Positions 1-64,000 of a stretch of 64,000 nt of DNA are shown piece after piece. The translations under genes were made by a program, and so were the position numbers. The notes under the pieces are model-generated. The model saw only the letters and a list, made by a program, of their open reading frames with translations. It searched no databases and was not told the origin of the DNA. The stretch is from an uncultured delta proteobacterium. GTDB taxonomy: Bacteria; Myxococcota_A; Polyangia; Haliangiales; Haliangiaceae. The stretch is from positions 160,001-224,000 of the forward strand of contig CAVUQH010000002.1 in assembly GCA_963743525.1 (NCBI GenBank), read 5' to 3'. The stretch's first letter is position 1. Each line of letters begins with the position of its first letter.

Positions 1-40
1 GCATCGGCGCGGTCGCGTTGTAGTCGAGATAGATGCGCAA
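1..40 (-). CDS. Cysteine desulfurase (IscS/NifS family), 5' end only; runs off the window
   Basis: Minus strand reads TTG-RIYLDYNATAPM, the typical N-terminal motif of class V aminotransferases/cysteine desulfurases; GGGAGG RBS upstream. Confidence 0.8.
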   Translation of the reverse strand, partial: MRIYLDYNATAPM

Positions 41-62
41 GAGCGGAACCTCCCGGGCGAAA

Positions 63-92
63 TTGACAGGGTGGCGGGGGAGACATCATGAT
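63..92 (+). promoter_or_regulatory. Possible sigma70-type promoter
   Basis: TTGACA at 63-68, 18-nt spacer, CATGAT at 87-92, upstream of the likely GTG start at 142. Confidence 0.4.
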
Positions 93-141
93 GATGTCCC
101 GTCCCTTTGGCGGGTTTTTCTCTAGGTTTTTCGGGAATCTC

Positions 142-2112
142 GTGGCGGATGGAGCCGGGTCCCTACTCGTTCGATCGAAGCTGATCGGGGAAGAGCAGCT
201 CGCGCTCGCTCGGGAGGCCAAGACCTCGCGTGGCGGCTCGGTCGGCGAATACCTGGTCCTCGGTGGCGTCAACGACGAGCGGCTGACCAACTTCTACCAC
301 ACGCGGCTCATGGTCCCGCGGCTGGATCCCAACCTGCTCGCGCGCATCCAGCAGCGGATCATCGCCAAGATCCCGGCCGACATGGCCGCCGAGTTCCGGG
401 TGGTGCCGGTCGCCCTCGACCGCGACCAGAACCTGACCGTGTGCATGAGCGACCCCAGCGATACGCACGCGATCGACGAGATCGGATTCTTCACCGGCTG
501 CTACGTCATGCGCGCGGTCGCCACCCAGCGACAGATCGCCTGGTGCCTGGCCCACTACTACGGAATCATCACGGAGCTCGGCGAGACGCTGCTCGAAGCG
601 CGGGAGCCGGAGCCGCAACCGACCGAGCCGGAGCCGAGCCCGGCCGATGGCATACCGCGCCCGGTCAGGCGCCCGGGACCGGTGACGCAGAAGGTCGAAG
701 CCAGCCGCCACAAGGTGGTTCCGCCCGAGGCCGCGGAGAGTTCCCAGCCGATCGAAATCACCATCGGTCCGGCGCCGACCGAGCGCGAGGAGACCGGCCC
801 GACCGGACCGGTCCCGCGCCGCCCAACGCAGGAGCCAAACCCGCCCGAGCTGGGCGAGCGCGTGGGTGAAGTCGAGGTCCGCAGCGAGACCGACGCGACG
901 CCGGCCTCGAGCCGCTCGGACCTGCCAGCGGTCGTGCTCGGGTTCGACGAAGACAATCCCATCGACACCATCATCGAAGAGGACGAGGGCGACGAGGTCG
1001 TGATCCTCGATCGCCCGCGCTCGCCCAGCAGCGAGCCGCCGCCCTCGGTCGAGATGGTCGAGTCGAGCGGCGCCGCCTCCGACGACACCGACGTGGTGGT
1101 GCTGGATCAGCCCAAGCGCCGGCGCCGCGAGTCGCGCAGCACGCAGCTGGGGCTGGGCATCGTGCCGGCCGCGCGCCCGCGACGCGAAGCGGCCGACAGC
1201 GGTGCGCTGCCCGGTGTCGCCCCGGCCGCCGAGACCGAGCCGCCCGCCACCACCGAAGCGGAGACGCCCGCCGCCGCTACCCGGGCCGAGCCGCCCGCTG
1301 CGGTCGCCGAAGCGGACGTGCCCGCCGCCGTTCCCCAGCCGATCGCCGACGAGACCACCGACGCCAACGCCACCGGACGCCACCGGCGGATCGACTACGA
1401 CGAGAGCGGCTGGGGCGACGACGACTTCGGCCCGCCGGGCACGACCATCCCCCCGGCCTATCTGGGCGCCATGCCCGACACCGAGTCGACCGGGCCGCAC
1501 AACGCCATCCCGCTCAACGTCCCCGAGGACGAGAGCGGCGCGGTATCGGTGCCGGTACGCGCGCCCAGCGGTGAGAAGGTCGCCACCCTGGCCGCGACCA
1601 TGGAAGATGTCGCCGACTCCCAGCGCGAGCTGGAGCAGTCGTCCATCCGACTGGTCGAGACCCTGCGCGCGCTCGACGGCGCCAGCACTCGCGACGCCAT
1701 CGTCGAGGCGCTGCTCGATCACGCGGCGATGTCGTTCAAGCGGACGGCGTTCCTGGTGGTCAAGGGCGGCAAGCTGGTGCCGTTCAAGCACAAGGGCAAG
1801 GGGATGGCCGGCGGCTTCAAGACGGCCAGCCTGGCGCTGGGCACACCGTCAACGATTCGCGACGTGGTCCAGGCGCGGCTGCCGTTCCGCGGCCGCCTGC
1901 CCGACCCGCTGTCGCAGGACTTCATCGCCAGCGTCTTCGGCAACGTCCCGCCCGAGATCCTGATCCTGCCGTGCGCGGTGCGCGACCGGCCGGTCGGCGT
2001 GCTGTGTGGGACCGACCGCTCCGGGCGCATCTTCCACGAGCACCTGTCCGTCGTGCTTCGCGGCGCCGGCGACGCCTTCGAGCGCATCCTCAAGCAGCGC
2101 AAGGGCAGCTGA
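142..2112 (+). CDS. GspE/PilB N-terminal (MshEN-like) domain protein with acidic Pro-rich linker and C-terminal GAF-like domain
   Basis: N-terminus GSLLVRSKLIGEEQL...IPADMAAEFRVVPV...LTVCMSDP matches the T2SSE_N pattern; no ATPase motifs; C-terminal ILPCAVRDRPVGVLCG is GAF-like; the GTG start at 142 is inferred. Confidence 0.7.
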   Translation: MADGAGSLLVRSKLIGEEQLALAREAKTSRGGSVGEYLVLGGVNDERLTNFYHTRLMVPRLDPNLLARIQQRIIAKIPADMAAEFRVVPVALDRDQNLTVCMSDPSDTHAIDEIGFFTGCYVMRAVATQRQIAWCLAHYYGIITELGETLLEAREPEPQPTEPEPSPADGIPRPVRRPGPVTQKVEASRHKVVPPEAAESSQPIEITIGPAPTEREETGPTGPVPRRPTQEPNPPELGERVGEVEVRSETDATPASSRSDLPAVVLGFDEDNPIDTIIEEDEGDEVVILDRPRSPSSEPPPSVEMVESSGAASDDTDVVVLDQPKRRRRESRSTQLGLGIVPAARPRREAADSGALPGVAPAAETEPPATTEAETPAAATRAEPPAAVAEADVPAAVPQPIADETTDANATGRHRRIDYDESGWGDDDFGPPGTTIPPAYLGAMPDTESTGPHNAIPLNVPEDESGAVSVPVRAPSGEKVATLAATMEDVADSQRELEQSSIRLVETLRALDGASTRDAIVEALLDHAAMSFKRTAFLVVKGGKLVPFKHKGKGMAGGFKTASLALGTPSTIRDVVQARLPFRGRLPDPLSQDFIASVFGNVPPEILILPCAVRDRPVGVLCGTDRSGRIFHEHLSVVLRGAGDAFERILKQRKGS

Positions 2113-2145
2113 GGCCCGCGCGCGGCGTCGATCGGGCGACCGCGG

Positions 2146-3492
2146 TCAGTAGGTGCCGACGCTGGCCGACGGGCTGGCGGTGCCGCTGTTGTTGAACGTC
2201 GTCGAAGTGATGATGCGAATGCGGCCGACGCCGCCGCCACCGCCGCCGCCGTTGCCGTTGTCGGGCGCGTCGCCGCCGGTCTGCGGACTGGCCGCGCCGG
2301 TGCCGCCGTCGCCGCCGGCCGCGCCCAACGTGCCGCCGGCGTTGCCGCCCGCCGGCGCGGTGAGCGACAGGGTGCCGTCACCGCCGGCCTGGCCGTCATT
2401 GCTGCCCGCGCCGCCACCGCCGCCGCCGCCGTGAGCCGCCAGCGTACCCGACAGGTTGACCGTGGGTGCCTGCAGGAAGATCGCACCGCCGGAGCCGGCG
2501 CCCGCCGCCGCACCCCACTGATTGGTGCAGCTGATGCCCTTGCCGCCGCCGCCACCGCCGGCGTTGATGCCGCCGGAGACGGTGATGGTGAGGCCGGCGT
2601 AGATCTGCACCGCACCGCCGCCGGCGCCAGCCGGATCGGAGACGCAGTTGATCGCCGCGCCGCCACCGGAGCCGCCCTGGAGTATGTCCAGAGTGCTGTT
2701 GCCGTAGGCGCTGCCGGCGGCGCCGCCGGCCAGCGTGCAGTTGAAGCCGCAGTTGACGTTGCCGCCGCGGGCTCCAGCGCCGCCAAAGCCACCGCCGCCG
2801 CCGCCGGAGTCGCGATAGAGACCACTGTGCGCGCCATCGCTGCCGGCACCGCTGCCGGCCCCCGCGGCGCTGCCGCCGGCGCCCGCGGTGTCGTGCTTGG
2901 CGCCGGCATCGAGGGTGCCCTCGATGGTCACGGTGCCGCTGGCGACGATGACCAGCGGCCGGCTGCCGACCACGGTCACCGTCTGCCCGCTCTGCACCGT
3001 CAGCGAGCGGACGTGGAGCACGGCCACATCGGGACCGGTCGCCGGATCCTGGGTTGACGTGTCGAACACCGCGCCACCCGGCGGCGTCGTGCCGTCGATG
3101 GTGAGGTTCGAGGTATCGATGGTGACGCTGGCCAGGCTCAGGTCGGCCCGGGTTGCGTATTCAGCCGACGGCGGCAGATGAACGACGTCCTCGGTGATCG
3201 GATCCGGGCCCATCGCGTCGGGCGTGCCCGCGTCCGGCGTCTGCATCGCGTCCGGCGTCTGCATCGCGTCCGGCGTCTGCATCGCGTCCGGCGTTCCCGG
3301 CGCCGCGTCGATCGTCACCGCCGCGTCGGGCGTTCCCGGCGCCGCGTCGATCGTCACCGCCGCGTCGGCGGGCTGGCGCGCATCGACCGATGACGACGCA
3401 TCGTCACCGCCGAAGCCGACACCTCCCTGATCGAACGAGCAACCGCTGGCTGCAACTGCCAGCCCGAGCGTAATCCATCTAATGACGGGCAA
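2146..3492 (-). CDS. Glycine-rich surface lipoprotein with TPDAMQ / AAVTIDAAPGTPD repeats
   Basis: Lipobox LAVAASGC; GGGGGG/GGAGG-rich C-terminal domain ending GGGGVGRIRI. Confidence 0.7.
   Translation of the reverse strand: MPVIRWITLGLAVAASGCSFDQGGVGFGGDDASSSVDARQPADAAVTIDAAPGTPDAAVTIDAAPGTPDAMQTPDAMQTPDAMQTPDAGTPDAMGPDPITEDVVHLPPSAEYATRADLSLASVTIDTSNLTIDGTTPPGGAVFDTSTQDPATGPDVAVLHVRSLTVQSGQTVTVVGSRPLVIVASGTVTIEGTLDAGAKHDTAGAGGSAAGAGSGAGSDGAHSGLYRDSGGGGGGFGGAGARGGNVNCGFNCTLAGGAAGSAYGNSTLDILQGGSGGGAAINCVSDPAGAGGGAVQIYAGLTITVSGGINAGGGGGGKGISCTNQWGAAAGAGSGGAIFLQAPTVNLSGTLAAHGGGGGGGAGSNDGQAGGDGTLSLTAPAGGNAGGTLGAAGGDGGTGAASPQTGGDAPDNGNGGGGGGGVGRIRIITSTTFNNSGTASPSASVGTY
3215..3368 (-). repeat. 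Intragenic tandem repeats: 18-bp units (TPDAMQ) and two 39-bp units
   Basis: gcgtccggcgtctgcatc x3 and gcgttcccggcgccgcgtcgatcgtcaccgccgcgtc x2 seen directly. Confidence 0.85.
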
Positions 3493-3528
3493 TGCCCGGA
3501 TGTTATCACGTGCCGGCGATCGGGCAGC

Positions 3529-4611
<1,083 letters not shown>

Positions 4612-4620
4612 GTCATGCTC

Positions 4621-5844
4621 CTAGCGAGAAAGGTCAGTCAGCTCGAGGCCGAGGATTTCGGCGCTCTGCTTGCGAATCTCGTCGAGCCGGTCGGTGGCCG
4701 GCTGGTCGTCCAGGCGGATCCGCGCGCACGCGGTCTCGCCACCCTCGAAGATCAGGTTGTCCATCTCCTCGACGTTGATGCGCGACTTGCTGAGCACGTC
4801 GAACACCACCGCGAGCACGCCCGGGCGATTGCGATGGCGCACCGTCAGCATGCAGGTGGCAGGGCTGCGCACGGCGCGGTTGACGCAGTTGGGCACCTCG
4901 CCGGTGTCGCGGTAGGTGCGGACCACGCGCACCGCTTCCATGGCGATCGCCTGTTGTGCCTGGTCCGTCGACGCGCCGATGTGGTGGGTGCCGTAGACGC
5001 CGGGATCGGCGACCAGGTCCGACTGCCACTCGGCAACCCCCGAGCCGGGCTCGTTGGCGTAGACGTCGAGGCCGGCGCGCAAACCCTTGTCGGCGATGCC
5101 CTTGCGCAGGGCGGCCTCGTCGACCACCGCGCCACGCGAGGTGTTGATCAGGTACGCGCCCGGCTTCATCGCGTCGACGAAGGCGTCGTCGATCAGGTTG
5201 CGCGTCTCCGCAGTCAACGCGACGTGCACGGTGACGACGTCGGCGTGGCGAGCGACGTCAACCGGCGTCGCCGCGTGGCGCACGCCCAGCGCTTCGGCGT
5301 CCTCGGGGGTCAGGCTGCGCGACCACGCGACCACCGGCATGCCGAAGCCGCGCGCGCGCACCACCACCTCGCGAGCGATGGTGCCCATGCCCAGCACGCC
5401 GAGGGTGCGGCCGAACAGACCGCGCGCGACGCCGTACTCCTTCTTGTTCCACTTCCCGGAGCGCAGGTCGCGGGTCTGATCGGGCACGCGGCGGTCGCAC
5501 GAGAGGATCAGCGCCCAGGCCAGCTCGGCCACGGCGATGGCGTTCTTGCCCGGGCAGTTGGCGACGAAGATGCCGGCCCGCGACGCGGCCACCACGTCGA
5601 TGGTGTCGTAGCCGGCGCCGGCGCGGACCACCAGCTTGAGCCGCGACCCGGCAGCGATGGCGTCGGCGGTCACCTTGGTGCTGCGGACGATCAGGGCATC
5701 GGGGTCGTGCTCGGCCAGGGCCGCAGGCAGGGTGTCGGCGCCCAGAGACGGATCCGATACCACCTGGCAGCCGATGTCGGCGAGCCGTTGGCGCCCGACC
5801 TGTTCGAACTTGTCGGCGATGAGGATCTTCATCGCCGGCATCAT
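4621..5844 (-). CDS. serA: D-3-phosphoglycerate dehydrogenase with C-terminal ACT domain
   Basis: RAGAGYDTID, GVLGMGTIA, INTSRGAVVDE, HIGAST, ACT motif HRNRPGVL; adjacent to serC. Confidence 0.88.
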   Translation of the reverse strand: MMPAMKILIADKFEQVGRQRLADIGCQVVSDPSLGADTLPAALAEHDPDALIVRSTKVTADAIAAGSRLKLVVRAGAGYDTIDVVAASRAGIFVANCPGKNAIAVAELAWALILSCDRRVPDQTRDLRSGKWNKKEYGVARGLFGRTLGVLGMGTIAREVVVRARGFGMPVVAWSRSLTPEDAEALGVRHAATPVDVARHADVVTVHVALTAETRNLIDDAFVDAMKPGAYLINTSRGAVVDEAALRKGIADKGLRAGLDVYANEPGSGVAEWQSDLVADPGVYGTHHIGASTDQAQQAIAMEAVRVVRTYRDTGEVPNCVNRAVRSPATCMLTVRHRNRPGVLAVVFDVLSKSRINVEEMDNLIFEGGETACARIRLDDQPATDRLDEIRKQSAEILGLELTDLSR

Positions 5845-5894
5845 AGTGGCGCCGATAGAAAATGAAAGGGGGGTACCGGCGCAGCAGCGGCCGG

Positions 5895-8294
5895 CTACAC
5901 CATTTGCGTGTCGCCGGTGACGATCTGGTTGTTTTCCAGCTGCCGGCGGTTGGCCTCTCGGCGCACCTCGTCCCAGAGCAGCGGGTTCTCGGCCACCACC
6001 TCGTAGAAGTCGCGCGGCGACATCACCGCCAGCTCCGTCGGTCCGACCGCTGTCACCGAAGCGTTGGCGACGCTGCCGCGGAGCAGTGACATCTCGCCGA
6101 AGTAGGCGCCCTCGCCCAGCGTCGCCAGCAACACCGACCGGCGCGCCCCGACCCGTTTGGTGATCTCGACCGACCCCAGGACGATGAGATACAGGCCGCC
6201 GGCCGGCTCACCCTCGATGACGATGCGCTGGCCCGACTCGGCGCGCACGGGCTGGAAGCGGGCCAGCAGCTCGGAACGGCGGTCCTCGGGCAGCGGCTTG
6301 AAGAACGGCGCCGTCCACATGAGGGTGGCCAACAGCCGCTCGCGATAGAAGCGCTCGAGCGCCGGGCCGACGTCGGCATAGGTTGCCGCCAGCTCGCGCA
6401 AGAGCCGGCGCGGAATCTCGTAGATCTCCGACGGCACGACCGCCTGCACGGTGGCGTGGCGGCGACGGTCGGCGAGCAGCGCGAACTCGCCGAACAGCGC
6501 ACCGTTGCCCAGTCGCGCGACCTCGAGTGGCTCGCCGCCGGGCTCCAGCGGGTTGCGCTTGAGGATGCGCACCTCGCCGTTGGCCAGCACGAAACAGGCG
6601 TTGCCCGGATCGCCCTCGTTGACCACCACCTCGCCCGCGCCGAAGTGGCGCAGAGTCATGCGCCGAGCCATCTCGGCCAGCGCTTCTTCCGGCAAGGTCG
6701 AGAACAGCTCCAGTGGCAGATCGATGACCGCGCCGTCGGGAGCCAGATGCGACAGCGTGTCGCTGAACGGCCAATCGAAGGCGCGCAACAGACGCAGGTC
6801 GTCGGCGCTCTCGTGGATGTCCGGCTGGGTCGCGCGATCGGGCCGGACGCCCGGCTCGCCCGGGTTGGTCGGCTCGGCGTCATCCTCGGCGGCCAGCTGC
6901 GCCAGACGCCCGGATGGCTCCAGCGCCGGCAGGCCGGGAATGACGTCGGCGCGGGTATCGGTGATGCCGGTGGTCTCACCGGTGGGAATCTCTTCGAAGT
7001 CCGACTGCCCTCGCGGCCCGGGCGCGCGCCGCGGCGGCGGCGTATCCAACGCGCCTATGATCGGCCGGGTCTCGCGCGAGAAGGCGGCCGGATCCGCGAC
7101 TCGGCCGCCGCGGCGCACCGGCCCCGGCTCGCGCGGCAGCGGCGGCCGGCCGGGGATGGTCGGTCGCGGGGCCACCCGGCGAGCCACCGTCGCGCCCTTC
7201 GGCGGAATCACCTGCGGCACCGTCACCGGCCGCGGCGGCGTCACCGGCCGCGGCGGCGTCACCGGCCGCGGCGGCTCGCGCACGGGAAGGTCGTCGGCGA
7301 TGAGGCCGGCGAGCAGGCCCGACTCGTCGGCCACCGTGGTCATGGCGTCGTCGTCCTCGCCCGACCGCGGCGGCGCGATCGCCAGCTCCGGCGCGATCCG
7401 GGTGGGCGCGTCATCGGCCTCGGGCAGCGGCGCGGTGACGCCGTCGAAGTCGGCTTCGACGTCGATCGCCTCCTCGGCCACCGGCTCGATGGCAATCGGC
7501 AGGCCGCCCAGCCGGTCGTCGGCGATGCGGGTCATCTCGTCGTCCTCGTCGAGCGGCGGCAACGGCTCGGGAGTCATGACCCGCGGCGGCAACGGCGGCG
7601 GACGGCCCATCGGCATCCGCCGCACCAGGCTGTCGTCGTCGCTGTCGTGCATCGCCAGCGGCTCGGGCAGTGGCGTCGGCGTGAGCAGCGGCCCGCTGTG
7701 GCGCCGCGGTGCCTCGCGCATCCGCTCGGTGGTGCGCGGGTCCGGCGTGACCGCCCGCGCGCGGGAGCGCAGCTCGGCCATGCGCGGCGCCAGCTGGTTG
7801 ACCGGTATCACCCGTTCGGAGACATCACCTCGCGGCGTCATGCCCGAGCCGGGACCGAAGTCATCCGACGGCGGCGGCTGGGCCACCGCCATGCCCGGCG
7901 AGGTGCGGCGAGGCCCCGGCGTGTGCGCCTTGGGCGGCGGCAACTGACTGGTCTGCGACGGCGACAGCGATGGGATGTCCTGGCCGGCGGCGGCGACGTC
8001 CTCGGCCGCCTGCGCCTCGGCGGCGTTCTGCCGCATCTGGTCGAGCTCGGCGAGCAGGCGCTGGGTCTCGGCCTGCGACGGCTCGATCTCGAGCACGCTC
8101 TTGCACACCGCGATCGCCTGAGCCAGCCGGCCCTGCGCGTGGTAGGCCACGGCGACGCTGCGGTAGAGCTGCACCGCATCCTGCGTCCGCCCAGCCTCGC
8201 GGTACGCAGCCGCGAGCCTGAGGCGAAGGACCAGATTCTCCTGGTCCTTGCGGAGCTGCTTCTCCAGCTCCTTGATGGCCTTCTTCGGGTTCAT
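5895..8294 (-). CDS. TPR plus tandem cyclic-nucleotide-binding domain protein
   Basis: N-terminal TPR (LAQAIAVCKSVLEIEP); two cNMP domains (FGEFALLADRRRHATV; YFGEMSLLRGSVANASV); long Pro-rich linker. Confidence 0.85.
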   Translation of the reverse strand: MNPKKAIKELEKQLRKDQENLVLRLRLAAAYREAGRTQDAVQLYRSVAVAYHAQGRLAQAIAVCKSVLEIEPSQAETQRLLAELDQMRQNAAEAQAAEDVAAAGQDIPSLSPSQTSQLPPPKAHTPGPRRTSPGMAVAQPPPSDDFGPGSGMTPRGDVSERVIPVNQLAPRMAELRSRARAVTPDPRTTERMREAPRRHSGPLLTPTPLPEPLAMHDSDDDSLVRRMPMGRPPPLPPRVMTPEPLPPLDEDDEMTRIADDRLGGLPIAIEPVAEEAIDVEADFDGVTAPLPEADDAPTRIAPELAIAPPRSGEDDDAMTTVADESGLLAGLIADDLPVREPPRPVTPPRPVTPPRPVTVPQVIPPKGATVARRVAPRPTIPGRPPLPREPGPVRRGGRVADPAAFSRETRPIIGALDTPPPRRAPGPRGQSDFEEIPTGETTGITDTRADVIPGLPALEPSGRLAQLAAEDDAEPTNPGEPGVRPDRATQPDIHESADDLRLLRAFDWPFSDTLSHLAPDGAVIDLPLELFSTLPEEALAEMARRMTLRHFGAGEVVVNEGDPGNACFVLANGEVRILKRNPLEPGGEPLEVARLGNGALFGEFALLADRRRHATVQAVVPSEIYEIPRRLLRELAATYADVGPALERFYRERLLATLMWTAPFFKPLPEDRRSELLARFQPVRAESGQRIVIEGEPAGGLYLIVLGSVEITKRVGARRSVLLATLGEGAYFGEMSLLRGSVANASVTAVGPTELAVMSPRDFYEVVAENPLLWDEVRREANRRQLENNQIVTGDTQMV

Positions 8295-8394
8295 CCCTCG
8301 CCCCGGCCCCCGATCTTACCAGCGCTGGACCCGAAGTGCCGAAATTTCACACGATTAGGGCCCAGACGACGTGGCGAGGGACGCGCGCGACGGC

Positions 8395-8967
8395 CTATTG
8401 CGGGGTCAGCTCGACCGAGGCCCGGAAGGTGAGCGACTTGGGCGCCGACGGAATCGTCCAGCTGCTGGTGACGCCCTTCATGCACGCGGAGAAGTGGTCG
8501 CTGATCCGCTTGTCCATGCTCACGCCGGTCAACTTGCCCGAGGTGTTGAACTTGACCGAGATGTTCAGCGTGATGCTGCGCGCCTGGAGCGAAGAATCCT
8601 TCTTGAGCGCAGTCTGGTAGCACTTGCGGATGGCGCCGCGCGACCCGTTCACGTGCGCCCAAAACGCCTTGGCGTACTTCTCGACGTCAACCTGCGGGCT
8701 CGGATGACTACTGCCGGTGTCCTTGCCGCTGATCTGGATCGGGTCGGTCATGGTGACCGTGAACTCGTCGGCGCCCTTGGCCTCGAGCTCGGTGACCCGC
8801 GCCTGCAGCTGCTGGATCATCTTGTCCTTCTCGCCGACGAAGCTCTCACACTTGGTGAGCTTGTCGATCGTCGCGGGCGAGTCCTTGAACTTCGTCTCGC
8901 CTTTGCAGGCACCCAGCGCAGTGACGGCGACCAGCACCGCGATCGCGCATCCCGAGAGCTCCCTCAT
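8395..8967 (-). CDS. Lipoprotein with coiled coil and AgmX/PglI (TonB-C-like) C-terminal domain
   Basis: Lipobox ALGAC; IRKCYQTALKKDSSL...FSACM...SWTIP pattern. Confidence 0.7.
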   Translation of the reverse strand: MRELSGCAIAVLVAVTALGACKGETKFKDSPATIDKLTKCESFVGEKDKMIQQLQARVTELEAKGADEFTVTMTDPIQISGKDTGSSHPSPQVDVEKYAKAFWAHVNGSRGAIRKCYQTALKKDSSLQARSITLNISVKFNTSGKLTGVSMDKRISDHFSACMKGVTSSWTIPSAPKSLTFRASVELTPQ

Positions 8968-9359
8968 TCGATCTTCTCCGTGGGTGTTACCGGCGTCGAA
9001 ACTATGTGAGGCCGGCGAATCAGACGGCGCACGATGCGACCCTCTCGGATGTGCGAGTCGGTCAGCTCCGCGACATCTAAAGTAGTCACGCCATTATACA
9101 ACGCCGAGGTGCCCCGCCTTCCCGGCAGGGCGGCAAACACGAACCGCTCCGGCTGCGGCCGGGGCACCAGCTCGCGGATGAGGCAGTTCGGACCCTGCGT
9201 GCAGCGACCGAAGCAGCTCTGCCAGCCCAGCTCGACCCGCTCGGCGATTCCCCGGTCGAGCAGGATCCGCCGGAACTGCTCGTAGATGGCCCGGGAACCG
9301 CGGCGCTCTCCACACTCGGGCCCGCGACAGACGAGCACTCTGAAGCGGCGGCCGCTCAC
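8964..9359 (-). CDS. Thioredoxin-like [2Fe-2S] ferredoxin
   Basis: VLVCRGPEC...SCFGRCTQGPN...LYNGVT...HIREGRIVRRL. Confidence 0.85.
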   Translation of the reverse strand: MSGRRFRVLVCRGPECGERRGSRAIYEQFRRILLDRGIAERVELGWQSCFGRCTQGPNCLIRELVPRPQPERFVFAALPGRRGTSALYNGVTTLDVAELTDSHIREGRIVRRLIRRPHIVSTPVTPTEKIE

Positions 9360-9437
9360 CGTCCACCAGGGTAGCCCGTCCCCGCGCCCGGCGCCACGGG
9401 CGGGAGTACACCCTCCTACCCCGGTCCAGGGTCGCGC

Positions 9438-11303
9438 TTACTTGGAGCGCGCGGTCAGGGTCAGCGCCCGCGAGGCGTATTCGGCCACCGAACGCTGGGT
9501 CCGCGGGTCCTGGGCCACGTACGCGACCAGCTCGCGCTCGCCCGCACCACCGCCGGCCAGCAGCGCGTCGATGGTCGCGCTGAGCGTGGCCACCTGGCTG
9601 CCCAGGCTGGGATCGGCGCGGTAGGTGATCAGGAACTGCCGCAGCGGGGCGATTTCGCCGCCGCCGCCGACGACCTTGAGCGCGCGAACGATCGCCGCCA
9701 GATCAGCCGGCGAGCTCTCCGGCGCGCGCAGCTGCGCGACCAGTGCGTCGGTCGCCGTCTTGCGCTGGGCCGGATCGATCGAGGCCGGGTCCATCGCGCC
9801 GATGGCGCGGGCGACCACGCCCACCGCCTTGGGACGGGTGCCGGCGATGAAGTCGTAGGGCACCGCCAGCGCGCCGACCAGGTCGGGCAGCCCCGACGGA
9901 TCCTTGCGCGCGACCAGCGCCTCGACCGCGCTCTCGTAGATCTTGGGTGGCGTGCGCGGATCGGCGAGCAGCGCCAGGATGTCTTTGGTCACCCCTTCGC
10001 CCGGCAGCTCGGCCAGCGCGCCGATGGCGAACCGCTTGACGTCGTTGTAGCGGGCGTCGCGATCGCGGGCGATGGCCGCCAGCGCCGCGACCGTGCTCTG
10101 CCCCTGATCGGAAGCGTCGGCCTCGGACGGGTGCCAGCCCTCGGCGTCGAAGGTCGCACCCAGCAGCTGGCCGTCGAACTTGGCCCTGTAGATACGCTTG
10201 CCGGTCGCCGGGTCGAGGGCGCCGATGTCGCCCATGGTCAACACGAAGTCGATCGACGGACCGGCGTGGAACGACGCGACCACGTCAACGCGGGGATGGT
10301 TGTAGGCCCAGCGCAGCTTGCCGGTGCTGACGTCGAAGGCGAAGAAGAAGCGATAGGTGTGAACCACCACTTCGCCATCGGAGAACGCCAGGCCGTTGTC
10401 GGCGGCCTTGCCCCGCCACAGGATGCGGTTGCGATCGTAGGCCGAGTAGCCGGCCTGGACCGGATCGAACGCGTCCCAGTAGTAGTTGGCGCGGACGAAC
10501 GCCGGCAGCTTGGCGGTGCCGTAGGTCGACGCCGCCCGCTTGCCCGAAGCGGCCTTCTGATCGAGCAGGAAGACGCCCAGCTTGGAGCCGAAGAAGACCT
10601 GGTCGCTGGTCGCGCGGACGAACGCGATCTCCTCGTCGATGCCGCGGATGCGGGTCAGCTGCTTGCCGGTCCTGGCGTCGAGCACGGCCAGCCACTGCTT
10701 GAGGAACGGGCTGAAGACCAGCCCGCCGCGGGCGGCCGGCGCCCCCAGCTGGCCGGGCGCATCGGCGCGCCACAGCTCGGTGCCGCTCTTGCCGTCGACT
10801 CCCACCAGCCACCAGGTCGGCTTGCTGCCGCTCTTGTCGGCGTAGACGTAGTAGGCGCGAGTGGCATCGGCGGCGGCGCCGATGAACTCCTTGCCCACCG
10901 GCTTGCTCCACAGCTTCTTGCCGGTGGTCACATCGCGACCGACCAGGCTGTCATCCTCGCGCAGGATCAGGAACGCCGCGCCGACCGAGACCTTGGAGGC
11001 CACGTCGGCCGGCTGCGACCACAGCGTCTTCTTGTCGGCCAGGTCGTAGGCGACCAGCTTCTGCGGCTCGCCCTTCTTCTTGTCGGCACGGGTGACGAGG
11101 AACGCCATCGGCTTGCCGGTCTGGTTGATCGGCTTGCCCGCCGACGGCGGCTGCATCTCCTGGAACGCCGCGGCCAGCGCGGCAGGGTTGTTGTCGTCAC
11201 TGGTGAGCGCGAACGCGCCCGAGCCGCCACACGCGGCCAGCGCGCTCATCGCCGCCAGCGCGGCGACGCCGCCCCACATCCGGTAGCCCTGTGCCCGCGC
11301 CAT
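9438..11303 (-). CDS. PQQ-like (BamB-type) beta-propeller lipoprotein with C-terminal HEAT-like helices
   Basis: True start MARAQ at 11303 (TGATG overlap with the upstream gene); lipobox ALAAC; repeated A.D..TGK..W blades. Confidence 0.75.
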   Translation of the reverse strand: MARAQGYRMWGGVAALAAMSALAACGGSGAFALTSDDNNPAALAAAFQEMQPPSAGKPINQTGKPMAFLVTRADKKKGEPQKLVAYDLADKKTLWSQPADVASKVSVGAAFLILREDDSLVGRDVTTGKKLWSKPVGKEFIGAAADATRAYYVYADKSGSKPTWWLVGVDGKSGTELWRADAPGQLGAPAARGGLVFSPFLKQWLAVLDARTGKQLTRIRGIDEEIAFVRATSDQVFFGSKLGVFLLDQKAASGKRAASTYGTAKLPAFVRANYYWDAFDPVQAGYSAYDRNRILWRGKAADNGLAFSDGEVVVHTYRFFFAFDVSTGKLRWAYNHPRVDVVASFHAGPSIDFVLTMGDIGALDPATGKRIYRAKFDGQLLGATFDAEGWHPSEADASDQGQSTVAALAAIARDRDARYNDVKRFAIGALAELPGEGVTKDILALLADPRTPPKIYESAVEALVARKDPSGLPDLVGALAVPYDFIAGTRPKAVGVVARAIGAMDPASIDPAQRKTATDALVAQLRAPESSPADLAAIVRALKVVGGGGEIAPLRQFLITYRADPSLGSQVATLSATIDALLAGGGAGERELVAYVAQDPRTQRSVAEYASRALTLTARSK

Positions 11304-12172
11304 CAGTTGCCTCCACCCAAACGCTGCTCGACGATGTTCTCGGCCTCGCGCCGCGACTGCCGCGGCGGATTCTCCGGCACCGAGTCGATGTACGACGTCA
11401 GCTGCTCGATCGCCTCGTTCGAGGGAATCTTGCCCAGCGTGCGCACGACCTGCACGCGCGCCGCTTCCGGCTTGAAGTCCTTGCGCATCAGCACCAGCCC
11501 CAGGCAGCGCGCCAGCACCGCGTCGGGGGCGACGCCGATCAGCTCGCCCAGGCTCATCGCCATGTCGGCGTCGGCCATCGCCGCAATCGCCTCGGCCGGC
11601 GCCTCGTCGCCCTTCTTGAGCAGCGCCATCATCGGCTCGATACCGCGCTTGATCTTGCGCTCGCCGATCACCAGGACGGCGGCAGCGCGGACGTTCTTCT
11701 GCAGGTCGTGCAGCGCGGCCAGCACCTTCTCCACCGCGCGGCTGTCGTCCAGCGCGCCGACGGCGCGAACCGCGGCGGCGCGCACGCGCGCGTCGCGATG
11801 CGACAGGTACATGGCGGTGATGATGTCGTAGCCCTTCATCGTCGGGTGCGCGGCCAGACCGTCGAGCGCGGCAACCGCGACCTTGGGCGCCAGCCCGGTG
11901 GCCAGCGCTGCGAGCAACGCCTCGGAGGCGGCCGGGTTGCCCACCGAGCCGAGCCGCTCGGCGGCGGTCTTGGCCCGCTCGGCGTCGCCGCCGACCAGCG
12001 CCGCGGCCTCGACCTTGACGTCGACCTTCGCCGGTTTCGCCTTCGCGGGCTTGGCCCTGGCCGCCGCCGGCTTCTTGCCCTTGCCCTTGGGTTGGGCGTG
12101 CGCCGTACCCACCACCAGCGCCAGGGCGGCGACCACCCCGAGCCAGACCTGTATCCCGCGTCGATCGACCAT
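11303..12172 (-). CDS. Exported HEAT-repeat protein
   Basis: Signal peptide (..GTAHAQ); DARVRAAAVRAVG and KNVRAAAVLVIG repeats. Confidence 0.8.
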   Translation of the reverse strand: MVDRRGIQVWLGVVAALALVVGTAHAQPKGKGKKPAAARAKPAKAKPAKVDVKVEAAALVGGDAERAKTAAERLGSVGNPAASEALLAALATGLAPKVAVAALDGLAAHPTMKGYDIITAMYLSHRDARVRAAAVRAVGALDDSRAVEKVLAALHDLQKNVRAAAVLVIGERKIKRGIEPMMALLKKGDEAPAEAIAAMADADMAMSLGELIGVAPDAVLARCLGLVLMRKDFKPEAARVQVVRTLGKIPSNEAIEQLTSYIDSVPENPPRQSRREAENIVEQRLGGGN

Positions 12173-12277
12173 GCGTTGCTCCCCAGGCGCCCGAAATCTG
12201 GGCCACCCCAGGGTTCGGTTGGTACCCCATCCGGCCCGGGGATTCAACGCCCGTGAGGGCTCTACCTTACGAAGCGG

Positions 12278-13195
12278 TCAGCGAGAGTTTGCCCGCCGGA
12301 CCGCCGGCGCCTCGCCCCGGAGCAGTTGCTCGATGGCGTCGAGGTCGGTGGAAGACGGCGCCTCGGCGCCCTCAATCCGGCGCGCCAGCTCGACCGTGCG
12401 CAGACCCAGCTCGCAGTAGAGCGGGCGCAGCTCGGCCGGCAGGACCTCGAGATGACGGGCGACGGTGGCGCGATCGCCCCGCCGGATCGGCCCGGTAAGG
12501 CCGGCTACGGTGCCGTGCTCGCGCACATTGGCCACGGCGCCGGCGGCCAGCGAGCCCAGGGCTGCCGCGGCGTCCTCGGCCGGTACGCCACTGGTCCCGA
12601 GCAGGGTCACCGCGGCGTCGAGCAGCGCGACCACGTAGTTGGAGGCCATGGCCGCGGCGGCGTGGTAGGCGGCCATCCGCTCCCCGCGCAGCTCCAGCGC
12701 CCGCCCGCCGAGGGCGGCGACCAGATCCCGGGCCACGTGCAGCCCGCGCTCGTCGCCCTCGATACCGAACATGGTGCCGGCCAGCTCGCGCATCGCCGTC
12801 CGGCCGTCGGCGATCGCCCGCAGCGGGTGCAGCGTGGCCACGCCGCCGACGCGATCGCGAACGTCGGCGAAGACGTCGGCCGCCGACAGCGCGCCCGAGC
12901 AGTGCAGCAGCACGTGCTTGCTGCTGATCATGCCGGTCGCCGTCAGCGTCCGCGCGACCTCGGCGATGGCGCCATCGCGCACGCAGATCAGCACCGCGTC
13001 GGCTTCGAGCAGCAGATCCGGCGGCGCGGCCGAGTACGACGCGACGCCGGCAACGGCGCCCGCGTGGCGAGCCGCGGCGGGCCTGCGCGCCCACAGACCG
13101 AGCACGGGAACGCCGCCGGTGCGCAGCGCGCCAGCCAGCGCGGTGGCCACCGGCCCGGCGCCGACGACGAACGTGTTGGGCGTACGGGAGGTCAT
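12278..13195 (-). CDS. Rossmann-like / DUF2520 domain oxidoreductase
   Basis: VVGAGPVATALA, LLHCSGAL, LHPL, YHAAAAMASNY, LTGPIRRGDRATVARHL; start MTSRTP overlaps the nadD stop. Confidence 0.88.
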   Translation of the reverse strand: MTSRTPNTFVVGAGPVATALAGALRTGGVPVLGLWARRPAAARHAGAVAGVASYSAAPPDLLLEADAVLICVRDGAIAEVARTLTATGMISSKHVLLHCSGALSAADVFADVRDRVGGVATLHPLRAIADGRTAMRELAGTMFGIEGDERGLHVARDLVAALGGRALELRGERMAAYHAAAAMASNYVVALLDAAVTLLGTSGVPAEDAAAALGSLAAGAVANVREHGTVAGLTGPIRRGDRATVARHLEVLPAELRPLYCELGLRTVELARRIEGAEAPSSTDLDAIEQLLRGEAPAVRRANSR

Positions 13196-13752
13196 CGGTA
13201 CAGTCCTCGCTCCGCGATATAGTTCATCACGGCCCGCGGCACCAGAGGAAGCGCGCTCTGTCCGCGCGCGAGCCGCGCCCGAACCTCCGTGGAGGAGACG
13301 TCGGGCAGCTCGAAATCGCCGGGCCCGGGGTAGCCGCGCCGGCCGACGACGATGGGCGGGGCCAGGGCCTCGATCTGGTCCCAGCGGTGCCATTTGTCCC
13401 GTTCAGCCAGGATGTCGGCGCCAACGACCACGCGGAACCGGGCCGCGGGGTGGCGCCGCACCAGCTCCTGAAGCGTGTCCAGGGTGCGACTCTTGGGTCG
13501 GCCCAGCTCTTCCTCGACCCGGGACACCGCGACCCGCTCACCGAGGGCGGCAAACGCCAGCTGGCACATGCGGAACCGGTCGTCGAACGGCACCAGGTGC
13601 TTGTCGAAGGCGTGGCGGAAGGTCGGCACCACCCACAGCCGGTCGACCTCCTGGGTCTCGAGCACGAACAGGCAAGCCATCTGGTGGGCCACGTGGGGCG
13701 GGTTGAAGCTGCCGCCGTAGAGGGCAATGGTGCCCGTGACCGGCTCGCTCAT
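13192..13752 (-). CDS. nadD: Nicotinate-nucleotide adenylyltransferase
   Basis: YGGSFNPPHVAH, RTLDTL, VVGAD, WHRW, VSSTEVRARL, YIAERGLY. Confidence 0.93.
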   Translation of the reverse strand: MSEPVTGTIALYGGSFNPPHVAHQMACLFVLETQEVDRLWVVPTFRHAFDKHLVPFDDRFRMCQLAFAALGERVAVSRVEEELGRPKSRTLDTLQELVRRHPAARFRVVVGADILAERDKWHRWDQIEALAPPIVVGRRGYPGPGDFELPDVSSTEVRARLARGQSALPLVPRAVMNYIAERGLYR

Positions 13753-14933
13753 GAGTACAGCAACCAGGCGCCGCGGCGGGCGCGAAAGTCATCCTCCGCG
13801 GCCCGCCAGGTGGCGGCCAGCTCGACCAGCGACGCGCCGCTGTCGATGCCCTCGCGCAGCGCCGCCGAGCCGGCCAGGAGATCGAACGCCGGCACGTCGT
13901 CGACGAACTCGTACGCCCGCGTGCGCCAGCGGAAGGCGTCCGGATCCAGCGCGCGCACCGCGCGCACGAACGCGACCCCGGTGAGGTAGGGACGAAACGC
14001 GCCCGCATCGGTGACGTGGAGCTGCACGCCCCCGCACGCCCGGCCGGCGTGCTTCTGAAACGTGGGTGTGAAGGTCAGCGGACGGACCGCCAGCCCCGGC
14101 AGCTCGTCGCGCGTCAACGCCGCCGCCAGCGCGTGGCCCGCGACGTGCGGCGCCCCGGCGATCTCGAACGGCCGGGTGGTGCCCCTGCCCTCGCTGAGCT
14201 CGGTGCCTTCGACCAGACACATGCCGGGATAGACCAGCGCCGTGTCCAGCGTCGGCATGTTGGGCGACGGCATCACCCACGGCAGCCCGCTCTCGCCGTA
14301 CGACATCGAGCGCCGCCAGCCGCGCATCGAAACGATCTCGAGATCGACGTCCAGCTTCTCGGTATCCCGGGCAAAGCGCGCGATCTCGCCGGCGGTCATG
14401 CCGTGGCGGTTGGGCACGTTGCCGAGCCCGACGAACGAGTAGAAGCCGTCCTCGATGGCGCCGCCCTCGACCAGCTCGCCGCCGATCGGATTGGGCCGAT
14501 CGAGGACCACGACGCCGACGCCCGCACGCGCACACGCGCGCATCGCGTACACCAGCGTCCAGACGTACGTGTAGTAGCGAGAGCCGACGTCCTGGATGTC
14601 GAACACCACCGCGTCGAGCCCGTCGAGCGACTCCGCCGTCGGCGCCAGCGACCCCTCGTCGGCGCCGTACAGCGAGTAGACCGGCAACCCGGTGTGCGGG
14701 TCCTCCCGGTCCGAGTCGACCGTGATCATGTCCTGCGCGTCACCGCGCACCCCGTGCTCGGGCCCGAACAGCACCCGCAAGTCGAAGCGCGGATCCGCGT
14801 GCATCGCGTCGGCAACGTGGCGCAGCCCCGCGTCCACCGACGTCGGGTTGCAAATCAGCCCCAGCCGCCGCCCGTCCAGACCGCGCACCTCTCCGTCGAG
14901 CACCAACTGCAGCCCCGTCGCAACCCGAGTCAC
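13749..14933 (-). CDS. namZ: DUF1343 family exo-beta-N-acetylmuramidase (NamZ-like)
   Basis: LFGPEHGVRG, FDIQDVGSRYYTY, LDRPNPIGG, RHGMTAGE, PSPNMPT, SEGRGTTRPFE. Confidence 0.9.
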   Translation of the reverse strand: MTRVATGLQLVLDGEVRGLDGRRLGLICNPTSVDAGLRHVADAMHADPRFDLRVLFGPEHGVRGDAQDMITVDSDREDPHTGLPVYSLYGADEGSLAPTAESLDGLDAVVFDIQDVGSRYYTYVWTLVYAMRACARAGVGVVVLDRPNPIGGELVEGGAIEDGFYSFVGLGNVPNRHGMTAGEIARFARDTEKLDVDLEIVSMRGWRRSMSYGESGLPWVMPSPNMPTLDTALVYPGMCLVEGTELSEGRGTTRPFEIAGAPHVAGHALAAALTRDELPGLAVRPLTFTPTFQKHAGRACGGVQLHVTDAGAFRPYLTGVAFVRAVRALDPDAFRWRTRAYEFVDDVPAFDLLAGSAALREGIDSGASLVELAATWRAAEDDFRARRGAWLLYS

Positions 14934-14988
14934 GCGGGGAGAGTATCGCGTCTTGCCACCCGAAGGGACTCCAGCCCCCCACTGCCCC

Positions 14989-15210
14989 GGCCCCGGCCCC
15001 GGATCCGGACCCCGACGCGGATCCGGACCCGGACCCGGATCCGGACACGGACCCGGATCCGGACACGGATCCGGACACGGACCCGGATCCGGACACGGAC
15101 ACGGACCCGGATCCGGACACGGACACGGACACGGACCCGGATCCGGACCCGGACCCGGACCCGGACCCGGACACGGATCCGGACGCGGATCCGGACGCGC
15201 CCCCGGACCC
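14989..15210. repeat. Intergenic phased hexamer array (37 units, mainly GGACCC/GGATCC/GGACAC/GGACGC/GGCCCC)
   Basis: 222 bp in unbroken 6-nt phase with 10 GGATCC units; begins 5 nt after the stop codon of the four-helix-bundle gene. Confidence 0.95.
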
Positions 15211-15215
15211 GCCCT

Positions 15216-15533
15216 CTACCGCGTCAGCCTGAACAGCGTCGCCGTCACCCGGTCGAAGCGATCCATCAGCCCCGCGTCGAGCGCCCCGACGTAGCCCATC
15301 GCCTCCGCGACCCGCAAATTCGCCACCGTCTCCCGCGCCGAGCCCAGCGCACTGTCATACCGCGCCCGCCGCGTACCGCCCCGACTCCCCTCCCCCTCGG
15401 CCAGATTCAACACGATCGACGTCGCCGACCGCCGCAGCTGCCGGGCCTGGTCCCTGTCGAACTTCCCGATCTGCCCGGCCAGCGGCCTCACATCGCGCAC
15501 CAACTCGATGCAAACAGTGTGAATACGAAGCAT
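15216..15533 (-). CDS. Four-helix-bundle protein (23S rRNA IVS-protein / Avd-like family)
   Basis: QLRRSATSIVLNLAEG...ALGSARET...AMGYV motif; AAGGAG RBS before the ATG at 15533. Confidence 0.9.
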   Translation of the reverse strand: MLRIHTVCIELVRDVRPLAGQIGKFDRDQARQLRRSATSIVLNLAEGEGSRGGTRRARYDSALGSARETVANLRVAEAMGYVGALDAGLMDRFDRVTATLFRLTR

Positions 15534-15553
15534 ACGATCCTCTCCTTGCGAAA

Positions 15554-15653
15554 GTGAGGTCTCCCTCACCGCCCAGCGCGCAGGCGGGGTCAAGGGCGCG
15601 AAGCGGCGCGCGCTCCGCGCGCGCGAACCCTTGACGCCGCCGAGCACTGGGCG
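15554..15653. repeat. Nested inverted repeat (REP-like multi-stem) upstream of the four-helix-bundle gene
   Basis: gtgagg/cctcac; cgcccag/ctgggcg; ggcggggtcaaggg/cccttgacgccgcc (1 mismatch); inner gcgcgcg/cgcgcgc. Confidence 0.8.
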
Positions 15654-15794
15654 ACGATCGAGACTCACGAGCGCGAGCCCAACCCTCCGCCCCCCCCTGG
15701 ACTCCGGGCCCTTCCCGCCCTCCGCTCACGACGATCGGCAAGAAAGGCGAGCCCAAGCGCACGCGCACGGGCGATCTGCAGCTGGCGGATCTAT

Positions 15795-17294
15795 CTAGAC
15801 GATCGGAACCGGCTTCAGACTGACCTTGCCGTCGGCGACGACGACCTTGAAGCGGATCGCGCTGCACTGATAGCGCGCCTTGAGGTTGGACTCGTTGATC
15901 CGCAACTTGGTGACGAAGCTGTCGAACGTGACGCCTTCACTGTCCAGCCCGACCTGATCGCGCGCCGCGACGTACTCGCCGTAGATGCGCTTGTAGTAGT
16001 CGGGCTCCGGCTCCTGCGCCAGGCGCACCGCCTCTTCGTCCTTGTCCGACAGATCGGTATCGAAGTCGAGGCGGTTGGGCTGAACGATGTTGCCGTCCTC
16101 GTCGTACTCCTCTTCGCCCGGTTCCGGACGTCCGAGCAGTCGCGCGAGCATGACGTTCAGGCCGTTGGCCACACCGTCGAGCTCGGCGCCGACCGAGCGG
16201 AACGAGTAGTCGAGGTTGCCGTTGATGATCTCGGCCAGACCCATCTCGATCTGGTCGGTCTGCTGCGTCACGCGCCGACCCGAGAACCACAGCGCCAGCA
16301 CGGCGATGATGATGGCGCCGATGCCGACGAGCAGGATGCCCATCTTGGCCGCGCCGACCGGCTCGAGCGCGTCGTCGAGCGAGATCAGCACCATCGCGCC
16401 GACGTTCTGCTGCGGATAGTCGGAGGGGAAGCCTTTGCTGGAGAAGCGGACCAGCCGCCCCGCGGCGGCGATGTAGCGATCCCCACCGACCTCGATCTCG
16501 ACCGGATCGGCCAGGCCGCTCTTGGACGACAGTGAGGCCTTGGACAGCCCGGCGGCCAGCGCCTTGGACAGCTGCGCTTGCTTGGGCGTGTCCTCCAGCT
16601 TGGTCCCGGCCTTGCGGAACGACGTCGCCGCCGCCCGGTCGCCCTCGAAGTACGCGACCTCGGCGCCGAGCATCGACGACTGCCGCTGGGCCTCCTCGTG
16701 CGACAGCACGTAGGCGACGACCACGGCACCCGCGACCTGGTTGGAGTCGTAGTCGACCACCGGCGCGACGCCGACCTTCATCAGGCCCTGGCCCTCGAGG
16801 TTGAGGATGTCGCTGACCATGTGCGCCTTGGTCGGATCGGGATTGAGCGCCAGCTCGATGCTGCGGTACTTGAGCCGGTCCCCGTCCTTCCACGCGCCGG
16901 GATTGGTGATGCGCGTCGGCTCTCCCTGGAGATCGAGCACCACCAGGTCGCCCTCGCGGTCGAGCAGCGCCATGATGTCCACGCTCTCACCGCCGCCGGC
17001 GCCGGCGCGGTAGGCCTGGAACGCCATGCCGGCCCGCTCGAAGGCGACGTCGTCGGTCTCCGCCTTGAGCGCCGAGAGCAGATTCTCGTCGCGGCTGAGA
17101 TCCTCGACTCGCTTGAGCAGACTGAGGCCCTCGAGCTTGCTGTTCTGAATCAGCAACTCCTGGGCCTTGGCCACGCGAACCTTGACGTCGCGCTCCAGAC
17201 GGCTATCCAGCCGCGACGTGGTCACGAAATAAGCAGCTCCGGTCAGTACCAAGACCAAGAGCGTGACAGCTCCCCCGATGATCGCCCGAGACAT
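15795..17294 (-). CDS. MXAN_5187-family membrane protein (TM, Cache-like, TM, HAMP-like, conserved C-terminal domain)
   Basis: Two TM helices; C-terminal IYGEYVAARDQVG...VTFDSFVTKL...RFKVVVADGKVSLKP. Confidence 0.75.
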   Translation of the reverse strand: MSRAIIGGAVTLLVLVLTGAAYFVTTSRLDSRLERDVKVRVAKAQELLIQNSKLEGLSLLKRVEDLSRDENLLSALKAETDDVAFERAGMAFQAYRAGAGGGESVDIMALLDREGDLVVLDLQGEPTRITNPGAWKDGDRLKYRSIELALNPDPTKAHMVSDILNLEGQGLMKVGVAPVVDYDSNQVAGAVVVAYVLSHEEAQRQSSMLGAEVAYFEGDRAAATSFRKAGTKLEDTPKQAQLSKALAAGLSKASLSSKSGLADPVEIEVGGDRYIAAAGRLVRFSSKGFPSDYPQQNVGAMVLISLDDALEPVGAAKMGILLVGIGAIIIAVLALWFSGRRVTQQTDQIEMGLAEIINGNLDYSFRSVGAELDGVANGLNVMLARLLGRPEPGEEEYDEDGNIVQPNRLDFDTDLSDKDEEAVRLAQEPEPDYYKRIYGEYVAARDQVGLDSEGVTFDSFVTKLRINESNLKARYQCSAIRFKVVVADGKVSLKPVPIV

Positions 17295-17340
17295 CAGTCC
17301 TCCTGCGCCGTTGGATTATCAGAGCCGGGTGTGACGGCTG

Positions 17341-19020
<1,680 letters not shown>

Positions 19021-19021
19021 G

Positions 19022-19930
19022 TCAGCCTCGGGCGGCGCCGGCGACCTGCGCGTCCGGCTGGTAGCCGGGCACACGCGACAGGAAGTCGAGGAGCTCTTCC
19101 TGGATCACCGCGGGGAACTCGACGGGGGTGTAGTGGGTACCGCCTTCGATGATGACCAGGCGCGAGCCCGGCACCAATCGGTGGATCTTCTCGGCGGTGA
19201 ACGGCGGAGTGAGGATGTCCTTGTCGCCGGTGATGACCAGGGTCGGGATGTCGATGCGCGGCAGCAGGTCGCCGGCGTCGTGGTCGCCGAGCCGGGAGAT
19301 CAGGTCGGCGTAGTTGGCCCAGTCAACGTCGCGGAAGCCCTCGGCCACGGTGCGGAAGGTGTCCACATCGACGGTCGGCGAGACCACGCCGAAGCGGCGC
19401 ATCATCTCGACCAGCCCATCCCAGGCGACCACCCGGGCGGTCGCCTTGCCCATGAACGCCGACTGCGCGCGGATGGCGCGGAGGATGACCGGGATGACGA
19501 ACTTGACGAAGCGCGACGACAGCGCGGTCGAGAACGGGTTACCGGAGGTGCCGTTGATGGCGACGATGCCGGCCATCCGCGCGGCCCGGCGGCGGAAGAA
19601 CTCGAAGTTGACCTGCACGCCCATCGACCAGCCGACGAACAGCGCCCGGTCAATCTTTTCGTGGTCGAGGATCTGCTCGAGATCGTCGCACTGGTCGGAG
19701 ACGGTCAGGCGGTCCCGGTCAACCGGGGTGCCACTGCGGTAGAGCCCGCGGTAGTCCCAGCACAGGACCCGGTACTGCTCGCCCAGAGCGCTGTAGACGT
19801 GGCGAAACGCCTCGTAGGTCCCGCCCAGACCGTTGGCCAGGACCACCGCCGGCCCGTCCCCGCGCACCTGGTAGGCGATCTCGGTGCCATCGGCAACCCG
19901 GATACGCCGGTGCTCGAGGCCTGGAACCAT
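19022..19930 (-). CDS. Alpha/beta hydrolase
   Basis: WDYRGLYRS, GWSMG nucleophile elbow, GDKD, GGTHY. Confidence 0.9.
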   Translation of the reverse strand: MVPGLEHRRIRVADGTEIAYQVRGDGPAVVLANGLGGTYEAFRHVYSALGEQYRVLCWDYRGLYRSGTPVDRDRLTVSDQCDDLEQILDHEKIDRALFVGWSMGVQVNFEFFRRRAARMAGIVAINGTSGNPFSTALSSRFVKFVIPVILRAIRAQSAFMGKATARVVAWDGLVEMMRRFGVVSPTVDVDTFRTVAEGFRDVDWANYADLISRLGDHDAGDLLPRIDIPTLVITGDKDILTPPFTAEKIHRLVPGSRLVIIEGGTHYTPVEFPAVIQEELLDFLSRVPGYQPDAQVAGAARG

Positions 19931-20049
19931 GGCGAAATCATACATGAGCGGGCCAATCTCGGCCGCGATCCGGAACGCGAAACGGCGCAGAGTCCCCCTG
20001 ATCAACAGAAGGGTTCTGCGCCGCTCGCCGGCGGGCGGAGGGTGCCTGC

Positions 20050-20907
20050 CTAGAAGTAGAGGATCGCCGCGAGGCGCGCGCGGGTGTAGCGCTCGGCCTG
20101 ATTGTTGCCGGTGTCAACCGGCTGGCCGCTGCCGCCGAAGGCGACCGCGCTGGGCTGGTTGACGTCGTGGGCGCCGGCGCGGAGGTCACCGGCGATGTGC
20201 AGGCGATGGGTCAGGCGCCAGGTGAGACCCGCGCCGACTTCGGCATAGGCGCCGCCGTCCCAGCTGCCGAGCGCGCCCAGGAGCTGCGGCGAGATCGTCG
20301 ACCGCGACGCCAGGTCCCACACCAGGCCACCGCCGATGCGGCGGGTATCGCCGCTATCGGCACGGGTGCGCGACAGCTCGCCCTCGAGGGCCAGACCGCG
20401 GGTCATGCGGAAGCGGCCGAACAGGCCCAGATCGTCACCGCTGGTGTCGGCGGTCTTGACCCCGCCGGCGAACACGCCGAGGCCCAGGCGCGGCCCCATC
20501 GGCTCGATCACCGGCGGCGGCGCGACCACGACCGGCGGGTTGGCCGGCGGCGGCGACGAGTAGTAGTAGGCGGGGACGTCGCAGTCGTACGACGGAGGCG
20601 GCGGAGGCGGCGGAGGCGTGGCGTAACCGCCCACGTAGACCGAGCCGCCCAGATAGACGCCGCCGCGAATGTGCAACCGAGGCCGGGGCCGCGGTGTCAC
20701 GTAACCCCGATGATCCCGGACGACCACCCGCCCGGCGCCGCGAACGTGGACGCGGACATGGGGCACGCGAACGTGCACGGAGCCGCGGACTCGCACGCGG
20801 ACGTCGGCCGCGGCGTCGCCCGAATGGGCGAGGAGCGGCAGCGCAAAGGCGGCGGCCAGGCCGCCAATGGCGAGCGCGTGAAGGGGTCGGCGGAGAAGCT
20901 GATTCAC
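20050..20907 (-). CDS. Exported Pro-rich protein with C-terminal outer-membrane beta-barrel
   Basis: Signal peptide, VRVRV and poly-Pro segment, alternating beta-strands, terminal aromatic residue (ILYF). Confidence 0.65.
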   Translation of the reverse strand: MNQLLRRPLHALAIGGLAAAFALPLLAHSGDAAADVRVRVRGSVHVRVPHVRVHVRGAGRVVVRDHRGYVTPRPRPRLHIRGGVYLGGSVYVGGYATPPPPPPPPSYDCDVPAYYYSSPPPANPPVVVAPPPVIEPMGPRLGLGVFAGGVKTADTSGDDLGLFGRFRMTRGLALEGELSRTRADSGDTRRIGGGLVWDLASRSTISPQLLGALGSWDGGAYAEVGAGLTWRLTHRLHIAGDLRAGAHDVNQPSAVAFGGSGQPVDTGNNQAERYTRARLAAILYF

Positions 20908-20970
20908 AGGGTCGTCCTTTCTGGCCGGGTCTCTAGCCTAGGTACGCACGAGACTGGCGGTTCGATTCAA

Positions 20971-20988
20971 ATGCACGCCGCGCGCCAT
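20971..20988 (-). promoter_or_regulatory. Putative sigma54 -24/-12 promoter
   Basis: Minus strand ATGGCGCGCGGCGTGCAT = GG-N10-GC, about 65 nt upstream of the start at 20907. Confidence 0.5.
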
Positions 20989-21156
20989 CATGACGGGGCC
21001 GCGCGCCGGGCGCCGGGCCGAGTGATTGCGAGGCGTTGCACCAGGGGAACGAGATGCGCCGGCGGGCCTTGCGTGAACCCGCCTTCACAGCCTGCGTGGC
21101 CCCTGTGCAACAGCCCCCTCGCACGGCCGCAGACCATTGGAATGCTTGTGCTATCC

Positions 21157-21185
21157 TTGACAGCAAAATCCTGCACCTATATCGT
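21157..21185 (+). promoter_or_regulatory. Sigma70-type promoter
   Basis: TTGACA-N17-TATCGT upstream of the GGGAGG RBS and TTG start at 21210. Confidence 0.65.
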
Positions 21186-21209
21186 CCCGTCTCCGATTGG
21201 GAGGTCCCC

Positions 21210-22415
21210 TTGAGCCAGTCCGCGAAACGCCCGGGCGTGCGTGATATCAGTGATCTGAAAGCCCGTCTGGGATTGAAGAAGGCGGCGCCGGCGAAGCCCG
21301 CCCGCGGCGTCGTGCCGCCCCCAGGCGTGAAGGGCTCCGTGCCCGCCCCTCCCGGCGCTCAACCCGCCGGACCCAAGGTCTCCGATGATCCCTTCGGCGC
21401 GCTGAACGCCGCCGCGACCTCTGCCGCCCGTGCGCCAGCTCACCACGGGCCGGAGATCGTCGTCATCGAGAAGGGCGAAGCGATCGAGAGCGTCGAGCAC
21501 AAGGGCGCCGCGATCCGCTTCGCCAAGATCGCCGGCCTGGTCCTGATCCCGCTGATCGTCGGCGTGGCCATCGGCGAGATCGGCACCAACTCCAAGCAGT
21601 TCAACCGCACGATTCACGACGCCGGCAAGATCGCCAAGGAGATCACCAAGGGCCGCAAGTCGCTCAAGGGCTACCAGTACGCGTTCCAGAACGCGGCCGA
21701 AGGCGGCTTCAAGAGCTTCGACCCCGATCTGACCAAGAAGCTGGAAGCCGTCGAGGCCTCGAGCTTCGACGACTCGGTGATCTACAAGTCCTGGCTCTAC
21801 GAGCTGGATCCCGATCTGGTCGCCGACACCCTCTACTTCGCCAGCGAGCAGACCAAGCTCATCAAGGACATCAAGGCTCACATCACGCTCACCAAGCGTG
21901 ACGAGAAGTACTTGCTGGAAGCCAAGGCGAACAAGAAGAAGTCGGCGCCTCCGGCGAACGACACCGGAACGCAATACACGGCGTATCGCTACGCCATCAT
22001 GGTCCAGGTTCCCTCCGAGCAGGAAGCGCAGCAGGGCAGCAAGCCGTTCGGCACTCAGGTGGTCGAGCTGGGCATGCCCTACTGTGGCGACAAGCTGAGC
22101 GAGACCGGCGACTGCGGCACCTCGTCGCCGACCGCCTTCGCCTACCGCACGGGCCCCGACGAGCCGTGGAAGAAAGGCGAGCCGCAGCCCGCCGCCGGCG
22201 CCCTCGAGGACGGCAAGCTGATGCTGATCCTGCCCGACGGCACCATGGAAACCCTGGCCCGCGGTACCAACCCCGCCTACGCCGAGAAGGAGTACCTCGA
22301 GCGGGTGAAGAACCTCGCCGAGAAAACCTCCGAGCTGGTCGAGCTGGCGGGCAAGCTCGAGAACGACCTCAAGGCCAAGTCCGGCGCGGGCGAGAAGTTC
22401 ACCTTCTTCCTCTAG
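21210..22415 (+). CDS. Hypothetical single-pass membrane protein (Pro-rich N-terminus, helical exported domain)
   Basis: RDISDLKARLGLKK start, TM IAGLVLIPLIVGVAIG, strong GC3 codon bias. Confidence 0.75.
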   Translation: MSQSAKRPGVRDISDLKARLGLKKAAPAKPARGVVPPPGVKGSVPAPPGAQPAGPKVSDDPFGALNAAATSAARAPAHHGPEIVVIEKGEAIESVEHKGAAIRFAKIAGLVLIPLIVGVAIGEIGTNSKQFNRTIHDAGKIAKEITKGRKSLKGYQYAFQNAAEGGFKSFDPDLTKKLEAVEASSFDDSVIYKSWLYELDPDLVADTLYFASEQTKLIKDIKAHITLTKRDEKYLLEAKANKKKSAPPANDTGTQYTAYRYAIMVQVPSEQEAQQGSKPFGTQVVELGMPYCGDKLSETGDCGTSSPTAFAYRTGPDEPWKKGEPQPAAGALEDGKLMLILPDGTMETLARGTNPAYAEKEYLERVKNLAEKTSELVELAGKLENDLKAKSGAGEKFTFFL

Positions 22416-22449
22416 CCCGCAGAGAGCGAAACACAGCGAATGCATGAAC

Positions 22450-22482
22450 GGCAGCCGGGCTGAAAGCGCGGCTGTCTTTTTT
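22450..22482 (+). terminator. Rho-independent terminator
   Basis: cagccg...cggctg stem followed by TCTTTTTT. Confidence 0.7.
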
Positions 22483-22506
22483 CGGGCGGCACGCTAGTTC
22501 GCGAGC

Positions 22507-24032
22507 TCAGTGTCGGCCGGCGCCAATGCTGACGAACCAGCGCAGGCCGTAGTCGCGTGTGGCGCCGCTAACGCGGCTGCCCGCGACTTCCATCGTCATA
22601 CCCACGTCGCCGGCGACCCCGCCGCAGATCCGCGGGACGAGCTCCGTCATCAACGAGAAGCAGCCGCCCGCGTAGGCGCCGATGCCGAATCCGCCAACGT
22701 TGTTCTTCGCCGGCGTCATCGGATTGTTGTCATCGTCCTGGCTCTCGGAGAGCAACGTGATCGGCACGGGCACCGGCCCCAAGGACACGCGCAGGGCATC
22801 TTGAGCACCAGCGCGCCGTAGATGAGCGGCACATGCGCGGAAACTCTGAGCGCGCTTCCGTGCAACTTGCCGACCCGGGTCTGCCAGGTGCCGAGGTCTA
22901 TGTGACTCAACGCGACCGCTCCCGCCCCGGCGGCACTGGCACGAGCACGGACGGAGGCTGCCGCAGGCGCGACTGCCGTCCGGGTCTCCGCAGCCGCGGG
23001 CATCGCCGTCGAGCGCGAAGCGAAGTGCCCGAGCTCGGCTAGCACGATGCACGAGCTCAGGGCGCGGAGGGCGAGCGTGAGGGCGAGCGTGAGGGCGAGC
23101 GCGAGGGCGAGTTTGCCTCCGACCAGGCTCAACGGATTGGGCGAGGTCGCTGCGTAGGTCTCGGGGCACCCGTCGTTCAGCTCGCCCCGCAAGCGCACTT
23201 TGTAGAAATGGGTATCGAGGACGACCGTGGCGACGCTCGGGCCGGAAAGCGAGAAGGGGTGCGTCGGTTCCTGGCCGCATGGCATCGAACGCAACTCCTC
23301 CCCTCCCTCGCGCTCCAGAAACGCACAACTCATCGGGGCGTCACTCGCGTCCAGGTTCTCGAATTTCGAGACGCTGATCGTCGCCTTGGTGACGGGGATG
23401 GACTGCTCGAATTTCCCGTATCGGACGACGAACGCTCGCTCGTCCACACCGAATCGCGCGATGCGCAGACATTTCTTGTCGCCCTTCAGCAATAGGGCGT
23501 CCCTTCCGCGTGACGTGTCCACCTTCAACGCGTCGGGGATGTGCATCACCTTTCCGCCGCGTTCCGGACAGGCCTGCAGAGTTCGCTGAGTCGAACTGGC
23601 GTAGAACGTCAGTTCGCCGGAAACAGCGTCCTTCTCCTTGAGCCCGAGAATCGTTCGGATCTGAGCCAGGTCGATTGCCCCGTCGCGCACGAAGGCAAAG
23701 GGAAGGCTCTGCCAGTCATCCTTCGCGCGGACCCACTCGTCGTCGAAGCTGATCGTGCAGGTCTGGCCACTCGCGTCCGTAACAGTCCAGGCGTACCCGT
23801 CCGACAGGCGCAGCGAGAAGGTGCCGTGCAGTTGCACCTTCGTCGGCGGCTGCAACGACTGATTGACGACCGTAACGGAGGCATCCGGTCGCACCGTTAC
23901 CTCTATGAGCGCCGGCCCTTTCAGGTTAACCTCCACGCCAGGTGGACAACCCCTGGGATCCGCTACTGCGGAGCCTGCCAGGAATACGAGCAACGCGCAG
24001 GACAGCACTGCGCATAGAGCAACTCTAAGCAT
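22507..24032 (-). pseudogene. Exported hypothetical protein with atypical composition, frameshifted at about 22795 (or assembly error)
   Basis: Signal peptide MLRVALCAVLSC...; adding one C to the CCC run (plus-strand ggg 22794-22796) joins the frames as ..KMPLRVSLGPVP..YGLRWFVSIGAGRH. Confidence 0.5.
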
Positions 24033-24317
24033 CCCCTCCCCTTTCATCGGCCCGCATGGGCCAAGTCGTTTCCAACTGCGCTTGGAGCCCCGAGTTGATC
24101 GTGGCCCGGGATCGAGCCGAGGCTCAACCCTGTGGGGAGGATTTTCCGGCGTCGGCGCGAAGCCAGCGATCTACCGACCCGCAGCTACGGGAGATGCCGG
24201 ACACGGCGTCCGGGAGAACACCTGGACTGTCGCGGGCGAGACCAGCCCGCGCCCACCGATTGTGGCGAGCACACCAGCCCGACCATCCTGGCCAAGCCGG
24301 TTACACGTGATCGTGTC

Positions 24318-25817
24318 CTACGGGTTGATCGGGATGTCGGTCGGGTCAACGAAGTCCTTCACCGGCGTCCCATCCGCCCGCTCGACCACCAGGCTCGAGC
24401 TCACGACGTTGGAGAACACCAGGTCGAATCGCGTCCCCGCGGGCAGCGTGCCGCCACCAGCCGGAGCCGGCGCGGTGAAGCGCCAGTACTTGGTGTAGCC
24501 GGACCGATGCGCCAGTCCGGGCGGCTCGGGCTCGTTGGAGTAGAAGACCACGTTGTAGCAGTCGGCGTTGCCGCGCTCGTTGGGCGCATCGCCGATGACG
24601 CCGGTAGTGGTGATGTCGGCGAGGTTGGCGTTGAAGAACAGCACGCAGTTGCCGCCCGACAGCGAGATCGCGTTGCCGCCGCCAATGCCGATCGGCTCGG
24701 AGAACTCGACGTCAACCGTCTGCGTGGCCGCGTCGCGGACGACATTCGACACCGTGACATCGCCGACGCCGGCGGTGAAGAACGCGCCGGAGAAGTCGCC
24801 CTCGACCAGGGTGTCCCCGACGTTGGCCACCGCGTGGATGACGATGTTGTACTCGTTGCCCGGCGACAGCGGATTCTGGCCGAAGCCGATCGACAGGTTG
24901 TCGTCGCTGGGCGTGACGGTGGGCTGATTGGACAGCGGAGTGCCGGCCTCGTCCATGACCGTGACGGTGGCATCCACCAGCGGAAGATTGAAGGCGACGT
25001 GGATGGTGTCGCTGATGCCGACCACGGTGCCGGTCGTGCTCGAGCCGGGCGGGTTGTACAGGTCGGCGACCGTGCTGGCGCGGATCGACAGCGACGCGGC
25101 CAGGTTGGGATCGAGGATGACGTCGGGCGATGGGTCGCCGTACGCGCGCAGGTTGACCGTCTGCGAGCCGCCCGGGTAGACGAACAGGCCGTTCTCCTCC
25201 ACCGGCGGCAGGAGCAGTACGCCGGTCGGGTTGATGTCCGGGCTCAGGGCGTTGAACGGCGGCATACCGGTGAAGGTCGCGCGTCCGTCGGTGCCGGTGG
25301 TCGCGGACATCACCACTTCGCCGCCGTTGTGCGACAGCCCGCTCGAGAAATCGATGTACTGGACGAAGTGGCGCAGCGTGATCGGATACATGCTGACCGG
25401 CCGACCCTCGGTGTCGAGCACGCGGATCGTGTAGTCGCTGCCGGCCGCGATCAGCCCGATGCCCAAGGTGATGGTGTTGTGCGCGGGGAAGTTGCCGGCG
25501 GTGTCGTCGAGAAACCCGTGGATGAACGCCTGCTGGTAGCCGGCATCGGTGGGGCCGTCGATCATGATCAGCACGTCACCGGCGCGGACATTGTTGATCG
25601 AGAAGTGGCCGTCGGCCTTGGTCGTCGTCGGCCCCTTGGACTCGCCGCCGGCGATGACCGAGACGGTCGCCCCTTCGAGCGGCATGCGCGTGACCGCGTC
25701 CACCACCAGGCCGCCGATCGACCCGCGCGGCACGGTGTTCTGGACGTCCAGAGAATCGCCGCAGGCGCCGGTCGAGATCAGTGCCAGGATGGCCAGGCTT
25801 CGCAGGGTCGTGGACAT
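24318..25817 (-). CDS. Lipoprotein with carboxypeptidase-regulatory-like and Ig-like (Big) domains
   Basis: GGAGA RBS; lipobox ISTGAC; GSIGGLVVDAVTRMPLEGATV; VAFNLPL and VEFSEPI Ig-like motifs. Confidence 0.75.
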   Translation of the reverse strand: MSTTLRSLAILALISTGACGDSLDVQNTVPRGSIGGLVVDAVTRMPLEGATVSVIAGGESKGPTTTKADGHFSINNVRAGDVLIMIDGPTDAGYQQAFIHGFLDDTAGNFPAHNTITLGIGLIAAGSDYTIRVLDTEGRPVSMYPITLRHFVQYIDFSSGLSHNGGEVVMSATTGTDGRATFTGMPPFNALSPDINPTGVLLLPPVEENGLFVYPGGSQTVNLRAYGDPSPDVILDPNLAASLSIRASTVADLYNPPGSSTTGTVVGISDTIHVAFNLPLVDATVTVMDEAGTPLSNQPTVTPSDDNLSIGFGQNPLSPGNEYNIVIHAVANVGDTLVEGDFSGAFFTAGVGDVTVSNVVRDAATQTVDVEFSEPIGIGGGNAISLSGGNCVLFFNANLADITTTGVIGDAPNERGNADCYNVVFYSNEPEPPGLAHRSGYTKYWRFTAPAPAGGGTLPAGTRFDLVFSNVVSSSLVVERADGTPVKDFVDPTDIPINP

Positions 25818-25837
25818 GGTCTCTCCTTGTAGTCGAA

Positions 25838-27121
25838 TCAGAACCGCAGCACCGGCAGGATGCTGACCTTCTCTCCGTTGCTCAGGCCGTGGGTGGCGAT
25901 ACCGACCACCACCGCGACCACTACTACCCCGGCGGCCGCGCCGACCGCCGGCCAGAAGTATTTGTGCTTCCAGATGGGCGGCTTCTTGGGACCCAGCGCG
26001 ATGCTCGGCTTCCACGTCACCGTCGCCATCAGCTGCCCGCCGAGCTCCTCGGCATCGGGGCCGGTGCGCGGCAGCGTATCCTCGCTGCGCCCGACCAGCG
26101 CGCCGCTGCGCAGGTCGTAGACGTAGGCGACGATCCCAATCTCGTCGCCGTGGGCGGTGGGCAGCGCCAGCACCAGCGCGTCGGCGCCCAGGTTCTTGGC
26201 CGCCCGCGCGATGGCCGGCGCGGCGTGAGGCCTGCCGACGTCGCCGCGGGTCTTGGCCAGTGGGCCGCGGTCGACGCTCTTGGGCGTCTTGACCGCGACC
26301 TTGACCGTGACCACGTCACCGCCGCCGGCGACCTGGCCGATCGCGATCACCGGCTCGGCACCGGGCGTCACCAGCGACACGACGTTCGGCCCGGCGGGCA
26401 GATCCTCGACCGTCACCGGTGCGGTGCCGCGGTCGACACCATTGATGTAGACCGTCGCCTTGCCGGCGCCGTCGGCCTCGACGTGAACCGTGCCGCGCCC
26501 CAGCTCGTCGTGGTAGAGGCGCTCGTTGACCACCAGTTTCTCGAGCTGCGGCGGAAAAATCGTGCGGTCGTAGTCGAGGTCCGGGTCGAGCACGAACGCC
26601 TTGCGCAGCGCCTCGGTCGCCGACTGCTCGTCGCCATTGAGATAGCTGGCGATGGCGGTCCGCTCGTAGACCTCGATCAGCTTGCCGGCGTTGCCGTCGC
26701 GCGCCATCAGCTGCGGCAGGTAGCGCTGATACTCGTCGGCCGCCCAGTCGAGGAGGTCGAGGGCGCCGTCCTCGAGATTGCGCATCCGCTTGATCGCCTC
26801 GGCCAGCCCTTTGTCGCTGCGCTCCAGCGCTTTCTCCGCGGCCTCGGAGATGGCCCCTTCCGGGGTGGCGGCGGCAACGTGGGCGCCGTGCATGGCTCTG
26901 CCGACGCCTCTGGTCAGGGAGCGCTCGATGGCCCGCCGCTCGGCTTCGCTCAGACCGTCGGCGGCATAGGCCTTGACCACCACGTGCCGCGGCGCGGACG
27001 GCGCTCCGGCGGCAGCCGACGCGGCGTTCCCGAGCAGCACCATCACGGCCAGCGCGGCGGCCGCTCCCCCTCGAACCAGCACCGCGGGCGATGGTACGCA
27101 CCCGTTGAACGGGCGCGTCAA
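25838..27121 (-). CDS. PEGA-domain exported protein with C-terminal membrane anchor
   Basis: ATVYINGVDRGTAPVTVEDLPAGPNVV PEGA motif; PIWKHKYFWPAVGAAAGVVVVAVV tail. Confidence 0.8.
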   Translation of the reverse strand: MTRPFNGCVPSPAVLVRGGAAAALAVMVLLGNAASAAAGAPSAPRHVVVKAYAADGLSEAERRAIERSLTRGVGRAMHGAHVAAATPEGAISEAAEKALERSDKGLAEAIKRMRNLEDGALDLLDWAADEYQRYLPQLMARDGNAGKLIEVYERTAIASYLNGDEQSATEALRKAFVLDPDLDYDRTIFPPQLEKLVVNERLYHDELGRGTVHVEADGAGKATVYINGVDRGTAPVTVEDLPAGPNVVSLVTPGAEPVIAIGQVAGGGDVVTVKVAVKTPKSVDRGPLAKTRGDVGRPHAAPAIARAAKNLGADALVLALPTAHGDEIGIVAYVYDLRSGALVGRSEDTLPRTGPDAEELGGQLMATVTWKPSIALGPKKPPIWKHKYFWPAVGAAAGVVVVAVVVGIATHGLSNGEKVSILPVLRF

Positions 27122-27182
27122 GCGGTCGTCATCACAGGGGATCTCGCCCGACAGCCGCAGCGGGTCGAGCGACGCCGCGCGA

Positions 27183-28055
27183 CTACTTGCCCTTGGTCAG
27201 GGAGTCGATGGTGTTGGCGTTGGCCTTGAGGTCCGGCTCTTTGCCGTCGTCCTTGATCGCCTCGATGATGTTGTCCTTCTTGGGACCATCGGGGGCGTTG
27301 GCCTGACGCACGGAAGCCAGATCGGCCTCGGAATCGAGGTCGGAGATCGCCAGACAGAAGGCGCCGTACAGGCCCATCTTGTTGATCGCCTGGGCGTGCA
27401 GCTTCTTCGACCGCCACTCGACGCGGCCGTTGATGTCCGCGCCGGGACCGAAGCGGCTCTCCATCAGCTGGCGGAAGTAGTCGAAGCCCTTGTCCTCGGC
27501 GCCCGCGATCGCCGACGTGTTGAGGGCGAGGAACATCTTGTACAGACGGCCGCGGAAGAAGAAGAAGAAGCGGCGCTGGTCGCGGCCCTCACTGGTCTCC
27601 CAGTGGACCATCATCGCCTCGCCGGTCTTCTGCTTGAACTGGTCGTCGATGATCGACACGTCCCAGCCGGTCTTGTGGCCTTCGAACTCGATCCACGACT
27701 TGCGGAAGCGCTTGATCTCCTTGTCGCGCTTGCGCCGCAGCTTGTCCTGCGCGTAGACGTCGTCGGTGTTGGCGATGGTCTCGGCGTAGCGTTCCTTGAT
27801 CTGCTTGCCGACGACCTTGACGACGTCGTCCTTGCTCATGCCGAACTTGAACGCGCCCATGAACGCGTGGACCGCTTTGGCCTGCTCGGCGTTCATCATC
27901 GCCGGCACCGGCTTGGCCGGCGCCTTGGCCTTCTTCTTCTTCTTGTGGTGCCGACCGGCGTCCGCCGTTCCAGCCGAGATCACCAGGATCGCCGCCAGGG
28001 CAGTGGCCATGAGGCCCCAAGTCCGCGCACCACGCATCGCTTCAACCCTCCGCAT
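27183..28055 (-). CDS. Exported hypothetical protein (Lys-rich N-terminus)
   Basis: Signal peptide ..ISAGTADA, FKFGMSKDDV, RRFFFFFRGRLYKM; strong GC3 bias. Confidence 0.75.
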   Translation of the reverse strand: MRRVEAMRGARTWGLMATALAAILVISAGTADAGRHHKKKKKAKAPAKPVPAMMNAEQAKAVHAFMGAFKFGMSKDDVVKVVGKQIKERYAETIANTDDVYAQDKLRRKRDKEIKRFRKSWIEFEGHKTGWDVSIIDDQFKQKTGEAMMVHWETSEGRDQRRFFFFFRGRLYKMFLALNTSAIAGAEDKGFDYFRQLMESRFGPGADINGRVEWRSKKLHAQAINKMGLYGAFCLAISDLDSEADLASVRQANAPDGPKKDNIIEAIKDDGKEPDLKANANTIDSLTKGK

Positions 28056-28150
28056 ACTGAGCTCCCGGGAGCATAGCCCCCAAAATCCGGACCTACAAGG
28101 CGCTGACGTGCGGTGGGGCGGGGAAATTCAATAAAAATCCCGCGGCGTTT

Positions 28151-31139
<2,989 letters not shown>

Positions 31140-31251
31140 CGATTGTACCCCGGGGGTGGGCGATGAAAAACGGGCGGGCGAAACGGCAGCGGCGCGCGAT
31201 CCGGTTTGTGCCCCGGATCGCGCGCCGATTCACGAACGCTTTGACAATGCG

Positions 31252-32097
31252 TCAGCGGAGGGCGCGCTTGGCGACCTTGGCGGTGGCCCTGACCAGCGAC
31301 GACTCATCCTCTGTCGCCTTTTGGAGTACATCCGCCGACGCCAGATCACCGATCTGGCCCAGCGCCCACGCCGCGTTGCGGCGCACGACCGGGTCGGGAT
31401 CGTTGAGCACCTGCGCCTCGAGCGCGGCGCGGCCGGCCGGGTCGCGGAACTGGCCGATGCACGCGGCGGCCTTGCGGCGCACCTGGGTGTTGGCATCGTT
31501 GACCAGCGCCACTGCCGGGGCGGCGTTCTTCTGCCCGCGGATCTCGACCCACGCCGTGACCGCCTGCAGGCGGACGTCGGCGCTGGAGTCGGACATGCCC
31601 GCGGCCAGGGTGTCGTCGGCAGTGATGTAGCCGATGGTTCCCAGCGCGAACATGATGTGCGAGCGGGCCTCGTCCGACAGGCCGCTGCGCTGATACGCGG
31701 TGGCCAGCGGAGCGATCGCCTGCGGGTGGCGGAAGGTGCCGAGGGCGTCGGCGGCATTGCGCACCTCCACCGAGTTACCGGTGGCCAGGCGCTGCAGCGA
31801 CATCTCGGTGACCTGCTTCTTCTGCGCCGGACGGCGAGCCAGCCACCAGGCCGCGACTTCGCGGACGGCGTAGCGGTCGTCGTCGAGCAGCTTCATGACC
31901 GGCGCGACGCAGGCCGGGCAGATCAGGCGCTCGGCCTGCTCCAGCTCGCCGATGATCGACTCGACGCCGCCGGTGTTGATGGCCGTCATCACCCGGCTGT
32001 AGCTGCTGCCACGTCCGGCCTGGGCCGCCGGTGCCAGCGCAGCCAGCACCATCGAGCAAGTAAGGGTCGTGAGGACCTTTGCACTGTTGCGTTTCAT
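31252..32097 (-). CDS. Exported HEAT-repeat protein with CPAC motif
   Basis: Signal peptide ..APAAQA; VRNAADALG, VRRKAAACIG, VRRNAAWALG repeats. Confidence 0.85.
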   Translation of the reverse strand: MKRNSAKVLTTLTCSMVLAALAPAAQAGRGSSYSRVMTAINTGGVESIIGELEQAERLICPACVAPVMKLLDDDRYAVREVAAWWLARRPAQKKQVTEMSLQRLATGNSVEVRNAADALGTFRHPQAIAPLATAYQRSGLSDEARSHIMFALGTIGYITADDTLAAGMSDSSADVRLQAVTAWVEIRGQKNAAPAVALVNDANTQVRRKAAACIGQFRDPAGRAALEAQVLNDPDPVVRRNAAWALGQIGDLASADVLQKATEDESSLVRATAKVAKRALR

Positions 32098-32130
32098 GAT
32101 TCGTCTCCCTCTGATAGCGGTAGCCCGGGA

Positions 32131-34314
32131 CTACATTCCGTACGCGCCGCCGGGGGCGTTCTCACGCGAGTAGAACTGACCACCGAAGTCGCACATGCGC
32201 ACGAGCAGCGAGAACTCGTCCGGGGTCAGAGTGAAGCCCTGCTCCTGCCCGTGCGGCGTGGTCGTGAAGGCACGGACGCCGGTGTTCGGGGCCGGGAAGA
32301 GCTGGACGGGGTTGAGCTTCTGGATGAGCATCGAGTCGCGGGCGCTGCCCGGCTCGACGTAGGTCGGCGGGTTGCCGACGATGACCAGGTTGGTCTTCTC
32401 GAGCTTGGTCATCGACGGGCCCAGCAGCGACAGGTGCGAGGCGCTGTAGCCGGTCAGGATGTCGGCGCCGACGCCGTAGGTGACCGCCTGGCCGCGCAGG
32501 TCGAAGGTGATGGTCTGCGACTCACCGGTGACCGAGTCCATGATGGTGTAGGACGGGTTGGCCGGACCGGGGGTGCCGTCGTGGCAGCTGATGCACTTGG
32601 CGTCGAAGATCGGCTGCAGCGCCTCGTCCCACGGGATGCCGACGGTGCCGTTCAGGGTGAAGTCGAACGACGCGCGGTCGGTGCGGGCAACGGAGCTCTT
32701 CAGGTCGACCGGACCGACGGCGACCGCCTCGGTGATGCCGGGCTGGATGACGGTGGTCGCGGCGCGATCCTCGTGGCAGCCGCCGCAGAAGCGCGACTCG
32801 CCCGGGTTACCCGAGATCCACACCGGCTCGCTCTTGAGCGACATGCCGAACTTGTCGATGGCCTGGATGTGCATCGGGATGCCGGCCGGAGTGAGCGCCG
32901 CCCACGAGCCGTCTTCCTGGACCGGAACCGTGCCCAGCAGCGCGGCGCCTTCGAACTCGGACAGACCGAAGTCCTCGGGCACGCCCTCTTCCACCGAGAA
33001 GCCCTCGATGAGGCGGACGCCGTAGACCGAGCCCGGGTCGAAGTTGGCCAGGGTCGAGTCGTAGACGTTCATGGAACCGACGAGAACCTTGTCGGCGCCG
33101 TACTGGTGCTTGCCGGCCGACTCGATCTTGGGCGGCGCGGTGCGCGGAGCCAGAGGCCGCGGCTCGACGTCCCAGTAGTTCTCGTCGTTCCAGATCGGCT
33201 TGCGCGCGCCCTTCTTCGAGTCGTAGAGGTAGACGCCGAAGTCGGCGGTCACGCCGGCGGCCTCGAGGACCTCGGTGTTGACCGGGCCGTCCGCCCAGGA
33301 AACCAGCAGGTCCGGCTTCTCCTTGGCGTTCAGCGGATAGGCGTCGTAGTAGCGGCCGATGGTCGGCGCCGACGGCTCGCGGCCGAGCGGCACCTGCGGG
33401 GTCAGGATCTCGTAGGAGGCGTTGCGCTCGGCCATCTTGGTGTCGGCGGTGACGATGCCGTCCTGCTGGCTGACCTCACCCAGGCGGATGTCGAGGATGG
33501 TGCCCGACTGCAGGGTGCGGTCGCGCGCCGAGCCGATGGCGACCACGCGCCCCGGAGCGATCTCCTGGGCCTTGAAGTAGGAGTTGGTGACCCCGGTGCC
33601 CTCTTTGCCGAAGCCCTCGCGAGCGGTCGACAGGTCGGGGTTGAGGATCATCAGGCGGCCGGCGTTGTCCATGCCCAGGTGATCCCACTGGGTGATCATG
33701 ACGCGGCCGTCGGACAGCATGGTCGGGTAGACGCGGTGCGACAGGTTGCGCGCGCCGAGGGTCTCACCCGAGCCGTCCCGGTTGATGTAGCCGAGCTGCA
33801 CCGTGGTGCCGCGCTCGTACTCGTCGCGGAACTGCGGCGAGCCGTCTTCGGCCGACCGGTTGGTGACGAAGATGATCTTGTCGCCCGGGGCGAAGATCGG
33901 ATAGACGTAGTCGCGATTCGGATCCGTCGGCAGCTGCTCGATGGTGTTGTTGTCGAGCGACAGCACGAACAGGCCGTACCGCTGGTCCGACGACAGCCGC
34001 GCCGACATCACGATCTCGCGAGCGTCGAACGACAGGTCGTAGGCGCCGATGTCGATGTCGGCGTACTCGGGCCCGAACTTGCTGCAGCACAGCTCGGTGA
34101 GCGTGCCGTCGGCAGTCGGCGGGCTGAGCGACACCAGTCGTGCCGTCGGCATGTACGACGTGTATTGGAAGATGTCGCCGCCGACCATGCGGCGAGGCCG
34201 CTGGATGAAGACGATCGAATCGACGCCGTCGAGCGGGCCCTGGCTGTCCGAGCCGCAGGCGACTGAGCCGATGATGGCGGCAGAAAGGGCGATTCCTAGT
34301 GGTATCCGTTTCAC
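32131..34314 (-). CDS. HzsA-like diheme lipoprotein (beta-propeller, HZS-alpha middle domain, two CxxCH)
   Basis: AGGAGG RBS and GTG start; lipobox SVAC; LLGTVPVQEDGSWAALTPAGIPMHIQAID...GESRFCGGCHE; LQPIFDAKCISCH. Confidence 0.82.
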   Translation of the reverse strand: MKRIPLGIALSAAIIGSVACGSDSQGPLDGVDSIVFIQRPRRMVGGDIFQYTSYMPTARLVSLSPPTADGTLTELCCSKFGPEYADIDIGAYDLSFDAREIVMSARLSSDQRYGLFVLSLDNNTIEQLPTDPNRDYVYPIFAPGDKIIFVTNRSAEDGSPQFRDEYERGTTVQLGYINRDGSGETLGARNLSHRVYPTMLSDGRVMITQWDHLGMDNAGRLMILNPDLSTAREGFGKEGTGVTNSYFKAQEIAPGRVVAIGSARDRTLQSGTILDIRLGEVSQQDGIVTADTKMAERNASYEILTPQVPLGREPSAPTIGRYYDAYPLNAKEKPDLLVSWADGPVNTEVLEAAGVTADFGVYLYDSKKGARKPIWNDENYWDVEPRPLAPRTAPPKIESAGKHQYGADKVLVGSMNVYDSTLANFDPGSVYGVRLIEGFSVEEGVPEDFGLSEFEGAALLGTVPVQEDGSWAALTPAGIPMHIQAIDKFGMSLKSEPVWISGNPGESRFCGGCHEDRAATTVIQPGITEAVAVGPVDLKSSVARTDRASFDFTLNGTVGIPWDEALQPIFDAKCISCHDGTPGPANPSYTIMDSVTGESQTITFDLRGQAVTYGVGADILTGYSASHLSLLGPSMTKLEKTNLVIVGNPPTYVEPGSARDSMLIQKLNPVQLFPAPNTGVRAFTTTPHGQEQGFTLTPDEFSLLVRMCDFGGQFYSRENAPGGAYGM

Positions 34315-34345
34315 AACTGGCCTCCTGGTTCCCGGTCCCCTATAG

Positions 34346-34362
34346 AGCACGCTCTATGCCAG
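34346..34362 (-). promoter_or_regulatory. Sigma54 -24/-12 promoter overlapped by a perfect inverted repeat
   Basis: Minus strand CTGGCATAGAGCGTGCT (GG-N10-GC); ATAGAGC-AC-GCTCTAT at 34342-34357. Confidence 0.65.
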
Positions 34363-34499
34363 GAAATTCGCCAATGATTTCGTGACGAAGGTACCGGCCC
34401 GGGGGGCGCCCGCCCGCGGCCAGGCGAGTCCCGAGGGGGCGGTGGCCCCCTGGATTCGAGCGGTCAGCGGTCCGCCGGCAGCTGGTCAGCTGACGGTCG

Positions 34500-37145
<2,646 letters not shown>

Positions 37146-37228
37146 CGACCGGGGATACCGCGCCGGTCTGACACCCGCGGCGACCAGCCCGGAACCCCCG
37201 GGAAGGCCACCCTGGGGGCAGATCGCCG

Positions 37229-38359
37229 TCAACCGGGCACCTGCAGGTCCGAACCGCGCCAGACCGCACTGCGATAGCGCGAACCCTCGGCGCGGCGAAA
37301 CACCAGCCGGCCACCCACCCGCTCGACCCCCAGCCTGCCCTCGTGAATCAGGCGGTGATGCGTCGAGCAGAGCAGCAGCAGATTGCCCGGCACGTGCCCG
37401 CCGCCGCGAGCGCGCGGCCAGATGTGGTGCACATCCAGCCACGTCGCATTGCCGCAGCCCGGCACCGCACAGCGGTGGTGAAACGCCGCGACCACAGCCC
37501 GCCGAACCGCCGGCGGAATCGTCTGGCTGGCGCGGCCCTCGAGGGACGCCGGAACGCGAGTGTGGTCACAGTCGATCGCCGCGACCATCGCCGGATCGAG
37601 CTGCACACTGGCGCCATCGGCCTCGGCAAACACGCGCCCGCAGTCATCGCACCGACTGACCGCCACCTGATAACCCGGTCGGCCGGCATCACCGCCACCA
37701 CCGCCCGCGAGAAACCCACGCGCGATCATCGCCAGCGCCGCATCGTCATCGACCAGCCCATCGCCCGAGCCATGTCCCGAACCATCGCCCGACTGCCGCG
37801 CGACCCGGATCGCCTCCCGCACCATCGCATACGTCTCCGGCGAAACCTCGAACACCAGCGTCCGCGGCACCCGGCTGCGATCCGCGATCGCCCCCGGCCG
37901 CTCCCCGCGCGAAAGCCCCGCGACCCTCTCGGCCACCTCCCGCGCACGCTGCCCCTTCACGGCCGCCAGCCACGCCTCCTCCGTGTCGCCCGTGGCCACC
38001 CGCGACAGCTCCCGCACATGCGTCCAGGCGACCTGCCCCTCGGCCAGCGCTGCTTCGATCCCCGGCAACTCCGCCAGCACCAGCGCCGTGCGGATCCGCT
38101 CCCGCGCCGTCTTCCGCCCATACCCCAGCACCTCTTCGAGATACGCGGCATAGCTCGCGTGCCCATACGCCTCCCAGATCCGCACCGCATGCCCGGCACG
38201 AATCCAATGCGCCTCCACCGCATCGAGCTCCGCGCGATCGCGACCAATGGCGCGAAGCCGACCGTGAATCGCACCGACCTCGACCGCGACTTCCACCTCG
38301 ACACCAACGCCGGCACGAACCCCGACCCCGACAGCAGCGTCTGACGACAGCATCATCAT
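37229..38359 (-). CDS. HNH endonuclease (long DUF222-like type), probably mobile
   Basis: [51 protein letters not shown]-rich codon usage unlike neighbours. Confidence 0.88.
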
Positions 38360-38678
38360 GCAGCCTCCCGGCGCGGCAACAACCCATCGCCTGCGCGCAC
38401 CACTGTCATAGCACGCGTTTTTCGCCCGCTCGGATCACCCGCTCAGCACCACGCAGCGCCGACAAACCAACCGCGGGAGACAAAAACCGCATCGCCCCAC
38501 GCACACGCCGCACCCGCGCCAACACCGCGCCGCTGGCGATCGATCACCCGCGCGTTGGCGACGTGCGCCGAAATGGCGTCAAGCCGCGCGCGAAAAGAAA
38601 CGAAAAAAAGACCGCGCCCGGTCCGCCCGTCGCCCGCGTTCGACGACGAATCGGACCGCGCACCTGGTGCCCGCGGTT

Positions 38679-38706
38679 CGCCCTTCGACAAGCTCAGTGC
38701 GAACGG
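38679..38706. repeat. REP-like half element CGCCCTTCGACAAGCTCAGTGCGAACGG
   Basis: Resembles the widespread CCCTTCGACAAGCTCAGGG intergenic palindrome family; only one arm is visible here. Confidence 0.55.
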
Positions 38707-38775
38707 CATGGGGATTCGCGGCCGTCTCCGACCGCGGCAGGCACGGCGCCACTGGTCAGCCACGAGCACCGCAAG

Positions 38776-38924
38776 CCCCCCGCCGACCACGCGCCCCCGC
38801 CGACCACGCGCCCCCGCCGACCACGCGCCCCCCGCCGACCACGCGCCCCCCGCCGACCACGCGCCCCCCGCCGACCACGCGCCCCCCCGCCGACCACGCG
38901 CCCCCCCGCCGACCACGCGCCCCC
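38776..38924. repeat. Tandem array: 8 x GCCGACCACGCG separated by C5-7 runs
   Basis: Counted directly; no unique spacers. Confidence 0.95.
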
Positions 38925-38945
38925 ATCCCCCCAGACCCCCGCGCC

Positions 38946-38995
38946 GGCCGCTCGGGGTGGGGTCTCGCCCAAACCGGACCCCACCCCGAGCGGCC
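38946..38995. repeat. Perfect 19-bp inverted repeat with 12-nt loop
   Basis: ggccgctcggggtggggtc / gaccccaccccgagcggcc. Confidence 0.9.
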
Positions 38996-39072
38996 CGTGG
39001 GGACCATATCCGCCGCCCTACCGCCCTACCGCCTACCGCCCGCCGCGCCGCAAACGCCCGGCCGCCGCCCGC

Positions 39073-40386
39073 TCACGGCATCGGGTCGTTGATCAGCGTC
39101 CAGTCACCCGGCGGATCGAACGGCAACACAGTCGCGTCGCGGAGGATGTCGAAGGTCTCTTCGATCCCCTTGCCGAACTCGCCGTGGTCCGGCCCGGGAC
39201 CCACCGGCGCCCGGTCGTTCTTGGTCGACTGCACCAGGAGATCGTTGATCGCCACGATCGGTTGGCCGGCCAGGAACTCGAACTGGTACCAGGACAGCTC
39301 CGGCGTGGCCGAGAAGTCCATGTCCTCGGGCCGCGGAATCAGCACGATCGCGAAGTCCGACGCGTTGATCCGGCGACCCGGACTGGCGGTGTCGCCCTTC
39401 ACCGTCTCGGTCGCCGTGTGAATGTACGTGCCGGGATACGGCCACGACGCCCCCGACTCGTTGCCGCACCAGGTGTCGTTGTACTTCACGCACGTCTGCC
39501 CGCCGGTGAAGATCACGATGTGGTCGCCGTCGCCGTCGTCGGCGATCCGGTAGACATCCTTGGGCAAGAGGCCCAGCTGCTTGCCGTGCCACGACAGGTG
39601 GAAGAACGCCAGCACCGGGTTGGCCATATCCTCGACGTCGAGGATCACATTGATGTGCTCCCAGTCGCCCTCGTGACTGTTGGCGAACTTGTCGTACGGG
39701 TAGTAGAACCAGTACGAGACCGCCAGCAGCGAGTCGGCCTTGGACAGCCAGAACAGGTGGGCGTACTGCGTGGGCGGGAACGGCGCGCTGGTCGGATCGC
39801 CCTCGCCCGGATTGGCGTAGCCCTGAATGCTGCGGAAGTTCTCCGACCAGGTTTCGTCGGCGGCGCCCATTCCGGTGTTGTCCCCCGGCACGTCCACCCA
39901 GTAGGCGTAGTCGCGCCCACTCGGGGCAGTCGTCGGCAGGTCGCGCAGGTTGACCTGGGTCAGGTCGGCCGGCAGCGGGGTTGTGCCGTCCGGGTACATC
40001 GTCACCTTCTCGTCGGTCGTCATGTCAACGTCGTAGGTGAAGTTGATCCGCCCGTCGTGCTCGACCCGATGGAGCCCGTCGGTGGCGTTGACCAGGGCGT
40101 AGTTCACCGAAATCGCCCAGGCGTCGTCGCCGGTCATCACCTGCGCCGGGTTGAAGCGCTTGGCCAGCGCCAACTGGTCGGCCAGCGACATTTCGGCCGG
40201 CGTCAGATCCGACGGCGTGTAACCGCAGTCGGTATCCGTCTGGTCGAAGCAGTAGCTCTTGGGCGCGGCGTCGTAGATGTGCGCGTCGGCGCGCGGCCGC
40301 GCATCCGGGTTGCCACCGCCTCCGCCGCCACAGGCCGCCAGAGCCGCCGTGAGAAATAGGGTCGCCGCCGAGCGTCGCATGCGCAT
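39073..40386 (-). CDS. Lipoprotein with Vps62/NPP1-like domain
   Basis: Lipobox ALAAC; YWFYYPYD...HEGDWEHINV motif. Confidence 0.65.
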   Translation of the reverse strand: MRMRRSAATLFLTAALAACGGGGGGNPDARPRADAHIYDAAPKSYCFDQTDTDCGYTPSDLTPAEMSLADQLALAKRFNPAQVMTGDDAWAISVNYALVNATDGLHRVEHDGRINFTYDVDMTTDEKVTMYPDGTTPLPADLTQVNLRDLPTTAPSGRDYAYWVDVPGDNTGMGAADETWSENFRSIQGYANPGEGDPTSAPFPPTQYAHLFWLSKADSLLAVSYWFYYPYDKFANSHEGDWEHINVILDVEDMANPVLAFFHLSWHGKQLGLLPKDVYRIADDGDGDHIVIFTGGQTCVKYNDTWCGNESGASWPYPGTYIHTATETVKGDTASPGRRINASDFAIVLIPRPEDMDFSATPELSWYQFEFLAGQPIVAINDLLVQSTKNDRAPVGPGPDHGEFGKGIEETFDILRDATVLPFDPPGDWTLINDPMP

Positions 40387-40427
40387 CCCTCTACGCTACC
40401 GCCACGGCGCCCCCGCCGTCGAGTTAC

Positions 40428-41105
40428 CTACTTCACACGGGTAACGTAGGCGATGATCTTCTGTGCCGACTCGAAGTCGCGCTTGCCGCGGATGGCCCCG
40501 TCATAGCTGTCGTAGCTACCCAGCCGTACCCGGTACCAGGTGCCCTTGCCCGGCACGTCGGCCTCCGCGATGTACGGCTCGTAGCCGGCGTTGACCAGGC
40601 GATCGCGGAACGAATCGGCCTCTGCTCGGTCCTGGAACGACGACAGCTGCAGGGTCCAGGCGTGCTGGGAGCCGTGGCTCTTGTCGTCCACGACCTCGGG
40701 CTTGGGCTCGGGCGCCGGCTTGGCCGGCTTGGGCGCGGCCTTGGCCTCGACCTTGGCCGGCGCGGGTGCCGGCTTGGCCTCGGCCTTTTCCGGCGGCGGC
40801 GCCTGCAACACCTCGTCCACCGGCCCCAGCGGCTCATCGTCCTGGCCGGTCAGCGCCTGGGGAAACGACAGCTCCTCGTGGTTGGCGCTCAGCTCGTCCA
40901 GGGCGGCCAGCGGATCCTCGGATGCGGTCGTCGCCGCGCCCGTGGCCACGTGCGAGCGGGACTCGACCCTCTTGCCCACCATCACGCCCAGGACGAAGAC
41001 CAGACAGGCGATCACCGCCCCGCCGAAAAACAGGTAGAAGATCTGCCGTCCGTCCAGGCTGACCTCGACCTTGTCCTTGAACAGCTCGGGTTCGCTGCGA
41101 CGCAT
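40428..41105 (-). CDS. SPOR-domain membrane protein (FtsN/DedD-like)
   Basis: TM helix, Pro/Ala linker, [14 protein letters not shown]...WYRVRLGSY. Confidence 0.9.
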
Positions 41106-41155
41106 GCCGGCAGGGTCGCCCGATCCTTTGATCCGGGCAAATTTCTAGCGCCGGG

Positions 41156-44100
41156 CTAGCCGCTGGTCGTGGTGTTCTGGATGCGGGTCGGCGAGAAGCC
41201 GCTGCCGGGCTCACTGGGATTGAGCCGGTAGATCTGGCCCTGGGTTCGACGAGCTCTGGTCGCCCTCGTCGAGCATCCACAGGTGGCGGTCGGGCCCCGG
41301 GGTCAGCACCGTGGGCCAGCTGACCGAGGGCGCCACCAGCAGCGGGATGAAGCCGTCGATGATCTCGATGCGCAGCTGGAACAGCCGGTGGACCGCGCTG
41401 AAGGCCGGCCGGGTTCCCGCGGCGTCGTCGATGCAGGTCTCGTCGCCATGGGTGGTCGGCTTGACCACGTGGAAGCGAACGCCGGGCAAATCGACGCGGA
41501 TGGACGGGACGTCTCGGACCCGCACGGCCAGGTCTTTCTCGGCGGTGCACTTGCCGTCGTTGGCGAACGGCGTGTACTGCTCGGCGGTGGACACCGTCTC
41601 GGAGCACGGGTTGGGCGAAAGGTCGGCCGGCCCGTCACCGGCGCACGGCGGCGCGGTCAGCGGCACCCTGCCGACGTTCAGCGGGTTGCCGTTGGGGTCG
41701 TCGATGCACTCGCCGGTGTTCTCGTCGACGATGCGGTTGGTGAGGAAGCCGCTCTGCTGGCCGACCACTGCGAACGCCTCGCCGACGCGGGTCTGATAGC
41801 GCTGCAGGGTCGAGATGCACTCGGCCGGCGGGATCACGCCCTCGTCGCAGAAGCCGTCGGCGTCGCAGGCGGTGCCGTCCGGGCAGGCGCCGTTGGCATC
41901 ACAGCGGAGCATGCACCAGCTCTTGCCCGGTTTGCGCGACGGGTCCTCACCGCAGGTGAACGACGGCGGAGAGGACGACGGCGTCTGCATGTACGGCTCG
42001 TCCGGCGAGGCCATGCCCACGGCGACGTTGTAGTAGTCGGTGCACTGACTGTCGTCGCTGCAGCCGTCCACAGGTGTCGTGTCCAGCACGACGCGACGGG
42101 GGATCAGGGTCAGCTCGTCGTTCTTGGTCGACGTCACCGAGAAGTTGCGCGCGGTGATGAAGAAGTCGCGGCAGTCGACGCTCAGGCGGTCGACCTCGTC
42201 GTCGGGCACGCACATGCCGCTGCCCAGCAACACCGCCGGCGTCTCCGGGTGGACGAAACAGGTCTCGCCGATGCCGCACTGGGCGTCGCCGCGCGACGGA
42301 TCGCAGCCGACGAAGTTGACGAAGTCGTACGGCTCGACGCCCATGCGGCAGAACGGCGCCGAGTTGTCGCGCAGCGCGATGCCGTCGCTGGTGGGCCGGG
42401 CCTGGGCGGTGCGGGTGACCGGACCGTCGATGCTGACGTCGCTGCTGTCGAGCGAGATGCGCCCCTCCCAGTCGAGGCGGATGACCTCGTTGCGCACGCC
42501 CATCAGGTCCGGGAAGGCCGCCTCGCGAACATCCTTGGGCGCGGCGAACGACAGCTCGTTGACCGGAATCTCGTCGCCCGAGGTGTCCGGGTTGGGGTCG
42601 CACAGCGAGGTGCGGAGGTACGGCATGAGGTTGGTCTTGGCCGGGTTGACCACGCCGTTGTCGAAGATCTGCGTGATGTCGCCGCCGCTCAGCCGCGGGC
42701 CGCCTACGCTCGAATCGGGGCCGACCGCGTTGCACAGCGACGGCTCCCCCGGGTCGCCGGCGACGCCGCCGCGATCGGGCACGAAGTCGCGCAACTGGTG
42801 GGCCAGCGCCAGCGGCAACGACACGATCGCCGGATCGCTGGGGTCCTCGAAGTCGGGGTAGTTGTCGTCGTCGACGTTGGCGACGTAGATGGCGCCGTCG
42901 GAGGCGGTGATGAAGGCAAAGTAACCGACCATGCTGGTCGGTGCGACCGTGCCGCTGTCCGCGTTGACGCCGGCGATGGCCACGTCGAGGGGGATGTTCT
43001 CCCAGTCGCGGACGATCAGCGAGCGGACCCGCGGGATGTGGATGCCCGGCGAGCGCGCGTCGGGCCGCCGCGGTGGGGTCGACGGATCGCCGACCGGCAT
43101 GCACGACAGGAACGACACGTCGCGGACGTCGTGCAGGTAGCGCGGGTCGACCTGCGTGTCGCACTCGTTCATCTCGTTGAGCACCTCGGCCACGCGAACC
43201 GTGGCGTCGGTGGCGATGGCGTAGACGAACTGCATCTGTCCCGCCGTGCCGCTGCCGAAGACGCCGGTGCCGCCGCCCATGTTGATCTTGGGGGTCGCCA
43301 CCAGCTTGAGCACGCCGACCTGACCGTCGAGGTCAACCTGGCTGACCGCGGTCGGCAACCGGGAATCGTCGAGGTCGACGATGACCACCTCGGGCAGGTT
43401 CTCGGCGCCGATGTACAGACGCGTGCCGTCCTTGGCCATGTCCAGCGCCACCGGTCGGCCGGGCCCACCGATCGCCTGGCGGGCGGTCGGATTGAGGGCG
43501 CCGTCACCGCACTCGTCGTCGCAGGTGACGTTGCCGTCGGTGATTTCGACGGTGCCGTCGCCGAAGTGGATGCCGGAGACCACGGTGCCGGTCGCCGGAT
43601 CGACGGCCGCCACCAGGTTGCAGTCGGGATAGGCGATGTAGACCACGCCCTGCGGCTCGGCCGGGCAAGCGAAGCCGACGTCGGTGGACATCGGCTCGGC
43701 GACCATGTGCACCGGGCGCGCCAGGATTGGATCGCCCGACGCGTTGACCACCTGCACTCGCTTGACCTGCGCCGGCACCTTGGTGTCGAGCGCCGAGTTG
43801 ACGTCCAGCACCGACAGGTCACAGCTGCCGGCGTTGGCGGTCACCGCGTAGCAGCTGTCGGTGGTCGTGGCGACGTCAACCGGCAGCGTGCCGACCGGCA
43901 CCGCGCTGCGACCCGGGGTGTACGGATCGGCGTCGATCAGGCCGCCGGCGGCGATGCCACTGCTGTCGGCCGACATCTGCACGACGGCCAGAGAGCCCTT
44001 GGTCGGCTGCAGCACGAACGCGGCGAAGCTGACCGACTGCGGGCTGACCACGCCGTCGATCGGCTCCTGCCCGTCCGGAACCATGTCGTCGAGGCGGTCG

Positions 44101-44315
44101 GTGCACGAGATGACCGGCTGCGGACTGCGCACGACGGCTTGATCCGGCGTGGCCGGATCACCGTTGGTGATACGAAGGTCGCCCCAGCAGGCAAACGACA
44201 CCGCGCTGGGCCGGTCGAGGTTGAACACGCTGGTGGAGCTCTGGCTCTGTGCGCACGAGGTCGCGGCGGCGGCGACGGCGCAGGCGAGCCCGGCGCGGCG
44301 AAGGGCGGCGCTCAT
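41156..44315 (-). CDS. Large Cys-rich beta-propeller lipoprotein; +1 frameshift at about 41246 near the C-terminus
   Basis: Start MSAALRR (TGATG overlap); lipobox ATSC; VPVGTLPVDVA propeller motifs; removing one base extends the C-terminus to ..TQGQIYRLNPSEPGSGFSPTRIQNTTTSG*. Confidence 0.7.
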
Positions 44316-45685
44316 CACTGGCCCCCCGCCTGGCGCTCGCGGCCGATTTGCATGATGACGCGGTTCTCCGTAAACGAGCCGGGCTGGATGTCGATCACCG
44401 AGATGGTGTCCTCGAGGAAATTGGTCACGTACAGCCGGCCCCGGCCGGCGGCCAGCGCGGAGGCGTGGGCACCCCGGCCGACCGGAATGGTGGCGAGCAC
44501 GGTGCCGCGCTCGAGATCGAGGACCCACACCTGGCTGTCCTGGAAGCACGAGATGTACGCGCGCTCGCCCGCGCCCAGGTCGGCGACCTGGATCACCGAT
44601 GCCTCGCGGCAGATTTCGATCGCGTCGATCATGTCGTTGCGCGGCACCCCGTCGGGGCCCATCGTGGTGTCGACGATCTGCAGCGTCGGCGGATTGCGGT
44701 TGACCACGTAGGCGCGGTTGCCGTCGGCCGAGAAGGCGATCCCGCGGCTGTCGCTCGACGGGATGATGCGGTTGAGGAAGAAGAAGTCGCCCGGCGCCAT
44801 GGTCGGCTCGCCGTTGGCCCGGCGGTAGACGGACAGGGTGTGTACCCGCGACTCGGCCCGGGAGGTGACGTAGACCAGGTCGTCCACCGTGCCCGGCAGG
44901 CGACCTGCGATGCCGGTGGCGCCGCGCACGCCGGTGGTCGAGTTCTGGGCGAACAGACCGCCGATGGCGTCGGTCAGCAGCGGCGGAGTGCCGTCGGTCG
45001 GCGCGTCAACCAGCGACACCGTGCCCAGGGTCAGGTGGGTGACCATGGCGTAGCCGTTGCCGGAGTCGACGAACATCCCCCACGGCTCCTCGGACAGGCC
45101 GAGCTCGTCGGGGTTGTTGTGCAGGTGATCCAGCCGATGATCCTCGTCACACAGCGGGAACGCGCCGGTACCGCCGCATTCCATGGTCCGGTCGGTCAAC
45201 GAGTAGTCGATGTAGGTGATCGATGGATCGCCGCGGACCGGGACGAACAAGCGCAGGTCACCGCTGTCGAGCTGCTCGACTCCGACCGCGGCGGCGAAGT
45301 TGCCCAGTCGCCGGGTCGAGTCGGCCAGCACCATCGCCTTCTCGTTGCACACCAGGGTCAGCGGTGAATCGGCATCGACCTCGCAGCAGTCGGGGCAACC
45401 GGAGGGGTCGGCGGGCACTTGCATGCCCGGCAGCCACTGCCCGATCAGGCTTTCCACGACATCGAGATCCAGCACCGCGACCGAGCCGGAGTCATAGCGG
45501 AGCTCGGAGTTGGCGTTGGCGACGAACAGCACGCTCTCGTCCGGGGCGATGCCCAGGCCCGAGGGGAAGAACAGCTGGTCGGCCGGCGGCCTGACCTCTT
45601 CCGAGCTGGCCGGACACCCGGCTGCCGCCACGGCCAGCGCCGCGCAGATAATCCATTGAAATTTCGGGAACATTCTTCGCCGCAT
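44315..45685 (-). CDS. YncE/YVTN-type beta-propeller lipoprotein
   Basis: Lipobox AAAGC; RGIAFSADGNRAYVVN, IPVGRGAH, RLYVTNFLEDTISVID. Confidence 0.82.
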   Translation of the reverse strand: MRRRMFPKFQWIICAALAVAAAGCPASSEEVRPPADQLFFPSGLGIAPDESVLFVANANSELRYDSGSVAVLDLDVVESLIGQWLPGMQVPADPSGCPDCCEVDADSPLTLVCNEKAMVLADSTRRLGNFAAAVGVEQLDSGDLRLFVPVRGDPSITYIDYSLTDRTMECGGTGAFPLCDEDHRLDHLHNNPDELGLSEEPWGMFVDSGNGYAMVTHLTLGTVSLVDAPTDGTPPLLTDAIGGLFAQNSTTGVRGATGIAGRLPGTVDDLVYVTSRAESRVHTLSVYRRANGEPTMAPGDFFFLNRIIPSSDSRGIAFSADGNRAYVVNRNPPTLQIVDTTMGPDGVPRNDMIDAIEICREASVIQVADLGAGERAYISCFQDSQVWVLDLERGTVLATIPVGRGAHASALAAGRGRLYVTNFLEDTISVIDIQPGSFTENRVIMQIGRERQAGGQ

Positions 45686-45760
45686 GGAGGGGGACGCGGT
45701 GGGCTAGGCGATTGGACCGCCGGGGAGCCCCGGCGGTTGTCCGCGAGCCGCTGAGCCGGT

Positions 45761-48415
<2,655 letters not shown>

Positions 48416-48419
48416 GAGG

Positions 48420-50484
48420 TCACACCGTTAGCTGCCGGAAGTCGGCAATGCGCGTAAAGGTGGCGTTGATGCTGCCGAGGAGCGCCAGGCGGTTGCGCCG
48501 CACATTGTCGTCCTCGTCCATCACCAGCACCGCGTCGAAGAAGCGGTCGACCGGGTCCTTGAGCTCGGCCAGGACCTGCAGTGAACCGTGGTAGTCGCCG
48601 GCCGTCAGGCTGGCGTCGACCCGGCTGCGGATCTCGCGGAATGCGTCCCACAGGGCGCGCTCGGCGTCTTCGGCGAAACGTGTCGGGTCCGGCTCGGCCC
48701 CGGCACGCTCGCCCTTGAGGATGTTGGCGACGCGCTTGAACGCCGCCGCCAGCGGCTCGAAGTCGGGACGGCCGCGCAGCTCGGAGACCGCCTCGGCGCG
48801 GGCAACCACGTCGGCGACGGTGTCCATGCCCGCGGTCAGCGCGGCGTCGACGCAGTCGGTCGGCAACCCTGACTCGACCAGCGCGCCGCGCAGGCGCACG
48901 CGGAAGAACTCCAGCACCTCGGCCTTGCGCTGGTCGGACACCGCGACGCCGCCGTCGATCAGCGCCGCCGCGGCCCAGTCGATCAGCTCGGTCACCGACA
49001 CCGTCCACGCGCGATCGCGAAGGATCGACAGCACCGCCAGCGCCGCCCGGCGCAGGCCGTAAGGGTCGGCCGAGCCGGTGGGCACCAGGCCGACGGCGAA
49101 ACAGCCGACCACGGTGTCGATGCGGTCGGCGATGCCCAGCACGGCGCCGGTATCGCCGGCCGGCAGCGCATCGCCCGCGCCGCGCGGCAGGTACTGCTCG
49201 GCGATGGCGCTGGCCACCGGCTCCGGCTCGCCGGCCAGACGGGCGTAGTGGGCGCCCATGACGCCCTGCAGCTCGGGGAACTCGCCGACCATGTTGGTCA
49301 CCAGGTCGGCCTTGCACAGCGCCGCCGCCCGGGCGACGGCGCCGCCGTCCACGTCGACGGCACCGGCGATGCGCCCGGCCACCTGGCCGACGCGCGCCAC
49401 CTTGGCCGCCACCGAGCCCAGCTTGGACTGGAAGACCACGTCGGCCAGCCGCGCGGCGAAGTCGTCGAGCGACTTCTTGCGGTCCTCGCGGAAGAAGAAG
49501 CGGGCATCGGACAGACGCGCGGCCAGCACGCGCTGATTGCCGGCGCGGACCACGTCGACGTCGCGGGTCACGGTGCCGGCGATGGTGACGAAGCGGTTGG
49601 TCAGCTTCCCGGCGGCGTCCTGCATGGCGAAGTAGCGCTGGTGCGAGCGCATCGCCGACACGATCACCTCTTCGGGCACCTCGAGGAACGCCTCGTCGAA
49701 GCTGCCGCAGACCGCGACCGGATACTCGACCAGGTTCGACACCTCGTCGAGCAGCGCGTCGTCGGGGCGAACCACGGCGCCGGTCTCCTTCTCGATGCGC
49801 AGGAGCTCGGCCTGGATCATCTCCCGTCGCGCCGACGGCTCGACGATGACGAACGCCTCGCGCAGCGCGCTCTGGTAGGCGTCAGCCCCGGCCGTGACCG
49901 GCAGCGGCGCCGGCGCCAGGAAGCGATGGCCGCGGCTTTCGGAGCCGGAGCGCACGCCGAAGCGCTCCACCGGCAGCACGGCGTCGCCGAGCAGCGCGAC
50001 GATCCAGTGCACCGGGCGAACGAAGGGTCCGGTGCCGTCGTCCCAGCGCATCGCTTTGGGCCACGGCAGCTCGCTCACCAGCCGCTCGAGCACCGCCGGC
50101 AACACCTCGGCGGCCGGCAGACCGGCGACCTCGCGGTTGGCGACCAGGTAGTCGCCCTTGCGGCCCTCGACCTCGGCCCGCTGCAGGGCGTCCGGGTCGA
50201 GCCCGTTCTTGCGCGCGAAGCCGAGAGCGGCCTTGGTCGGCTTGCCGTCGGCGTCGAAGGCAACCCGGGCCGGCGGACCGACCAGGCGCTCGTGCAGGTC
50301 CGGCTGGCGATCGGCCACTCCTTTGACGGTCAGCACCAGGCGCCGCGGCGTGCCCAGCACTCGCAGGCGCTGGTGGTCGAGGCGAGCCTCGTCCAGCAGG
50401 CGCGTGGCCAGGCTCTCGAGGTCGACGAGACCGCGGGCGAGGAAACCGGCCGGGATCTCCTCGGTTCCGATCTCGAACAGCAGA

Positions 50485-50495
<11 letters not shown>
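48420..50495 (-). CDS. glyS: Glycine--tRNA ligase beta subunit
   Basis: [58 protein letters not shown]. Confidence 0.96.
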
Positions 50496-51477
<982 letters not shown>

Positions 51478-51557
51478 AGAGGCCCGCAGGCGGTTGGACG
51501 CGGCACCGTAGCAGAGCGGTTGGATCGGGGTCAAGGCGCCGTAGCCATTGGAAACTC

Positions 51558-51586
51558 TTGACGATCTCCGGTCCCGGGGCTAACGT
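51558..51586 (+). promoter_or_regulatory. Sigma70-type promoter (possibly near-leaderless transcript)
   Basis: TTGACG-N17-TAACGT ending 8 nt before the ATG at 51595; no obvious RBS. Confidence 0.5.
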
Positions 51587-51594
51587 CACGAGCC

Positions 51595-52110
51595 ATGAAT
51601 CGCGCGCTCTGGGGGGTCCTCGCCTGTGCGCTCCTGGGCGGGTGCTCGCTGATCCTCAATTTCGACGATCCGGGCAACGGCGGAGGCGGTACCGACGCCA
51701 TGCCTGCCGACGCTGGCCCTGTCGGCGATGGTGGCGACCCGTGCTCGGCCTACGAGCCCAACAACTCGCTGTCCACCGCCTATCCGATCGAGGCCGGGAC
51801 CTACGCGCCGGTCGGCATCTGCCCCGCCGGCGACCGTGATTTCTTCAGCTTCACGGTCGACGGCGCGCAGGACGTCGTCGTCGATGCGCTGTTCACCAAC
51901 GCCCAGGGCATGGACCTCGAGATGCGGATGTACAACGACCAGGGAATGGTCATCGCACGCTCCGAGACCTTCGACGACAACGAAGAGATCGTGCAGTCGT
52001 CGGCCACCAACACGCTCTTGCCCGCCGGCACCTACGACGTCGAGATCTTCGGCTTCAACAACGTTGACACCAACGACTACCAGCTGGTGTTGACGTTGAC
52101 CGCGCCGTAG
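51595..52110 (+). CDS. Lipoprotein with PPC (pre-peptidase C-terminal) domain
   Basis: Lipobox LLGGC; YEPNNSLSTA, DRDFFSF, DLEMRMY, LPAGTYDVEI. Confidence 0.8.
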   Translation: MNRALWGVLACALLGGCSLILNFDDPGNGGGGTDAMPADAGPVGDGGDPCSAYEPNNSLSTAYPIEAGTYAPVGICPAGDRDFFSFTVDGAQDVVVDALFTNAQGMDLEMRMYNDQGMVIARSETFDDNEEIVQSSATNTLLPAGTYDVEIFGFNNVDTNDYQLVLTLTAP

Positions 52111-52117
52111 CCGCGCC

Positions 52118-53017
52118 CTACTCCACTGCGACGCGGTAGAGGCTGCCGTCGGTCTCGAGGGTGATGAGCGATCTGCCGTCCGTGCCCATCCACACCACGT
52201 GGGCGAAGTCCGGCTGGCCCAGCGGCGTGAGGGCGCCCTTCTCGTCGACGGCGGCGAGAACGCCGTCGCTGGTGACGCGGTAGAGCTCGTCGCCGACCCA
52301 GGCAGCGGCGCGGACATGCTTCCACTTGCCGTTGTCGCCGCGGTTGAACCAGTCACCCTTGCTGGTGTCGACGTTGAAGGCACTGCCGTCCTTCTCGACG
52401 CTGACCAGCTTGCCGCTGGCGCTGCCGAACATCAGCCGGGTGTCGGCGAAGTCGGCCTTGCCGATCTGATTCCACGCGCCGGTGGCCAGCGGCGTGCGGT
52501 AGAGCGTGCCGTCCTTCTCGACGGTGAACATGTTGTCACCGGCCGAAGCGGCGGCGATGGTGTCGCTGAAGCCGCCCTGCTTGCCCACCGGCTTGCGCGT
52601 CGCGCTCTTCGGATCGATCGACCACAAGGTGCCGTCGCGATCGAGGCTGTAGAGGGCGTCGCCGTTGGCGAACATCCACCGCACGCCGCCGAAGTCGGGC
52701 TTGCGGCTGATGATCTTCTGCTCGCCGCTGGCCAGATCGGTGGCGTAGAGCGTGCCGTCCACGACCGCGTGGTACAGGGTGCCACCGGCGATGGCGCCGC
52801 CGATGAGCTGCTTGAAGCCGTCGTTCTTGGTGATGCGCACCCACGAGCCGGGCCCCGTGCTGCCGCTGTTCGGCTGCGCCTCGCCGGCGCCGCCCTTGTC
52901 CGCCGCTGCGGGGGCGCCCGCCTTGTCTGCGCCGGCCTTGTCGTTCTTGGCGCTGTCGTTGCCGCAGGCGGCGACGAGAAGAAGTGAGGAAAGGATCGCG
53001 ACGGTGGTCTTGCTCAT
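52118..53017 (-). CDS. Tachylectin-like beta-propeller lipoprotein
   Basis: Lipobox LVAAC; repeated DGTLY...G.W..IGK.DF blades. Confidence 0.65.
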   Translation of the reverse strand: MSKTTVAILSSLLLVAACGNDSAKNDKAGADKAGAPAAADKGGAGEAQPNSGSTGPGSWVRITKNDGFKQLIGGAIAGGTLYHAVVDGTLYATDLASGEQKIISRKPDFGGVRWMFANGDALYSLDRDGTLWSIDPKSATRKPVGKQGGFSDTIAAASAGDNMFTVEKDGTLYRTPLATGAWNQIGKADFADTRLMFGSASGKLVSVEKDGSAFNVDTSKGDWFNRGDNGKWKHVRAAAWVGDELYRVTSDGVLAAVDEKGALTPLGQPDFAHVVWMGTDGRSLITLETDGSLYRVAVE

Positions 53018-53151
53018 GATGGTCTCCCTGGCCAGCTGGCCCGTTCAGGTCTCCCCCTATCGGCGGGAGCGCCCGATCGGTTGTCTGGCCGGCAGATGCC
53101 ATCACTCGCGACCGCCGCGAGACTCGGATGTCGCGGGGTTAGCGCCGCGGA

Positions 53152-54219
53152 TCAGAAGTCGAGCAGGTCGCTGGGACCGCCGCGCTTCTTCTTGCGCGCC
53201 TTGCGCATCTTGATCTCGTAGTCGGTGTCCTTGGAGATGCGCAGGGTCTTGTAGTAGGTGGCGTAGCCGCTGGCCTTGGCCAGCAGCTTGACCTTGGCGC
53301 GGCCGTGCTCGACCGGCAGGTCGACCGCCTCGCCGACGGTGTACGGGTTGCCGTCGATGCTGACGTGAGCATCGGGCGGATCGACGGTGAGCGTCAGCTT
53401 GACCGTCTGCGCGGCCGGCTCCGGCTTGTCGTCGTCCGGCTTCTTGTCGTCGGGCTTGGCGGTGTCGTCGGGCTTGGCCGTGTCGTCCGGCTTCGCGGTG
53501 TCGTCCGGCTTCGCGGTGTCATCGGGCTTGGCCGTGTCGTCCGGCTTCGCGGTGTCATCGGGCTTGGCCGTGTCGTCCGGCTTCTTGTCGTTGGCCGCAA
53601 CCTTGGTCGGGTCGGGCTTGGCGCTGTCGTCCGGCTTCTTGGTGTCCGACGTCGCCGGCCCCGCGGAGGTCTTGCTCTCCTCGGCATGGCCGGTGCCGCG
53701 GACGATCATCAGCCCGCCGAAGACCCCCACCGCCAGCCCGGCGGCGACCATGATCGGCAACAGCTTGCCGCGGCCGCCGCCAGCTCTCGGCTGCGCTGCG
53801 CCGCGCATCGGCGCCGGCGTGACCACGCCCTGTTGCTGCTGCCGCGGATAGGCGGGCTGCTGCTGTGGGTAGCCCTGCTGCGGCGGGTAGCCCTGCTGCG
53901 GCTGCTGCGGATAGCCGCCCTGCTGCGGCTGCTGCGGATAGCCGCCCTGCTGCGGCTGCTGCGGGTAGCCGCCCTGTTGCGGTTGCTGCGGGTAGCCGCC
54001 CTGTTGCGGTTGCTGCGGGTAGCCGCCCTGCGGCTGCTGCGGATAGCCGCCCTGCTGCGGTTGCTGCGGGTAGCCGCCCTGCTGCGGCTGCTGCGGGTAG
54101 CCGCCCTGCTGCGGCTGCTGCGGGTAGCCGCCCTGCGGCGGTTGCTGCGGATAGCCGCCCTGCGGCGGGTAGCCACCTCCACCCCAGCCACCCGGGTTCT
54201 GTCCGTTCTGATTCGACAT
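53152..54219 (-). CDS. Membrane protein: GGYPQQPQQ repeats, TM, KPDDTA repeats, PEGA-like domain
   Basis: Repeats and TM ([18 protein letters not shown]) seen directly; [14 protein letters not shown]. Confidence 0.8.
53420..53590 (-). repeat. 18-bp intragenic repeats (KPDDTA)
   Basis: tgtcgtccggcttcgcgg variants. Confidence 0.85.
53860..54175 (-). repeat. 24-27-bp intragenic repeats (GGYPQQPQQ)
   Basis: gctgcgggtagccgccctgctgcg variants. Confidence 0.9.
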
Positions 54220-54289
54220 CGCCCTACTCGCCGATCCGACGCCGGTCAGATCTCTGGTCCGATCTGGCCCGGCATCCCAGCGAAGCGTA

Positions 54290-55351
54290 TCAGAAGGACC
54301 CAGTCACGGCCACACCGGCTGTTCCCGGACCCAGCTCGGGAACGATCTGCAGGCGTCGCGCTTCGCGGATGCGACGCTCCCTGGCCCGCTGCTCCGGCTT
54401 GTACACGCCGTAATATTCGTAGGCGGTGAAGGCGCCGGCGGCGATCGCGCCGATCCACATGACGTCGGTCACAAGTGCGAACTTCTTGCCCGACGAGGCT
54501 GCTGCGTCGCGCTTGGACTGCGACAGGCTGTCGTCGCTGAAGGTGCCGTGCCTGGCCACGGCGATCAGCCCGGTCACGGTGGCCGTCACGGCGAACGCCG
54601 CCGTGGCCCCGGCGCCGATGAACAGCATTTTCTTGTTGACCGGCGGTGGCGGGGCCGGCTTCAGGATCTTCGGCTCCTCCTTGGTCACCACCACCGGGAT
54701 CTTCTCCAGCTTGAAGGTCCGCTCGGACTCGGTGCCTTCCTCGAGGGTGACGCTCTCCTCGTCGGGCGTGAAGCCTTCGGCGGTGACGGCCAGGGTGTGA
54801 TCACCCGGCGCCAGGTAGACCGGGTCGGTGTACGGCGCGGTGCCGACGTCCTCGCCGTCGACCGAGATGCGCGCCCCTTCCGGCTCGACCGTGAACTTGA
54901 GGGTGGCGACGTGCTGCTTGCACTCTTCGATGTTGACCTCGATCTGCTGGCGCAGAGCGTCGTTGATGTTCTGCGCCTCGCGCAGGAGCTGCTGGTAGTG
55001 GCGCAGCGAGTCGAGGTAACGACCCAGCCGCTGCTCGGCCAGACCGATCAACCAGTAGAGCTCCGGCTTGGGATAGACGTCGAAGGCGCGCTGGTAGGCC
55101 TCGAGCGCCCGGGTGTACTTGTCGGTCGCCTTGTCTTCCTGCTTGCGCTTGCGATAGCGGTCGCCCTGCTTGATCAGGGTGTCGCCGGCCTTGAGGAACT
55201 TGGCCGCGTCTTTCTTGCCGGCCTCGTCGTTCTGGCCGTCCTGGCCATCATCTGGCTGCGCCCGGGCCGTGGGCGCCATCGAGATGCCGACGGCGGCCGT
55301 CACCGACAGCGAGCAGATCAAGACGAGCGCCATCCTCCCGACCATCGACAT
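54290..55351 (-). CDS. Exported TPR + PEGA domain protein
   Basis: Signal peptide; ALEAYQRAF...[29 protein letters not shown]...[16 protein letters not shown]-terminal hydrophobic segments. Confidence 0.85.
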
Positions 55352-55363
55352 GGGCCGAGCTTA

Positions 55364-56161
55364 CTACGAGCCGCCGGGATTCTCACGGCTGAGCTTGCCC
55401 AGGAACTCGAGCGAGCGCAGCGGCCCGCCCAGGTGGGTCTGGATGCAGGCGACCAGCGCGTCCCGCGCCTCGCGCGCGGCCGGAGGTGGCTCGGCGCCGC
55501 GGTCGTGGGCGTCGGCCAGGGTCGGCGCCGCCCGTGCCGCGCCCAGCAGCGACCGCGCCGCGCCCGACAGCGGTCGCACGCCGATGGTGCGCGAGTGGGC
55601 TGCGCAGCGCGCGCAGGCCACGCCACCACGCACCGGGTCGAGCACCGCACCGCGCTCGAGCTCGGCGTCGTCGGCGACGCCGCAGCCGATGCACGCATCG
55701 AGCACCGGGGCCAACCCCAGCTCGGACAACAGGCGCAGCTCGAACGCGCGCAGCATCGACACCGACGGCCCCAGCTCGGACATGGTGTCGTACAGCTCGA
55801 CCAGCAGGTCGAACACCTCCGGCTCCGGCTGTTCCGGAACGCCGAGCTCGCGCACCAGCTCGGTGGCGTAGCTGGCGTGGGCCAGCGCGATGACATCCGC
55901 CGCCAGCTCGAGGTAGGCGCGCTGCGTGGTCGCCGCGGTCAGCGTGTACATCTCGGCGCCGGCGCGGCGGCGCAGCTCCACCCGCGAGACCGTGAACAGC
56001 CCCAGGGCGCTGCCAAAGCGCTTCTGGCTGCGTCGCGCGCCGCGGGCCAGCGCCGAGACGCGGCCCAGATCGCGGGTCGCCAGGGTCAGGATGCGATCGG
56101 CGTCGCGGAAGTCGACCGAGCGCAGGACCACCGCGTCGGTGGTCGGTTCCTCGCGGGTCAA
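55364..56161 (-). CDS. recO: DNA repair protein RecO
   Basis: AVVLRSVDFRDADRILTL, ARGARRSQKRF, FELRLLSELGLAP, CIGC...CARC zinc finger. Confidence 0.94.
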   Translation of the reverse strand: MTREEPTTDAVVLRSVDFRDADRILTLATRDLGRVSALARGARRSQKRFGSALGLFTVSRVELRRRAGAEMYTLTAATTQRAYLELAADVIALAHASYATELVRELGVPEQPEPEVFDLLVELYDTMSELGPSVSMLRAFELRLLSELGLAPVLDACIGCGVADDAELERGAVLDPVRGGVACARCAAHSRTIGVRPLSGAARSLLGAARAAPTLADAHDRGAEPPPAAREARDALVACIQTHLGGPLRSLEFLGKLSRENPGGS

Positions 56162-57327
56162 GCCTGCAGGCTGGGCGGCTCGGGCGCGCCCAGCTCGGTG
56201 ACCCCGCTGCCCGAGGACGACGGGTGCCGCAGCAGGTACGACATCGTCAGAGTGGCCACGATGACGAGGATGATGACCGCCAGCGTGAGCGCCCCGCGGC
56301 GCGAGCCATCTTCGGTGTCGAGCAGCGCCGGCGGCAGAAATGATCGCCGCGACGCATCGCGCTCCTGCTGCTCGGCATCGGCGCGCACGGCCTGGATCTC
56401 GGCAGCGTTGTCTGGATTTTCGTCGTCGATGACCAGCTGTACCGGCCGCGGCGGCTTGACCACCCGCGCCCTGGCAACCGGCGTGGCCTCGACCGCGGGC
56501 TCGGTCTTCACCGCGGGCTCGGTCTTCACCGCGGGCTCGGTCTTCACCGCGGGCTCGGTCTTCACCGCGGGCTCGGTCTTCACCGCGGGCTCGGTCTTCA
56601 CCGCGGGCTCGGTCTTCACCGCGGGCTCGGTCTTCACCGCGGGCTCGGTCTTCACCGCGACAGCGGACTCGTCCTTCGCCGGCTTCGCCTCGACCTTGCG
56701 CCCGCCCTTCTTGCGCCGCTTGCCCCGCCGCTTCCCCTTGCGCGTCGACTTCGCCTTGCTCTCGGCGACCGGCCCGGCCGCGGTCGCGGCCTCGGTCTCC
56801 GCCGCGACCTCGGTCTCCGCCGCGACCTCGGTCTCCGCCGCGGCTTCGGTCTCCGCCGCGGCCTCGGTCTCCGCCGCGGCCTCGGTCTCCGCCGCGGCCT
56901 CGGTCTCCGCCGCGCTCTCCTGCGCCCCCCTGGCCGTCAACTCCGGCGCCGGCGTGTGCTCCGCGCGCAGCACGACCGGCTCGCGACGCGCGTTGCGCTG
57001 CGCGCCGCGCGACCGCGTCCCTTCGGGATCAACCACCGGTGCCGGCGCCAGGCCACACGCCGCGTAGCGACGCACCGTCTCCTCGGCGTCGAGCCCGACG
57101 CACTGGGCGTACGAACGCAAGAAGCCGCGGACGAAGACATCGGCCGGCAGCGCCTCGAACGCCCCCTCCTCGAGTCGCTCGAGCGAGCGGTGAGGGATGC
57201 GAGTGACGCGCGCGATCTCCTCCAGCGACATCGCGCTGGCCGCCCTTCCCTCGCGCAAGTAGTCGCAGAACGATCGCCGGTCGGCGGGTCCGTTGCGTCT
57301 CGCGGGTCCGTTGGCGTCGTGCGTCAT
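56158..57327 (-). CDS. RodZ-like HTH membrane protein with repeat linkers
   Basis: SLEEIARVTRIP..LERLEEG...LPADVFVRGFLRSYAQCVGLD; C-terminal TM. Confidence 0.85.
   Translation of the reverse strand: MTHDANGPARRNGPADRRSFCDYLREGRAASAMSLEEIARVTRIPHRSLERLEEGAFEALPADVFVRGFLRSYAQCVGLDAEETVRRYAACGLAPAPVVDPEGTRSRGAQRNARREPVVLRAEHTPAPELTARGAQESAAETEAAAETEAAAETEAAAETEAAAETEVAAETEVAAETEAATAAGPVAESKAKSTRKGKRRGKRRKKGGRKVEAKPAKDESAVAVKTEPAVKTEPAVKTEPAVKTEPAVKTEPAVKTEPAVKTEPAVKTEPAVKTEPAVEATPVARARVVKPPRPVQLVIDDENPDNAAEIQAVRADAEQQERDASRRSFLPPALLDTEDGSRRGALTLAVIILVIVATLTMSYLLRHPSSSGSGVTELGAPEPPSLQA
56490..56658 (-). repeat. 18-bp perfect tandem repeat x9 (AVKTEP)
   Basis: ccgcgggctcggtcttca repeated. Confidence 0.95.
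56785..56915 (-). repeat. 18-bp tandem repeat x7 (AAAETE)
   Basis: ctcggtctccgccgcggc variants. Confidence 0.9.
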
Positions 57328-57367
57328 CGTGTGGATGGACCGGGGGCGTATCCCGGCAGTAGTTCCC

Positions 57368-58216
<849 letters not shown>

Positions 58217-58241
58217 GGTGCCGGTGTTATAAAGCCTGCCT

Positions 58242-59156
58242 ATGTCGACGACGATTTCCTCCGCACCCGCGGACTCCGCGCCGGCCGCCACGGCTCCGGG
58301 ACCGATGGAGCCGTCGGAGATGATCGACTTCGCCTCGCGCGACGGAGTCGGCCTGTATGGCGAGCATTTCGCCGTGGAATCGCCGCGGGCGCTGGCGCTG
58401 GTGATCCACGGCTACGCCGAGCATTGCGGCCGCTACCGCGAGCTGGCCCACGTGCTGGTGCGGGCCGGCTTCTCCACTCTGACCTACGACATGCGCGGCC
58501 ACGGCCGGGCCGAGGGCCAGCGCGGCCACGTCACCGACTACCGCGAATACCTCGACGACCTCGACGCCGCCCTCGCCCAGCTGAGCCAACGCGGCCCCGC
58601 GCGCACGCCGGTGGTCCTGGTCAGCCACTCCAACGGCGGGTTGATCGCGCTGCGCGCCCTCGCCGATCCGTCGCGCGCGCCGCGCCGGGTCGAGGCCGCA
58701 GTGCTGTCGTCGCCGTTCTTCGGCCTGAAGGCGCGGGTGCCGGCGGCCAAGAAGTTCATCGGACGGGCCGCCGGCCGGGTCGCTCCGACGCTGTCGCTGC
58801 CGTCGGAGCTGCGCATCGAGGACCTGACCCATGATCCCGACAAGCTGGCCGCGCGCCGGGTGGACACCCTCTGTCACGAAGTTGCCAGCGCCGGCTGGTT
58901 CACGGCCGCCGAGCAGGCTCAGGCCTACGCCCTGGCGATGGCACCGCGGGTCAAGGTGCCGACCCTGTGGCTGGTGGCCGAGGGCGATCTGGTCGCCGAC
59001 CCGGCAAGCTCGCGCAAGGTGCACCATCGACTGCGCGCGCCGTCGCGCTGGATAGGCCTGCCCGGCATGTACCACGAGGTCTTCAACGAGACCGAGCGAG
59101 CGCGTGTCTTCGGTCACCTCGAGGCGTTTCTCGCTGAGAGATTTCCGGTTAAATAA
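58242..59156 (+). CDS. Lysophospholipase / monoglyceride lipase-like alpha/beta hydrolase
   Basis: IHGYAEHCGRY, DMRGHGRAEG, SHSNGG, YHEVFNE. Confidence 0.9.
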   Translation: MSTTISSAPADSAPAATAPGPMEPSEMIDFASRDGVGLYGEHFAVESPRALALVIHGYAEHCGRYRELAHVLVRAGFSTLTYDMRGHGRAEGQRGHVTDYREYLDDLDAALAQLSQRGPARTPVVLVSHSNGGLIALRALADPSRAPRRVEAAVLSSPFFGLKARVPAAKKFIGRAAGRVAPTLSLPSELRIEDLTHDPDKLAARRVDTLCHEVASAGWFTAAEQAQAYALAMAPRVKVPTLWLVAEGDLVADPASSRKVHHRLRAPSRWIGLPGMYHEVFNETERARVFGHLEAFLAERFPVK

Positions 59157-59179
59157 CAGGGCCTTGAGAACCACCGACA

Positions 59180-59208
59180 TTGCGCGTGTCGGGGTCGGCT
59201 CCTATACT
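59180..59208 (+). promoter_or_regulatory. Sigma70-type promoter
   Basis: TTGCGC-N17-TATACT. Confidence 0.55.
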
Positions 59209-59330
59209 TGTCGAAGCACGGCAGCACTGGGATTTTCCCGCGCCGCCCGCTCTGCTCCTTGACCGCCTGAAGGTTTCATCGGCCCGAATCCGGGCGAGGT
59301 CGGTCGGGTCGAGCTTCGCAGGTTTCCCCC

Positions 59331-60113
59331 ATGACCCAACTATTTGGCCTGATCTGCAATCAACCGCAGCGCGTCGCCCAGGCGCTCGAACCGGTCCGCA
59401 ATGTGCTCGTGAGCCCCGCTCCGATTGCGCGCTGGGGGTTGGGCTACGTGCAGTCGGGTGAGGTTCTGCTCAGCCGCACGCCCAAGTCGACGGAGATTCC
59501 CGTCAACTTCTACGGCGTGCTCGAGCAGCTGCCCTCGGACTACGTCATCGGCCACGCCTGTCTGGCCGATGGCCTGGCGGGGAACGCCAACACCCAGCCG
59601 TTCCGCTTCCGCCGGTGGATGTTCGCCATGGACGCCGCCAGCGACCGCTTCCTCGAGGCCACGCCGTACATGCTCGAGCACGTGCCGGAGTTCCTCCGCC
59701 GCAACATCAAGGGCAAGACGGCGGCCGAGCACGTCTTCCACGTCTTCCTGTCGTTCCTCCACGACGCCGGCAGCCTGGACAACCACAACCTGGATCCGGC
59801 CGAGGCCCGCCGGGCGCTGCGCGACGCCGTGGCCCTGGCCGCCGACGCCTGCACCCGCGCCGGCGTCGACGCCAAGCTGGGCAACATCGTCACGTCCAAC
59901 AGCCGCTCGATGCTGGCTGCCCGCCTCGACGGGGCCGTGTGGATGCGCCGGCTCAAGGTGCCGGTGGCCAAGCGCGAGACCGAGACCTTCAAGGGGGTCC
60001 TGGCGGTCTCCCACACCGACGACCCGGGCGAGGGGTTCGAGGAGATCCCGCCCCGCTCCATCCTGGCCATCGCCCGGGATATCCGCACCGATATCGCCTC
60101 GATGGACGACTAG
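59331..60113 (+). CDS. Class II glutamine amidotransferase-like protein with degenerate catalytic residues
   Basis: MTQLFG (family MCRLFG), WGLGY, NTQPFRFRRWMF, IKGKTAAEHVF. Confidence 0.75.
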   Translation: MTQLFGLICNQPQRVAQALEPVRNVLVSPAPIARWGLGYVQSGEVLLSRTPKSTEIPVNFYGVLEQLPSDYVIGHACLADGLAGNANTQPFRFRRWMFAMDAASDRFLEATPYMLEHVPEFLRRNIKGKTAAEHVFHVFLSFLHDAGSLDNHNLDPAEARRALRDAVALAADACTRAGVDAKLGNIVTSNSRSMLAARLDGAVWMRRLKVPVAKRETETFKGVLAVSHTDDPGEGFEEIPPRSILAIARDIRTDIASMDD

Positions 60114-60159
60114 GCGGCTCGTCTAGACCGGCGCGCCGGCTGGCGCGTTCGATCTCGGC

Positions 60160-61548
60160 ATGAGCCCAGCCCGCAAGACCGCAGCCGTCGTCACCCTGGC
60201 CGGCGCCGTTGCCATCGGCGCGTTTCTCCTCCACCGGGGGCAGACCGCCGCCCGGGCGGCCGAGACCTCGGCCACCGTCGCCTCGAGCGGCGGCGTGACG
60301 ATGCGGGCCATGCTGCAGTCGGGCATGGTTCTGCGCGGCACCCACGACACCTACCTGGCGCTGACCCTCGACGCGCCGGGCGGGGCCAACGCCAGCCGGC
60401 CGCCCCTCGATCTGGCCATCGTCCTCGACCGCTCCGGGTCGATGTCAGGGGAGAAGCTGACCCAGGCCAAGCAGGCCGCCTACCAGCTCCTGGCCGAGCT
60501 CGACGCCCGCGACCACGTCGCCATCGTCGCCTACGGATCCGATGTCGATGTCGTGTTCGCGTCGCAGAGCGCAACCGACGAAGCCAAACGCGCGGCGCAA
60601 GACGCGGTCGCACGCATCTACGACGACGGCGGCACCAACCTGTCGGGCGGCCTCATCGCCGGCACCACGCAGATCTTCAGCGCGCGCAACCCCGAGGCGG
60701 TCGGCCGCATCGTGCTGATCAGCGACGGCATCGCCAACGAGGGGCTGTTCGCCCGGGACGATCTGCAGAAGCTGGCCGCCGACACCGCAAGCCGCGGCGT
60801 GTCGATCACGACCGTCGGCATCGGCCTCGACTTCGACGAGCGGACGATGACCTCGATCGCCAACAGCGGTCGCGGCAACTACTACTTCGTCGAGTCGGCG
60901 GCAGCGCTGCCGCAGATGTTCGAGACCGAGATGGCGCGCCTGGGCGCGACCGTCGCCACCGACGTATCGGTCACCTTCGCCGCCAGCCCGGGGGTCCAGG
61001 TGCTGGAGGCGCTCGGCTACCCGCTGTACCAACACGACGGCGTCTACCAGGTGCCGGTCGCCGACCTCTACGCCGGCGAGCACCGCAAGCTGGTGCTGCG
61101 CCTGCGGGTATCGGCCGAGCAGCCCGGGACCATGCAGCTGGGCAGGTTCGACGCCCGCTTCCGCCCGGTCGGCGCCGACGACGCGGCCGCGACCAGCGTC
61201 ACCGTCAGCGCCCGCGTCACCGACGACCCCGAGGAGTGGCGAGCCAACATCGACCGCGACGCCACCCGGCACATCGAGCGGGCCCTGACCGCCAAGGCGA
61301 TCGACGAGGCGACCGCCCTGTACGAGCAGGGCCAGGCCGCCGAGGCGACCCAGACCCTGAAGGACCGCGCCGCCGACGCCGCGCAGATGGCCCAGAGCAT
61401 CGGCTACGACGGACTCGAGGCCGAGATTCAGGCCGCCACCGACAAGGCCGACAACAACTTCAGGGCGGCCCCGCAGCCCAGCTCGACCGGTGGAAAACGG
61501 GGTCGAAAGGTCAATATCTCGGAGGCCCGAGACCTGTTCAAAGAGTGA
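60160..61548 (+). CDS. VWA domain protein (YfbK-like)
   Basis: RPPLDLAIVLDRSGSMSGEKL MIDAS, GGTNLSGG, LISDGIAN, GRGNYYFV. Confidence 0.92.
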   Translation: MSPARKTAAVVTLAGAVAIGAFLLHRGQTAARAAETSATVASSGGVTMRAMLQSGMVLRGTHDTYLALTLDAPGGANASRPPLDLAIVLDRSGSMSGEKLTQAKQAAYQLLAELDARDHVAIVAYGSDVDVVFASQSATDEAKRAAQDAVARIYDDGGTNLSGGLIAGTTQIFSARNPEAVGRIVLISDGIANEGLFARDDLQKLAADTASRGVSITTVGIGLDFDERTMTSIANSGRGNYYFVESAAALPQMFETEMARLGATVATDVSVTFAASPGVQVLEALGYPLYQHDGVYQVPVADLYAGEHRKLVLRLRVSAEQPGTMQLGRFDARFRPVGADDAAATSVTVSARVTDDPEEWRANIDRDATRHIERALTAKAIDEATALYEQGQAAEATQTLKDRAADAAQMAQSIGYDGLEAEIQAATDKADNNFRAAPQPSSTGGKRGRKVNISEARDLFKE

Positions 61549-61575
61549 CGAAACCCGCCTCAGCGGCTGTAATTT

Positions 61576-61599
61576 TCCGGCGGGCCGCGGCCCGCCGGA
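61576..61599. terminator. Perfect 24-bp palindrome after the VWA gene (terminator-like)
   Basis: TCCGGCGGGCCGCGGCCCGCCGGA flanked by AATTTT tracts. Confidence 0.5.
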
Positions 61600-61669
61600 G
61601 CAATTTTCGGGGCTTGGAGGCGCCGTGAGAGCACCTCAGGCAAAATGACTCGGTGCAGCAAAAAACCCA

Positions 61670-61699
61670 TTGACACGTCGCGTCACGCGGCGCTAAAAC
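61670..61699 (+). promoter_or_regulatory. Promoter of the TetR gene with overlapping imperfect palindrome (candidate operator)
   Basis: TTGACA-N18-TAAAAC; TGACACG-T-CGCGTCA. Confidence 0.5.
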
Positions 61700-61706
61700 C
61701 TTGTCC

Positions 61707-62366
61707 ATGACGACGGCTCAACAGCGCAAGCAGCAAGAACGGCAGGCGCGGCGGCGCCGGATTCAACGGGCCGCACGCGAGGTCTTCGCCGAAAAGGGCT
61801 ACGCGAAGACTTCCATCGAACAAGTAGCCCGCCAGGCGTCCCTATCGGTCGGCGCCATCTACCTCTACTTCCGCTCCAAGGAGGACCTGTACGTCAGCCT
61901 CCTGGAGGAGACCTTCGAGGTCTTCGATGCGGAGTTGAGGCAGCTTCGCGCGCGCACGGATCTGCGCGCTGCCGACCGACTGCAGTCCGCCTGGATGTTC
62001 TTCAGCCAGTGGGCGGTGGCCGATGTGGAAGGCACCCGCATGCTGCGTCTGGTAAGTCAGCCCGGCATCAAGAAGCAGCTCTCGGACGAGGTCGCAATCG
62101 CGACCAAGCAGGGCCTGGAGATGATCCGCGATCATTTCTCCACCCTGGTCCAGGGTGCGGTCAACGCGGGTATCTACCGCCCGACCGACGCCCGCGACAC
62201 CGCGGACCTGCTCTGGTCGCTCTTCCTCGGCCTTCTCCAGGCCAACGACGCCCGGCTCAACCTGGGTGTCGACGGGGTCTCGTTCACCGAGGCCGCCCGC
62301 ACCGCCCTGGCGGTGATCGAGGGCAGCCTGCGGCAGCGCAACACCCACGTCGCCGAAGCGGCCTAA
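61707..62366 (+). CDS. TetR/AcrR family transcriptional regulator
   Basis: IQRAAREVFAEKGYAKTSIEQVARQASLSVGAIYLYFRSKEDLY. Confidence 0.95.
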   Translation: MTTAQQRKQQERQARRRRIQRAAREVFAEKGYAKTSIEQVARQASLSVGAIYLYFRSKEDLYVSLLEETFEVFDAELRQLRARTDLRAADRLQSAWMFFSQWAVADVEGTRMLRLVSQPGIKKQLSDEVAIATKQGLEMIRDHFSTLVQGAVNAGIYRPTDARDTADLLWSLFLGLLQANDARLNLGVDGVSFTEAARTALAVIEGSLRQRNTHVAEAA

Positions 62367-62377
62367 ACCCCCAACAC

Positions 62378-62452
62378 CCGCTTTCCCTTCCGTCCCCCCT
62401 CCGACCCCCGTGGGAAAGCGGAGCGGCCGTCCTCCCCCCCGAGGACGGCCGC
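62378..62452. repeat. Two adjacent hairpins with C-rich loops
   Basis: ccgctttccc/gggaaagcgg and gcggccgtcctc/gaggacggccgc. Confidence 0.85.
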
Positions 62453-62474
62453 GTCCCTTTCGGGGTTCGAACCT

Positions 62475-62852
62475 GGGCCCGGACCCGGTCGCGGTCGCGG
62501 TCGCGGATCCGAACCCGGTCGCGGATCCGGACCCGGTCGCGGTCGCGGATCCGGACCCGGTCGCGGATCCGGTCGCGGATCCGGATCCGGACCCGGTCGC
62601 GGACCCGGCCCCGGTCGCGGACCCGGATCCGGCCCCGGTCGCGGACCCGGCCGCGGTCGCGGTCGCAGATCCGGACCCGGTCGCGGTCGCGGTCGCGGAT
62701 CCGGACCCGGTCGCGGATCCGGTCGCGGTCGCGGATCCGGACCCGGTCGCGGACCCGGTCGCGGACCCGGTTGCGGTCGCGGTCGCGGATCCGGACCCGG
62801 TCGCGGACCCGGTCGCGGACCCGGATCCGGACCCGGACCCGGCCCCGGCCCC
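62475..62852. repeat. Intergenic phased hexamer array (63 units, mainly GGTCGC/GGATCC/GGACCC/GGCCCC)
   Basis: 378 bp in unbroken 6-nt phase between the convergent TetR and diguanylate cyclase genes. Confidence 0.95.
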
Positions 62853-62866
62853 GCGTCCGCGCCGGC

Positions 62867-63823
62867 CTACGCCGGCGGGGCGTCGCCGTTGCCGTGCGGC
62901 TCGCTGGCCATGACGCAGCGGTTGCGGCCGCCATCCTTCGCCTCGTACAGGGCGACGTCGGCCAGTTGCACCAGCTCCTCGCACTGGCGGATGTCGAGCT
63001 GGTCGCTCACGGCCAGGCCGATCGACACGGTGATCGTCGGCAGGGCGTCGGCCGCGCGCGAGGTGTGCTCGACCCGCGCGCGCACCCGCTCGGCCAGGAC
63101 CAGCGCGTTGACCCGCGGCGTCTCCGGCGCCAGCACCAGGAACTCCTCACCGCCGTAGCGGCTGACGAAGTCGGTCTGGCGCACGGTCTCGCGCAGGATA
63201 CCGCCGACCATCTCCAGCGCCCGGTCGCCCACCGCGTGGCCGTGGTTGTCGTTGACCTGCTTGAAATGGTCGATGTCGAGGAGCAGCACCGAGAACGGAT
63301 TGCCGTAGCGCTGCGACCGGTGGAACTCGCGCTCGAGGTGCTCGTAGATCGCCCGCCGGTTGAGCAGCCCGGTCAGTGAATCGGTGGTCGCCAACTCCGC
63401 CAGCTTGCGGTTGGCGCGGGCGATCTCGTCGGTCAGCTGCTTGATGCGCAGCATCGCGTTGAGGCGAATCTCCAGCTCGAGCGGCGCCAGCGGTTTGCTG
63501 AGGAAGTCGTCGGCGCCGGCGGCCATGCCCCGCCGCTTCGACTCCAGATCGCCGAGGCCGGTGATGAGGATGATCGGCACGAACTGCTTCGCCTCGGCCT
63601 TGAGCATCCGCGCCAGCTTGTAGCCGTCGATGGTCGGCATCATCACGTCGAGCAACGCGATGTCCGGCTGCCCGCGGCGAAACAGCATCAGCGCGTCGGC
63701 CCAGGTGCGTGCGGTCAGCGCCTCGTAGCCGCAGTCGGTGACCATCTGGGCGAGCGTGTCGACCATCGTCCGATCGTCATCGACGATGAGGACCCGCGAC
63801 CGCGACCCGCTGTTTCCCGCCAC
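62867..63823 (-). CDS. Response-regulator diguanylate cyclase (REC-GGDEF)
   Basis: VLIVDDD, LLDVMMP, DDFLSKP; DSLTGLLNRR, DIDHFKQVND, RQTD I-site, RYGGEEF. Confidence 0.95.
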   Translation of the reverse strand: MAGNSGSRSRVLIVDDDRTMVDTLAQMVTDCGYEALTARTWADALMLFRRGQPDIALLDVMMPTIDGYKLARMLKAEAKQFVPIILITGLGDLESKRRGMAAGADDFLSKPLAPLELEIRLNAMLRIKQLTDEIARANRKLAELATTDSLTGLLNRRAIYEHLEREFHRSQRYGNPFSVLLLDIDHFKQVNDNHGHAVGDRALEMVGGILRETVRQTDFVSRYGGEEFLVLAPETPRVNALVLAERVRARVEHTSRAADALPTITVSIGLAVSDQLDIRQCEELVQLADVALYEAKDGGRNRCVMASEPHGNGDAPPA

Positions 63824-63849
63824 CGGGCTCGATCATACCGCAATCGCGG

Positions 63850-64000
63850 TCAATCCCTCATCGGAAGACCACGCAGGTAGTCCGTCTTGCCCAGCGACAC
63901 GCCGTTGTGGCGGAGGATCTGGTAGGCGCTGGCGGTGTGGAAGTAGAAGTTGGGCAGCGCGAAGTAGCGGACGTAGTCGTCGCCTCGCACCCACTTGCCC
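63850..64000 (-). CDS. DUF1993 family protein, 3' end only
   Basis: Minus strand ..FALPNFYFHTASAYQILRHNGVSLGKTDYL..*. Confidence 0.88.
   Translation of the reverse strand, partial: GKWVRGDDYVRYFALPNFYFHTASAYQILRHNGVSLGKTDYLRGLPMRD

What the first reader, a model, noticed from the sequence alone, without database searches (positions are those of the whole stretch)
24318..34362. Sigma54-linked cluster with two hydrazine-synthase-alpha-like heme lipoproteins in a non-anammox myxobacterium
Seen in sequence: six co-directional, closely spaced exported-protein genes in the order diheme HzsA-like lipoprotein, HEAT/CxxC protein, 4-heme HzsA-like lipoprotein, unknown exported protein, PEGA protein, carboxypeptidase-regulatory/Ig lipoprotein. 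Established: anammox HzsA consists of a beta-propeller, a middle domain with heme alphaI and a C-terminal c-heme domain, and works with HzsB (propeller) and HzsC (MauG-like diheme). The 32131-34314 protein has the HzsA layout, but the cluster has no MauG/CCP-like gene and the window has no anammox genes. Inference: an uncharacterised envelope-anchored heme redox or sensing complex, perhaps a heterodimer of the two paralogues with scaffold proteins, and not hydrazine synthesis.
Basis: partly seen in the sequence, partly recalled or inferred. Interest (0 to 1): 0.85.

Follow-up and report, generated by a model that had tools for sequence, protein, structure and literature searches.

The report
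Myxobacterial flavin-tagged haem lipoprotein trio
Three neighbouring genes, kept together in many myxobacteria of the class Polyangia, encode two haem-binding lipoproteins distantly related to the anammox enzyme hydrazine synthase plus a helical-repeat partner; they likely form a cell-envelope electron-transfer enzyme, one chain of which is predicted to carry an attached flavin, rather than making hydrazine.

Summary
Real, but a three-gene unit rather than six. A1 (HzsA layout, two haem motifs), a HEAT/CxxC protein and A2 (four haem motifs, three with stretched spacing) travel together: A1 and A2 occur in the same 84 of 201 Polyangia genomes, adjacent in 72. The last two genes follow in only 6 of 34 loci. 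A2 is frameshifted in the window; this is most likely an assembly error. It is not hydrazine synthase: no Tyr591, scores far below the HzsA cut-off, no beta/gamma neighbour. Found here: a conserved sigma54 promoter with two GGGGG-N6-CCCCC boxes, and an ApbE flavin-attachment motif at the end of A2 (pattern kept in 36/36 orthologues; exact DxxTGAS form in 22/36). Related families sit beside ApbE, thioredoxin and DUF3570 genes, and all 84 carriers encode DUF3570. Best reading: a periplasmic flavin-and-haem oxidoreductase on the ApbE/DUF3570 envelope redox route; substrate not established. No structure could be predicted. This scan noted the cassette before in other genomes (five notes); my ten literature searches found no description of it.

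The parts
34433..34451 (-). Distal GGGGG-N6-CCCCC palindrome, about -90 from the -24 element; candidate binding site of a sigma54 enhancer-binding protein
   Evidence: GGGG-N4-9-CCCC within 130 nt of the promoter in 32 of 47 loci, 2.7 expected; 30 of 75 PWM sites at -93 to -90; position
34400..34418 (-). Proximal, more degenerate copy of the same box, about -57
   Evidence: 29 of 75 PWM sites at -62 to -56; position
34346..34361 (-). Sigma54-type -24/-12 promoter, 47 nt before A1
   Evidence: TGG-N9-TGC before A1 in 31/47 loci (4.1 expected); before HEAT 1/46, A2 2/45, unknown gene 2/25
32131..34314 (-). A1: 727-aa lipoprotein with HzsA layout: propeller, HZS_alpha middle domain with CxxCH (C510-H514), C-terminal haem domain (C574-H578, invariant H688)
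   Evidence: Pfam PF18582 52.6 bits; 5C2V_A profile match E 1.9e-22 over both ends; invariants from 36 sequences
31252..32097 (-). Exported HEAT-repeat protein, 281 aa, invariant E53 E56 C60 C63 R79 W84 W85
   Evidence: Pfam HEAT_2 95.5 bits; alignment of 36; directly after A1 in 45/45 loci (44 by rule, plus L009 where it overlaps the A1 end)
28151..31139 (-). A2: about 995-aa lipoprotein: three N-terminal haem domains (CX6CH, CX4CH, CX4CH, each followed by an invariant His in HxGG), propeller, HZS_alpha middle domain with CxxCH, no C-terminal haem domain. Split in the window by one extra base near 30430
   Evidence: one frame in 31/31 related loci scored, 28 distinct; contigs of three runs lack the base
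28196..28216 (-). DALTGAS: exact match to the ApbE flavin-attachment motif D-x-x-[S/T]-G-A-[S/T], starting 15 residues after the middle-domain haem His and ending 14 residues before the C-terminus; predicted FMN site
   Evidence: motif definition from PMC12052999
27183..28055 (-). Exported protein of unknown family, about 290 aa; frequent but not constant neighbour
   Evidence: No Pfam hit; unnamed Myxococcota clusters; 23/36 loci, none of the 8 loci L058-L068 that hold A1, inverted in L018 and L049
25838..27121 (-). PEGA-domain protein; loosely linked, not part of the conserved unit
   Evidence: Pfam PEGA 29.4 bits; with the next gene in 6/34 loci
24318..25817 (-). Carboxypeptidase-regulatory/Ig-like lipoprotein, about 500 aa; loosely linked
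   Evidence: Pfam CarboxypepD_reg 43.2 bits; 6/34 loci; start

Best explanation
A1, the HEAT protein and A2 are a conserved, sigma54-type operon whose products likely assemble into a membrane-anchored periplasmic oxidoreductase, in which A2 is predicted to carry a covalently attached FMN and four c-type haems and A1 two haems. Proposed working: reducing power comes from the envelope thiol/flavin route that these bacteria encode elsewhere (thioredoxin-like TlpA, DUF4266, flavinylated DUF3570, with ApbE as flavin transferase). A2's three His/His haem domains act as a wire or store. The FMN beside A2's middle-domain haem converts between two-electron and one-electron steps. The middle-domain haems, held by their own CxxCH His instead of HzsA's Tyr, sit against the propellers as the reaction sites; A1's invariant polar set (D164 E165 Y166, N190 S192 H193, W210 H212, N244, R264) is the likeliest substrate pocket. 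The HEAT protein, which stays with A1, scaffolds the complex or supplies a dithiol. My single best guess for the chemistry is reduction of a small oxidised molecule or metal complex at the envelope of these aerobic bacteria. Shown: gene set, motifs, conservation, promoter pattern, family context, co-occurrence. Inferred: haem and flavin binding, ligands, complex formation, direction of flow, substrate.
For: Strict co-inheritance: same 84 genomes, adjacent in 72 with a HEAT-sized gap of 864-1224 nt; broadly matching A1 and A2 subtrees. Invariant Cys/His sets for six haems and lipobox Cys. Flavin motif: D, L, A invariant and [TS], [ST] in 36/36 A2 rows, G in 22/36; same pattern at the same place in 5/5 relatives from other classes; exact form occurs 7 times in 1.74 million residues of the genome's ORFs. 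The variants without G (TQAS, TSAS, SSAS) are the ones seen in DUF3570 proteins of 29 loci, a family shown to be flavinylated (PMC8238504). A1-related proteins in 51 metagenome loci: ApbE 33, TlpA 30, DUF3570 29, plus a small CX4CH lipoprotein like A2's N-terminal domains. A2-like loci of other classes: ApbE 4/5, DUF3570 3/5. In this genome the same haem domain stands alone before DUF4266-DUF3570 at two loci. DUF3570 in 84/84 carriers against 48/117 non-carriers; in families f1, f10 and f71, 60/60 against 3/22. ApbE in 83/84. System I haem maturation genes present. Cytochrome oxidase CtaD in 83/84 carriers; only 1 of 40 CtaD-negative genomes carries A1.
Against: No ApbE, TlpA or DUF4266 hit in the A1/A2 loci searched, and DUF3570 in one only (L015); the link is by family context and co-occurrence, and related genomes are not independent. 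DUF3570 is in 34/34 genomes of family f18 but A1 in 11/34; ApbE is in 97/117 non-carriers, so that test is weak. ApbE beside relatives is already explained by DUF3570. A1 has the homologous T-x-A (T528, A530) without the Asp or the final Ser/Thr, so part of the A2 motif may be structural. 14 of 36 A2 rows lack the Gly of the published motif. The A1-related family with ApbE neighbours has no such motif itself (0/18). No FMN_bind Pfam hit. Haem ligands and pocket residues rest on conservation only. The metagenome loci are the best 80 of 583 for one peptide pattern, and 29 short ones were left out.
Confidence: 0.5

Rival explanations
1. A haem-based periplasmic sensor for O2, NO or redox state that signals to a membrane kinase and the sigma54 activator binding the two boxes.
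For: Dedicated sigma54 promoter and enhancer boxes; open-sided middle-domain haems could bind gases (inference); almost confined to CtaD-positive genomes.
Against: No constant kinase, EBP or chemoreceptor gene beside the unit in the loci read (Ser/Thr kinase genes occur nearby in varying positions); six haems and a flavin motif suit electron transfer; relatives lie in redox operons.
Confidence: 0.15
2. An accessory of cytochrome c maturation or quality control: the HEAT/CxxC protein is a chaperone or lyase-like factor for the stretched haem motifs, and the operon is co-regulated with ccm.
For: The same box plus a sigma54 site lies before ccmE-ccmF in this genome, one of 5 non-training hits among 117 promoters, about 0.1 expected; box present in 7 of 30 relatives' ccmE regions, all A1 carriers; weak similarity of the HEAT protein to bilin lyase families, far below cut-off.
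Against: 16 of 23 carriers lack the box before ccmE, and the 7 include two kin pairs; stretched motifs occur without a HEAT neighbour in solo A2 copies L059, L061, L065, in the five other-class loci and at three other loci of this genome; in G014 HEAT stays with A1, which has only CxxCH motifs.
Confidence: 0.12
3. An accessory of a proton-driven envelope machine (ExbB/ExbD motor with TPR proteins and outer-membrane barrels), with the haems in a regulatory or structural role.
For: A1-related operons run on into TIGR04565 barrels and TPR genes; a weak box (10.2 bits) precedes an ExbB-ExbD-ExbD-HEAT operon in this genome. That these resemble the Agl-Glt core of PMC3169522 is my recollection, not tested.
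Against: A1 was not found outside the class in 301 genomes of the phylum, although myxobacteria of other classes glide (recalled); no motor genes in the unit.
Confidence: 0.1
4. An alpha subunit pair that works with a beta/gamma-like protein encoded elsewhere and does hydrazine-synthase-like N-O or N-N chemistry.
For: This genome has a propeller plus MauG-like dihaem gene on contig C12; A2's closest outside relatives sit beside such genes in 5/5 loci; A1 likely keeps the His772 equivalent.
Against: That gene was found in only 12 of 84 carriers with this query and has its own tetrahaem neighbour; no Tyr at the Tyr591 position in 120 A1 homologues or 36 A2 rows; NF052339 scores 64 and 20 against 800; no hydrazine_beta match over cut-off.
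Confidence: 0.06
5. A six-subunit complex in which the unknown, PEGA and Ig-like proteins are scaffolds.
For: Six co-directional genes with short gaps here; the PEGA-Ig pair follows in 6 loci from more than one family.
Against: The pair is missing from 28 of 34 loci with enough room; the unknown gene is missing from 13 of 36 and inverted in two.
Confidence: 0.05

Closest known systems
Hydrazine synthase alpha subunit HzsA ('Ca. Kuenenia stuttgartiensis', PDB 5C2V chain A; Pfam PF18582; NCBIfam NF052339)
   Same: A1: propeller, middle domain with CxxCH, C-terminal haem domain with a His close to His772. A2: propeller and middle domain.
   Different: No Tyr591; lipoproteins; no beta/gamma neighbour; A2 has three extra N-terminal haem domains, no C-terminal one, and a flavin motif; hosts carry cytochrome oxidase.
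Non-anammox HZS-alpha homologues, clades I-IV of Hagglund et al. 2025 (PMC12758564)
   Same: HZS_alpha proteins outside anammox bacteria, lacking Tyr591, predicted canonical haem site, function untested.
   Different: Those were chosen for a neighbouring fused beta/gamma gene; His772 is reported absent in clade I. Here two alpha-type proteins of different subfamilies flank a HEAT gene. The main text has no Myxococcota, Haliangium or HEAT mention.
ApbE / DUF3570 / DUF4266 / thioredoxin-like flavinylation clusters ('DsbD systems', Meheust et al. 2021, PMC8238504)
   Same: Relatives of both A1 and A2 lie in such clusters; A2's motif variants match those of DUF3570; all carriers encode DUF3570.
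   Different: The genes of that system are not in this operon; no HZS_alpha or multihaem substrate appears in the passages read.
ApbE-flavinylated motif proteins (NqrC, RnfG, NosR, PceC; review PMC12052999)
   Same: Exact seven-residue motif near a C-terminus, where tagging works best according to the review.
   Different: No FMN_bind domain; motif sits directly behind a c-type haem; Gly often replaced.

Membership tests
Hydrazine synthase (HzsA) | HZS_alpha middle domain with CxxCH | tested here: met
   A1 52.6 bits; A2 fragment 24.4 and 27.2, intact orthologue 28.5; cut-off 26.6
Hydrazine synthase (HzsA) | Whole-protein score above the NF052339 cut-off of 800 | tested here: not met
   64.3 and 20.3 bits
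Hydrazine synthase (HzsA) | Tyr591 as proximal ligand, four residues after the CxxCH His | tested here: not met
   A, T, S, D, V, G or N in 120 A1 homologues; no Tyr in 36 A2 rows; HzsA position counted and PMC12607021
Hydrazine synthase (HzsA) | Zinc site His587 plus Cys303 | not tested
   That stretch did not align; needs a structure
Hydrazine synthase (HzsA) | C-terminal bis-His haem alphaII (His772) | tested here: inconclusive
   A1 has CxxCH and invariant H688 within a few columns of His772; A2 lacks the domain; ligation itself unverified
Hydrazine synthase (HzsA) | hzsB and hzsC genes in the same cluster | tested here: not met
   No PF03150 match in the window; no NF052340 match over cut-off in the genome; beta/gamma-like gene in 12 of 84 carriers, on another contig in this genome
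Hydrazine synthase (HzsA) | Host with HAO-family enzymes (hydrazine dehydrogenase) | tested here: inconclusive
   No PF13447 match, but the control genomes gave none either
HZS-alpha-like family outside anammox (PF18582 proteins) | TolB-like propeller plus HZS_alpha domain with haem motif, no Tyr591 | tested here: met
   873 representatives at E<=1e-30
ApbE substrate | D-x-x-[S/T]-G-A-[S/T] motif in an exported protein | tested here: met
   Exact in the window and in 22/36 rows; relaxed form 36/36 and 5/5
ApbE substrate | apbE in the genome | tested here: met
   One copy, contig C12; 83 of 84 carriers
ApbE substrate | Covalent FMN on the motif Ser | not testable with these tools
   Needs co-expression and in-gel fluorescence or mass spectrometry
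ApbE/DUF3570/DUF4266/thioredoxin cluster | The four genes clustered together | tested here: not met
   Absent from this locus; DUF3570 in one of the A1/A2 loci searched; present elsewhere in the genome

The most novel reading that the evidence does not exclude
A2 is a covalent flavocytochrome of a type not described: an ApbE-attached FMN next to a hydrazine-synthase-type haem site, fed by three atypically attached haems, and paired with a second alpha-type protein in place of the beta/gamma subunits. The HZS-alpha scaffold would then be a general terminal module of the ApbE/DUF3570 envelope redox route, from which anammox HzsA was recruited, and it could be studied in growable aerobic myxobacteria.
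Probability: 0.35. Interest if true: 0.78.

Novelty: new variant of a known kind. Interest (0 to 1): 0.58.

Why it matters
No HZS-alpha homologue outside anammox bacteria has a tested function (PMC12758564 reports none among its structural hits), and the origin of hydrazine synthase is an open question. This unit is usually single-copy, inherited as a block and widespread in Polyangia, so it offers a tractable handle on what the scaffold does without Tyr591 and beta/gamma. It gives three cheap tests: flavin on one named Ser, haem loading at CX4CH/CX6CH motifs that ordinary CXXCH scans miss, and an enhancer motif for finding the regulator and inducing condition. It also warns that PF18582 hits in myxobacterial genomes are not signs of anammox.

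Tried and rejected
Programmed frameshift or pseudogene in A2: rejected, since all 31 loci scored are in one frame and near-identical contigs of three runs lack the base. Recent duplication of A1 into A2: not supported by the quick, midpoint-rooted tree; the careful search did not finish and the outside rows were picked with the A1 profile. Obligate beta/gamma partner elsewhere: found in 13 of 201 genomes with one query, four candidates scored per genome. The enhancer box is not the NmpR site (GCGCA-N5-TGCGC, PMC11841059) nor the PexR site (CACCG-n6-CGGTG, PMC12754779); its activator was not identified. Co-regulation with ccm: seen here and in a minority of relatives only. A sigma70-like site before A2 (31169-31142): 1 found against 0.6 in shuffles, not counted; no terminator-like site on the coding strand between genes. 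D-P-x-T-G-A-[ST] in 9 of 36 A1 rows is not conserved and was rejected as a flavin site. An RNA-library contig spans the A1/HEAT junction (31995-32562), but contigs show neither a single transcript nor that the source was RNA. Habitat labels of runs with small shares were not used. HAO search uninformative. Protein Atlas gave only unnamed Myxococcota clusters for the 290-aa protein and generic HEAT clusters. Look-ups of earlier notes by place gave nothing, and one by words on flavinylation of this cassette gave nothing.
Full report
OBSERVATION. Six minus-strand genes lie between 24318 and 34314 in the order given. A1 (32131-34314) matches Pfam HZS_alpha at 52.6 bits, cut-off 26.6, and its only PDB sequence match is HzsA, 5C2V chain A (with a 36-sequence profile E 1.9e-22, matches at both ends). 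The HEAT, PEGA and CarboxypepD_reg labels hold. The genome (8.55 Mb, 97% complete) has two PF18582 matches, both in this locus. Related loci carry titles such as Kofleriaceae, Haliangiales and Polyangia.

THE FRAMESHIFT. The second haem gene is split in the window: its start (31139) and its C-terminal 759 codons are in different frames. In 31 of 31 related loci scored (28 distinct) the halves are in one frame at this junction; L042 has a different break further on. Contigs of runs X1 (814 nt, 4 other differences), X15 and X3 lack one base at 30430; in X1 and X15 this is all the depth, in X3 part of it (3 of 11.4, and 2.9 of 5.9 at 30429), and X2 does not cover the place. An assembly error is the likeliest cause.

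WHAT BELONGS TOGETHER. In 201 genomes of the class, A1 is found in 84 and A2 in the same 84 plus one partial paralogue hit. They are adjacent in 72, with 864-1224 nt between; 11 are split over contigs and one is separated. HEAT follows A1 in 45 of 45 loci and stays with A1 in the separated case. The unknown gene follows in 23 of 36 loci and the PEGA-Ig pair in 6 of 34. A1 was found in 25 of 301 genomes of the phylum, all in this class. Carriers encode cytochrome oxidase CtaD in 83 of 84 cases, but 78 of 161 CtaD-positive genomes lack A1. These genomes are kin, so the counts overstate independence.

ANATOMY. [quoted passage not shown] Counting in the 5C2V alignment puts His772 within a few columns of H688 and Tyr591 at A518; no Tyr stands there in 120 homologues. 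A2 has three N-terminal domains with invariant Cys/His pairs at CX6CH (longer in some), CX4CH and CX4CH, each followed by an invariant His (H122, H255, H374), then propeller and middle domain with CxxCH, and stops. A1 and A2 align over propeller and middle domain at 19% identity. In a quick tree of 53 rows A2 groups with proteins from other myxobacterial classes, not with A1 (SH-aLRT 100; midpoint root). Five such loci, of eight genomes hit, all have a propeller plus dihaem beta/gamma-like gene nearby. So the Polyangia unit pairs two old subfamilies and has no beta/gamma gene. This genome has a beta/gamma-like gene on contig C12, but it was found in only 12 of 84 carriers with that query.

REGULATION. 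TGG-N9-TGC precedes A1 in 31 of 47 loci (4.1 expected) and the downstream genes at chance level. Two GGGGG-N6-CCCCC boxes sit near -91 and -59 (32 of 47 loci against 2.7). Among 117 sigma54-type promoters of the genome, 6 have a box of 12 bits or more (control window 0, about 0.1 expected): A1 itself, which was in the training set, ccmE-ccmF and four lipoprotein genes. Before ccmE the box recurs in 7 of 23 carriers and 0 of 7 non-carriers, with two kin pairs among the 7: a lead only.

FAMILY CONTEXT AND THE FLAVIN MOTIF. A profile of A1 finds 873 representatives at E<=1e-30. An alignment of 18 outside relatives, many sharing A1's DEYER, NxSH and WxH motifs, fetched 80 metagenome loci. In the 51 of at least 7 kb, neighbours were ApbE (33), TlpA (30), DUF3570 (29), outer-membrane barrels and a small CX4CH lipoprotein homologous to A2's N-terminal domains; no HEAT or beta/gamma hit. 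The DUF4266 label for the small Cys-tailed peptide rests on the description in PMC8238504, not on a Pfam scan. The A2-like loci of other classes have ApbE in 4 of 5 and DUF3570 in 3 of 5. DUF3570 is in 84 of 84 carriers and 48 of 117 others, ApbE in 83 of 84 and 97 of 117. A2 ends with DALTGAS, the exact ApbE motif D-x-x-[S/T]-G-A-[S/T] of PMC12052999. D, L and A are invariant and both S/T positions kept in 36 of 36 rows; G is kept in 22. All five other-class relatives have the pattern at the same place, and the G-less variants are those of DUF3570 proteins. Against this: A1 has the homologous T-x-A without D or the final S/T, the 18 outside relatives have no motif, and ApbE neighbours are explained by DUF3570 alone. 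I put flavinylation of A2 at a little over even odds.

MECHANISM. The best-supported reading is a membrane-anchored periplasmic oxidoreductase: A2's His/His haems and FMN relay electrons between the thiol/flavin envelope route and the middle-domain haems, where a small substrate is most likely reduced; HEAT binds A1 as scaffold or dithiol partner. Gene set, motifs, promoter pattern and co-occurrence are shown; cofactors, complex, direction and substrate are inferred. Rivals are sensing, haem-maturation accessory, motor accessory and HZS-like chemistry with a partner elsewhere.

COMPARISON AND NOVELTY. It fails membership of hydrazine synthase (cut-off, Tyr591, beta/gamma) and meets that of the broad HZS-alpha-like family. 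Hagglund et al. (PMC12758564; I read parts 1-4 of 9 of the main text and searched the rest and one supplement) describe such homologues beside beta/gamma genes and do not mention Myxococcota or HEAT in the main text. The held supplement, cut when stored, lists Polyangium and Sorangium in one tree that I did not identify; its tables were not seen. Of PMC8238504 I saw passages; its gene-cluster table was not among the text held and may list PF18582 neighbours. PMC12607021, PMC12052999, PMC11334425, PMC11841059, PMC12754779 and PMC3169522 were seen as passages only; the original HZS structure paper was not seen. Ten searches showed no description of this cassette in listings or passages; subscription journals are mostly not covered. 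Five earlier notes of this scan describe the same three genes in other genomes and others the DUF3570-linked relatives. I saw them after forming those readings; their few lines do not mention the enhancer boxes or the flavin motif on A2.

VERDICT. A real, conserved, uncharacterised three-gene unit: a new variant of a known family, with a specific and cheaply testable flavin prediction. Interest 0.58.

Noticed in passing
G000:C12:272195-277260 (L075:10196-15262): A lipoprotein with four CX4CH-type haem domains like A2's N-terminal ones, followed by a propeller plus MauG-like dihaem protein (beta/gamma-like); an FHA-type regulator gene (label recalled) and a promoter with two enhancer boxes lie 2-4 kb away.
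   Followed up: partly
G000:C13:344486-347048 and C22:186627-189358: Single CX4CH/CX5CH haem-domain lipoproteins directly before DUF4266-DUF3570 gene pairs; the genome has seven DUF3570 matches.
   Followed up: partly
G000:C19:586108, C13:600453, C4:225664, C24:219340, C12:281261: Candidate regulon: sigma54-type promoters with the same box before ccmE-ccmF and four lipoprotein genes.
   Followed up: partly
L122-L201 (metagenome loci): A widespread operon joining an A1-related trihaem protein, a small CX4CH lipoprotein, two outer-membrane barrels (TIGR04565), TlpA, a CGCN-tailed peptide, DUF3570, ApbE and TPR proteins.
   Followed up: partly
L059, L061, L065; G025:C348; G026:C348; G472:C501: Extra copies of A2; the three fetched (L059, L061, L065) have no A1 or HEAT beside them.
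   Followed up: no
L009, L013, L015, L016 upstream of A1: In these loci the GC-rich boxes seem replaced by TTGCGCAA-type repeats, suggesting a different activator.
   Followed up: no
window 34500-37442 and 40428-45685: mutS lies in the same fetched locus as A1 in 21 of 44 cases, mostly directly upstream. Further up are a SPOR gene and two large unannotated propeller-type lipoproteins, also seen before mutS in L008, L011 and L045.
   Followed up: no
window 37229-38359 and 38400-38900: An HNH endonuclease gene and a stretch of short repeats lie between mutS and the next gene; the HNH gene is absent at this place in the same-genus genome G001.
   Followed up: no
window 22716-24047: A 443-aa ORF with lower third-position GC (0.77) and no family hit, absent from G001 at this place; likely a recent insertion.
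   Followed up: no
window 20050-22415: A divergent pair of unannotated genes (285 and 459 aa) follows the cassette in many Haliangiales loci, with a hydrolase and a Ser/Thr kinase.
   Followed up: no
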